The notes under the pieces were generated by a model. That model saw nothing but the letters and a program-made list of their open reading frames with translations. It searched no databases and was not told the DNA's origin. A program made the translations under genes and the position numbers. From Protoeuglena noctilucae (taxonomy: Eukaryota), in contig OY253677.1 in NCBI GenBank assembly GCA_958009085.1, positions 310,001-374,000 on the forward strand: a stretch of 64,000 nucleotides of DNA, written 5' to 3'. Below, piece by piece: positions 1 to 64,000 of this stretch; within the stretch, counting starts at the first letter, position 1; the number at the start of each line of letters is the position of its first letter.

Positions 1-2791
1 GGGCACGTGACGAGGGCGTTTTGCACCAGGAGCTTCATCTTGTCCAGCTCCGCTGTCGGGGCAGCAGCCCCGCAGTCCGAGCAGTCGGTGCCCAGGGCGC
101 ACGCCTTGCCCTCGTCGCACACACCGTCGTGGTTGTGGCCAGGGCAGCTGCGCGACACAGACGCGGGCCGCGCTTGCATCGGCATCGTCGATGTGTGCAA
201 GCGGGCTCAGAGGGGCCAGTGCGGATGTGATGAGCATGCTGCCAGCCCACCTGTCGGTGCAGAGCGCATCCATGACCAGCGTAGGAAGGGCACACGTCGA
301 CCCCGAGGGCTTGCTCACGAGCGCCTGCGTGATCTGGCCACGGTAGTCCTGCGGGAGGCCGCTGAGGAGTACCTAGTGACACCAATACAGCTGGGCAGTC
401 CGAGGCTGTACAGCATTTCATGCGAACCTGGGGCAGCGCACATGCTCTGTGATACCAACGGATGCCAAGCAACGCGCTGGAGCTGATGATAAAGCAACAC
501 TCGCCTTGAGCTTCCCGTAGACCTGCGCGACCATCGGCGCGGGCACCGGGGTGCTGAGCACGAAGGGGTTGCAGGAAGCGCACACGGTCGTGGGCTCGGG
601 CTTGGCAACGGCCAGGGGGAGCACAGCCGTCTGCGTCTTGACCTCAAGCGGGAAGGGCACCTCCACCGGCTGCGGGAACAGAGCCGAAAGCTCAGGTATG
701 CTGCTAAACTGGGGCAGCAAATGGGCGACAGCCGTGGCTCCATCCAATCGCTGGCGCTGCGGCGTCCCCAGCCTGCTTGCCTCCACGGCCTGGACGTTAG
801 CCTTGCAGACGCCGATGTCCCCCGCGGCGACGTTAAGGGTGGCGGCCTGGGACTTGCCGGCGCAGTTGACGGCCGCCACGGAGAAGGTGATGTCCTTGCA
901 CTGGGTGACATCCGTGAGGTTGAGGCACTGGGCGCTGAAGTTGGTCGGGGTGATGACGCTCGACTTGCCGTCCATGGTCATTTGCACGACGTACGAGATG
1001 GGGCAGCCGCCGTCGCTGGAGGGCTTGTCCCAGCAGAGCTTGACGGCCCCTTGCGCAGCGTTGACCAGGCCGAGGTACTCAATCGCGCTCGGCGGGACCT
1101 GCTTGGGCGCAGGCGGGCTGGTTGGCGCCGGCGTCGCCGCCGTCGTGGCCGCCGGGGTCTTGGCCGGGATCGGCGCCGGAGCGGCCGCCTGCGTCGCCGC
1201 AGGCGTCTTGGCTGGGGTCGCCGCAGGGGTGGGATCATGCGTCGTGGAGGGGCACGGCGTTGAGCTGAAAGAGGAACCGCAGAAGTACTCGACGCTGGCC
1301 TGCGTGGATAGCATACACATGGCAGTATCAGCATGCAGTCGGTTAACATGGTCCACGGATGCTGCGACGCAGCTTGGTGACGCGCACCGCGGCGGTGGTC
1401 GGGAGGGCAGCAAGAGAGACCGTGACGGACGGCGCGACGCTCATGCGGCAGACGTTGCAGGGCGCCTCGGCCGTCAGGGCGGCCACCACTGGCACCGTGT
1501 GCTGGGCGCTGCAGTTGAACGAGTAGGTGACGGTGCCGGCAACCGCCGCGGACGTCGGGGAGACGACCGTCGTGGTGCAGCCGTCCGCCGAGCACGAGCT
1601 TGACTCGGGGCTGGCAAGCAGCACTGCGGCCGCAGCAACGAGAGGGGCGACGGTCCACATTGGGATGCACGCGGCATGGCAAGCGCGCCATAGACGGTGA
1701 CCTGTCATGCGGCTCACATAAGACCCTATGCCGACCCGCTCACCTCCCTGACTCTTGAGGACGTTGACGAGGCTGGACATGAAGTTGTAGCTGGTCCCAA
1801 GGACGCCTGCGCTGGCGCCCGTGGCCTGCGGATGCGGGCAGCAGGGCTGGTATCCATCCAGACAGAAGCATCTAAGTGAGAGGCTCTGGACGACGGAACG
1901 CAGCAAAAGTCACCGAACCGGCAGCAACCGTCTGGCTCGCAGAGGAGCCAAGCACGCCGCCTGAAAGGGCGGCTGCACCGATGGCGGCTTGGGATGGCGC
2001 GACAGAGCCGGAGACGGCTTGGTTAGCCATGGAACCGGCGACAGATGCGCCCTGCTGATTGAGCTGCAAGATGGGCGCGGCCCCACTAGCGCCCATGCCC
2101 GACACAGCCTGGTTGGCCATCGCACCGGCAGCGGAAGCGCCCTGCTGATTGAGCTGCAAGATGGGCGCGGCCCCACTAGCGCCCATGCCCGACACAGCCT
2201 GGTTGGCCATCGCACCGGCAGCGGAAGCGCCTTGCTGATTGAGCTGCAGAATGGGCGCAGCCCCACCAGCACCCATACCGGACACAGCCTGGTTGGCCAT
2301 GGAGCCGGCAGCGGAGGCGCCCTGATTGAGCTGCAGAATGGGCGCGGCCCCATCCATGCCCGAGACCGCCTGGTTGGCCGTGGAGCCGGCAGCGGAGGCG
2401 CCTTGCTGATTGAGCTGCATGATCGGGCCGCCAGTCATGGCCGGGCCTGCGAGGCCGCTGCCCAGGTTCCGTCCAAAAGCCATCTGCTCGAAAGAAAGCA
2501 AGCCAGGGCTTCGATCTTTTGCTGGACATGTCGGATGCAGTCCGGTGGGGCCATCGTGGAAGGCGGGACCCGCAGGGTACGTCGTGCGAGACGCGACAGG
2601 CGGCCCAGGCGCCTCTGGTTCTCGAAAGATGGATGCGCATGCGCTGCGCGAAAATGACGCGCAGAAAAGCGCACGCTTCTCACCTGGCCGAGCGGGCCGG
2701 CTCCGATGTGGCCCCCGAGTCCGCCAAACTGTGCGGACGCGGTCCCCACGCACAGCAGGGCCGTCGTCACGGCAGCTGCAAGCGATGCCAT
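1..2791 (-). CDS. Secreted/cell-surface modular protein (signal peptide, 30-aa G/A/Q/N repeats, P/A/T-rich linker, fibronectin type III domain, Cys-rich module); 3' end lies outside the window
   Basis: ATG at 2791 gives the signal-peptide-like MASLAAAVTTALLCVGTASA. The exons join in phase by eye. They include an FN3-like stretch (VKLCWDKPSSDGGCPISYVV...FSVAAVNCAGKS, ~830-1095) and CPGHNHDGVCDEGKACALGTDCSDCG at ~66-147. Confidence 0.7.
2020..2425 (-). repeat. Coding tandem repeat, 90-bp unit (GAAPILQLNQQGASAAGAMANQAVSGMGAS), ~4.5-5 copies
   Basis: Near-identical blocks start at ~2051, 2141 and 2231 (cc/ttgctgattgagctgca...), with shorter variant units towards 2420. Confidence 0.9.
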
Positions 2792-3973
2792 GTTTGGATG
2801 ATGGCAAGCCTGCTGCATGAAAGGAAGGAGGTTAGAGTGCCTGGGCTGGCGCGAGCACCTCCTCGCAGCAGCAGGTGCCTGCCGGCCTCCGAGCGGTGCG
2901 TAGGCGGTCTATGCGCTCGCTGCACAGCAGCTTGCGCATGATATGATTGCAATCAAGACGTTGACGCTGAAAATCTGGAAAATAATGCCGCGAGCGAGCG
3001 CAGGGAGGGCCGAGAAGGACCGCAGGCACCCACCCTGGGCGATGACGGCGCCGGTAAGGCACGGGAATTCCCCGCTCCCGCGGCAGCGGGGTTAATCGCT
3101 AGTACACACCTGCTGACGCGCACTTGGCAGCGATCGGGCGCCCTGGCGGGTCGCAAGTCGAGCCGCGGTCGACAGTCGATTTTGCCACGGCTGGAAGCTC
3201 TCTCTCCGTCCCAGCGAGTGTCACAATCTGCGATGAGCGCTCGCGGGTGCGGCCCATTAACCCGCACCGGCCCTCTGGCGACCCTGTCAGGGCACGCCTG
3301 ACATGACCGAGACCTGCCACTCATCATCCACTCGTCATCTGGGCTCTTCATCTCATCATTGGCCTTCACACAAGGCGGCATGCAATAGATCTAACGTCTG
3401 CGCTGGCAATGCCGTGAAACGAAGGGCGTGAGGACGAGGCGCTGGGACGAGCAAGGAGCGAAATAACCCAGGGGTTGGTAGCTGCCACTACAGCAGGGCC
3501 TGCCGTGGGTTGCTGGGCGGCGCGCAAGCGAAGGGCAAAGAATGGCCCGTGAGGCAGCCGCTGAGCAGAACGATCACCGTGCGCTCTCTCTAGGGTTGGT
3601 TCTAGTAACAGTCGGGAGACCAGCCGCATCTGGGCAGCCATCCCCATGCGCTCGCGTGGGGGGCCACGACTCGGTCACAAAACGCAGCGAGGTCCCGAGC
3701 AGCTAGGCACGTCGGTCCACGCAGTCTCGGGAGGTGGGGGACCGCATGTTCTCGGCAAAGGTTACTGCCTGCCGTTGCAAGTTCGTGAGGGGAACGGGGC
3801 CCGAGGAAAAACCCGCCAAAGAGCAAGAAAAAGTGGGTTGGGCCGCACAGACCTTGTTACTGGGGCCGACCGATGGCACGGCCTACCAGGGCCTCTCCCT
3901 AGGTTCCGAATCTGTCAGTGACAGCTTTGCCAAGTCTGCGTCCACAGCACGGGAGCAGATTAGGCCGTCACGG

Positions 3974-6495
3974 TCAGCTTGTGCGTCCCTCAGGTGCCTT
4001 GCCCACCCCCCTCACTACTTGCAGCTCACCGGCAAGGCTCGGTCCGAGGGCCGTGAGGTCCACCGACTTGGTGGGGCTGGTAGCAAGGAATTGCTTGAAC
4101 GAAGACACGTTCTCGGCGACCACGGTGCCGCCGTCCCCCAGGGCAGATCCCGCGTCACCCTCGTGTGCACTCTGCGGAGCGGTCTGGTCTTGGGGAGCAG
4201 GCCCGTCTTGGCGCATGCGCTGCCCATCGTTGCCAATCGTCTCTGCCGTCACTGCCGACGACGTGGAAAGGATGGGGGGCTGCGGAGGGCGGGGTGCTTG
4301 CTTGTTTGGAAATGCGCAGGACGTGCCGTCGCCATTTCAGAGCTGTTTGCAAACCCTCACCTGGGGCCTGGACGCGTCCACTGCACCGGTTGCATTCTCG
4401 TGCCACGACTGCCAGCTCTGCCAGCTCTTCCCGAACTCGGTGGTGGAGTACTCGCTGTCGAACTTGGGATGCTTGCTGGGCGAAGCACTGCCCTCTGCTC
4501 CGTCTTGCCACAGGGATGGGGGGCCAGATGCCTGCGAAGACTGGCCCCGATTCACCAGGGGCCCCGAATGCGCCGCCACGGGCGCCTCGAACGGCTGCCC
4601 GCCGAAGTAGTGGGGCTGGATCCACTGCCCAGACCCCGCACCCAGTTCGAGGCTCGCGGACGTGCTTGCGGCTGCCGAGCCGTCCAGCCCCGGCGGGCGA
4701 GGAGCCCCTCGCGCGTCCCTGCTGGGTACCTCCCACGTCCCTGCCGACGTCGGCATCCTCCCCTGCCCCAGCGCAGTCAGGGCTGCCAGGGACCGCTCCA
4801 CCTCCGGCCCACGCTCCTGCAGCACAGGGCAGATGCAGCCCCGGGGCAGCTGACGGCCCTGAACGTCCGGGTACCGCGAGGGGATGTCGATGGACGCCCC
4901 CCGCATCCGTGCGGAGATGTGGGACTCGTGGGCGCTGGGCGACATGAGCCCCATGCTTGCGAGGGCCATGGGCGAGACGAGCCCCTGCAGGGCCTGCGTC
5001 CACAGTTGCGAGACGATCGGGGCACATCGGCTGCAAGGCTGCAGGGCCGAGGGAGCAGGCTGCGGCGGGAGGGTGGGGAGAGGTGTCGCGCCAGGGGGCA
5101 TCGGACGCAGCGCAGAGAGCGGCGCTGGACTGCAGGGGTGCCCCGTCCCCTCACCCTCCGCAGGCCCTCCAAGGACGACCCAACGCGGTTGCCGCCGGGG
5201 CTAGGAACGGCTCGCAGGCCGCCAGAGTGCATCGCCTGCCCTGCGGGACCCAGGTGTGCGCCCGGCATGACGGAGGGCGAGGGACCCCGCATGCCGAACA
5301 TGTGGGCGTGGGAGACCGTGGGTGTGAGGACATCCGTCTCGGAGAACACTGCATAATATAGCAGGGTTTCTTGATTGCTGCATGGTGCCTGCGTCAAGGG
5401 GTCCAGGCACACCCGCCGCTCGGCCGCCCCTCACCCGACTCGTTCATGTCCGTCAGGTCGCTCGACGTGTCGCGGTGCTTGAAAGACGCGCGAGAGAAGA
5501 GCCCCGGGTCGAAGGAGCTGGAGGCGCTGCGGCGCGTGTGCATGCCCTGCAGTACGTCCCCCTGCGCACTCGCAGAGTCTGCAGGGTGCGCGACATAGGG
5601 CGCGGGCGCGGTGCTGTGCAAGCCAGGGACAACAGGGAAGGGCCACGGGGCGGGCAGCGTGCGCTGCGTGGCGTGCCCGCCCATGGGCATTTGCCCATAT
5701 GTGGCGCCCGGCACCCCTGCGGGGCCCGGCATGACGGGGTGCCCCAGGCCCAACGCGCCCTGCGACCCCATCAGGTTGGCCACCCCAGGGATCCCGCCGA
5801 ACTGCCCCAGGCCAACGCTTGACCTCCTGCGTGCATCGCCCATGTGGGGTGTCGGTGTCTTCATGCACGAAGGCGCTGGCGTGGAGTCCCTGCCCTGCCC
5901 TGGATCAGGCACTGACCTGGCAGGCATCGCAGACGCTGCGTCCATGTACATACCCTGGGCACTTCTATCGAGAAACATGCTCTCGTCCGGCAGAGTCCGC
6001 CCATCTGCGGGTGGGAAGGTCGACAGCACGATGCACGCCTGCGCAACTTTCGCACTAGCTGACTGCCAGGCAGCTGCGGGGGCGAGTCCTCCGTGCAAGG
6101 GGGGGCGAGCTCACCGTGGAAAAGGTTCCAGTAGTGGTTGATGCGCCGCATGATGAAGGGCGTCGGGCGCTTGACCGTCTCCCACCTCGTGACGGCCAGG
6201 GTCTCCAGCGCGCGCATCGCGTACTCCTCCGGCATGGACGTCAGCTGCTTGTAGATCTGCGCGCAGCGAGGAGAGAGACGCGGGTTCGGGGCGCCGCGAG
6301 GCGGGACTCCAGGGCAACGCCTCGCCCGTCGCGCACCTGGGCATCGAAGTGTTCGTGCTGCAGGAGGCCCCCGGCCTGGTGGATGATGACCTGAACCATG
6401 GCCGCCACCGCGTTCGGCGCGGGGTACTTGATGGGGTTGGCGGCCGGGCCGGTCGACGGCGAGCGGCGCGTCGCCTGGGGCAACATCCGCGTCAT
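3974..6495 (-). CDS. Protein with N-terminal hnRNP-Q acidic (NURR)-like helical domain and a long low-complexity tail; 3' end uncertain
   Basis: The spliced N-terminus reads AVAAMVQVIIHQAGGLLQHEHFDAQ|IYKQLTSMPEEYAMRALETLAVTRWETVKRPTPFIMRRINHY, which follows the hnRNP-Q/Syncrip N-terminal pattern as I recall it. Downstream exons are P/G/S/M-rich. Confidence 0.5.
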
Positions 6496-7628
6496 CCCTC
6501 AGAGAAGGAAAAGGCCGGACGGCCGGAGCCTTCGATTAGGTCGGTCGCAAGCCTCTGCGCAGACTCCGGAGGCCCGGCGAAGTAAGGTACCCCGCCTAAG
6601 ACGGCGGCCCATGGGCTGCCCGTCCGTCACCACCCTCCCCGCTCCTGCGCACGAGGGCTCACGTCGCAGGGTCAGCCAGGATGAGAACGTCGAGAGAAGA
6701 AAGTCGTTGCCTCAAAAGCGAGCGAAATGTGCCCGCGCGAAGCGGTGCACGCTGCGAGGGCAATGCTGCGCCGAGGCCATGTGGGCGCCGCCCTGCTCAG
6801 CGCCGAGGACCGGCGATCGGCGAGTTGAGTTACGCAGCCATGTCGGTGTCAATGCGAGTCCAGCTCGCCTCCGAAAGCCCTCCCCAGGCCCGAACGGGCA
6901 AAAAGCGGGGGGCAACATCGGGGCAGCTCCCCCGCTGCGGCGAGGGTCGCTGGGCCCGTTCCCAACGCATAACACGAAAGCATGGAGGCGACCGGAGCGG
7001 TCTGGACCCCGAACGTCAGCCGCGGGCGCGGAAACACGGCCCGATCCGCCTTTCCCCAAAGCGATTCCACTCGATCGACGCGCACGGCGCGCGAGGCGCA
7101 GTCAGAGCGCGTCTTGCAATGAGAAAGGCAAACCGTCAACCATTGACGCCGGCGCGACCGGGAGGCGCAACCGGGGGGCGAATTTGGCTTCGGCATGCAA
7201 GCCGGGGAGAGGGTGCAAGGCCCGGGGCGCGTATCGGAGGGCAGAAATGGGACCATGGGGCTCTATGGAGTCGCGCACCCCGCTGCGCACCCCACCAGGC
7301 GCTGCGGATTGCGTGGGCCACCCCGTGGCTCGCCCAACGCGCGTCAGCCTCACCTGTGACTGCGGATGCGAACAATTCGTGCAAAGAACGGCGGGGGAGC
7401 GCACGAGAGGCTCCGCCTGGCGCTGACGCCCACCAGGTTTCACTGGCATTGCCAGTCCTTGATCAAGTACGCGTTATCCGAGCTCTAGCACCCGTAGTGC
7501 GGGCGTGGGAAGGTGTACTTCGTCAGGGGCAGGGCCAGTATCCAAGGGAAAGTCGTTCAACGCCCAGTGGCCCGCCCGTACGCGACAGTGGGCACGTCGT
7601 AGAGACCTCTACGACGGGCAGCGTCGTC

Positions 7629-8924
7629 CTAGACGCTGGCGTTGGCCCCCTGCTCGAGCTTGTAGAGGATGTCCTCGTCCGCGTTGATGGGGTTGTCCTT
7701 GCTGAGTCTGACGAGCGCGAGCGGGGTCTTCCCAGTCGCGTTCTTGGCCGCAGCGTTCGCCCCCGCGTCCAGCAGCAGCAGCACCACCTCCCCACGCCCA
7801 TACCCAGCCGCGTAGTGCAGCGGGGTATTGCCCTTCGAGTCCTGCAGGGCAAGTGTGAGGGAGCGCCGTGACGCAGCACCGAGCAATCCCTTCATGCCAA
7901 CGGCTTTGCGGGCTGTCCCATCGCCCTGGGCTGACCTGGGCCTCCAGGTTCGCATCGACCTCGATGAGCTGGCACACGACCTGCCGGCGGTCGTAGGCAG
8001 ATGCGAAGTGGAGCGGCGTCCTCCCCTCGCTGTCTGTCATGTTGATGTCCTTCCCAATCGCGATGAAGTCCTCTGCCGCCTCGAGGTCCCCGAACCTGCG
8101 CGAGGGGAGGCAGAGGATTTCCATGCCCCGGGCGCACGTTGGCTACCCCGGGTCATCTCCTGCGCTGGAAGGACTCACTTGCATGCCTCCAGCAGGTTGG
8201 TGACCTCGGGGGGCTTCTGAGGCACGGCAGCGGCCGCGGAGGGGACGAGGTCGCCCACCTTCTCCCCCATCAACTTCAAAAACTTGGGGTCGTTGTAGTA
8301 CTTCATTATGGCACGCATGCCGTTCTTGGCGACGTCATCAAACATCTCCTGCGGGAGGAGGGACGGGTTGCCGCAGGAAATGCGCGAGGCCGCGAGCAGG
8401 AGAAATACGCGAGATGTCGCGTCGTGCCTTGAGGTCCGGGTCCTCGCGCAGCTCCGCCATTCGCTTCATGAACGTCGGGTTGGACATCATGGCCGCGTAC
8501 TGCTGCATCTGCTGCTGGACGCCGGGGTCTTTCATGGCCGCCTGAACCGTAGACATCTGCTTCTGGACCTGCGGGCGCAAGAAAGGGGCGGGGATGCCTC
8601 CGCCAGGGGGGATATCTGGATCGACACTTGGCCTTCACATCGCGCGCGACAGGGCACTGCGGCGGGGGCCACGTGCTCCGGACGCAGTAACGACAGGATC
8701 AAGAACATCGCGCGCCTCTCACACGCCGACCCGCGGCGCCATCGACTTCACGCCATCCACCAAACCTGGGGATCATTGAGCGCCTTCTTTAGCGCCTGCA
8801 TTTGCTCCTCGGACATGCCCCCCGCCCCCCCCGCATTCGCTCTAGCGATGAAGATGCCCCGACTTGGGGACAAGACCTTCACGGGTCCCCTGGTGGCAGC
8901 CAAGGGGCATGCTCGTAGTTGCAT
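7629..8924 (-). CDS. AKR2-like protein: STI1/DP-like region plus C-terminal ankyrin repeats, with a possible plastid transit peptide
   Basis: Exons read NDPQVQKQM...NPTFMKRMAELREDPDLK|EMFDDVAKNGMRAIMKYYNDPKFL and GRTPLHFASAY...GNTPLHYAAGYGRGEVVLLLLDAGAN. The N-terminus is MQLRACPLAATRGPVKVLSPSRGIFIARA. Confidence 0.85.
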
Positions 8925-9224
8925 GCTGCAGACGGCAGCGGGCGACGATAAGGAAGTAGATGTCACGCTCCCAAAGCTGAAGAAGCCGTCACGGTTGCCG
9001 AATAGGGCAGTCCGGGCTGCAATCGCCCCAGACCTGCCACGTTCCGCGCGGGTTTCCAGCGAGCTGTCTGGGAGCTGTCACAGCTCCGTGTCCATGATGT
9101 GACGCTGCGCCGTCTAGCTGTTAGCGTTACGGTCCCTCTTCGCATCAGGGGCTAGGTCTTCTCTTCCACCCCTCGTCGCTTTGCGAGAAGGCCTGCGCTT
9201 GCGCCGTGCTGTGAGGGGCGCGAG

Positions 9225-10512
9225 ATGGACGAGGTGAACAAGTTCATCAAACAACATAGGCCGCACTTTGTGCTGGTGCCTGGAGAGAGCGCGAAAGTGC
9301 AATGCCTCCTGAATGGGCACGCCTTCCCTACGAAGGGGGGCCTCGCAGAGCTGAGGTGCGTCCCTTGGAGCGCGGAGGCGTAAGGCGCCGTTGCTTTTGC
9401 GGTGCACAAACCAGGCACTGACCGGCGGAGGCCTGCGCGGCTCGTGGGCCGGCGGGCTTGCAATGCAAGGGCGTTACGGCGGCTGGGGGCCTGTGCCCCG
9501 CCCTCATCGTCCCTGTTTGCGACCCGCAGGGCGTTCGTGGCGGGGAAGAAGTACGCGAAGTTGCTCGCTGCGAAGAGCGAGGCGGCGGAGCTGGCCAAGC
9601 TCGAGCCCTTCCTCGGTCAGCGGCGGCGTGCTTTCGCGGGGAGCTTGGGCCGCCGCGCGCTCGCTATCCAGCTCGGTCCCTTTGTCCCTTTCCCCTTCGC
9701 AGTCCGGAGCAAGAACTTCGGCGACCGGCTGTACTGCACGCTCACAGGGATGCTGGTCGCCAAGACGGTGGCGGGCGCCCACAAGCACATGCAGGCGAGA
9801 GCTCCCCGCCACTCGAGCCGTGGGCCGCGAAGTGCTGGGGCTCTCTGCGTCGCTTCCGCCCGCCGACCGCCTCGACCCAGGCCTCTCCCCAGGGCCGGCG
9901 CTTCACTGCGGCCAAGGCGCGGTTTGTGGCGGATGAGCAGGAGCTGCTGCCGGAGCCCGACTTGGAGGACGACGAGGGCGAGGGCGAGGACGGAGAGGGC
10001 GTCTGGGAGGAGGAGGGGGACGTGAGCAAGGCGCTGGGCCTGGTCATACGCCCGCGTGCTTTGTTGCCTGGCTGAACCAGGCTCACTGTCGTTGCGTCGC
10101 AGGAGGAGATGGAGGGAATGTGGCTGCCCGAGGAGGCCATTGAGAGGGGCGGGCGCGACGGTCACGGGCCCTCCCGGGGTGGTGGACAGGGAGAGGGGCG
10201 CAGTGCTGGAGCGGAGGAGGGGGACGGGGGGGCTGCAGGGAGTGCGTCGGATGCGGAGGCAATGGAGGTGGACGGGGCGGACGGGCGGAGGGGCGGGCGA
10301 CGGGGTGGGTTGCGAGAAACGAGAGCGGGAGACGGGGGCGAGGGTGGTGGGGCGGGGCAGGCGAGCAAGTGGGGGTGGGGCAGCAACGCGTGTGGATCCA
10401 CGGTTGCGGGGATTCAAACGCAGTCGCGCCGTCGCTGCAGGCGGGTCGTCCGAACTCCAAGCGCGTGCGGCCTACGCGCCAGCCCAAGAAGAAAGTCCGG
10501 CGGGGCGAGTGA
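9225..10512 (+). CDS. SURF2: Surfeit locus protein 2 homolog
   Basis: KVQCLLNGHAFP...AFVAGKKYAKL...LEPFL|VRSKNFGDRLYCTLTG...KHMQ|GRRF matches the SURF2 pattern. It has an acidic middle and a basic NLS-like tail (KRVRPTRQPKKKVRR). Confidence 0.8.
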
Positions 10513-10516
10513 GGTG

Positions 10517-10521
10517 TGTAA
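10517..10521 (+). promoter_or_regulatory. TGTAA chlorophyte-type polyadenylation signal (putative)
   Basis: TGTAA lies 5 nt after the SURF2 stop. Another copy at 48947-48951 follows the LRR gene stop. Confidence 0.45.
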
Positions 10522-10541
10522 TCTGGGCGCGTCGCAGGCCG

Positions 10542-11625
10542 TCACTGGGCAAAGTGCCGCACGTTGGTGTCAATGTCGGCGCGCAGCTCGCTCGGCATCT
10601 CCTTGTCCTCTCCCTGGCCGGCCCGGGCCCGGGCGGAGCTGTTGGCGCCCGCCGCACGCTCGAGCCAGCCGGCACGGCTGAGGCCCATGTGGGGGCAGTC
10701 GACGTAGATGCTCTCGTACGATCCCTGCGCGAGGCATGGGTAACTGTGAAACTTGACATGGCACCTGATAGTATGAGCGCGCGCTGCGGTTTGGGGGCCC
10801 ATCCAAACCCTTTTCCACGCAGCTCCTTTCCCTTATCACGTCACCTCCTTGACGATGTAAGTCTCATGCCAGAAGCCGACATCCCCGTCGCCCTGCCTCA
10901 TGGCCTTGGAGAGCCTGCGTGGGACGAGGGTCACGGGGTGGGGGCACGGGGTGGCCCGCAATCCCATCTGCAAATTGCACCCTGACGCGAACCACCCAGG
11001 CACAGTGGGCGTTTGACGACTTGGCTCACTCACCAGAGCCAGTACGGGTGGTGGCTGTTCCTGATGCTCTGGCTCCACTTCACGAGGTGGTCCATGGAAC
11101 GCCAATACTGGACGATGAGCGTGAGCCGGACGACATATCGCCCATCGAGAGGTAGCTCTCAGCGTTGAGCAGCCCACTGGCAGGATCGGCCTCCAGCTCT
11201 TTTAGCATCTGCCCCATGCCCTCCCCCATCTTGCGCACGGTCGCGAGGCCATTAGGGGAATTGAGCCGCGCGCCGATGAGGAACACCACGAAGTCGCCGT
11301 CAAGCTTCCCCGCCCAGCGACCCCGAACGATGTGGCGCTTCGCGGGGCTCTGGAGGACGCCCAAGCGCGTCAGCACGAGCTGTCCCACGTTCCAAGCCAG
11401 GATCAGTGCCGCGAGGGCGGCGAGCGCGAGCCGGCCATAGAAGGGAACCAAGGCGGTGACGATCACCGCGGGCGCCACGAGCCACCCGGGGCCGAACAGC
11501 CTCGTGGCGAGGGCCAGCGGAATGGTCACGTCTTGAGCGTTGGGCTGAAACGGCCTGCGCGGACCAACATCGATGCCGTGAGCCGTGCCATGAGCAGGAA
11601 ACGGGGGCCAGCCCATGTTTTGCAT
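10542..11625 (-). CDS. DUF4188 family protein (YdhR-like/Af470-type monooxygenase), with an apparent frameshift at ~11122-11149
   Basis: Motifs are GDFVVFLIGARLN, MGQMLKELEADP..GLL, VQYWRSMDHL, VGFWHETYIV and GSYESIYVDCPHMGL. The QYWRS block is out of frame with the upstream ESYL. Confidence 0.75.
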
Positions 11626-11959
11626 TACGCCGATTACCTCGCGGATTTGCGCTTGTCGAAAGCAGATTCGGACACCATCTTCACGAATCCGATCGCTCGT
11701 CGAGACCAGGCATCCGATACGCCGCAAATATGCAGGTTCTCGCCGCTTGCACGAGCGCAGGAAAAACCGCGGGGAACAGCAAAAATTTACCAGAGGGGAT
11801 GCGCAGGGAAGACGGTCTATCAAATGAAGGCATCAACGGAGTGGGGAACAGGAAAGGTGCAAGGAAGGGGTTCCCCCGTGTTGCCAGTGCCCTGATTGGG
11901 TCTGATGCACCCAACCGCGTAATTGGATGCAGATCAAGGGTATCCCACCGCAGATCAAG

Positions 11960-14900
11960 TCACGCCTCCCACGCCGTCACCGCCCGCGACGCCACCCGCG
12001 AGGCCCCCGCGTCCTTCCCCGCCTCTGTGTCGGCGCTGTCGGCGTCGTGCCCCCGCGCGCGCTTGGCACCGGCTTTCCTCTTGCCCTTCCTGCGGCGGCA
12101 GATCAGGGCCACGACGACGACGGCGACGATGCTGGCGAGCGCGATGAAGCCGACGATGCACCACACGGCGATGGCGGGGCCACGGCTGAGGGGCAGGCCG
12201 AGGTTGGACGGGCTGCCCGACGACGCACTGCCGCCGCTGGGCGACGCGGTGTTAAGGGAAATGATGGGCGTGTCCGTCATCTGCAGCGACCCGCTGCGGA
12301 AGTACACGCCATGAGAGGACAGCTCCGACTCGACTGCGGGCGAGGAAAGGGGCTGGATGTTGGCTGTGGGGTTAGACAGAGTGCGCGTGCGCCTGCTAAT
12401 GCTGCGTGGATGGTTTGCAAATAAGTGCATGGGGACCGCTGCAGCACGAGGCATGCGTGCGCCTCCATCGACTCACCGGTAGAGAGGGACAGCCCCTGGA
12501 TGTCGGCGCTGAGCGTGCCCGCCTGGCCCTGGCTCGTGGCCCCAACGTTAAGGAGGATGAGGACGGCGAGGGAGGAGGATGTGAGGGAGCGGCCCGCAGA
12601 CGGGCGGTCCTCCCTTGACAAAAGCTTCCGTCGGCCGCTGGCAGGGGTGGCGGTGACCGTGTAATAAGGCGCGAGCTTGGTCGTAACTTGGCTGGACGCG
12701 GTGGGCTGGGTGGGACTGGGCCCGGGGCTGGGCGTCGCGCTGCTCCCCTGGCTGGCGCCCACCTGGCACTGCACCATGCTGGGGCTGACCTGCGAGGTGC
12801 GTGCAGGCTTGGCGCACATCGCGACACGGCTGCGGGGCGGTGGCAGGCCACGTGCGAAGCCTTCTACGCATGCGATTGCATTGCAGGGGCGGTGGCGCGG
12901 CCGGCCCACCTGGAGCGCCGCAGCAAAGGCAGCCTGGGCGTCCTGGGCGACGGCGGCCAGGTCGGTGAAGTTGGAGGTAAGGGTGATGGAGAACTCGGCG
13001 GTGACGAGGTAAGGGGCGTTGACGGCGGACACGGGCGGGGAGGTGCCCAGGGGAGCGTCGCGGGCAGGGGGCGTGGCTGCCGTCGCGGTCGGGACGGGCG
13101 CGAAGGCGGGGGTCGGGGACGGGGCGGGGCTCTGCGGCACGGCGACGCCCGTGCCGACCGCAAGGGGCATGGCCACGTCAACGCCGACGGTGCTGGCATA
13201 GGGCGACAGTGTGGAGGTGCCGTCCGTGTTGTGGATCTGCACCGTGAAGAGCTCGATGGACATGCCCAGGATCTGGGGATAGGACCACCCGTTCTGGTCC
13301 CACCCGCCCGCGTAGATCTCCGTCCATGCGCCCTCCTGCAAGCGGATCGCAGAAAAGCCTCGATATGAAGATGTCGAGCATCCAACCTGCACCTATGGCT
13401 GGCTTCGTGTTAACAGCGGCCCTCGCCTGGATCTCCACGTACGCCTCGGACGCGAAAGGGTTGCCGGGGCATATGCTGGAGGTGTCGTTGCTCCTGTTGA
13501 TGTCCGGCATGTCGTCGTAGCACGAAGTAGTCTGCAGCACGTCGCCGTGCACGGGGTCGTAGGTAAAGACGCTCATCACCGTGTCGTAGGTGCTGTTGCA
13601 GAGCGTGATTCGAGCCACGCACTGCTGGCCACCGCAGTTGCCGGTGGTTCTGCGGAGTGGAACGGGGGGTGACCAGTTGGAAGTGGCGATGGCTGGGGTG
13701 GGCAGAACAGAGGCTGGCTTGCATGGACGGCTCCCAGGCCTCGGTGCAACCATACACAGTCTCTCAGATACAGGATCGTCGGCGCTTCCGTCATCGCAAG
13801 CGCAGCGCCCGCCCCGTGCGACCCCCTGCTGCTCACCGGAAGGCGTAGAAGGCCGACGCGCCGGGGCTGTTGAAGGAGGAGGATTGGCACGCCACCGAGA
13901 CGTTGTTGGTGTAGGGCCACATCTCGATGCGGAGCGTGGTGGCGAAGGGGAGCTGGTCCACCATGATGGGGTTGTCCATTGTGTCCCCCAGCGGCGCCCG
14001 GGTGTCGTTTAGCGTCACGGCATACACGCCCCCGTCTGCAGGGTGCGGGGTGCAGGGTAAATGGCATGCTGACACACGCTGGGCCCATGAGCACTCGACA
14101 GCAGAGTGTCTCACAGAGTATGAGCAGGACCCACGCTGCTCACCAAAGTTTTCATCTAACGAGGACGCCACCGCGTCAATGAAGACGCTGGGGGGTCCCA
14201 GGTAGGCGGCCCGCTTGGCATCCACCACCCCGGTCTGCCCCGTGGCGTTCCCTGAGGCATCGTACATGGGCCGAGGGATGGCGCCACCATCCATGCTGAC
14301 GTCGACGTTGACAGTCTGCGGCTGGTTCCAGTTGCCTGAGGAGGAAGACTGGGGTTAGGGGTGTTGGAGGGCAACAACCAGGGAGCGGTTTGGAAGCATG
14401 TCATGCACGCGGGCGCTCACCGGGCGTGAAGGTGAGGGTCGCGGGGGACACGGAGACATCCGGCCAGGAGGTGGACACGCTGACGGTGACCGTGTCCGAG
14501 GGGGGGGCGGCCAGGGCCAGGCCGACCGACTGCTGGTCGTTGCGGGTGGTGATGCCCAGCGCCTGGACGGTGCTCCTGAGCGCAGCCTTGGTCAGCGCCC
14601 GGGAGTACACGAGGGTGGACGTGCCCATGCTGGCGTCCTGGGTGACAGCGTCGGGCGTGGCCTCGGACCCTGCAGGCGGCGGACGGGGACAGCGGTGAGG
14701 AGGGCACCGTTACAACGAGACACAGAGGTGCGGGCGGTGATGCGAGAGCCCCTCACTGGCGACGAGGTGCTTGAGGGCCATCAGGTCGATCTCAGGCGAG
14801 TGGCCCAGGAAGGTCGAGGCGGCCCCGGCGGCAATGGGCGTGGCCATGCTGGTGCCGCTCAACACCTGCCAGGTGCCGGTGCAGCCCCCGCTGTTGCCGT

Positions 14901-16619
14901 CATTGCATGCTCCCAGGATGCTCATGCCGGGCGCGAACACGTCCACGCAGGGCCCGAGGTCGCTGAAGGGCGCCACGTCATCCATGTACTGGGGGCTGTC
15001 GGACCGAGAGGCGCCCACCGTGACGGCGAAGGCGGACGAGGCGGGCCACTGGTCGCAAGCGTTGGCGGCGTCGTTGCCGGCCGCCACGAAGGGCAGCACC
15101 CCCGCCTGCAGCAGCGCCCGCATGTGCCGGCTGCTGTCCGAGTTGTGCCCGGACGAGCCCAGCGAGAAGGTGGCCACGCCCGGCACCCTGCCCGGGTTGG
15201 CGCTGGTGAAGTTGACCATGGCCCCGATGCCGGACACGAACGTGGCGTAGCTCCCGCTGCCGGCGTCGGCGATGATCTTGAAGGAGAAGATGCTCGACTC
15301 CTTGCTGGCGCCCGCCTGCTGCCCCGCCGCGAGACTGGCCACGTGCGTGCCGTGGCCGATCGGCCCTGCATGGGGCGGGGGGCGAGCACAGGCAGATGCA
15401 ACGCGGGATGGGACAACAGCTCAGGTAATTTCCTTTCGACTTCCCCGCACCTGTGTCGTTGGGCGACTCCCCCGCCGACGCGTACGCGTTGTACTCGAAG
15501 CTGACTCGGCTGAGGCTGGCGTCCGCCTCACACTGCTGCGTGGTGGCATTGCCCTTAAGAAACTCAGGGTGGCACTGCAAAGAGCGAAATGGGATAATCA
15601 GCGCTTGCAGCACGCGACTGTCTGGCCAAGGCATGATACTCTTGCCACCGCACGTGTCGCAGCGCCCCATCGGCAGACAGTCAGGTTACCTGAAACACCC
15701 CCGTGTCTGCCACATACACGTTGGCCCCCTGCCCATCCGAGTAGTAAATGTACTCGCCGTCCAGGGGGGCGCTGCGCTGGTCGATGCGGTCCAGATGGGT
15801 AAACTGCGGGGGGGGGTGCAGCACAGACTGGTCTTACCATCCCAAGCAACGGGCGTCATGCAGCACCCCTTCCATTCAAAGTATGAAGCCCACCTTCCCA
15901 GGCCCCATGTTGGTGATGGGCTCGACCGAGGCATCCGACCCCAGCATGAGCATGCGCCCAAAGGCTTGCATGGGCGCGTCCTCGTACACGCCCTCCACAT
16001 CAGGGCCCACGTCCGCCAAAGCACCCGGCAGCTCCTCCAGCGACGCTTCCACGACCATGCTCGTCCCCGCGTGGGTCACCAGAGCGTGACAGGATGGCCC
16101 GGGGCGGTCGGGACCGGGGGGCCCAAGGGCAGCGCACTTGCGCGACGCTGACTCCGCGTCACCCATCACCACCAGCCACCGTGGTGTCGCAGTACCTGCG
16201 GTGGTGCCCTGGCCGCGCCTGTATATGGGGAATCCAGCGCCACTGCGGGCGAGCGAGGAGCGAGATAGGATCGCGCGCGCCGAGGGGCCTGAACATGGGG
16301 ACGCGGGGCACCCGGGCAAGAGCTTGCATGAAACATGATGGCAATTGCTGGACCCGAGGGCCAGATGCGCAGCAGGGAACGCGCACGGCCAACCGCTCGA
16401 CTCGCATGTTTGCCATCGCCCTCGACGCACCATTAGCGACAGATACAGGAGCTGTGACTGCACAGATCTAGATAGCGATGCTCGGTGCAGCGTACGAGGC
16501 CATCCGGCGCACCTGTCGATGGATGTCATCGCCGCAGCGACGGCCTGCATGCCAGCCAGGAGCAGCGCGGCAACCAGCGTGCAACCGCAGCATCGGCTGG
16601 CGAGTATGGAGGTCATCAT
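11960..16619 (-). CDS. Subtilisin-like serine protease (S8A, proteinase K type) with long extracellular extension and C-terminal TM helix, copy 1
   Basis: Motifs are LDRIDQR..VYVADTG (Asp), GHGTHVAS (His), VAAGND (oxyanion Asn) and LSGTSMATP (Ser). The N-terminus is hydrophobic. The TM segment IAVWCIVGFIALASIVAVVVVALI is followed by RRRKGKRK. Confidence 0.88.
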
Positions 16620-17263
16620 CGCTTCCGAGGGTGTGGGCCACGACTGAAGTGCATTTGCTGCGGGACGCGGCCCGTCGGATTTGCACTCGCACGCGCCGAC
16701 TCTGAGGCTCGTCGGTAGCTCGCTGCAGTCTATGACTGCTTTCTGATATGTCGAGGCGCCATCACGCACGCGGCATCGTCTCGAGCTGCCGGGGGTCCGT
16801 CAGGCATGTCGTCGGACGGAGGGGGCGGCCCTGAGGCATCTGGAAAGGCAAAGAGACCCTTCTTTGATGTATAATGAGGTATAGCGTCTTCTTGGTTGAT
16901 CGGCGTGCCCGGCGAGCTCACATTTGCGCGTAGCGAGTCCCAGAACGGTTCAGATCGCTCGCGCGCGCTTGGAAGACCAAGGCCCCCGATGGCGGAGCCA
17001 AAAGCAGGAAAGATCGATTGACAGCCAATAAAACGGCTGCCGGCAGAAAGAAGGGTCGAGGGTCTCGGGTTACGTCAAAATCACGGCCAACAGGGTCCGG
17101 AGAGGGCAAAAGATGGAAAGGGGCGCGAAGGGGCGCCAAAACACCAACATCACCAGGTCTTGCGCGCCATGATCGGCGCCGGTGACGGGGCGCTCACGAC
17201 GTGCGACGCATCACGTGCACATGTGGGCGGCGCAAGCACCCAGATGCACGGTCGACTGCAGCC

Positions 17264-20200
17264 CTAGACGACGACCACGGTGTTGCGGGGCTCGTTGCGG
17301 GCCCCCACATCGACGGAGGAGGACGTGGGCGTCGGCTCCGACGATCCCCAGGCGGCCCCGCCGCGGCGCTTGCTGCTGAAGAGGCGGCGGTGGACCCGAC
17401 GCTCCTCCTCCTCATCCGTGTACGCAGCCCGCGACCTGCGGCGAGTCACCAAGCCATACATCACCCGCCGTCACATGCCGAGCGCCCCAGGCCCCACGCG
17501 GGGCCACTTGCGGCAGGTCTCACCTCCGGCGCACCGCGACGACGGCCCCCGCGACGATCCCCGCTACCGCCACCCCCGCCACGGCCACGCCGCACCAGGC
17601 GAGGATGGCGGGGACGCGCGGGACGTGGAAGCCAAAGTACGTGGCGGGGCTGCTCTTGGGGGAGCTGGGGGTCGCGGGGTGGTAGGCGGCGTTCTTGGCC
17701 ACCACGGGCGGCTGCTGGAGCTGCAGCGAGTTGGACTGGACGGGCAGGCCCGCGTCCGACAGCTTGGCCTCGACCGTGGCCGCGTCGGCGCCCTGGATCA
17801 TGGAGCTGAGGGAGTCGGCGGCCGCCGTGCTGGGTGCCCCCACCTGCACCTGCATGCTCACAGTGGTGCTGGCACGGGCCAGGGGGCGCCGCGCGGGGCG
17901 ACGGGCCGCGGACTCTGCCGCCGCATCGCCGAGGCCGCGGGGCAGGGCGACCCGCGCGCTCCCGAGGGGCGGCAGCGGGCCGCGCCCCTCGCCCAGGGGC
18001 CGGCGGGGGGGCGCCACGTCGCGGAGCGGGGCGATGTGCACTCCGGTCACGGCCGCGCTCGCGGGCCCGAACGTGGAAGCCGGGGCCGACAGCGCCGCCG
18101 TCACGGCCACCTCGCTCACGTCGACCCCCAGGAGAACCGCGAAGGCCTGGCGGACGTTGAGCTCGACGATGGCGGTGTCCACCGAGCCGTCGGCCAGGGT
18201 GACCACGTACACGGCCGTGACGTCGAAGGGGCTGGGGACGACGGGGGGGGCGGTGGCCGCCGGAGTGGGCGTCAGGGTCGAGGGGGATGGCGCCGGGGTG
18301 CTGGCCGGGGCGGGCGTGACAGGCGCTTGCGTGGTGATCGGGGCGATGCTCTGGGGAGGGCTAGTGGGGGCGGGGGCCTGCGGAGGTGAAGGTGGGCGAG
18401 GTTCGACCAGTTGCTGGAGGGTGGGGCATGGCAGGGCAGCGAGCTCCAGCAATGCAAAGCACTTCAGAGCAATTGACCCTTCCCGCGCGCGCCCCTCGCC
18501 TTGGTGGGTGCTGGCGTGGCGGGAGCGGACGTGGTGGGAGAGGGGGTGGCGGGTGTGGCCTGGCCCGGTGAAGACGGGGTGGATGAGCTCGGCGAGGAGG
18601 GAGTGGCAGCGGGGGTCGAGGAGGGCGGCGGGGTCGGGGCCGCGGTGGGCGCGGGGGTGGGCACAGGCGGGGGTGGCGTGGCAGGTGCGGCAGGTCCAGT
18701 CGGCATGGCGACGCCGGTGCCCTTCTTGAGCGGGAAGGCCGAGTCGACAGTCAGGGACCCCGAGTGCGCGTTGAGCTGGCTGCCAGAGGAGGAGGAGGAC
18801 GTGCTGGCGACGGTGTAGAGGGAGATGTCGACTCCGAGGATCTGGGGGAACGACCAGCCCTGTTGGTCCCACCCGCCCGCGTAGACCAGCATCCACGTGT
18901 TGGTCTGCGGGGAGGGGTCGGGAGGTTGTCGCGTCGGCGACTGAGAAGTGGGGGCGTGGAGTTGAACGAGGTGCTGGGAGGCTAAACGGTGCTTGCCTGG
19001 ACGTAAACGTAGACCTGGGAGGCGTAGGGGTTGTTCGGGCATATGCTCGAGGTGTCGTTGCTCCTGTTGATGTCCGGCATGTCGTCGTAGCAGGTGGTGG
19101 ACTTGAGGACCGCGTCGTTAACGGGGTCGTACGTGGCGACGCTCATCACCGTGTCGTAGGTGCTGTTGCAGAGTGTGATGCGAGCCACGCACTGCTGGCC
19201 GCCGCAGTCGGAGGTGGCTCTGGGGGACGGCGTTGAGACAGCAGTCAGACAGAGCGGCGCGCTCGCATACACCTAGGCTGGATGGGTGCCACGGTGGCCC
19301 TCCACCTCACTCACTTGAAGGCGAAGTAGGCGTCCGCACCGCCCTTGAAGGAGCTCGACTGGCACGCCGACGACACGTCCACGTTGTAAGGCCACTCCTC
19401 GATGCGGAAGGCCGCCGAGTAGGGCAGCTGCGTGACCACGATGGGATTCTGCATGGTGTCACCCAAAGGGGCCCGGGTGTCCGCCAGTCGCACCGAATAG
19501 ACACCCGCATCTGCGGGTGAGAGGGGCGGCGGCATGGTCGTGCAAGGGAGCACATGAGAGCTTGGCGATCGCGGCGTGGCATCGCGCCCCGGGGCCCCCC
19601 ACCAAAGTCGCCGTCGGATGAGGACGCCACCGCGTCGATAAAGACGCTCGCGGGGCCCAGGTAGGCCGCGGAGGTGGGCTCCACCACCCCGGTCTGCCCC
19701 GTGGCGTTCCCGGAGGCATCGTACATGGGCCGGGCCAGGGCGCCGCCGTCCATGCTGACGTTGACATTGACCGTCTGGGCCTGGTTCCAGTTGCCTGCGA
19801 GTAAGCGAGCGAAGGAGAGGCGTGGCATGCAGAGGGGCAGGCAGGCAGCGAGGTCGTCCCCACACCCATCTGACTGTTGCACTGCGATCGGCGAGGCAAG
19901 GATGGCGCAACTCACTTGAGGTGAAGGTGAGCGAGGCCGGGGACACGGTGACGCCGGACCAGGTGCTCGAGACGGCCACCGTCACGTCCGCGGCTGGCTG
20001 GGCCGCCAGCTGCAGGCCCACGCTGGTGCTGCCCACGCGGGTGGTGATGTCCCACAGCTGGACCGTCGCGGTGAGGGCCTTCTTGGTCAGCGCCCGGGAG
20101 TACACGAGGTTGGTCGTACCCTTGGACGCGTGCTGCGTGATGGCGCCGGACGTGGCCGTCAGGCCTGCGGGGAGCGGGGTGGGCGCAGGTGTTCGCCAAC

Positions 20201-22606
20201 GAGCGAGGCGGTGGATGGATGCGGGGTCGTGGTCTGTCTGCGGGCGAAGCACCAAGGCATCTCTGCTGCCGCCGCTCACTCTCGACGATATGCTTTAAGG
20301 CAAGGATGTCGATCTCCGTGTGCAGGGCCAGGTAAGACGCAGCGGACCCTGCCACGATGGGCGTGGCCATGCTGGTGCCGCTGAGGACGTGCCAGGGGCC
20401 ACTGCCGCACTCGGCTGACGAACTCTGGGGCGGGGGTAGGAAGGGCACAGCTAATGAGACGAGCAGGTGGCACGACGAGCAGTCGGCAGGCACCATCCAT
20501 GGAGCAGTGCGGCTGTCGTCAGGGCGAGGCCCCACCGCGATCCCCCACCTCGTTGCATGCCCCGACGTCGTTGACACCCGGGGCGAAGATGTCCACGCAC
20601 TTGCCCACGTTGCTGAAGCTGGCGAGAGCGTCCATGTAGGCCGCCGAGTCGGCACGGGAGGCGCCGACCGTGATGCCCCTGAAGCGACGGGCGGGCGAGG
20701 GTGCGGGGGTTCGGGCACACGCCACGGGGCGCGGCTGGGCACCGTGGGCTCAGACGGGCACGCCGCAGCTCGCCGGCGCTCACCAGGCGGAGGCCGAGGG
20801 CCACGAGGTGCATGCGTCCACGCCGTCGTTGCCGGCCGCGACGACGGGGAGGATGCGCGCCTGCACCAGGTTCTTTAAGAGGCGGCTGCTGTCCGAGTTG
20901 TTGCCAGCAGAGCCCTGAGAGGGAGCAGGAGCAGCCAGGTGGGATTGGGGGGTGCCCGCGTGTCAGAGTCCCAGGCAGTGACCCCGAGAGCTGTGCAGCA
21001 GGTCACCAGGGACATGTGACTGACCGCACATCATATCATGGACACGTAGCATACAGCGGCGACCCTGGGTCCATGCCTCGCCAACTCTCACCAGGGACAT
21101 GTTGACGACCGCGGGCGTCAGGGGTGGCGTCTGGGCACCCATGGTGAGCATGGAGTCTGCGGGGGCGGGTGCATGGGGTGCCACGTGACCGCCTCGAGCA
21201 CCTGCCGTCAACGTGGCATGCATGCTTGGTGCGGCCCGCCCTGCGCCCTCACCCACGCCCTGCGTCAGGGCCGTGTAGCTCCCCGAGCCGCTGTCCTGGA
21301 CCACCTTGAACGAGTAGATGTTTGCGCTCTTGGCCACGCCGGCCTGGTTGCCCGCCGCGAGGCTTGCCACGTGTGTGCCGTGGCCAATGGTGCCTGGGGA
21401 CGTGAAACGGGAAGCGGGAGGGGTCAAGGAGTGATAGTGCAGAAAATATGAGGAGACACATCACTACCTCTCACCTGTGTCGTTGGGGCTCTCGGAGGAG
21501 AAGGCGTTGAATTTGAAGTTGACGCGGCTGACGCTGGCGTTGCTCTGGCAGTCCGTCTGCGTCGACCCCGATTTGAGGAACTCGGGGTGGCACTGCACGG
21601 GAGGGCGAAGAGGAACGGGGAAGCGTCGCCGGTCACGACACCCGCAGCTTGCTAGCGTGAATGGCATCCGCCAAGCGCGAGTGTACATGCCCGGCCATCA
21701 GGAGATGCCATCTGATGATGCCCACCTGGAACACGCCAGTGTCGGCAATGAAGACGTTTGCTCCAGTGCCCTGGGAGTAGTAGATGTACTTGGAATCCAG
21801 GGGAGGGTTTCGCTGATCGATGCGGTCCAAGTGAGTGAACTGCGGGGCACGGGGCAATGGCGGCACCATGGCGATCACCCGGCCTCCACAGTATGCATGG
21901 CACAGCTTGCTGGGCCGACCGCTGCCCGACCAGCGCCTCACCTGCCCGATGTTGCTCCCAAGGCTGACGATGGCTTCCGTCTGCGCGTTGGAGCCCGTTT
22001 GCTGCAAAAGGCGGCCAGTGATGTACAGCTCTTGGTCCTCATACACCCCGACAACAGCGTCGGAGAGGTCGGCCAGTCCCTCATGCAGGTCACCCTCGGC
22101 GCCCTGTACCACCATGCCCAGCCCCACGCGCGTCAGCACGCCGTGGCAACCCAGGCCGCCCTGCCCCGCTGCGCTCCCCGACCCGAGCCGCTGGCACAGC
22201 GCCTGCGCCCGCCCCTCGGACCCGGGCTCCAGCGTGACCAGCCACCGGGCAGAGGACGCCTCCGAGAGGTCCCTGGGCCGCGCAGGCTGCAAGTGCCGCT
22301 TGTAAACGGTGAACCCCGACGGACTGCGCGACCAAGGGGGCGCAGGCACGTCCGCGGGGGCGCCCTCGACTTGCACGACATGAGGCCGCGCCTCCGCGGG
22401 CCCGGCGCTCCGCTGGCGACACGGCTGGCAGGATGCGGCTGCATGTGTCCCAGTACGTCGCGCGAGACAGGCCTCGCACGGACTTCCCCGCTGCGCGGGA
22501 CGCACCTGGCCACGGAAGACATAGCGGCACGGACGGCCGCTGCGAGGGAGAGAGCGGCCAGGATCCCGAGCCCGCATCCGCGGGCGGCACGAGCGAGCGT
22601 CCTCAT
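17264..22606 (-). CDS. Subtilisin-like serine protease (S8A) with extracellular extension and C-terminal TM helix, copy 2 (tandem paralog)
   Basis: Signal peptide MRTLARAARGCGLGILAALSLAAAVRA; motifs LDRIDQR..VFIADTG, GHGTHVAS, VAAGND and LSGTSMATP; TM AILAWCGVAVAGVAVAGIVAGAVVAV. Exon layout parallels copy 1. Confidence 0.88.
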
Positions 22607-23691
22607 CGTCGCCGAGCGTCCCGGGCGCCGCGAGCACTCATTTATCACAGGTAGTAAACCCCGCGGCCTTCGGGAGGGCCCCCGCGCCGCGCGAAGTGTC
22701 TGCGGGATGCGCGGAGATCAGCAGGCGACAGCAAACGAGCGGACACGACTGCAGGCCCGGCCGCAGCGATCGGGGGACGAGCCCCGCGCCGGGCCCGGCT
22801 CGACTCAGGCGGGTTCCCACCCGCAATGACTGGCGGTGGGGAACCGCGCCGCCTGGCGCGCCCGTAGGCCTCGAGCCGCGAGCGGGTGCGAGATAGTCTT
22901 TAACCATCGCCACACGGAGAGTTTGGAGACGCGGTTCCCTTCCCTCGAGCGGGTCTCCACTGGATTGGCGCGCTGGCGACTGTCCCGCGCACGTCGAGGA
23001 GGTGTGGCGCTGGAGATTGACGCGTGGTGAGTGTGTGAGGTAGGCGGGGCCGCCGTCGGCCGCGGGTCCGGGCCAGGGGCGCCGCTTCTGAGGCGAGAGG
23101 GTCGCGTTGTTGCGGGCCCTGATTTCCGGGGAACGAGGGCCCGTCCGGCGCCGAGTCGTCGCCCAGAGCTTGAAGGGCGGTCCAGCGGGGGCCGCCGGAG
23201 CGTCCAGCCTCTTAGACCTGGGATTTCCTTGCCGCTCGATGATGCGCGCGAGGCCAGGCGCTCCCCCGCGTTTGCTGGGCCCCGTTGTTGCGATGGTTTT
23301 TTCCCGCGCATCGATCGGGGAGCCCGCGCGGCTGCTTGCGCGCTGGGGGGCTTCGTCTTCTGCCTGCACTTGAGGCGGTCCCTGGCGCCCGATTTTGGCG
23401 CACTCTCCGCGACTTGGGGACGCGCACGCTTCCTGGCAACCGTGGAATGCCAGGGGACCACCGGCAAGGGCGGGGGACTGGCCGTGCGCGCCCCGCGTTT
23501 GACCGTCTGTGGGTGCCGACATGATCCCGCCTCGCGCGCGCTCGCCTAGCGACGCGCGCGGGTCGACCGCTTGCGCGACGGAGCGGCATGTGAACTGACA
23601 TCTCGCACTGCAACGCCCCCCCTCAGACCATCGAGAGACGAGCGCTGGAGGGGATCTGCCGGGCCCCGCTCGCGTTTGACGCGAGGCATCC

Positions 23692-25621
23692 ATGAGTTTC
23701 TGCTCGACGTCCGGCGCACCAGCGCCTTGCTCGCTTCCGGGGGCGCGTCTATGGCGCCGCGCGGCCGCAGGCCAGAGGAGGGGGCCGACGGCGACCGTGC
23801 AGGTGCGGCGGAGGAGCGCGCGGCCGCGGGGTTCGATTTGCCTCGCGCTCGTCGTCCGACACCCGATCACCGCTTCGCTCGCAGGCCACCTTCCGGGACG
23901 GGGCGGACACCGCGGGCCCCCGCCCCCCCCTGACACCTAGGGCTGTCTCGGCCCCGAGCGCGTCGCGGTCCGGGCAGCTGTCTCGCGAGGATGGGGCTTC
24001 TCGGGAGCTCTTGACCCAGAGCCAAGTGAGGCCGCGTGGCTGGGCGGGAGAGGGCGCGGCGTGCCACGTTGTGCGGCGCTGACCTGGGGTGTGCCCGGCG
24101 CGCGCCCGCAGGGGGTGTCGGGGCGGGAGGTGGAGGAGCGCGCCATGCAGTTGCAGATGGAGGCGCACCGCAGCTTCCCCCAGGGCCTGCCCCTCTCGTG
24201 CCCCTGCCCGCCCGGCCGGCTCGAGCGGGCGTACGAGCGGTGCGGGGAGATCACAGGGGAGTACGCCAAGACCTTCTACCTGGGCACGCAGCTGATGACG
24301 CCTGACAAGGCCCGGGCCATCTGGGCCATCTACGTGTGGTGCCGCCGCACGGACGAGCTGGTGGACGGGCCCAACGCGGCGCGCATCACACCGGCGGCCA
24401 TAGGTGCGAGGCTCAGAGAGCGGGGAGGGGCTGGCAGGGAACGGGGGCGGAGTGCGATGATGCCGACCGCGATGTCCTCGTGGCGCGGGCCCCACGCCCC
24501 CACGGTCGCCGTGTTCCGCAGACCAGTGGGAACGGAGGCTGGAGGCCATCTTCGAGGGCCGCCCGTACGACGAACTCGACGCCGCCCTCACGGACACCCT
24601 CACGCGCTTCCCCCTGGCCATCCAGCCCTTCCGGTGAGGGCAGGGGCCGGGTGGGCGGCCGCCCGGCAGCTCCCGCTCCCCGTCCCGGGACGTGGGCCCG
24701 ACCGCCGATCACGCCCCGCCTGTCGCAGTGACATGATCGAGGGCATGCGCATGGACCTGCGCAAGGCCCGCTACCAGACGTACGACGAGCTGTACGAGTA
24801 CTGCTACCGCGTGGCGGGCACGGTGGGCCTCATGTCAATGCCCGTCATGGGTCTCGACCCGGCCTGGAAGGGCGACATGGAACCCGTGTACCGCGCGGCG
24901 CTCGCGCTGGGGACGGCCAACCAGCTCACCAACATCCTGCGGGACGTGGGGGAGGACGCCTCCCAGCGCAACCGCATCTACCTGCCCCTCGACGAGCTGG
25001 ACGAGTTCGGCATCTCCGAGAAGGACGTGCTCAGGCGAGTCTCGCCGGGCGACGGCTGGGCGGGGTCCCCAGGGGGGGGTGGGGGACGATGGCGCGATGG
25101 GGAGGAGGTGCAGCATGCAGCGTGGGCGACGCGCGGGGCCGTGTCGTTGCTCGCAGGGGCATGTTCAGCGCGTCCACGGGGGAGATCGACGACCGGTGGA
25201 AGCGCTTCATGGCCTTCCAGATCGAGCGCGCGCGCCAGTGCTTCAACGCGGCCGAGGCGGGGGCAGACAAGGCGAGGGGCGGCGGGGGAGCAAAGCGTGA
25301 TAGAAGCGGGTTCTTCGACGCTCCCTGACTCGCTTTGACGAAGGCGCAGTCCCTCTTCTCGGCAAGAGTCGCACTGCCAACGCCCCGACGACCCCGGCCC
25401 CCCCGCAGCTGCACCCCGAGGCGCGGTGGCCCGTGTGGACGGCGCTCATCCTCTACCGCGGCATTCTCGACCAGATCGAGGCCAACGGGTACGACAACTT
25501 CACCAAGCGGGCCTACGTCTCCAAGACCAAGAAGCTGGCTTACCTGCCGCTGGGGTACCTGCGTGCCCTCGTCCCTGGCCTCGACCTCCCGGGCGTCTCC
25601 TCCCTCAAAGGCCGGCGCTGA
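23692..25621 (+). CDS. PSY: Phytoene synthase, plastid-targeted
   Basis: Motifs [50 protein letters not shown] and [10 protein letters not shown]. The first exon [23 protein letters not shown] is transit-peptide-like. Confidence 0.97.
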
Positions 25622-25880
25622 GGGTCGGTTGGGTCGGGGCGGCGTTATCTTAGCTCTTGGGCGTCAGTGCTCGCGCCACGCACGGGATGCGGCACGTATC
25701 CTGGCAGGGCCGTGCCAGCGCTTGAACCTGACGCACGTCGTAGCAAGGCCGCGGCGAAGGAAAACGAGTTTGATGCGCAGAGTACGGTGACATCGCTCAA
25801 ACCGCGCGCGCCGCGAGGCGCAGGGCCAGGGTGGCAAGGCGACTGGTGGCTGCCCCCTCGTGGCCGCCCCATCCGCCCCA

Positions 25881-27500
25881 TGATTGCGCCGCCGGCGCGG
25901 TTGACAGCCAACCCAGCACCTGCCACAGCCCGGCGTTCGTTTCGGCGCCCCGTCGGGCTCGCGTTCTCCATCGCGCCGTTTGGAGATGAGACGACAGGCG
26001 AAACGGCGACGAGGGGGGGACAGTTTTTGAAACCGTCAAGCTCGAAACTGAACGATGGCGTCTCCGATGTCATCGCACGGAGGCGCTTCCTGGCGCGTCT
26101 GGGATTCGCCGAGGCGGAGGTCGACGCCCTTCTGGCTCTGAAGCACGCGTGGGTCTGGGCCTGCAGCTCGGTGAGCCAACTATGGCGAAGCTAGAGCGTG
26201 CGGGGACGGCGAGTTCTACTGAGACTGACCATTGGCGGCGGGAGTCCAGGGGCCGACGCTGCGGCATGCCGTGCTTTGCAGGACGAGTTGGAAGCCCAGC
26301 TGCAAGCGTGGACGTCCGTGCCCCTGCCCCCGGGTGTCGACGCCACCGCACTCGCCCGGCGTCACCCGACGGCCGTGTTCAAGGCCGGCCGCTCCCCCCG
26401 CGTGGTCCAGGGCCGGGCGGCCACCCTCGCTTTCCTCGGTGCGTCATCGGCGAGCAGCTCACTTGCGGGCTGGTTGCCGTGCTTGCCGCTCACCCCGCTC
26501 AGCATCGCGACCCGCCCCTCTCCCCTCCAGCGTCCGAGGTCGGCACGCGCAAGTTCACCGGGGTGCTCGCCTCCACGAACGGCCTGCTCATGTACAGCCC
26601 CGAGGCCCTGTCTGCGCGGCTGGAGGCCCTCGTGGACGTCGCCAGCGCCGTGGGCGTGCCGGAGGCGTCCGCGAGGCGCAACGTCGCCCGGCAGCCGCAG
26701 CTCCTGGGGACCTCCCTGCGCTGTCGCCTGGTGCCCTCGCTGGCCTACCTCATCACGCTCGGTTGCCCCCTTCAGGTAACCGAGTCACCGGTGCTTGCCG
26801 GTGGTTAGGGATTCCATTCACAACAATAAAGCATTCCTTTTCACCGTCAAACACCCCAGGACCTGAACGGCCACCTGGAGAGCCTGGCCCTGGCTCTGGA
26901 GAAGCCCAACGCGCAGAACAAGCTCCTCATGATGCTCAAATACGGCCTTCGTCCCTCGGACATCAGCCCCGTGCTGCTCAAGTACTCCCTCAAGCGCCTG
27001 GGGCCTCGGCGCGCCCTACTCAAGGAACTCCGGCTCCCGCACACGGTGGCGTCCCTCAAGAAGTGGGCGTCCATCACAGGCGAGGGAGCACTGGGACGCG
27101 TTCTTGGGCACGGCGGCAGGGCCTCATGTGCCTCCCTGTGGCCTGTGACCTGGCCCGGTCTCTTCCCTCACCACGAGTGAACTGCTCCATCCCTGCCCTC
27201 CCCACGTCCACGCTGCTGCTCCCTCCCCTTTCCGCAGACCAGGCGTTCGCCCGCAGCGTCCTCGCCCCGCACGGCATGCGAGAGGACTTGTTCCCCGCCT
27301 TTATCCGCGAGTACGCCGAGCTGTTGCCGGCCATGCTGGAGGAGGCCTGGGCAGACGAGGGACTGCGCGCCTGCCTGCCGCCCTTCCCAACGCCAGACGA
27401 GGCGCAGGACATCCTGGAGGCGCACCGAGCCAAGACGCAAGCTAGCGCCCGCGACCCAGGTCGGGCTAGCGTGGGTTCGACGTTGAGTGACAGGGCCTAG
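25881..27500 (+). CDS. mTERF family protein (organelle-targeted)
   Basis: mTERF-like repeats: NVARQPQLLGTSLRCRLVPSLAYLITLG, LLKYSLKRLGPRRALL and the terminal IT|DQAFA motif. The N-terminus is R/A/P-rich. Confidence 0.7.
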
Positions 27501-27561
27501 TCACACTTTCAAAAGCATCGGAGTGTCTGGAGTTTCACAGTGCCTGCTTCCTGAGCAAATG

Positions 27562-28730
<1,169 letters not shown>

Positions 28731-29003
28731 GGCGCCCCACGCGGCACAGCTATGAGAAAACCTCTGCTTCACGCCCCCTCCCGTCAAACCTGTGTTGGGG
28801 ACAGTCAGCACAAGCTAGGACGGCCCCACATGCTCACGGAAGAGACGGAGCGAGCCACTGTCCGCTGGCTCTTTGGTGAGGTTTCCTTGTGCGAGGATGC
28901 CGTGTCAGCTGGTCGACGCTGGCCAAACGCTTTGGTTTTTGGCGAAGAAACCAGCAATGCCCATTTATTACCAAGCGCTCGTTCTTTTTGTGACGCTGGG
29001 GCC

Positions 29004-30265
29004 ATGAGCGGCCTTGCGGTGGCCAGGTCCAGCGCTGGGGCCCTGCCAGCATCCCACTTTTCCGGAGTGCGGGCACGACCGCGGGCGCACGCGTCTGCGA
29101 GACGCGCGGTCGTGCTCCAGTCGCTGCCAACAAATCACAGCGAACTGCTGAAGGCCGCGGTCGACGCCTCACGCAATGGCTCGCTGGTGGCCTTCTTCGA
29201 TGAGAACTCTGATCGCATTTTGCTGCCCTTCCTAGGTCGGTTTTTATCCTGGCTGCCTTACTCGTACCGAGTACTTGAGACGGTGTCTTACTCGCACTTG
29301 AGATGGCTAGCCTCCGCGCTGGGATGCAAATGGCTTGCCCACGTCTGCAGTGCACCTTGCGGAGGAGGCTGACCGGTCCGGAGGGGAGCTGGATGCTGTG
29401 GCCTCGCAGCTCACCCTCTTGAGCGCCGGGTACTCATCCGAGGTAGTAATTAAAGACGTGGGCGTCGGGGAGGGGGCTTTGGCACCCCTTCAGGCTGCAG
29501 AGGCCACCGCGGCCCTGGATGCGAGAGCGAGCCCCGGCGCGATCGTCTCTGCGGAGCGGCGGGCACAGGGTCTGGTGCGGGAGTTGCAGGAAGGTGAGGC
29601 ACGGACAGACAGGGTGGGCGCATGGCCCGCAGGTGGAGAGCCAACATGGACTGGTTGCCGCTCGCTGTCCTTCCTGCAGTGAGGCGGAGCTCCCTCGTCG
29701 AGATCATTGGGAGGAAACCGTTGCAAGGCTCACCGAGAGAGGACGCTCCGGATTGCATGGCATCGGACATTCCTGCACCAGCCACCCCAGCGCAGCGCAT
29801 CCTCCAGGCAAGTGGGCCATGCGACGGTGTTCGGCAAGGCATGGCCAACGACGTTGCTGACACCATCCCCGTGGCGCACGCAGGCCCTCTTGGACCTAGG
29901 CACGCGAACAGAGCGCCAAGCGATGCTGCCCGAGGCCTTCCGGCCACCAGAAGGGGAGGAGGGAGGCGGGGAGCCGACTGTGATGCTGTGGACGACGCCG
30001 ACGTTGCTGCTGCAAGCTATCGACTTGGAGCTGGCGAGGCTGCAGCGCCCGCGGAGGGGTTGGATGGTGGAATCCCCGCCTCTCCTTGGCGGATCGACAT
30101 TGGATGTGGACAACAGGCAGCGGTGCGTGACGGGAGAGGCGCGGGACAGGGGAGCGAGCGAACGAGTGTTGGGACGGGCAGCAATCGAACTGCAACGTCG
30201 TGCATCGCAGGACGTTGGGCGAGCTCAGAGAAGACGTGTTGCCTTACTGCGACTTCTGGCAGTGA
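29004..30265 (+). CDS. Hypothetical protein, probably plastid-targeted
   Basis: Transit-peptide-like start MSGLAVARSSAGALPASHFSGVRARPRAHASARRAV. Exons join in phase to ...TLGELREDVLPYCDFWQ*. Confidence 0.55.
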
Positions 30266-30500
30266 TGAAGGATTGGCGTTCAATCTGGCCGCTCCGTCAT
30301 GGCGAGCCGCTCCCGGATGTCGGCTATCCTGCCGCGGTCCACGTGTGCGTCCAGAGCAAACGCCCTCCGCGCCTGCTGCAAATGGCCTGGCCTCATGCCG
30401 TAGCCCAGCATGTGCACCACTGCAACCTTGGCCGCCAGCTCCCGCCTGCAAACAGGGGCACCTTGCGGTCCATGCGTTGCGAAAACTGGCTCTTAAATTG

Positions 30501-31141
30501 TCAGGCATACCCACGCGGCAGGTAGAATAGACGCACGCACCGGACGGCCCGTGCCACGTCCGACAAGGAGTCCGCACACTCGGCCAGGCCTGGCCTCCCG
30601 CCCGAGGCACCAGCCAGCGGCTCCGGTCCAGGCCCGCTTCTTCCGCTCGCTCCTCCCGCCGCGGCGCGCCTGCCCTCCTGTGCCGCCGCCTCCATGGCCA
30701 GCACGGCGCGCTCCATACCCCCCACCCGCTCCCTCAAATCCACTGCGCGCCCAGGGGCATTCCGGCGCTCGCGCATTCGTCCACAGTCTACCATCAAAGA
30801 GCCGACGTTTCATCCCCTCCGTTCCTCGCCTAACAGCCCCTCCAGCGCCCGCAGCTGCTTGGCCCGGACACGCAGCGGGAGGCCGTCGATGGTGGCCAGC
30901 TCCCCGAAGTTCCCGTCGTCTTCCAGCACCGGCAGGCGCTCCAGGATATAAGTGATCGTTCGGACGAGCGAATTCGCACTGCACGCGGCTCGACATGCGG
31001 CATTTCCCTCAGGAATGTGCGTGTGGGCCAGCGCCACCCATCCGCGGCGTACCTGTCTGCGAGCGCGTCCCACTGGCTGAGCTCCTCAGTAAGCTTTGCG
31101 AATGCCTTGCGTAGGAGTGCGTAGCGGGTGTCCAGGGACAT
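30501..31141 (-). CDS. Small helical protein, possibly C1orf109/At5g43822-like; 3' end uncertain
   Basis: MSLDTRYALLRKAFAKLTEELSQWDAL... and ILERLPVLEDDGNFGELATIDGL..RVRAKQLRALE resemble that plant family from memory. Confidence 0.5.
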
Positions 31142-31336
31142 GGAACCGTCTCAGAACTCCAAACACCTCTCGCCAGCGCAGGAAATCAAACACCTAAGAC
31201 CAAGATGGCCATAGTTGTGTTGGTAGAACAGCGGTGGTGTGGCCACAAACGGCTTTGCCTGGCGCCGGTAGGGTTCACACGTGCTGAGGCCGTGCATGCG
31301 CCCTGGGGTGAAGAGCCTCGACATCCCTACGACTCC

Positions 31337-32049
31337 TCAGGCCTCCTTGCGGTCGTCCCGGGCCAGCAGCTGCTCGCGCGGCGACGGGCCGGGAGGGACG
31401 ACCATCAGGCGGCCGTCCGCCTGCTCCACCAGGGGGGGCCACAGGGCGGACATGTTGCCGGCGCGCTTGTCGATGGCCACGATGCCGAAGCCAGTGTGAA
31501 TGTCGAGGTCCTGGAGGGTCTTGCCCTCGTCGGCCTGTGAGCGAGTATCGAGCAGCAGCACGTGACGTGGTGCATCTGGTCGAGATCAACGGCCCGCGTG
31601 CACGATGGAACCGCCCGGGAGTCACCAAGCAAATACACCTTTCCACCAATCTCCTTTCCGCCCAGAAGGAGGATCAAATCCTCCGCAGGCACGCCCGCCT
31701 TGTCCCCGATGGTGCGCCTGAGGTCTGTGGCCGTCTGCGGCGAAGTGGAAACCTTTCCACGCTCGCGGAGCCTCATGCACGCATGTCGCGAGTTAGACGC
31801 TTATGGCCACGAGCGTGCTGAAGGGGACAGCACTTAGGGCTCGACGTTTTGACCTGAGGGACGCAGACAGACACTTTGCGCTCGTTTCCGAGGCCGAGAG
31901 CACCGATGCGAGCCAGGATACGTAACCCGCCTTGCCTGACTGTACTGCATGCGGATGTCGAAGGTAGTGGGCGGCACCTCGCCGCTGCCGCTCTTCAGGC
32001 TGATGAAGAGCTGGAGGCCCAGGAAAACCCCGTGAGCCGCTCCGGTCAT
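31337..32049 (-). CDS. Small ubiquitin-like domain protein
   Basis: LQLFISLKSG...TATDLRRTIGDKAGVPAEDLILLLGGKEI|ADEGKTLQDLDIH shows the ubiquitin-fold pattern. There is no C-terminal GG. Confidence 0.65.
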
Positions 32050-32370
32050 TCTTCTTCAGCCAGTGCCCGCGACTCAGGAAGTTGCTTAGAGTGCAGTGCT
32101 GCAAGACGGGGCCATCGCATTGTCGGCGTTGCGCGTGTGGGTCTGGCACACCCATGCCAGGGCAAGCCCGCCAAGCCCGCAGCGGCACTAGGCTGCGCTG
32201 CGGTGGATCTCGCCAGCAGCAAAGCGCACGCAATTCGCTCTCGTACTTCTGCGTCTCGCTGCCCACCTTCTGCGCACCAAGGCTGGCAACGGGGTCGAGG
32301 GCGGGGGCCCAGCCGGTGGGACGCGCGGCGTCTTGAGCGGCAGGCGCCGGGAGGACTGCTTGGCTGGGCC

Positions 32371-33694
32371 ATGGTGAAGCTGACCTACATCGCTAGGCTG
32401 GCGGACGCCCACCCGCTGGCTGAAGGGCTTGAAATGGATTCCCAGGCGAGTCCGAGGCCTGGTTTTTTAAGGACATGGCGCCCGCTCCATCCTCATGCTT
32501 ATCATTTCCACCTGGGGGCAGAGATGCGCTCTCTGCGCGGTAGCTGGCTTTGGCAAGGGTGCACGGTGCGTGTTGAGCAAAATCCCCGCGTTCGTCACGC
32601 GCGGGTCCCGCTTCGCCTCGATCCCGGGATAACAGAGATGATACGCTTCCACCAAGCTATCGCTGCGCCCCAACACCCTAGCCGGCTCGCTGGAGCAATG
32701 GGAGACGTGGCGAGAGCGGGCATTGTCGTGTCCATCCCGATCGCAGGGGCTGGAGGAGTTCAAGCGGCAGGGGAAGAACATCGTGGCCTCCCTGTCAAGA
32801 CAAGCGCAGCAGACGTACGCGGGGAGGCCCGACAAAGTCTCGGCAGACGCGGGAGTGTACATGTTCCACTACACGATCTTCGCCGGCGTCGTCTTCCTGA
32901 CACTGGTGAGGCAGGGTGCTGTTCAGTTGCCCTGAAGCCAGTCCGGTTGCGCCAGGCGGGAGCACTGTGTGTCTCCCACCGCAGACGGACAAGGCGTACC
33001 CTCGGGCGCTGGCGTTCGAGTATTTGGAGGAGCTCAAGTCGGAGTTCATGAAGCTCTACGGGTCCGAGGTGGACACTGTGAGCAAGCACTACGCATTCGT
33101 CAAGTTCGACACCTTCATCCAGCGCACGCGCAAGCTGTACCTCGACCACCGCACCCACCGCAACCTCGAGAAGCTGCAGGTGATGGGGGCACCTGCAGGT
33201 GGCGTGGGGACCTTTGTAAATGACAGAGGACAGAACGGCGATGAAGGTTGGTGCGCCTTTGGGAGCGTTCCTCTCGGCAACCTTTGAGCCATTTCAAGGG
33301 AGGGGCCCTGACGGTGGGCCGTTCTTGATACCAATGAACGCAGGGAACGCTGGCAGAGGTCCACCAAGTGATGACGCAGAACATCCAGGACATCCTCGGG
33401 CAGGGGTCGAAGTTGGACCGAATGACGGAGATGAGTGCCATGTTGAGCGAAGGTGCGTGTGCGGAACACTGCTGTTCTGAGCGGAGGGGGGTTGCTTCTT
33501 CGCGGTCCAACGTGCTTCAGTGCGCCATGCGGTCGCCAGTCCCCGCGTCTGTCCTGGGGCTCGCAGAGTCGAAGGCATACCACAAGCGCGCCAAGGACAT
33601 GTACTTCCAAGCGCTCCTGCGCAAATATCTGCCATTCATCGCGGTCGGCGTCGTGCTGCTGGTGGTCCTTTACCTCCGCTGGAGGTTCTACTGA
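32371..33694 (+). CDS. SEC22: Vesicle-trafficking R-SNARE SEC22
   Basis: MVKLTYIARLAD..PLAEGL, DKAYPRALAFEYLEEL, YAFVKFDTFIQ and VMTQNIQDILGQGSKLD, ending in a C-terminal TM helix. Confidence 0.95.
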
Positions 33695-34340
33695 GTCGTG
33701 CGGGCGCGGCTTCATGCATCAGAGGCTTCATCAGCCTGCTGTCAGTTCTGTCAGACTGAGGGGCCGCGGGGTCTGGCGCGGGCGTGGCGCTTCACCATCG
33801 GGCGCCGCAGAGTGCCGGTGGCATAGCAAGAACCTTTAGTGGCCGGGGAGAGCGTGCGGCCGGCGCTTCTTTGCAGGGGCGCGACGATCCTTTTTGCGGG
33901 AGCCGTGCTGGGCTGGGGGCCAGGCCGGGCACGCATGCGCCCGTCCTGCGATGAAGCCGTTGCGGAGAGATGAAGAGGCGGGCATTGAGGCATGCGGGTG
34001 GCCGCGGGATGCCCTTGGGTGCGTGGCGGCTGTGCGCCATACAGCCCAAATGACACAACCCGTTTTGTCATCGCGGTTGAAGCCGCCCGCCGTCGCCGTG
34101 CTCGAACTTGACATCCGCATTGAGAAGCCGGCGCTGTATAATCCAGATCGCGCGCGGTCTTCCTGGCCGCGTTTGATTCCCCTCCCACGACGCTGGGCAG
34201 TGCTTGGAGCCCTGCAACACATTTGCACGCAAGTGCACCTTGCACCGGCCGCCATTCAACCCATGTGCTTATGCCGCATGACGACGTTTCTCGCGGCACG
34301 CTCGACGTGCGCCAACCACCTCCCCTTGTGCGTCTTGCAG

Positions 34341-36234
34341 GCGATTTTTCAAGCTGAGGCCATGGCATGCCGTTGCGGTGCTTTGTGTCATCACGCTGGG
34401 GGTGGCAGCGACGTACATGCTCCGAGACGTGAATGCGATCGCCAGGTACGACTGCCCTGAGCAAACCTGCCCTGGGGACCTGTGGCCCGTCGCATCGTTA
34501 CTTGACGAGAGACGGCCTGCCTGCAGGGCACGGGCGCGCCAGTGGATCACAGGAAGCATGTACATGACGTCCATGAGCTTCACCCGTGAGCCTTCGGCGA
34601 TGATGCTCGACAGCGGCCGCCCCTTCCATCCCCGCCAGCTGACCTCTGAGGCCAGTCGTGCCCGGCCACGTCTCATCGCAATGTGTTGATTGGGCTTCCT
34701 CCTTTCCTTACCAAGCATGCGTCCCTGTACAAACGAATGCTGCTCTACTAACGAATGCCACTCGTTCGTCTGTCCCCAGCATCCGGAGCCCCTGGACGGG
34801 GTGTCGCTCTGGGAGGAGGCCGCAGAGACCGCATGGGTGGACCTCAACCTGGCCATGGCCAAGGCCCTGTACTTCTCGGCGCCAGAGCCGGGCGTGGAAC
34901 CAGGCGACTCTGGTCCGAGGTGGGCGGCCCCGGGAGAGGCGACGGCGTGGGTGGCGGCGCCCCTGGGCTGGCGCACGTACCCCCGGGAGGACTACGTGCG
35001 AGAGGGCATCACGTACAGTCCGGAGGAGCAGGAGGTGCTGGCGGCGCAGCTGGGGCATTTCTTGCGGCTGGCGGGCGAGATCGACACATCGGCCCTGCTC
35101 AGCGCATCGGCTCCTCGGGGTGCTGTGGTGGTCGGGGGGGGCGGCGTGATGCCGCACGTCATGCTGGCGCTGTGGTCGCTGCGGCAGGGGGGCTTCGCCG
35201 AGCCGGCCCAACTCTGGTGCTACTCGTTCGAGTGCCCCTCCCCCACCGTCGAGGCCTACTTGCGTCAGAACCTCAACACGGCCGTGGTCGTCATCGACCG
35301 CCTCCTCCCGGCCCTGGGCGCCACGGACGGCGGCGGGTCCGCCATGCTCTCCCGCAAGGTCCTCTACGACCTCTCCCTCTTCACCCTCAAGGTCCTGGCA
35401 GTGACGCTGGCGCCCTTCCGGGAGGTCTTCCTGGTCGACGCCGACAACATCGTGCTACGGGACCCGGGGCCCATCATGGACAGCGCGGACTTCCAACAGT
35501 ACGGCGCCGTCATGTGGCCGGACTTCGGGGGCCTGTCCGTCGACCCCCAGGTTCTCCCCATCGCCGCGCGGGCGCGCGAGATGGCCGGCCTCACGACGCC
35601 CGCTGCCCCTGCACCGGGCGAGGGCGGCAACCCGCGCCTGGGTGTCCGTCCCAAAGCCACGGAGACGCTCGTGGGCGTGGTGGACTACGAGGCCCTGCTG
35701 GGCCAGGCGGGGTTCGCCGCCCCGCGGCAGGCCCACGAGTCGGGGCAGCTGGCCGTGGACCGCGCCCGGCACCTCCCCGGCCTCTTCACGGCGCTCTTCC
35801 TCATGGCGTACCCCAACCGCACGCTCGAGTGGATGCTGTGTCACTCGATGGGCATCGGCGACAAGGAGCCCTTTGCCTGGGGCATCACGCTGGCCGGTGG
35901 CGATTACCACATGGTGCCCTACCCGGTGCGCCTGGGGGGCGTCCGCGAGCCGGGCAAGGCGACCATGAAGTCGGTGGCAATGGTGCAGAGGGGCCTGGAT
36001 GGCCAGCTGCATTTCATCCACTGCAATCACTGCGACTGGTCGTGCCGGGCCCTCCCGCACACGATCACCCCTCAGGACCACCGCTTCACCGAGGTCGACG
36101 GCCTGGGGTCCCTGCACGACTACTTCCGGTCTCCCGACTGGCTGCAGACGGGCGGGCCGCGGTGGGGTGCGGGGGACTTCGAGTCCACGTTGTGGGCCGT
36201 CACGTGGGGGCACTGCACCCTTATCAAGGGGTGA
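34341..36234 (+). CDS. Alpha-mannosyltransferase, MNN2/GT71-like type II membrane protein; first exon upstream of 34341 not resolved
   Basis: TM AVAVLCVITLGVAATYML; motifs RGAVVVGGG, APFREVFLVDADN (DxD), WPDFG, ESGQL and GDKEPF in one ~1.45 kb exon. Confidence 0.8.
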
Positions 36235-36620
36235 AGGGTCTTGTGTAGCGTAGGGCAAGCAGCTTGCCCCGAGCTGGTAGTAGCTAACAATCGTCTCTGC
36301 GAGTTACTGACACACCTTGTTGTTTCGGCATGCCTCTTCCCATGTTGGATGTGCATTGGTATACTGATCGCTTGCAATACCTCCGGACAATAGCAACCCA
36401 CTACTGCAATGTCGTCTGCTTGTCCTGCATCTCCTGCTTTGAAAGTTCTGTGAAGTGTGCAGGCTTAGACAGATCAAATTTGCTGCAAACCTTGCAACGC
36501 TGTCACACGTCACGATCACCGCTGCCTATGAAACTCCCAGCACTGCAGCCCCTGGCAAGGGCTGTGTGAGGCTCTCATTCTTACACGGCCGCTTCGTCTG
36601 TCGACCCCTCCGAATCATAG

Positions 36621-37705
36621 TCACCGCGCTCCTCCTCCTCCCGCTGGCCTGCGAGCCCAGGTGGTGGCGGTGAGCCACCGCGCATCGCCCATCACAATCG
36701 CCCACCGCAATCGCCCACGGCGATCGCCAGACCCCAGCACGCAATCAGCACGGGACTCACGCACGGCCGTCTCGTGGCGCTGGAGGCCGGCGAGGAAACG
36801 CTCGTATGAGATGGGCCTACAGCACGACGCGTACTGGGTGCAGAGGGGCAGGACGACAAACACCCCACCAGCCAGACCAAAAGCGCCATAGACGGCCCCA
36901 CGCGTGGCGCCGGCCTCCGAGGAGGAGGGAGGGAAGAGGCCAAAGTACATGAGCAGCGCTAGGACGAGTATAATCGCGCCGGCAATGAAGAAGCCCACGA
37001 TGGCACCCTTGCGCTGGCGCTCCCTGCAGATGCCGCGGGGGCCCAGGTATGGGCAGAGGCTGCGAGGGCGCAGGCGGCTGCCACGAGCCACGCTGCACCA
37101 AGCAATGTCAGACAGCGGCGCAGTCAACCTCACCGGATGGCTGAGACGATGAGGTACTTGTGGTAGTCTGGCGACTGCCTCGCGCGTTGTGCCTGGTCGC
37201 CGTCGTATTGGAATCTCAGAGTACCTCCTCTAACATCCCGAAGGTGGACGACCTCATGCTGCAGGGGAGACATCACTGAGCGTGGGCGAACTCCCACGCG
37301 CCAGGCAAAGTCGGCCCAGTACAGAGCCAAAAAACGCTTCCCGTTCCTCAAAGTTGGCGCGCGCCTCACCACTGCGAGCTGGACCGGCGGAGGCCGTGAG
37401 GGCGCCGACCACCCGTCCGCACCGGGGCGGTGCTCCCTCCACGAAGGCTTTGTTTGGCTCTGGCCTTGCACGATCTCCGTCGAGATTGATGGCAATCCAT
37501 ACCCCGCGCCGCTGGCCCGGTCGGTCAGTCGGTCGGTCGAGGGGGGTCCCGCACTCTCTGCACTTCCCTTCCAGCCCCCCAGCACCCGCCACAGCCACGG
37601 GGACGCCCCCGCTTCGCTGCCTGCGGGCGCATGGCCTCGGTCTGCGCCGGGGCCGACCGTGCTCATCGACGGCGACGCAACCCCCGATACGCGAAGTCCC
37701 TCCAT
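36621..37705 (-). CDS. Hypothetical two-TM membrane protein; ends uncertain
   Basis: Two hydrophobic segments: GAIVGFFIAGAIILVLALLMYFGLF and AVYGAFGLAGGVFVVLPLC. Confidence 0.45.
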
Positions 37706-37943
37706 GTAGACGCTTGGTTTGCACCCTGCGAGCCCTCCGATGTGAGCGTCTCAGCAGCACCTGCGGCGTCAGGCATGTGAGAGTGTATTGCGATGAGCCC
37801 CGCGTGGCTTTTCTCGCGATTCCCCTGCGAATTGGGGAGAAAACCTGCCAGTCATCGGTGCCGTCGTCCCCCGCCCCCTTGGACCTCTCCTGGCGCCCGC
37901 GTCCGCCCTTTCCTTGCCAGGAACTCCATCATCAAACGTCATC

Positions 37944-39647
37944 ATGGCCGAAGGTCTCGTGGAGCGCGGAACCCTCAGGTCAGCCGCCCGAGGCCTGCCG
38001 GGCGCAGGCGTTGCGCCGCGTGCCATCAGCATTCCTGCGCCGATGCAATAGCATTTCAGCGGGGCGGTCGGCCCCGGGGGACCTGCACGGCCCTCGGAGC
38101 AAGCGGCTTTCCTCTCGCCGCGCTCCCCAACGACGTTCCAGCGGCTCTCCAAGTGCCTCCCGCACGCTTTGGCAAGCTTCGTTCCCGCTCCGCCCTGGGA
38201 TGTCCGGGGGAGGGTCGCCAGAGCCCGCCTCGCCCTCGCCGCCGTCTGCCGCCGATGGATCGCTGCCCGCTCGCATGTGACGATGCGTTCCGCCACGCGG
38301 TTCGCAGGGGGCACAAGGGGTGGGTGACGGCCATCGCCACGCCGCTGGACCCGTCCTCGGACACGATCCTCTCGGCCTCCCGCGACAAGACGGTCATCAT
38401 GTGGCACCTCACGCGCGAGGACACCGACTACGGCATCCCCAAGCGCGCTCTCCGCGGCCACTCTCACTTCGTGGAGGACGTGGTCATCTCTTCCGACGGC
38501 CAGTTCGCCCTCAGCGGCTCGTGGGACGGCACGCTGCGCCTCTGGGACCTCTCCACGGGCGCCACGGCCCGCCGCTTTGTCGACCACAAGAAGGCGAGTG
38601 CAAGAATCACGATGCCGAAGCGTGGCTGGTCGACGGAGGGCCGCGGCGGCCACGAAACCGCCGACCCATCCCGCAGGACGTCCTCTCGGTCGCCTTCTCG
38701 TTCGACAACCGCCAGATCGTGTCGGCGTCGCGCGACAAGACCATCAAGCTCTGGAACACCCTCGGCGAGTGCAAGTTCACCATCGGGACCGAGCAGGAGG
38801 GCCACACGGACTGGGTCTCGTGCGTCCGCTTCTCCCCCAGCACCGAGCTGCCCACCATCGGTGAGCCGCGCCGCCCCTCGCCCTTCTCCCTTGCTTATTC
38901 TCCGCGCTCGGCTCCATGTACGTGGCCCTGCCAGCTGGCTGACTCACGTGGCTCCCTTCCACCACCGGCACATTGCCATGAGCCCTGTCGATGCGCCTCC
39001 TTGCCCCCAGTCTCGTGCGGCTGGGACAAGCGCGTCAAGGTCTGGGACCTTAAGGAGTGCAAGCTCCGCTTCGACCTGGCAGGGCACACGCAGTACCTGA
39101 ACACGGGTGAGTGCGGGGGCAGCCCGGTGACGCGACCCGCCGCCCGCGCCTGCGCCGCGCTCATCCGCGCCCGCCGCCGGCGCAGTCACCGTCTCCCCCG
39201 ACGGGTCCCTGTGCGCCTCGGGCGGCAAGGACGGCGTGGCCATGCTCTGGGACCTGCACGAGGGCAAGCGCCTCTACTCGCTGGAGGCCAACGACATCAT
39301 CCACGCCCTCTGCTTCTCGCCCAACCGGTGCGCGTCGGACCTGCGCCGCTCGGGCCGCGCGCGCCGCCGTGCCCCGCCTCGCCCGGCCCCTCCACTGCAA
39401 TGGCGCTCTGTTCGTCGTCGTGCCGCGCAGGTACTGGCTGTGCGCGGCGACGTCTTCGTGCATCAAGATCTGGGACCTGGAGACCAAGTCGGTCGTGGAC
39501 GAGGTGCGGCCCGAGTCAGACCAGCCGCTGTCCAAGAAGGCCATCCCCCACCATTGCACGTGCCTCCAGTGGTCCGCGGACGGCTCGGTGCTCTACGCCG
39601 GCTACACGGACGGCCTCATCCGCGTCTGCACCGTCAACCGCATCTGA
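37944..39647 (+). CDS. RACK1: Receptor for activated C kinase 1 (G-beta-like WD40 ribosomal protein)
   Basis: [65 protein letters not shown] and [11 protein letters not shown]. Confidence 0.97.
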
Positions 39648-39939
39648 GGGTCCGACGCTCCGCGTGCGGGAGGCACCCCTGACGCCGTGGTGGGGCGCAC
39701 CTGGCGGGGTCGCTAGGGCAGCGCGCTGCCGAAACCTTGCTGCCCCTCGTGTATGGCAAGGGCACGAGCGCGGGACGGCCCTCACAGGAGGGAGGAAGAG
39801 CAGGGCTGGCGAGCGGGGGCTGCACCCGCGCATTTGAAGGCTGAGAAAATCAGCGAGACCAGCACTTGCTGACACTTGAACGTCCGTGCCAGAGTGCCGA
39901 AGCTGACGCGCGTCTCATCATCGGGAAAACCCGGCGATT

Positions 39940-40070
39940 TGACGTCACTCGGATCAGAAGGATCGCGGGAATCACTGGATTCATCCCAGTGATCCCCGGG
40001 AATCGCCGGGATCATCCCCGTGATCCCGGCGATCCCCGCCACTGCCGCAGTGATCCCAGCGATCCCGGGC
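39940..40070. repeat. Left subterminal GATC-rich repeat array of the transposon
   Basis: ATC recurs about every 9-10 bp (39953, 39962, 39971, 39983, 39992, 40002, 40011, 40023, 40032, 40053, 40062), forming a ~31-bp unit that contains GGGATCATCCC. Confidence 0.8.
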
Positions 40071-40610
40071 CGCGGCCCTGACGCGCGTGCGCGCCCCCGC
40101 GTTTGCTCAGGGGGCTCGAGAGGAGGCGGAGAGACCGCACATTTGCTAGTTGGTGCTAATGACTGCCTCGGAGGCCCCTCTCGCGTCCTAAAGCTTGCTC
40201 CAGCATGCAGACGGGGGCCGTCGACGCATCCGGGGTCCGCTTCCCCTGCGCCGCCGCTGTTCAACGTGAGATGTCCATATCTATGCGATGAGCGGGAGCT
40301 CGCGGGCTCGCCGGGCCCCCGGGGGCGCCGGGGAGGTCCCCGTGCTCGACCAGGCCTACCGCCGCCGCGGCCGCGATCGGGCACGCAGCGCTTGGTCTAT
40401 GGATTGAGGTGACCTAAATCTCGCTAGCTGCGGCGCCTTTGCCGGCTACGCCGCACGGAGGTGGCTGCTGCATGGGAGGTGAGCCGTCCCCGCCGTCATG
40501 GCGCTGCGGATGGGGGCGCGGGGCTGGCTTCGGAGAATTATCTCGATACAGATGACATCGCCGGCGTCGGGGACCTGGCACCGCGAGCATCGGGGAGCTC
40601 CTGGGGTCAC

Positions 40611-43600
40611 CTACTCCTCGCCGCCGCTGGCGTGGTGCTCCCAGACCTGCTGCACGTGGCCGCAGTGAAGAAGCTTCCCAGCAACTTTCACGGCGTGAAG
40701 CTGCCGCCGAAGGTTGCGGAGGGGCACGCACTTCAGAGCCTCGCCCTCCGCAGGCTCCAGGAGCGACAGCTGGGGAGGCTGCAGCGCTCCCAGGTTGGTG
40801 TAGAACGACAAGCACTGGTTGGACAGGTACCTCAGGTCGCATGGGGCCCTGTGCACCGGGGCCACCAGGGCGCAGAGGAAGGTCCCGGCACCGGAGCTGG
40901 TCTTCGCCTCAACCCCGCACACGACCCTGCCCGTCTGCAGCGTGCCCCTGTCCGGGAGGTACTCGACGAAGGACAGGGTCTCGTCGGTGGCGACGATCCT
41001 GGCCCGGTCCCCGCTGGCCGTCCCGATCTCGACCGTGGAGGTCAGCGCGACCTCGCCCAAGACGTGGCAGGGAAGCCCCGCGCCCTTGAGGGCGTTCAGG
41101 AGGTCCGCCTTAGAAACGAAGTCTTCCGCGCGTCCCTCGCTGCACAGGTCGTTCTTCTTCAGGACGGTCTTCACGCCCTTCACTTGGTCCTCGGGCTGGG
41201 ACGGGACCGGCTGCTCCGCCCTCGCCCGGCTCTTGATGACGGAGGCCGCCCTCTGAGAGATGACGCTGGTGCTCGCCTGCGACAGGGCTCGGGGGTCAGT
41301 CCAGCGCGGCTCAGCATGGCACGCGGGTCGAGCGCCGTGCGACCGCATCGAGACGTGTGAGTCGCAAGAAACGCGTCCTGCGTGGGCTTCCCCGCGTCGC
41401 CTACGCTGGGCGGCGCTTCTTGCCTGTACCTGCACGTCGCCCTTGCCGTTCGTGCGCGCGTTGGCAATGGGCTTGTGCATGCGCTCGGCGTCGTTCATGC
41501 TGCCCAACATGATGGAGCCGTTCCTCGCCACCACTGCAGGGAAATGCGAAAGCGCGTGGCACTTCTGGCTGTTCTCGATCTTGCTGAAGAGGGGCTTCTC
41601 CGTGCGGACGATTTCGTGGCCACGCAGCAGCGTCTTGAGCACGACCTGCGGCGACACGGCAGCGACAAGGCTTCCAGAGTGAGTAAGGGGCAGCGAACGA
41701 TGGGGCTGGTGTTGGAGAAGGCCTCACGTGGAGGACCTTATTCAGCTGCGCGTCCGCCGCCTGCGCCCCTGCGATGGTGGCGCTCTCCAGGGACCATTCG
41801 GCATAGAGCTGAAGGCATGCCAGGGCTACGGCCACGAGCCCAACCCTCTCGTCGTGCACGTCTTTGCTGCCCGTAGGCTCTGCAAGGGATGTGGTGGTGG
41901 GGAAACACTCCCGGGGTTCCCCGGCCCGCATCGCGATACCCGCAGCTCCTCCCGATGCCCTCGCAGCGCTGACTGTCGGCCTCGCCTCGAGAGAAGAGCT
42001 CGACGAGGGCGAAAGGCAGAGCTTGGATCAAGAACCTCGCCTCGTACGCCTTTATCTTCCCAAACGGGTCCACGAGGCTCAGCACGATCTGGAAGGTCTC
42101 GCCCCACGGACGGGCGTGGATCCATGCCGGGGCCTGCGCTCCACCCACACGACGATGGACATGCCAGGTGAATACCGAGCAGCTGCGGCGCCACTGCAGG
42201 CAACGCACGCCATTGCCTGACCTGCAGCTCACCTTGGCATCCGCAATGATCGATGCGAACGCAGCCAAGAGGGCGTTTGCCTTTGTCGCAGACTCTCCCG
42301 CTGCCGCGTTGTTGTAGAGGACGGTCAGTATGCAGAAGGGAACAGTCTTGCCCAACATTCCCAGTTCCACGGTGTGCATGGGGTCAGGTGCTTGGCCCTG
42401 ATACAAGTCCGACCCGAACTCGTCCCAGTACGACAGGGCAGGAACCACAGGATGAATTTTGCTCTCCCTGGCTTGTTCGTTGGCCCTGGCCGTCCCCACG
42501 TCCCTCCTCAAGCGCAGGATGTGCTGCACCTGGAGGCGATGCAGCGCGACGGTGCGAGGCGTGCGGCAGTCATCCTGGAGGCACAGCGGGCACGACCTGA
42601 CGGCCAGCGTGGACGAGTTGGCCATCATGTCGTTCAGCTGCGCCGCCAAGACGGGATCGACGATGACTCTCCCGACGTCGGGGAGGGTCATCCACACCCC
42701 ACCGGACCTCGCCACGCCAATCAGCTGCCGGTCCACGGCAGCCAGCCGCCGCTGGATGGCCTCTCTGTTGTTCAGGTCTGCCTGTGACCCCGGAGTGATC
42801 CCGGACACCTGCGGGGGCCTCGAGCGACAACTCATACACGCGGCGTGGTGGTGGACGTGTGGGCTGCAACGCCGGCAATCCTCCTCTCGCCTTCATGGAC
42901 TCGACGGTGGCCACGGATCGCGGCGTCCCTGTCCTCACGGCCTTGCAAGGCGACAGGAGGTGCATGTGGATGGGCGTCGTCGATGCGCCCTTGGTCATCT
43001 CCACCCCGTCGATGCTGTACGCGACGGGCACGAGGAGCAGCCGGGCGTGCAGCTCGGGGCGGACTTTGCCAGCGACAGCCTCGGCTATGTCGCTATACCC
43101 CTTCGCCCGGGAGAAGGTGAGCTTCTCGTGGATGCTGGGATGCGTCTCATGTGGTCTCGCCCGCGCCTGGCGTGACCGTTCCCGTGCCTCGCTGAAGTCT
43201 CGCATCAACTTAACGAGCGTCTTGGGCTTGATCTGCTCCGCGTGCACCAGCATGTCCCTCAGCACCGTTATCGTTTGGTAGATGATGGTTGTGCTGCCCT
43301 CCTCTTGCAAAACCTGCAGGCCGTGCGTGCACTGGTTGGCGTCAGCCCCCTCGGCCGCGTCCGAGGCCCTCGACACAAGCGGCACCGCGGCGTGACGCAC
43401 CTCGTACTGGCCATGGATGCTGTTGAGTGAGGTGTGGAACGTGCGGTGGGAGCGCCCGAGGTCGAGAAGGTCGTCGCGGATGTTGGGGCGCAGCTTCACG
43501 AAGCAATCGAAATGCGCTGCCGTCAGCGATGCCATGAACTGCGCCCCTGCTTCAAGTTGGCTCAGGTACTCATCGTCACTGTCCCTGCTCCTGGCCCGCC

Positions 43601-44114
43601 ATGCCTCCAGGTCCTCCGGCAGCTTCAGCGGTTCGTACTCCCCGGGCGCAGGAAGGTAGGAGACTCCAGGAGCGTCCTCTTGGGGCGCATCATGCGCTCC
43701 GGCGCTCTCGGGCGGTTCACCCCTCTCCGAGTCAATGTCCACGTCCATGTCCACGTCCGTGTCGGCGTAGTGGAGCCACGCGAGTCCTACATCTTCGCTC
43801 TCGCCATCACTGCCCGCAGCAACGTCCGCCGTCCCGTCTTCCTCCCGCAGTTCTTGGTCTGGTCCCGCGCTGGCGCTGTCGCGTGCCAGCCCGTCCGAGC
43901 CTCGCAGAGACGGAGAGACATAGTGTTCGTGTGGGGCGGCGGGGCGGGGTGCTTCCTGGCGGCTCTCCTCGCCATATCTCCAGCCCCACAGCGCAGGGCA
44001 TCTTTGCTGATGCCGGGCGAGCTTGGCCGGGGTATCGAATTGCGTTCCACACGCGTCGCATTCGAGCATGGTGAGCTGCAGCGCAGGTTGCGATGCAGGG
44101 TTCAAGGCGGGCAT
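40611..44114 (-). CDS. Plavaka-type DDE transposase with N-terminal C2H2-like zinc finger, spliced (~6 introns)
   Basis: Motifs: CDACGTQFDTPAKLARHQQRC; VPVAYSIDG (D) followed by PIHMHL; PVLAAQLND (D) and CPLC; DLYQGQAPDPMHTVELG; KCHALSHF...NG...AERMH (E)...RTN. Order and spacing fit the Plavaka family. Confidence 0.8.
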
Positions 44115-45379
44115 GGTGAGGGCGTGGAAGCGGAGGTGAGGAAAGTCCAGCGCGCGCTCTGTGGGTCAGGCAGGCTCAGGGGTCGTCAGTCCTCCAGGCA
44201 AGCGGGGGTGGATTGCAGGGCTGCAGCGACAGCACCGCGCACAGGCGAGGCTCGGCGCTGCTGGTGCGAACAGCGCTGGATCATCGTCCCTCTCTAGGGT
44301 GAGAGTGCAGCCTGCTGCTGAGCCATCTGCGAGGTGTGCTGACGTGGCTGGGGAGGGGAGGGGCCAGCTCCCGTGAGGTGAGATGCAGCATACGCATGAC
44401 TAGATCAGGTCGGACATTGTCGCTGTCCCCGAGGTGCGCGGTTGGTCTGCTGCGCTACCGGTGGGGTCTGCGACACGGTCAGGTGTGCAAGGGGGGGTTG
44501 GTTGGCTGGGAGGGACGAAGGGCTGGTCCGCCAGCGTGGTATCTCTGTACTTGCTAACTGTACCTGGCACCGTGCCTGCACTCTCTCACCCCGAGACTGA
44601 CTCTAACTTCGCCTAACAAGCACGCAGGCGCACGTGCCACCTCGTCCCAAGTTCCGGCGCTGGTCGGGTGCTGGCCGGGCCCGCCATGGCTCGTCCGCCG
44701 ACCCATGCCCCTTGTCTGTCGTCTGGCGTCCGCGGCGCCCCGCAGCGGTGGTCATCGACTCCTGGGGCGGCCGTCGGCACGGCGGAGTCGCGCACGCCAC
44801 CATCTCCCGAGTGCCTGGCCCGAGTGCCGGAGCGCCGCTCCCCGATGGAGCGGCAGCGTCCGGAACAAGCGGTCGGTGCCTCTGGCGGTGGTCGCTGCGC
44901 GCTCCCGTCGCGCCTGCGGCCGCCCGAGTCCGGCTGCATGTGCGTGCATGAGTGCGTTGCCTAGCGCGTCACGGATGGTCATGTAACCTCGGCGTAGGGA
45001 TTGAAATACCAATAGCTACGCTAGGGAGCGATTACGGGCCGAACGGAGCCCCCCGGGCCGCGCGGGCCCCGGAGCGCGCGTGCCCAAAAGATGCGTCCGA
45101 TCGCGATCAAGATAGGTCTGATCGCGGCCGAGAAGGAAGATAGGCGGCGGGATAGCCTCGGCTAACGCTTCCGGCGCCGCTGCGCTCCCGAGTGGGCCCC
45201 GCTCCCCGCGATCCCCGACCACGACGAAATGCCGCGAAACTGCTCCCAGCGGCCTCTCGCATCCCGGGTGCGCCGTGGCCGTAACCGCGCCGCGTAAAAC
45301 GGCCTCCCCAGGGAGATCGGGCGCGCGGCTGGAATCACTGGGCTCAATGAGGGTTTACATTACAGTCTGTGTCGTCAGT

Positions 45380-45478
45380 GGGATCACTGGGATGATCCCT
45401 CTGATACCCCGGGATCAGCGGGATGATCCCCACGATTCCTGGGTATCACGGGGATGATCCGACTGACGCCAGACTCGC
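45380..45478. repeat. Right subterminal repeat array of the transposon
   Basis: Three ~31-bp units containing GGGATGATCC (45389, 45420, 45451), which are the reverse complement of the left-end units. Confidence 0.8.
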
Positions 45479-45581
45479 GGTTTTCCCGATGATGATTCTC
45501 CGCATTCGCGCCAAATGCGGGCCACTGCAGGCGCCCGGGCCCCTGCGCGGCGCTGGAGCCTGCCCAGTGCGACATTGCACC

Positions 45582-48500
45582 ATGCTTAAGCGCTTGCTCT
45601 TCTGTTGGGGGGGATCGCCTGAGGGGGGCGGCGATGGCGGGAAGAGGGGCAGAGGGAAGTCGAAATCGAAGAATGACGCGCCGAAAGAGGATGCGCCGGA
45701 CCCCCACAAGGCTTACCGGTGAAACTGGACTCCCCTCCTTCTCTCCGTGCCGTCCATTCCTAGCGCGCCAGGCAGCCGAGAGACGTATACTCGTTTATGT
45801 TGCTCCTCGCGCTCCCGCAGGGCCCGGGACGACGGGGACGAGCGAACTCCCCCCGCGTCGGTCTCTCCGTCCCCGGGGGCACCCGCGCCAGCGGATCCGC
45901 TGGCCCGGGAGGTCTATGAGCAGTGCTCCGGGCCTGGATGCCGTGTTGTTTGCTGCTCGCGCGCCATCGACGACGTTGCAGCGCAGAGGTGAGAGCCTTG
46001 CGCTGGCAACAATGCAGCAACGCCACCTTTCGCGCGCGGCCGTGGCTTCCGCTCCCGGATCCGCTTCTCGAACACGCAGAGTGGCCGAGGGTCTTCTCGC
46101 GTCCTCTTGCCAGGACCTCGTCGCCCTGTCCCTCTCGGACAACTGCGTGGGCCCCGGGGGAGTCCAGGCGCTGCGGGAGGCCCTGCGCTCCTGCGCCGCG
46201 CTGCAGGAAGTGGACCTGGGCCGCAACCGTCTGGGCGTCGCGGTGAGGGGCATAAGGGGACTGTGGCGGCGTGTGGCACGGCATCCCAGGCGTGTGGGGT
46301 CTCCCTGGGCTGCGCTTGCCTGGCCCTATGCTGGGTACCACAGTCCTCTGAACAACCCCGTCGATAGCTGCACTGTTGCTCGGGGATGTAACGAGGCCTG
46401 TTATGCCTGTCATGCCACCACCGACCCTGCGCTCGTGCGAGGGATGGCTCTCGTCGCATGTCCCAGGGCGCCGAGCACCTGGCGCAGGCCCTCGAGGCGG
46501 CCATCTTCCTGGAGCGGCTGGACGTGTCGGCGAACGACATCGGGGACGCGGGGGTGCGGGCGCTGGCGGCATCCATGCGGACGGGGTGGTTCAAGCTCAG
46601 GTGCGGGTGGGGCAAGGGTGAAGGGCGGCTTGATGAGACCCGAGGGGTTTGAGTATGTTGGCCAACCCTACCGTCGCTGCGGACTCCGCCGTCGCTGCCA
46701 CCCACCCCCAGGCGGCTGTGCCTGGACGGCAACGGCATCTCCAGCCTGGGCGCCGAGACTCTGGCGGACGGCCTGATGGCGGCCACGTCATCGCTGGAGG
46801 AGGTGCGCCTGAGGGACAACCAGATCGAGGACGCGGGGGCGGCCGCCCTTGCGCAGACGCTGCGGTTCTGCTCAAACCTCAGGCGAGGGCGGGGTGCTTG
46901 CCAGATTGGGTGCGAGGGATGCGTGCGTGAGACGACCATGGCGCATATGGCGGGTGTCAGCGCGGCACTCAGCGTGGCAGGATGCTCGCTTGGCATGCAC
47001 CGAATGCTTCGATGAAGTCGGTGTTGTGGATTCGTCTGCCCTCGCAGGGTCTTGGACCTCGATGGCAACCGCATCGGCGACCACGGAGTGCGGATGGTGG
47101 CGTCGAGCCTCCACAACAGCCGCGGGCTCGCGTCCTTCCACGTGCGGGGCGTCAAGCTGGGGTGGCCGGGGAGGGAGGCCATCGCCCAGCTGGTGGCGCT
47201 GGTGCCGGCCGTGCAGGTGCACTACAACACGGGTGAGGGCAGGCGGTTGATGACATGGGCTGCGTGGGGCGAGAGGGTTACATGGGATGTGTGGGGTGAG
47301 GGGCAGGCGCTGGGCGACCCCGGTGGGTGGCAGCACTGCTCATCCCTCCTGCCCTGCCCGCCCCCTCAGACCGCGGTCAGCCCGCGGAGTTCTCCTCGCC
47401 GCGCCACAGCATCGACGGCCTCCCGACGCGCGCACCCAGCATGGCTCGCTCCTCCCCGCCCCTTGCCACGGCCACAAGCGGCGCGGGGGCCGGGGCCGGG
47501 GTGGGGGCGTCCCCAGCCCCCGACGCCGGTGCCCTGGGCCGCCGCCGCAAGTCCCTGGGGTCCGGCAGGGACATGTTTCTCTCCAAGATGCCCGGGTCCC
47601 GCGCGCCCCCCGAGCTGGTGCTGGCCCCGCACCTCCGCAACCTGGGAGCCCGCGAGTCCTCTGCGGCCACCTCCGCTGCGGCATCGCCCGACGTCTCCAA
47701 CACCGAGGGCGGGGTTGCTGAGGTCGCGGGGGTGAGGGAGCGCGCGCTGGCGGCCGTGTCGGCTGCGGTGGGGCATGCGGGCGGGGACGGCGGCGTGGAT
47801 GCAAGCGAGGGGCCACCCAAGGGCAGCGCGGAGATGGAGGTCCAGGTAGCGAGCGAGTCGGTCGTTTCCAGGTCCCGGTCGGCGTCCCTGCAGCGCCTGG
47901 TGGACGCGCCCAGCCCCAGGTAACACCTGGCCATGGCACGCGGCACATGCGGCTCTGCCCTTACACCCGCCCCTGGCAGCATGAGAACACCGCACATCAG
48001 CCCAGGTGCCTGTGACCCGTTCTCTTTCAATTCCTCCACCGCAGCCCCACGCCCCTGACGGACTTCGCCCCAGCCTCGTCCTCCCCCGTTCCCGATTCGC
48101 CCCTCCGCACCGTCCCAGAAGCAGCCGCACCGGCAGCAGCAGCAGAGGCCAAGGCAGACCCGACCCCGCCGTCGCCGCGCTCCCGCCGCGCGTCGGGGGA
48201 GCTGCGGCCGGACGGGGTGGTACCCTTCATCGACTACCACAGCCCGGTCTCACGCGCGCCTCTGGCCGTGGAGACGCGCCCAGACATCGACGCGGCCGCG
48301 TGGTCCAGCGCGGGGGCCGGGCTCGGGTCGCCCCGGGGCGGGGAGGAGGTCGACGAGGAGGCCACCCTGCTGGCCGCGCTGGGGCTGGCGCCAGCACCGC
48401 CACCGCCGGCACTGCCACCGTCGCCAGCGGCACCGGCGCTGGCGGGGCGGGGCGTGGGCGTGCCTGGGCTGGCGGGAGAGGACAGCCCGGGGCGGCACCT

Positions 48501-48930
48501 GCGGGTGTCCGGGGTCGGGTGGGACGCTGCGCGGCTCCGGGTGTCGGGGGAGGGGCACGGGGGTGTGGAGGGGCGGGCCGGGCCGGCGCCTGGGGAAGGT
48601 CAGGGCAGGGGCATGCAATCCCAGGCTGTGCCGGCGACGGACGCGACTGCAACCCCGGCAGGAGAGGCGGTGGCGGGCGGGGGTGCGGATAGGCCGGCGG
48701 AGGCGCCTCAGCCGCCCCTGCCCCTGCGCGGCGCCTTGGCGGAGCTGCTGGCCGCAGCAGACGAGTACTTTGGGGTCGGGGTGGGGGGCGGCGAGGTCAC
48801 GCTGGGGGCGGGCATGTCTGTCGGGGCGGACGCTGGCAACAAGCAGGTCGTGCAGGCACAGGGCGCTGGGGAAAGGACGGGGACTGGCGCAGGGGCTGGT
48901 GGGCCTGAGACGGGCGTGGAGAGTGTATAG
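45582..48930 (+). CDS. RNI-like (NLRC3/CARMIL-type) leucine-rich repeat protein with disordered C-terminus
   Basis: Repeats LSLSDNCVGPGGVQALREAL, LDVSANDIGDAGVRALA, VRLRDNQIEDAGAAALAQTL and LDLDGNRIGDHGVRMVA. Confidence 0.8.
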
Positions 48931-49160
48931 GACGTCTGGAAGCCATTGTAAGGCACAGCTTGAAGTTCTACGCGCTGCGACGTGCTGTGCACGGACGGTC
49001 ACGGCATTCAACAGACCCTTGTGCGTTGGAGGTCGCCCAGCGGCAGACCCTCCATAGCTCCTCCGCTCATGACACACGGCACGAAAAGCACCCACGCCAC
49101 GGCATGCTGACAGCCGCTCGACGCGCACAGCTCTTGGGCCTGGAATCCAGGGCTAGTTCG

Positions 49161-50584
49161 CTACAAGTCATCACCGCAAAGCACCACGGCCCCCCACAGC
49201 GCCGCCCGAAGCGCCCCCACGGCGGCTGACGACACGTCGGTCCTGCGCAGGTCAACTCGCCGCAACGCGCGACTGGCATGCAGACACGCGGCCCCGTCAT
49301 CGGTGACCTGGCTGCACCGCTCGAGGGAGAGCTCCCGTAGCCCCTCGATCCCCGCCACCGACGCGACGCCCCGGTCCGTGACGCGGCGGCACGACGCCAC
49401 GTCCAGCCGCGTGAGACGGGCCGCCGTCCTCGCCAGCGCCACCAGCCCCGCGTCTGAGAGACCATCCGCAAACGTCAGGGACAAGTCCTCCAGAGCCGGT
49501 AGGCGCGCGAGGGCCCGAATGCCCTCGTCGGTCACCCCCACACACATCGACAGGTCGAGGCGCGTGAGTGCCGGCAGCGCCGTGACGGCCGCCAGTGCCT
49601 CGTCCCTTGCCCATCGGCACTTGGTCAGGCGAAGCTCGCGAAGGGACTTGAGCTGCGCCAGGTGCGCGCCGCACGCGGGAGAGAGCCCCCGGCACCGCGC
49701 CAGGTCGAGGTGCGTCAGCCGGCCCAGGCCCGCCAAGTGCGCGAGGCCCTCGTCTGTCACGGCCCGGCACAGCGCCAGGCCCAGCTCCTCGAGGTCGGCG
49801 AGACGCCCCACCGCCTCCAGCGCCGCGTCGTCCATCGCGGCGCATCCGTCCAGCCGCAGCCGGCGCACCGAGCGCGGCAGGGACCGGACCGTTGCCACGT
49901 CCGCGCCGGTGCGCGTCAGGTCGAGGCTCGTCAGCGCCGTCAGCCCTGACAGTTCGGCGAGGGAGTCTTCGCTTCCGACGCTGCAGTCGTCGAGCGCCAG
50001 CGACGACAGCGCCGGGAGGGCCGCGAGGTGGGCGAGGTCTTCGGCCGCGACGGGCGTGGTTGAGAGGCGAAGCACGCGCAGAAGGGGCGCGTACCGGAGG
50101 GCAGCGAGGGCGCCATCGTCAAGGCCGTCGCATCTGGAGAGGTCGAGCTCGATGAGGGTCGGCGGCACAGTGAGGGTGCGGAGGGCGCCGCATCCGGCCA
50201 GCGAGAGGCCGCGCACGCCGCGTAGGGGCCCCCGACAGAGGCGGGCGAGGAGCGCGCTGGTCATGGACATGCACAGGTGCGACGCGCCAGCCGAGGCGCT
50301 CTCCAGTCCGCTGCGGGCGAGCAGTGGGGGCCTCGGGTGAAGCCATGAAGCCCTGCACTCCGAAAGTCCGCTGCAGCGAGCGAGCGAGCGAGCATCGAGC
50401 GCTGCGCACTCGACGAACGCCTAGCTGCGCTAGAAAGTCACCTTTCCGCGTCTCTTTCGCCGAAGATGACCTCGCAGAGCGTCCTGCTGCAACAAGAGAG
50501 CGTTCCGACGGCCCTGAGGTCGTGCGCCGCTTCCAACACAAGCCACAGCAGGTGCGCGGGGAGGCGCTCGATCGGCGACGTCAT
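49161..50584 (-). CDS. F-box/LRR (AMN1/FBXL-type) protein
   Basis: F-box-like MTSPIERLPAHLLWLVLE and cysteine-containing LRRs (LDLSMCVGVTDEGIRALA, LDVASCRRVTDRGV, LSLERCSQVTDDG). Confidence 0.8.
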
Positions 50585-50836
50585 GGTTGGGTGCGGAGGT
50601 GCCGCTAAGCAGAGAATGTCTGTCGCCGGAAGCAAGAGATGGTCTTCACTGGCAGCGAGCGCAAGGAAGCCGAGGAGTGAAGCGATCGCGGGTTGCTGCT
50701 GGTAACCAGAGACTGCAAATCTTCCGGCTCTTCGACCTTTCTGCGCCTCCTTGCGGCCCATTGCTTTTGTTTTTTTTTTTTGACATGCGTGCGCACATGC
50801 TCAGGAAGTAACCTGGAGGCGCTGATCTGCGTCAGC

Positions 50837-53800
50837 ATGGGTTGCAAGGGCAGCAAAGCCGTGGCGCCTGACCATGAGCAGGCGGGGCCGGGGCCGGCTA
50901 CGGAGAACACGCGGGGTCGCAAGTCCGGCCGGGCGCAGGTGACAGTCTAGGCGCCGTACCGGAGACCCCGGCCGTCGGGAACCACCTTTTGGATCATTTC
51001 TGCCTCTCTCCTGCGTGCGTCATGCTGCTTGGCTGGCTAGGTTTGCTGACTGCGCTCATGGCGTGCCTTCTTTGGTAGCGCTGTGGCCCCCGAAACGCGT
51101 TTCCCCCCCTGACTCTGCCGCAGAAGAATGCAAAGCTGAATCCCAAGCCAAACGGCTGCAATGCCCGCGGAGAAAGCCATGGAGTGGACAAGACGTCGTC
51201 GACACCAACCAGGCCACGCCCTGACGATGACCCGCTGTGCCAGGCGCTGCGCGAGGCCGTCGAAACCGGGCCCGAAGCATGCATCCGCGTCATCCAGAAG
51301 CACGAAGGGGCCTTCACCCAGGTGCGGCGCGGGTCCAAACTCACCCTTGCTTTGTTCAGTTGTAGCTCGGATGTGGTGTGATTGTTCCTTTCAAACTCCG
51401 CTCCTGCAGGGCGTCCCTGGGTCAGACTCGACCGAGCTGCTGACGGGCCGGGCGAGGGAGCTGGTGGGCGCGCTGGATGTCATCCTAGGGCCCGTGGTCG
51501 CGTCCGTCGAGGCGGGTGAGGCAGCGTGCCTTCGCAGCGCCCAGACCCGTGTCTATAACCGTCCAGAGTGTCACAGTGCAACCCACCCGTCCCGCGCCTC
51601 TCGCAGAGCTGAGCGCGACCAACGCCTTTCGCGGGTCGTCCCTCGAGTCCCTCGTGGCTGCCGCCCAGCACGCCACGGGCCAGGCGGGAAGCGGGGCAGC
51701 CCGTGCGGTGGGCGCCGCTCTCCAGGCCATGGACGGCATCTGGGGGCAGGTGGTGGTGGCCGCCTCGAGCAAGGCCGGCCGCATCCTCGACAACCCCGCC
51801 GAGCCCCTCCAGGACTCGTTCGTCTCCGGTGAGCGACGACGAGACGTCTCTGCCCCGTTGTATGGACGTCGCTGTGACGGCCGCCAGCCCTGACCGGTGC
51901 CCCTGTGCCTCCGCAGTCCGCCTTAACCAGGTCATGACGATGGTGGCTGTGCTCTGTCTGAGCGACATCACGTGCCGGCCCGCCAAGTGGTACGCCTCCC
52001 AGATGTCACGAGGCACGTGGCGCTGGGGCCTGCGCACCACACCCGCACACATCGGTGCCCAACTCACATGGCAGACACAAGAACCTGCCGGCCCTCTCGC
52101 GCTTGCAGTGGCTGCTACACTCCAGGCCCTGGGCACCAACCCCGAGGAGGCATCTGTGGCCATGACGTCCTCGGGAAAGCTGCTCCTCTGGTACCTCACG
52201 TGAGCCATAGAATTCGGCAATGCGACGTGCCCCAGCACCGCCCTGTCATCGACACTCGATTGCACCCGGCACTGCCCCCGACGCAGGGAGGGGTCCCTGG
52301 CCCAGGAGACCAAGCTGTCGGTCGCGGCGTCTCGGGACAAGGTCAACAGCGCCTTGATCAAGGCCCTCCCGACCCTCGTGGCCACCGTCGTGCGCAAGGG
52401 CTCCCCCCGGTGCCTCTTGTACCCCAGCTTCGTCGACGACTTTGTCGGCCAGTCCGCGGCCGCGGGGAGCCCGAGCAGAGTCGGGATCAGGGTGCGCCAG
52501 GCCAGCGACGTCTCCAACCAGTCAGGGCGGCCGTCGAGTCTTGACGCGGCGCTGGCGGGGGGGGCGCCCAGCCCGACCGGTGAGGGGCGGTGCGAAGGGG
52601 TTAGGGTAGGGGAGTCATGTGCTGCCGGTCGGTGCCCGCCGTGCTGCACGGTGTGATAATGAGCTGCCGGCAATGTGCAGACCGTACCATGGACCGCGGC
52701 GAGGGCCACGGGCCCCGCAAGGAGCTCTTCACGCTGTACGGCAAGTCGGTGTGCCTGGGGACCACGATGGACGTGCGGACGGCCATGCAGTCGATGGCCG
52801 CCCGGCAGCTCATGGCCAAGATGAGACAGGATGACATGGTGGCGGACGGCGTGCGGCTGCTGGAGTGCCAGAGCGGCGCGGGGGTCTTTTGGCTCGCCAG
52901 GCGCGGAGCCCAGTGAGGGGCCGCCCGCTGCGCAGCGTCCCATGCGGCTCGTCTATCCTCTCGCCCTCCTCGCTGCATGGCCTCTCTTTGATTCGTTAGC
53001 ACCTCTGCGCCCCCACAGCCGCGTCACTCATGGGGAGTCCGACTCGGGCCACGACCGCTTCGACGTTGACGACCAGGGCAACCCGGTGCGCGGGGACGAG
53101 GTGGAGCACAACGCCGTCAAGCTCCTCGGCTGGATGATGGGACTCAGCCTGCACAACCGCGCGCCCCTGGGCATCCCTTTGCCAGGCGAGACCACGCTCC
53201 GCAGTAGATGCCTCCTTGTGCACGTACGACGCAGCCTGCATCGTCCAACAAGTGCGTCTTTATCGTGCATCATCATCACCTCCCGATTCCTCACCCAAGC
53301 CATCTCTTCCCTCCGCGCTGCGTTCACTCCTGCTCTCGCCCGTGCCCCTCGCAGCTCTCCTGGTGGACGTGGCTGTGAATGGCCGCGACGTGCTGGGGTC
53401 CATCACCGTGGCGCAGCTGAGGGACTTCGACCCGGAGCTGGCGCAGGGGGTCGAGAACACGATGCGGCTGTCGCAGGAGGACTTCGAGGGGCTGCTGGAG
53501 ACCGAGGAGCTGCCTGTCACCCTGACCAAAGGCGAGCGGGCGCAAGGGCCACGCGTGGGGCGGCCAAATGCGCTGTGCTATTGGATCTTGGCTGGCTGCG
53601 GTGTCCTGTTGCGAGGCGCATGGACAGGTGGCCGTGGTCTTCGGTTGTGTCGCTGAGTGCAATGCCGCCCCTGCCTGGCCCGCACCCGCAGGTCGATACG
53701 TGTCGCTCTTCCTGGAGCAGCAGCTGCTGCGGTGCAGCAAGTGGGTCCCGAAGGAGTTGCAGGAGTGCGTGCTGCTGAGCCTGGGCGGCCGGGAGGGCGT

Positions 53801-54510
53801 CAAACGCATGGCGGCGTGGAACCTCACGTGCGCGGACCTGGCGCGGGCGCTGAGCGGGGAGGGTGCCATCGAGGCGGAAGACTTCGACTTCCGGGACGCC
53901 TTCCGCGTCATCCACGACGCCGAGCTCATGTGAGCGCGCATGGGAGCTGGCGTCTCTCAGTGCGGTGGTCTGGCTTTGGCGAGCGCACCGGACGCAAAGC
54001 ACGTGGCCGTCGCTGCAACTCGGGCTTGCCCGCGTCCCGTTCGCGCGCAGGGAGGAGGGCCGCGGCTCGGTGCTCCGCGACGCGCTGTGGGAGGTGGTGC
54101 ACGCGTGGAGCGCCGATGAGAAGCGGCAGTTCCTCAAGTTCGTGACGGGCTCCGAGCGCCTCCCCGCGCCGCTGTCCGAGTCCATCAAGATCGAGCTGCC
54201 GTTCACGCCCCTGGGCCAGGACGAGTGGGAGCGCATGCTGGGGATGGTCCCGCAAAGCCACACGTGCTCCAACACGCTTGAGCTGCCCAACTACTGGGGT
54301 GCGTGCGCGCCGCGACCTGACGCGCCGGGTCGCTGTGGCGCGACCGCGTCTCTTCATGTGAGCGCCTGCCCTCCCGCAGAAGCGCTACGGAGGAAGCACC
54401 CAGGGAGGGACCCGGGGGAGCTGCGGAAGGACCTCCTCGAGACTCTCCGCGACCGATTTTCCATCGCGTTGGCTAACGCATACTCTTACGGACTGGACGT
54501 CGTCTCGTGA
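50837..54510 (+). CDS. HECT-domain E3 ubiquitin ligase with N-terminal MGC motif
   Basis: GEGHGPRKELF, LLGWMMGLSLHN, WEVVHAWSADEKRQFLKFVTGSERLP and the catalytic PQSHTCSNTLELPNY. Confidence 0.9.
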
Positions 54511-54753
54511 GGCAGCTTGGGGCAGGAGCAGGGTCGGCCAGGTCACAGCACGTGTGTATGCCCTGGCGTCAGACCTCAAGTCCTTTTCTCCAACACCTCG
54601 GAGCCTTCTCTGGAGCATAGATGTTGCTGTGCTCGTGAGGACTGGTAGCAGTGCGTCATTCACAGAGGCTGCGCTGAAGAAAGAGTGACTGTGGCGTTCG
54701 TGGCCGCCATTTTCGAAGACTGGAGCGGTTGCAACCCCCGCTTCTTGGCGGCA

Positions 54754-56037
54754 ATGCGGGCGAGGGCTGGGGAGGGCGGGATGCCGGGGGACGCGCCCGA
54801 GACGGGCACAACCATCATGGCTGTGGTATACAAGGGGTGAGATCTGCCGCGCTATCGCGTGGTCCGCGCTCTCGAGCTACCGAAAATGCCAACGACGCGT
54901 CGCTCCCTCACCGGGCCCCGCGCTCCCGACCAAGCAGGGGCGTGGTGCTCGGGGCGGACTCCCGCGTGTCCACGGGGACGTACGTGTCGAACCGCGCCTC
55001 CAACAAGATTGTGGAGTTTACGAGCAAGGTGAGGATGCTGCGGGAAGGCTCGCAGAGATCGCGCGGTGCTCAGCGCGGGCGCGAATGCGCACCATTGCTT
55101 CCGTAACGATCGCTGGCGCGACCCGCGTCGCTCCGCACAAACGTGTTGTGCGATGTGTGTTATGTACATCATGGAAACTGCGCGTCGCTGACCAGCAAGC
55201 GAGCCTGTTCGCTGCTGCAGGTCTTTCTTTGCCGCTCCGGGTCCGCGGCGGACACCCAGGCCGTCAGCGAGTACGTCCGCTGGTTTGTGGATCAGCATAG
55301 GATGGGTGAGTGGATCTGCAGTACGCTGCGTGCTCCCAGACCCCGCAGGGCGGGCCCGGGTCGCGCCTCATCATGCCTCGTCGCCGTGCGCAGAGATTGG
55401 GGCCGAGCCGCGCGTCGCGACGGTCGCGGAGTTGGTCAAGGCGATGAACTACAACAACAAGCAGCTGCTGGCGGCCATGATCGTCGCGGGCTGGGACGAC
55501 GCGGAAGGCGGGGTCGTGTACGGGGCGCCCATCGGCGGGACGCTGGTGAGTGCCGCGACTTGCAGAGGTACCATGCACTCTCACGTGGCTCGCAATTGCC
55601 AGCACCTTCCCATTCAGCACCTTCCCATTCATGTTCTCCTTCTCCTCGCGACCCCCAGGCCCGCCAGCAGTGGGCGATCGATGGGTCCGGGTCCACATAC
55701 ATTTGGTCCCTCTGTGACTCGGAGTTCCGGGAGGGCATGACCCGGGACGAGGCGGAGGCGTACGTGACCATGTGCATCGCGGCAGCCATGACGCGGGACG
55801 GCAGCTCGGGGGGGCTCATCCGGTGAGGAGCGGTGGTGGTTGTTTGGAATGAGCTAGCTGGTCACGAGCGCATGCGAGTTGAGGGGCCGCACTACCCCTG
55901 GGCGTCGCAGGCTGGTCACCGTGGACGCCGAGGGCGTGCGCCACCGCGTGGTGCAGGGCAACGACCTCCCACTCTTTCCGGGCGACATCCGGGCGCCGGA
56001 CCGCGCGCAGGCGGACGTGCCCATGGCGGCGGCGTAG
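54754..56037 (+). CDS. PBA1: 20S proteasome subunit beta1 (PBA1/PSMB6-type)
   Basis: Propeptide cleavage site [30 protein letters not shown] and RDGSSGG. Confidence 0.93.
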
Positions 56038-56556
56038 CATCTTTTGAAGCTTTCTCAGGTCGACTGACCCCGCCTTGCCAAGTGGGGCGCAAAGACTTGG
56101 TTGCTGCGCTGGTTGCGCTTGGTTGCGCTAAGCAGTTGCGTAAGGCAACTTGGGACTCGAACTTCACTTCTAACCGTCTACAATTCGCCCGCCGCCGTGG
56201 GGTCGGCCGATGATGTGGAGCGGTTCCTGTATCTACACTCTATTCTTGCAAGTGGCATTACAGGACCTTCCTGGGATTAATACAGCTGCGGCAAGAAGAC
56301 GGCATGAAGGCCAGTCACGGCGCGCTCTGCTGTGGGTCAGCGTTAATAGAGGGGGAGTCAACCGCAAGGCGAGCCCAGTGCAGAGCACGGAGCAGCGCAG
56401 TAGTGGCGTGCGCATTGTGCGACAACCCATGCATCGGCACGCAGGCATCCAGGCTGGCCCGTCCAGCGCAAGGTAGTCACACCCTTTAACCCCTCAGCAT
56501 CGCTCCCGCACAGCCAGCGCGCCCCTCAAGTTACCCCAGGCGACCCTGCGCGGCGC

Positions 56557-57766
56557 TCAGCAGTCCCTCGCGCGCCGCCCCACGGCCGCCCCGTCGGCCC
56601 CCGTCGCCCACCATGGCCGCGGCGGCCGCGCCACGCGTCCCGTCCGCAGCACGCGCTTGCGCGGGCGTTCACGCAGCCCGTGCGAGCCCTCGTCGCCCCG
56701 CCCGCGCTTCTCCCCCAGCCCCCGCTTCCCGCGGCCCCCAGATGTCACATCCCCCACCGCCTCCCCGCCCCCCGCCTGCACCGACCCCTTGGTCCTCGCA
56801 TCCCGCGCGCCCCCGCGCCCCCCTCGCACCTCCCCCACCACTTGCACCTCCACGCTGCCCTCCTCCTCCCCAGACCCAGACCCAGACTCGCCGTCGCTTT
56901 CAGCCCTCTGCTGCCGCCGCCGCCCCCGCCGCGCCCCCCGCCCCGCGCGTACCCCCGCGGCTCCCTCCGCCAGGTACGACGCGATCAGCGCAGCGTCAAA
57001 GTCCAGCAGCTCCAACACCGCCAGCTCCGCTGCACAGGGATCGACGTCGTCAGGGCGCAGGCCACGCCGGGCCATCTCCCGCGCACATGCGGGGCTGCGG
57101 GCGCGGGCCGGGTGTTGTCCTAGCGCCGCAGGGATCGGGTGCACCCAGTCCGAGCCCAGCCCGGCGCACGGCTCACCAGAACCACTGCCCCTGAGGGATG
57201 TCGCCCAGCGCGACGCAGTAGGTGTGGAAGCCCCGGTCGCACCCATCGCAGAGGAGGAGAAGACCCTCGTCGTCGCCGCCATGGCACTCCTGGGAAAAAG
57301 CAAACGAGAGCCGATTTGCTGGAGCATCACACCTCGTGACGAGCGAGTAGCCATCCCTAACCACTCCCTCGCCTGGCAGATGACGTCACCGTACGGTGCG
57401 TACTCCTCCGCCTCCACCCGCAGCCGCGCCTCCGCGACGGGGGACCCGTCCAACTCGGTCACCGCCACGCGGCACACGGGGCACGTGTTCTGCACCTCCA
57501 GCCACCGGCGCAGGCAGGGGCCGTGGAAGGCGTGCGCGCAGGGACGCAGCTCCGACCATGGCGGGCCCGCGTCCCCGGAGTCCTCCAGGCAAATCGCGCA
57601 GTGGCGATGCGCGCAGTCCACACTCGCTGCGCCGGCTCCCGCCTTTCCTCGAGCTCTGCGGCGAGAAGACGATATGAACCTGCTTTCACCCCATAACAGA
57701 CCTCTCCTGCTGGCCCGCCCTCTTCCCGCGCCGCGAGGGGCGAGCCCGTTGTCGTTGTGCTTGCAT
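56557..57766 (-). CDS. RING-H2 plus PHD finger protein (PHRF1-like architecture)
   Basis: CAICLE...LRPCAHAFHGPCLRRWLEVQNTCPVCR and VICQ|ECHGGDDEGLLLLCDGCDRGFHTYC...PQGQWF. Confidence 0.85.
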
Positions 57767-58586
57767 GGCGCGCGGACGCCCAAGACGCCCTAAGACTGGA
57801 GTGCGGCGGGCGCATCACCTTTGCGGAGATGTCGCAGCTGGCGTGCGCGACCGGGCCAGCCCGTCGTCCCGAGACGGCGTCGCGGGAGGCCCGAGGCCGG
57901 CCACCCCCAAAGGCGCCCTCGCGTCTCCCCCGTCCAATGTCCTCGGAGAAACCTGATGCCAATCCCGACTTCCTTGCCATGAAATTGGGCTGCGAGCCTC
58001 GCATAGCACCCCGTCGGCGCACCGGGGCGCCTCTGGGGCGGGCCGCTCAGCCTGGCCAGGGACGGCGCGCCGCTCGCAGACTAGTGGGGCTGGCGGCACA
58101 GCTACGGCGCTCCCAGGAGCGCAGAGAGGGAAAGAAGACGTTGCCGCCGCGACATATCGCTGGAACGCGAGGCGGCACGCCATGGCGTCGTTCCCGCCAC
58201 TCCGCCCCATCATGGCCGTCCCCCTCAGCGTCAGCGTCACTGTCCCGGCGTGGGCAGCGCCGTCCGATCGGTGCCAAGCAAAGTCAACAGGGGCATGGTC
58301 GATGGCGAGGAATGATGGCCGGGGACGTTTTCTGGCGCGAGAAATCAGTTTGCAGTGCCGCTGCCCTTCTTGCGATGGTCCGCCGATGCTTTCCTCTTCA
58401 CATCGCCCCTACATCCGGTCTGGCGTCCTTCCATCGCGTCACACGTTTTCTGAGTTGATTCGATAGCTCGCATCGCCGCAAAAAGGGCACGGCTCTTTTT
58501 TCGTCGTATCGGCCAGCCAATCGCGCATCTGGGGGCCCGGTGGGCGGAGTCTGCACCTGGTCGGGCGCGGGGCAGGCGGTGGGGCG

Positions 58587-60953
58587 ATGGTGAGCGGCAG
58601 CGCTGCGTGGCCAGGGCGTCGATAGCACCTGGGAGCCGAGTGCTGACCGGGGGGCACGCGGGAAGAGCTGGACGCGTGCGCTTTGGCCCTGGCCCACGCG
58701 ACGGCTGGGGGCGTCAGAAGAGCTCCCGATGGGGAGCCCGGGGCGGCCGGGGTCGCGGTGGCGACGTCGCTGGCCACGTGCGACACCTTGCCTGCCCGCG
58801 GAGGCACCCCGCTGTCGAGAAGAGCGCGCCCCTGGCGACTACGGCCCTGTTAGGGATGCACGCAGGCGCTGTACCTCCTCTACGAGTCGGCGTCGGGCTA
58901 CGCCCTTTTCAACGTGACGTCCTCCGATGAAGCAAACCAGTCGGCGGAGGCGGTGCAGCAGTCCTACGCGGACTTGCAGCGATTCGGCAAGGCGAGTCCG
59001 ACCTCGCGCCGCCGAGCCTCCCCGCCCGCGCGCCGCGGTCTCCGCGCCGACCGGCCCGCCCGCACGCCCCGCAGGTTGTGAAGCTCGCTGCCTTCAGCCC
59101 CTTCACGTCCGCGGCGAACGCCCTGGAGAACATCCGCGAGGTGTCGGACAACAAGGTCAGCGCCGACCTCCGCAGCTTCTTGGAGCTGAACCTGCCCAAG
59201 GCGAAGAAGGCCGACTACAAGCTGGGCGTCCAGGAGTCGCAGCTGGGCAAGGAAATCCTCGACTCGCTCAAGATCCCCTGCGTCTGCAACGAGTACACCG
59301 GGGAGCTCCTGCGTGGCGTGCGGCTCCACTTCGCGCGGTTCGTCAAGGGCATGGAGGAGCTGGACCTGCACAAGGCGCAGCTGGGCCTGGCGCACGCCTT
59401 CTCGCGCGACCGGGTGCAGTTCAACGTCAAGCGCGTCGACAACATGATCATCCAGGCCATCGCCCTGCTCGACACGCTGGACAAGGACATCAACACCTTC
59501 GTCATGCGCGTGCGCGAGTGGTACGGCTACTCCTTCCCGGAGCTCGTCCGCATCGTGCCCGACAACTACCAGTACGCGCGCGTGGCGCTCGTTATGCGCG
59601 ACAAGGCGGCCGCGACGGACGCCCTCCTCCCGGCCCTGACGGAGATCGTGGGGGAGGAGGAGAAGGCCAAGGAGGTCGTCGAGGCCGCGCGCACCTCGAT
59701 GGGCCAGGACGTGTCTCCTATCGACCTGGTCAACATCGAGGCGTTTGCCAAGCGCGTCATTGCGCTCGCCGAGTACCGGTGAGGGGTGGGGCGGGAGAGC
59801 ATGGGCGCGGGCGTGACATGCTGCGGACACCGGTACCTGATGGACAAGATGCACTCGCTCACTTGCCTCTCTCCCCCTTCGTCCCCCGCAGCCAGCACCT
59901 GCACCGGTACCTGATGGACAAGATGCACGCGGTGGCCCCGAACCTGTCCGCGCTGATCGGGGAGGTGGTCGGCGCCCGCCTCATCTCCCACGCGGGGTCG
60001 CTGGTCAACCTGGCCAAGTACCCCGCGTCCACGGTGCAGATCCTGGGGGCGGAGAAGGCGCTCTTCCGTTCGCTCAAGACCAAGGGCAACACCCCCAAGT
60101 ACGGCCTCATCTTCCACTCCTCCTTCATCGGCCGCGCCAAGCAGCGCAACAAGGGCCGCATCTCCCGCTACCTCGCCAACAAGTGCTCCATCGCCTCCCG
60201 AATTGACGCATTCCTGGACGTCCAGACGAGCGCCTTCGGGGAGAAGCTCAAGGAGCAGGTCGAGGACCGGCTGAGGTTCTACGAGGAGGGGTTGGCCCCT
60301 AAGAAGAACGCCACCGTGATGGAGGCCGCGATGGCGGAGATGAGGGCGGCGGGGGGGGCGGCGGCGGCGGTGGCGGGGGGCAAGAAGGCCGAGGCGAGTC
60401 GGTGGCCGGAGTGCAGGGTGCAGGGTGCGGGTGCCGTATCTGGGTGCCGGCGCGGGGCAGGGAGGCATGGTGGTAGTTGCGGGTGTGATGGGCCGCGTAG
60501 AGGGTATAGAGGGCCGTTGCATGCGACCAAGATGTTCTCAGTGTCTGTCGAGGGCAGTGACGCGAAAGTGACGCATCGCCTGGTGTTTGCAGAAGGACAA
60601 GAAGAAGGACAAGAAGCGCAAGGCCGAGGAGGAGGCACCGGCGGGGGAGGCGGAGGGGAAGGCGAAGGTGAGGGGCGGGGACGACGGTGGTGGGTGGCGT
60701 TGTTCGCATTATTTTCGATCAGGAGAGTGATGTCACACAAGCTAAGCTTGTGTGAATGGATAAATGGATCCAGTTGGCGTCGCCTGCTTGCCGTTGTGGA
60801 GGAGCTGTGATGCGCTGTGAAGGGCCGGGCGGGTCGTGGGTTGTGGGTCGCGGTCTCAGCAAGAGCCTCACGTGGAGCTTCTCTTCATTCGCGCAGAAGG
60901 AGAAGAAGGAAAAGAAAGAGAAGAAGGAGAAGAAGGGACACAAGGAGAAGTGA
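58587..60953 (+). CDS. NOP56: Box C/D snoRNP core protein NOP56
   Basis: [67 protein letters not shown] and a KKE-repeat tail. The ATG-only first coding exon at 58587 is inferred. Confidence 0.96.
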
Positions 60954-61284
60954 TGGGTTGCAACTGGCTGGGTCTGGCTGTGCATGCACTGCGCTGCATC
61001 TGACGCCGATCTCTGCCACGCGCTTGGTCCCTGTCGCCTTCCGCGTCCGTGCTTGTTCGTGGCGTCTGACACAGAATTTGAAAGTCCCGCGGTGCACATA
61101 GACCCCGAGCTAGGCCTACGTTGCCGCACCCCAACACTCTGCCACCATTCAGCAGCTCCTGTCCCGTCTGACCCGTCAGCCGCAGCGACCCGCATCCGGT
61201 CCTCCGCGAGCGCGCACCCGCAATCAACTTCGCATTCATTCTCATCTGTTCGCAGCACTCGTGCGCGGTCTGCAAAGGTCGCCG

Positions 61285-64000
61285 TCAGGATTCGAACACC
61301 CGACGTGCCTGCTCCACGGCCCCGCTCAGCACGGCCTGCACGCCCCGGGACACCTCGGCGGGGAAGTCGTTCAGTTGGATGCCCAGCTGCTGGGCCCGGG
61401 GGGCGGGGATGGCTGAGTAGAGGGCACGCTGGAGGTCCTGGGGGGTCTGCGGTAAGGGGAGAGGAGAGGAGTGGGTCAGCGATGCAGGGTCAGTGGTGGG
61501 GGGAGAGGGGAGGGCCAGGGTCGCGGTTTGAAAGAGACTTGTGCAGTGAGACTGGCCCATCACCATTCGCTATCTCCACTGCTAGGGAGAGGAGCACAGC
61601 CATCCCCATTCTCGCCACCCTCATTCGCACCCTCTTAACTCTCCCTAACACGCGTACTCGTGCTCGTCCGCACCCTCCCACTCGCCTTGAGCAGCACGGG
61701 GATCTCCTGCACATCTCCCTCCTTGCGCCCCCCCACCGCGATGCCCAGGCCCAGCACCCCCGACCCAATGGGGAAATGACCGTCCGAGGGCCACCCCAGG
61801 TGCATGGCCATCTGCAGGGCCAGGCGGTCCTCGTCACTGCGATGGCATGGAGACGAAAAGCAGAGTTGAAAGGCAAGCATGACGGTCATGAGGAAGTGCA
61901 CCCTGTCTTGCGCTCCCTTGCCACTCGCACCCAACTGTCAGGGCACCACCTACAGCATCATCTAGAGCACCACGTCATTTACATACTATCCACGGCACCC
62001 AATCCCCGAAGTGGCTTGCCTGAGGGAGGAGGTGGGCACGGGCACGGGTGCCGCGGGGTCCAGGTGCCAGGCACGAGACGACTCTGTTGCATGGCCGGCC
62101 CCCTCCACCCCGGCCCTTCCCATCTTGGTTCCCTCGCCCCCTCTCGCCTCCGCAATCGCCCTCTCCCTCTCTTTGTCAACTTCCTGCTGCGCGCTCGCAC
62201 GCACCGCCGCGCCCGGCAGTGCCTCGCTCGCCGGCACCTCCGCCCCCGCGCCCCCCACCGACCCCGCCACCGCCAGGCTCAGCGGCGGAGTGAAGGGCGC
62301 GTAGTAGGGCCCGGCTGGGAACCGCCCGCCCCACGCCTCCTGCCGATTCTCAAACTGCCCATGCGCAGTGTCGTGACCTCCATGCTCATCGCCCCGAGAC
62401 GAAGCCAGGCCCAGGAGCGCCCCGTACGGCGTCCACCCGTCCGCGTGCGCGTGGCTGCCACCCTCTTTGCTCCCGCTCGCGCCCGCGTCGCCGCCGTCCT
62501 TGGCGATGGGCCCCGCGTGCCCAAACACCCCCGCCAGGGTGTCTGGGGGATACCCCAGCTGCGCCATCCGCATCATCCACTCGCGCTCCACCGGGTTCGC
62601 GGAGTGGGGCACGCCGCGGGCCCACGGCGGCGCGGGGGAGCCCGAGGAGTGCCAATAGGAGGAGCTCTGGGGGTGGGGGTGGGGTGGGGTGTGAACAAGG
62701 GCGAGGCAGGGACAGGGGTGGGCGTTGGTGGCTGCGTAAGGTTCATGAGTGGGGCTGGCATCTACAACAGAGTTCCATGCCCTCCTCACCAGCGGGCGCG
62801 ACCCCGGCAGCGGCCCCCACATGCGTGCCCCATGCGTGTCCCTCGCCCCTCCCTTGCTCTCCGGGCTGAGGCGACGCATGACCTCGTCCATCTCTGTGAC
62901 AATCGTCGCGGTGACCTCGGAAAGGGACGGCCCGGGGCGCCAGCGAGGGTCCATCCCCATCTCGGCCCATTGCGGCCCACCCAAGGCCCTTGGGGCGCTC
63001 GGCATCAGCCGCCAGTCGCCCCCGACCCCCGCCCACTTGGCCACCTCCCACGGCGGCAGGTCCATCGGAGCCACGGGAATGTGTGGGTCGTACCCGTAGC
63101 CGTGGCCACCATAGCCGTGGCTCGGCATGTGGGAGTGACTGGGCGCGGCGTGGCCCGACGCATGCGACGCAGGCGACGTGGGCCCATCCCGCAGCGAGGG
63201 GTGCCACCCCGCTGGGGGCACCGGGCCACCTCCGGGACGCCAGAAGGGCGCGGCGGCGGCGGCAGTGGCGGCAGTGGCGGGGTCTCTGCTCGCGGCGGGG
63301 GACGGGGACCACTGCGGCCCTCGCAGGGGCACACCCGCCGCATCGTAGAGCACTCCGTCGGGGCCTACGATGGGCGCGGACTTGCTCGGCGCGTACCCGT
63401 GGCCTGCATCCGGGAGGCCGTAGCGTGGCACGTTGGGCGCGTGGGCGTCAGCGTGGTGGGCGAGGGGCACGCCCATGTCGCGCAGGGAGGTGGCGAGGGG
63501 GGAGGTGGCTGGGACGAGGCGGGCCACGTCGGGGAGTGGCATCGAGGCCAGGTGACCCATGTGGGCATCTGAGGGTGGATGAAAGTGGCAAGTGTGACAG
63601 CGGATGGTACGTAGCAGCCAGCAACCTGACAGAGCAGGCAACCGAGCTCATGTCGGGTGGGCGACTGAATTGTAAGTGGCCGATAGAGCTGCCTTGCTCC
63701 GCGACTCACCCGCGTCCATCTGCTGCCTGGCCGTGCGTATCTGCGAGGTCCATTGGTCGAGCGTGAAGTGGCGGGTGGGGGCCGCGGGGGCGTCGGTCTC
63801 TGCGGAGAGGTACAGAGCGAGAGAACAGCATTGGGAAAGTCGAGTTTGAGAGCAAGGAGGGAGAGAAGCTAGTGGAAGAGAGAGGTGGGAAGACATGCTT
63901 GCTGCACCATGCGCATGCCGTGGCAACTGTGTCTGCTGTACTTGCATCAGCCGCGGTGACTGCACTGGCAAGTCGTCACCTGACTCGGGCAGTTCCTCGC
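61285..64000 (-). CDS. Hypothetical low-complexity (P/H/G/W-rich) protein; 5' end outside the window
   Basis: Long exon ~62000-63570 with GT-AG-bounded flanking exons and a final exon TPQDLQRALYSAIP...ARRVFES*. No domain recognised. Confidence 0.5.

Follow-up and report, generated by a model that had tools for sequence, protein, structure and literature searches.

A young multicopy cut-and-paste transposon, probably of the Plavaka type, in the marine green alga Protoeuglena noctilucae

Transposons of the CMCT class (EnSpm-Mirage-Chapaev-Transib-Plavaka) differ in their ends, which are of the type CAC..GTG in EnSpm and TGT..ACA in PlavakaA, as outlined by Kojima 2025 (PMC12730594), where the first naming of Plavaka is credited to Iyer et al. 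2014. The same outline characterizes the PlavakaB elements of Agaricomycotina by the ends 5'-CATCA..TGATG-3', by duplications of 2-3 bp and by the motifs C(2)C and H(3-4)H, placed after the second D but before the E. An inspection by eye of the supplement of PMC12730594, which gives consensus sequences for 28 PlavakaB families of fungi, revealed that all of them begin with CATC, that 20 of the 28 carry AAA at positions 8-10 and that one family, PlavakaB-1_AuCo, has a G at position 5. Within the green lineage, EnSpm-Plavaka elements with polymorphic insertions were called potentially active in Auxenochlorella (PMC12633428) and putative Plavaka elements were reported from Spirogyra and other Archaeplastida (PMC13519894); the descriptions of these elements in the two reports name no marine prasinophyte host.

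The DNA analyzed here, referred to as the window, is a stretch of 64 kb from P. noctilucae (assembly GCA_958009085.1, contig OY253677.1, positions 310,001-374,000 of the forward strand). A previous reading of the window, made from the sequence alone, had proposed an apparently intact Plavaka-type transposon and had described this family as known best from basidiomycetes, a statement to be extended by the published occurrence of Plavaka in chlorophytes. The element is a well-preserved and fairly ordinary addition to this group. The segment listed in the first line of Table 1 is very probably one copy of a young multicopy CMCT cut-and-paste transposon with PlavakaB as the closest relative.

Table 1. 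Features of the transposon and its flanks in window coordinates
Feature	Position	Strand	Remarks
Whole element	39919-45491		5,573 bp; one minus-strand gene
Left flanking AT, candidate 2-bp target-site duplication	39917-39918		flank sequence; contigs from other sites diverge nearby
Left terminal inverted repeat CATCGGGAAAACC	39919-39931	+	perfect 13 nt; imperfect continuation to ~39957
Left subterminal array	39959-40066		GGAATC/TGATCCC motifs, 31-nt period
Stop codon and exon 6	40611-41276	-	stop TAG 40613-40611 included; C-terminal domain aa 761-981; GC3 0.90
Predicted intron 5	41277-41429	-	153 nt, GTACAG..CAG
Exon 5	41430-41645	-	H718-x3-H722 (KCHALSH), candidate catalytic E742 (AERMH)
Predicted intron 4	41646-41727	-	82 nt, GTGAGG..CAG
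Antisense intron	41679-41966	+	288 nt, GTGAGT..CAG; missing from contig behind P0004
Exon 4	41728-41879	-	
Predicted intron 3	41880-41973	-	94 nt, weak donor GTCAGC; least certain junction
Exon 3	41974-42133	-	KIKAYEARF motif
Predicted intron 2	42134-42232	-	99 nt, GTGAGC..CAG
Antisense intron	42168-42291	+	124 nt, GTGAAT..CAG; missing from contigs behind P0001 and P0003
Exon 2	42233-42808	-	candidate second catalytic D452 (LND), C465-x2-C468, PDPMH
Private change D443	42657-42658	-	exon 2; F in sister copies; near second catalytic D
Predicted intron 1	42809-42938	-	130 nt, GTGAGG..CAG
Exon 1	42939-44114	-	ATG at 44114; finger of C2HC type at aa 19-40; acidic linker; candidate catalytic D369 (SIDG)
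Antisense intron	43117-43319	+	203 nt, GTGAGC..CAG; fits P0010 junction; protein cannot fix exact base
Private change N210	43484	-	exon 1; D in sister copies
5' non-coding region of element	44115-45327	-	without codon periodicity
Right subterminal array	45328-45466		mirror of left array
Right terminal inverted repeat	45479-45491	-	GGTTTTCCCGATG on + strand
Right flanking AT, candidate 2-bp target-site duplication	45492-45493		flank sequence; loose contig ends adjoin

An inverted-repeat search of the window yielded a perfect 17-nt repeat (39915-39931 / 45479-45495) composed of the 13-nt repeat proper (39919-39931 / 45479-45491), the 2-nt AT flank and 2 nt of palindromic target. With at most one mismatch, the 12-mer ATCGGGAAAACC occurred only at the two element ends in the 64 kb, against 0.09 occurrences expected. 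Besides these matching terminal repeats, the mirrored subterminal arrays of the sequence-only reading were recovered: a period search located 31-nt-period arrays at 39966-40027 and 45379-45460, arms of 58-60 nt are 78-81% complementary, and six of the eight TGATCC motifs in the window lie within the two element ends. The motifs of the arrays are probable transposase-binding sites. Elsewhere in the 64-kb window the element had neither another copy nor a fragment or short derivative that would link it to introners or MITEs, and an 8-bp repeat was absent from the element flanks.

The six minus-strand exons are joined in phase by five predicted GT-AG introns to a stop-free frame of 981 aa, in accordance with the single gene proposed before. 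The GC content at the first, second and third codon position was approximately 0.66, 0.46 and 0.82 across all six exons in the predicted frame, whereas the five introns were flat. The motifs SIDG, LND, PDPMH, KCHALSH and ERMH were found in the order originally given, and the order in the spliced model is C2HC finger, D369, D452, CxxC, PDPMH, HxxxH and E742. The predicted zinc finger was present as such, but its spacing C-x2-C-x12-H-x4-C specifies the C2HC rather than the C2H2 type, and Pfam zf-C2H2 reached only E = 0.06; a beta-rich C-terminal domain was not confirmed by the poor fold model of the C-terminal exon (mean pLDDT 48). Codon periodicity and open reading frames revealed no second gene or cargo inside the element, TET/JBP included, as had been stated. 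An optional in-frame intron of 87 nt (43400-43314) was rejected, since codon periodicity there looks coding, and a stronger donor near intron 3, GTATCG, is out of phase.

Alternatively, the gene might have decayed, the apparent introns being frame breaks that GT-AG pairs happen to bridge, or it might be silent, and the family would then no longer be autonomous and would depend on a transposase from elsewhere. Such a loss of autonomy would be consistent with the weak donor of intron 3, with the ease of finding GT and AG pairs in such sequence and with the recording of antisense splicing alone, spliced sense RNA not being seen. However, the predicted junctions coincide precisely with the changes of frame in the codon periodicity, all five introns lack such periodicity, joining across the junctions brings the motifs back into order, copies that are more than 99.8% alike had little time for decay, and the sister open reading frame P0018, which contains a real frameshift, looks different. 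We consider a non-autonomous family rather unlikely and retain the spliced gene model. The window copy carries the private missense changes N210 and D443, at positions where all sister copies seen have D and F, and in view of these changes it may or may not itself encode an active enzyme. The term "apparently intact" has to be qualified, since the introns on which it is based are predicted and their removal was not seen in RNA.

With respect to the family assignment, the element ends CATCG..CGATG deviate from the published PlavakaB ends at position 5 (G vs A), and the best fungal match, judged by eye, was PlavakaB-1_RuGr with 12 of the first 13 nt. By motif, C465xxC468 and H718xxxH722 are located between D452 and E742 of the spliced model. 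In a protein atlas, exon 2 obtained a score of 0.96 (185 of 256 features shared, Plavaka in 24 of 30 hits) with a recognition value of 2201, which is under the 2300 reached by 91 in 100 known-family proteins, and residues 185-392 of exon 1 obtained a score of 0.91 (161 features shared, Plavaka in 19 of 30 hits). Pfam was searched with single exons, and exon 2 of the sister copies P0001 and P0003 matched positions 198-317 of the 325 positions of the Plavaka profile PF18759 with E = 0.0083 and 15.8 bits, below the curated cut-off of 26.3 bits. None of the window copy's exons had a match among the transposase families of Pfam, with E values of up to 10 allowed, and Transposase_21 (PF02992) gave no match to single exons in the same range. 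Taken together, the ends, the flank repeat, the motifs, the atlas and the sub-threshold Pfam match suggest the Plavaka type as the best-supported family, in agreement with the sequence-only reading.

A phmmer search of exons 2-3 against 1.84 billion representative proteins returned nothing apart from a fragment of the element itself and a junk repeat protein, the match P0002 being a tandem-repeat artefact, and this lack of relatives indicates a very divergent lineage. Word-based searches with exon 1 and with exon 2 against longer proteins detected copies of the element itself but no relatives, metagenome and viral contigs scanned at the protein level contained none, and phmmer of P0006 against solved structures gave chance hits only (E above 0.5). 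The empty phmmer result, the sub-threshold Pfam score and the low atlas value of exon 2 could also be explained by a separate deep CMCT lineage, sister to or outside Plavaka, in which the CATC..AAAAC ends would represent an older CMCT-wide trait or convergence. This explanation is unlikely, as the ends match PlavakaB specifically and not those of EnSpm or PlavakaA, and each of two separate exons indicates Plavaka rather than Transposase_21.

CAC(TA)..GTG ends, a 3-bp duplication and a Transposase_21 match, as in EnSpm/CACTA, were not found; assignment to the Kyakuja-Dileera-Zisupton (KDZ) group is opposed by the missing Pfam match to a KDZ transposase domain, by the missing 8-bp flank repeat, a duplication length known from Zisupton, and by atlas hits that are Plavaka. 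The motifs of the CMCT set (D, D, C(2)C, H(3-4)H and E) and ends of the CA..TG type are shared with EnSpm/CACTA and Transib/RAG1, but the element differs from them by the absence of a CACTA end, of a 3-bp or 5-bp duplication, of a Transposase_21 match and of a second (TnpA-like) gene. It resembles fungal PlavakaB in its CATC(A/G)G.AAAAC.. ends, its candidate 2-bp flank duplication (2-3 bp in fungi), its single large predicted DDE transposase, in which C(2)C and H(3-4)H follow the second D and precede the E, its short subterminal repeats and its kilobase-scale size, whereas it is distinguished by a protein too divergent for the Pfam threshold or phmmer, a marine green algal host, the lack of TET/JBP cargo and five predicted introns. 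Compared by description, it resembles the elements of Auxenochlorella and Spirogyra as a Plavaka-type cut-and-paste element of the green lineage.

The element is mobile DNA, namely a recently multiplied cut-and-paste DNA transposon. The word depth inside the element was about 15 times that of the flanks, with values of ~2350-2800 versus 138-165 in run X8 and 36.7 versus ~3 in run X4. At the left end, contigs from differently flanked copies begin at 39914, 39917 and 39918, and at the right end they begin at 45493 (three contigs) and 45494. The copies are more than 99.8% alike, and the same seven differences from the window over 5.5 kb were present in all four runs. A joint from 41038 to 44298 in run X8 skips 3259 nt and represents an internally deleted derivative. 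In other assemblies, on contigs as long as 1.2 Mb, the open reading frames of other copies form a cluster with 28 members, and the exon 2-3 frame is present on 55 contigs. The earlier view of an element that is possibly still mobile is in keeping with the depth expected of many copies, with the variety of flanks at both ends and with copies that are nearly identical. A single-copy host gene domesticated from a transposase, which would be suggested by the open reading frame alone, is refuted by the depth, the several different flanks, the intact terminal repeats and the deletion derivative, and the 28 frame variants on many contigs likewise speak against it. A scan of metagenome contigs for both ends gave no matches. 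The family was found in several ocean metagenome and metatranscriptome runs.

The dinucleotide AT adjoins both ends of the window copy and, with the contigs of other copies included, three of the four left ends and every right end observed, so that it could be element sequence or a fixed target and not a duplication. An empty site, in the form of a contig skipping the whole element, was not present in the four sequencing runs. A 2-bp target-site duplication (AT) at insertion is regarded as a candidate.

Splicing of the sense transcript was not observed, as no sense-strand joint was seen and contigs from the RNA runs read straight through each of the five predicted introns. The depth of these contigs equals the expectation for a DNA carry-over of about 15 copies, and since the ratio of element to flank depth is the same as in the DNA runs, the unspliced contigs show nothing either way on sense expression. 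The only splicing seen was antisense and removed three canonical introns from the + strand. A functional product might be supposed on this strand, because spliced RNA was observed there, because all three introns are of the GT-AG type and because a 372-aa frame is open across two of the junctions. We consider such a product very unlikely, since the + strand frames are rich in R/A/G/P, as expected opposite a GC3-rich gene, and lack a family signal, while codon periodicity and all transposase motifs belong to the minus strand. Moreover, a highly expressed RACK1-type gene on the + strand ends 270 nt upstream, and its read-through with cryptic splicing would be a simple source of the antisense RNA.

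According to the preferred minus-strand model, the six exons would be spliced to a 981-aa DDE transposase that may bind the terminal repeats of 13 nt and also the 31-nt motifs of the mirrored subterminal arrays. The enzyme would then excise the element and reinsert it at AT by a 2-bp staggered cut, by which the AT would be duplicated, and interrupted gap repair could give rise to internally deleted, non-autonomous derivatives. A more far-reaching interpretation, which we regard as speculative and doubtful, is that of a deep-branching Plavaka lineage with present-day transposition in wild oceanic populations of a picoalga with a compact genome. In this view, the end signature of fungal PlavakaB (CATC.G.AAAAC) would have been kept while the transposase diverged out of reach of ordinary sequence searches, and the family might be restrained, or might regulate itself, by a spliced antisense RNA with at least three canonical introns.

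The understanding of how CMCT-class transposons work is unchanged by these data. They provide a complete, near-consensus Plavaka-type reference copy from a marine green alga, in which the ends are exactly placed, candidate repeats for binding are identified and the gene is modelled in full. The antisense spliced RNA represents a small testable lead on the handling of an active element by a compact genome, and a transposon tool for such algae could be developed from the family. As a young family in several ocean runs, it could also be useful as a natural marker for transposition in progress. Furthermore, the element suggests that the PlavakaB end signature is common to fungi and the green lineage and would thus be a useful diagnostic where protein searches fail.

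The limits at 39919-45491 proposed in the sequence-only reading coincide exactly with CATCG..CGATG boundaries. Aligned end to end, the termini match perfectly over 13 bases (CATCGGGAAAACC) and then imperfectly out to approximately 40 nt, and the core 12-mer of the terminal repeat has no further site in the 64 kb, in which the GC content is 0.61-0.75 per kb and 0.09 chance matches are expected. The left and right subterminal arrays are mirror images; their arms measure 58-60 nt and show 78-81% complementarity. AT adjoins both ends of the window copy, and removal of the element with one AT leaves ..GTCTC-AT-GATTC.., which contains the palindrome TCATGA; the perfect inverted repeat therefore extends 4 nt past the element. 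In contigs of the sequencing runs, AT was found next to three of four left ends and every right end seen. This AT may represent either a fixed target or sequence of the element itself, as both fit. No empty site was seen in the runs compared with window 37500-47500.

The Plavaka assignment of the earlier reading was supported by four agreeing lines of evidence: protein atlas neighbourhoods, a sub-threshold PF18759 match, published PlavakaB and CMCT (EnSpm-Mirage-Chapaev-Transib-Plavaka) features, and published terminal sequences. Direct sequence searches of the window copy were almost uninformative: they gave no transposase family in Pfam (each exon, E up to 10), only the element itself with phmmer among 1.84 billion representatives, and no relatives in word-based searches and contig scans. 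In the protein atlas, exon 2 adjoins Plavaka (PF18759) clusters (score 0.96, 185 of 256 features shared, 24 of 30 matches), as do residues 185-392 of exon 1 (score 0.91, 161 features, 19 of 30 matches). Exon 2 of sister copies matched positions 198-317 of the 325 in PF18759 with 15.8 bits (E = 0.0083), below the cut-off of 26.3. Kojima 2025 (PMC12730594) describes 5'-CATCA..TGATG-3' ends and duplications of 2-3 bp for PlavakaB, and the motifs C(2)C and H(3-4)H in the stretch from the second D to E for the CMCT group. The element fits this end type with CATCG..CGATG and AT as a candidate 2-bp duplication, and its protein carries both motifs in the corresponding interval. Counted by eye, all 28 fungal PlavakaB consensus sequences listed in the supplement start with CATC, and 20 of the 28 have AAA at positions 8-10; the 13-nt repeat agrees with PlavakaB-1_RuGr at 12 positions and with PaIn at 11 (likewise by eye), and AuCo shares the G at position 5. 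The ends do not match those of EnSpm/CACTA (CAC..GTG with 3 bp) or PlavakaA (TGT..ACA).

The minus-strand gene model comprises six exons and five predicted GT-AG introns (130, 99, 94, 82 and 153 nt) that join in phase to encode 981 amino acids. It is independently supported by the codon-position GC pattern, since GC1/GC2/GC3 is approximately 0.66/0.46/0.82 in every exon in the predicted frame and flat in the five introns; it is likewise flat in both non-coding arms. A sixth possible in-frame intron was kept as exon because it looks coding by codon position; the least secure part of the model is intron 3, with its GTCAGC donor. The same analysis agreed with the earlier statement on cargo, as the element holds neither cargo nor a second gene.

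Features of the element, its protein and the surrounding window
Feature	Position	Strand	Remarks
Perfect 17-nt inverted repeat	39915-39931 / 45479-45495
Subterminal arrays	39966-40027 and 45379-45460		31-nt period; one inside each end
Antisense intron	41679-41966	+	canonical GT..AG, donor GTGAGT; absent from P0004
Antisense intron	42168-42291	+	canonical GT..AG, donor GTGAAT; absent from P0001 and P0003
Antisense intron	43117-43319	+	canonical GT..AG, donor GTGAGC; gap fits in P0010
Finger motif	C19-x2-C22-x12-H35-x4-C40		first in protein order
Acidic linker			between finger and D369
SIDG	D369		after acidic linker
LND	D452		after D369
C-x2-C	C465-x2-C468		after D452
PDPMH	residue 533
KIKAYEARF	residue 610
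H-x3-H	H718-x3-H722		after KIKAYEARF
AERMH	E742		last in motif order
RACK1-type WD40 gene	37800-39647	+	left neighbour; two of its introns (38859->39010 and 39105->39185) confirmed by RNA contigs
Related tandem segments	13241-15820 and 18810-21856		~5.5 kb apart, several blocks with 73-84% similarity; probably a duplicated gene
Tandem repeat	2003-2426		90-nt period, five copies, 73-100% identity; may be a coding region with repeats

The splicing assumed in the sequence-only reading was neither supported nor contradicted by RNA: no spliced sense contig was found, and metatranscriptome contigs (X6 record 21; X13 records 3, 5 and 6) run unspliced through all five predicted introns. X6 has the same element/flank depth ratio as the DNA runs, and its unspliced contigs are therefore explained by DNA carry-over. 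The RACK1-type gene showed GT..AG joints in the same run as unspliced element contigs. Three plus-strand gaps in ORF variants from 3-4 kb contigs that may be of RNA origin suggest, as the simplest reading, spliced antisense RNA of the element. Such RNA may arise by read-through from plus-strand neighbours such as the RACK1-type gene, with splicing at cryptic sites; the plus-strand frames look as a GC3-rich gene would if read in reverse, and are unlike protein. The element lies in a very short intergenic gap, approximately 270 nt past the RACK1-type stop codon and 90 nt ahead of the next plus-strand ORF start (~45582).

The element is mobile and young. Two RNA and two DNA-type runs, all marine, were compared over window 37500-47500. 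Coverage of flanks and introns is even in X8, where word depth was 138-165 in the flanks versus approximately 2350-2800 in most of the element (ratio about 15-18), and in X4 approximately 3 versus 36.7. Contigs with other flanking sequence start at 39914, 39917 and 39918 on the left; on the right, their starts are 45493 (three contigs) and 45494. An identical set of seven differences from the window copy recurs in all four runs, which indicates that the copies are more than 99.8% alike. A joint in X8 (41038->44298; 3259 nt missing) ends in AG..AG and represents an internal-deletion derivative rather than a splice form; its depth is below that of the full copies. Unspliced ORF calls in the protein collection comprise 28 exon 1 variants on contigs up to 1.2 Mb and the exon 2-3 ORF on 55 contigs; one ORF, P0018, has a true frameshift.

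The window copy differs from the consensus. Among the three members of the P0001 cluster and the 15 that are listed for the cluster of 28, all eight ORFs covering residue 210 have D in place of the N210 of the window copy, and all seven covering residue 443 have F in place of its D443 (two adjacent base changes, 42657-42658). Residue 443 lies nine residues N-terminal of the second catalytic D, within the hydrophobic run RVIV-F-PVLAAQLND, and exon 2 gave a weak Pfam Plavaka match with F443 and none with D443. The window copy has an open reading frame yet may be impaired, and could be moved in trans by sister copies.

According to PMC13519894, Plavaka-type elements occur in red algae as well as in chlorophytes and streptophytes, and potentially active ones are described for the green alga Auxenochlorella in PMC12633428. 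Literature searches for Plavaka with Micromonas returned only the Auxenochlorella work, with both words in unrelated contexts, and those for introners with transposases in Micromonas nothing matching the element. The element brings no new mechanism; it is a new, very divergent and well-preserved Plavaka-type member of a group already known from algae, and its family is probably active.
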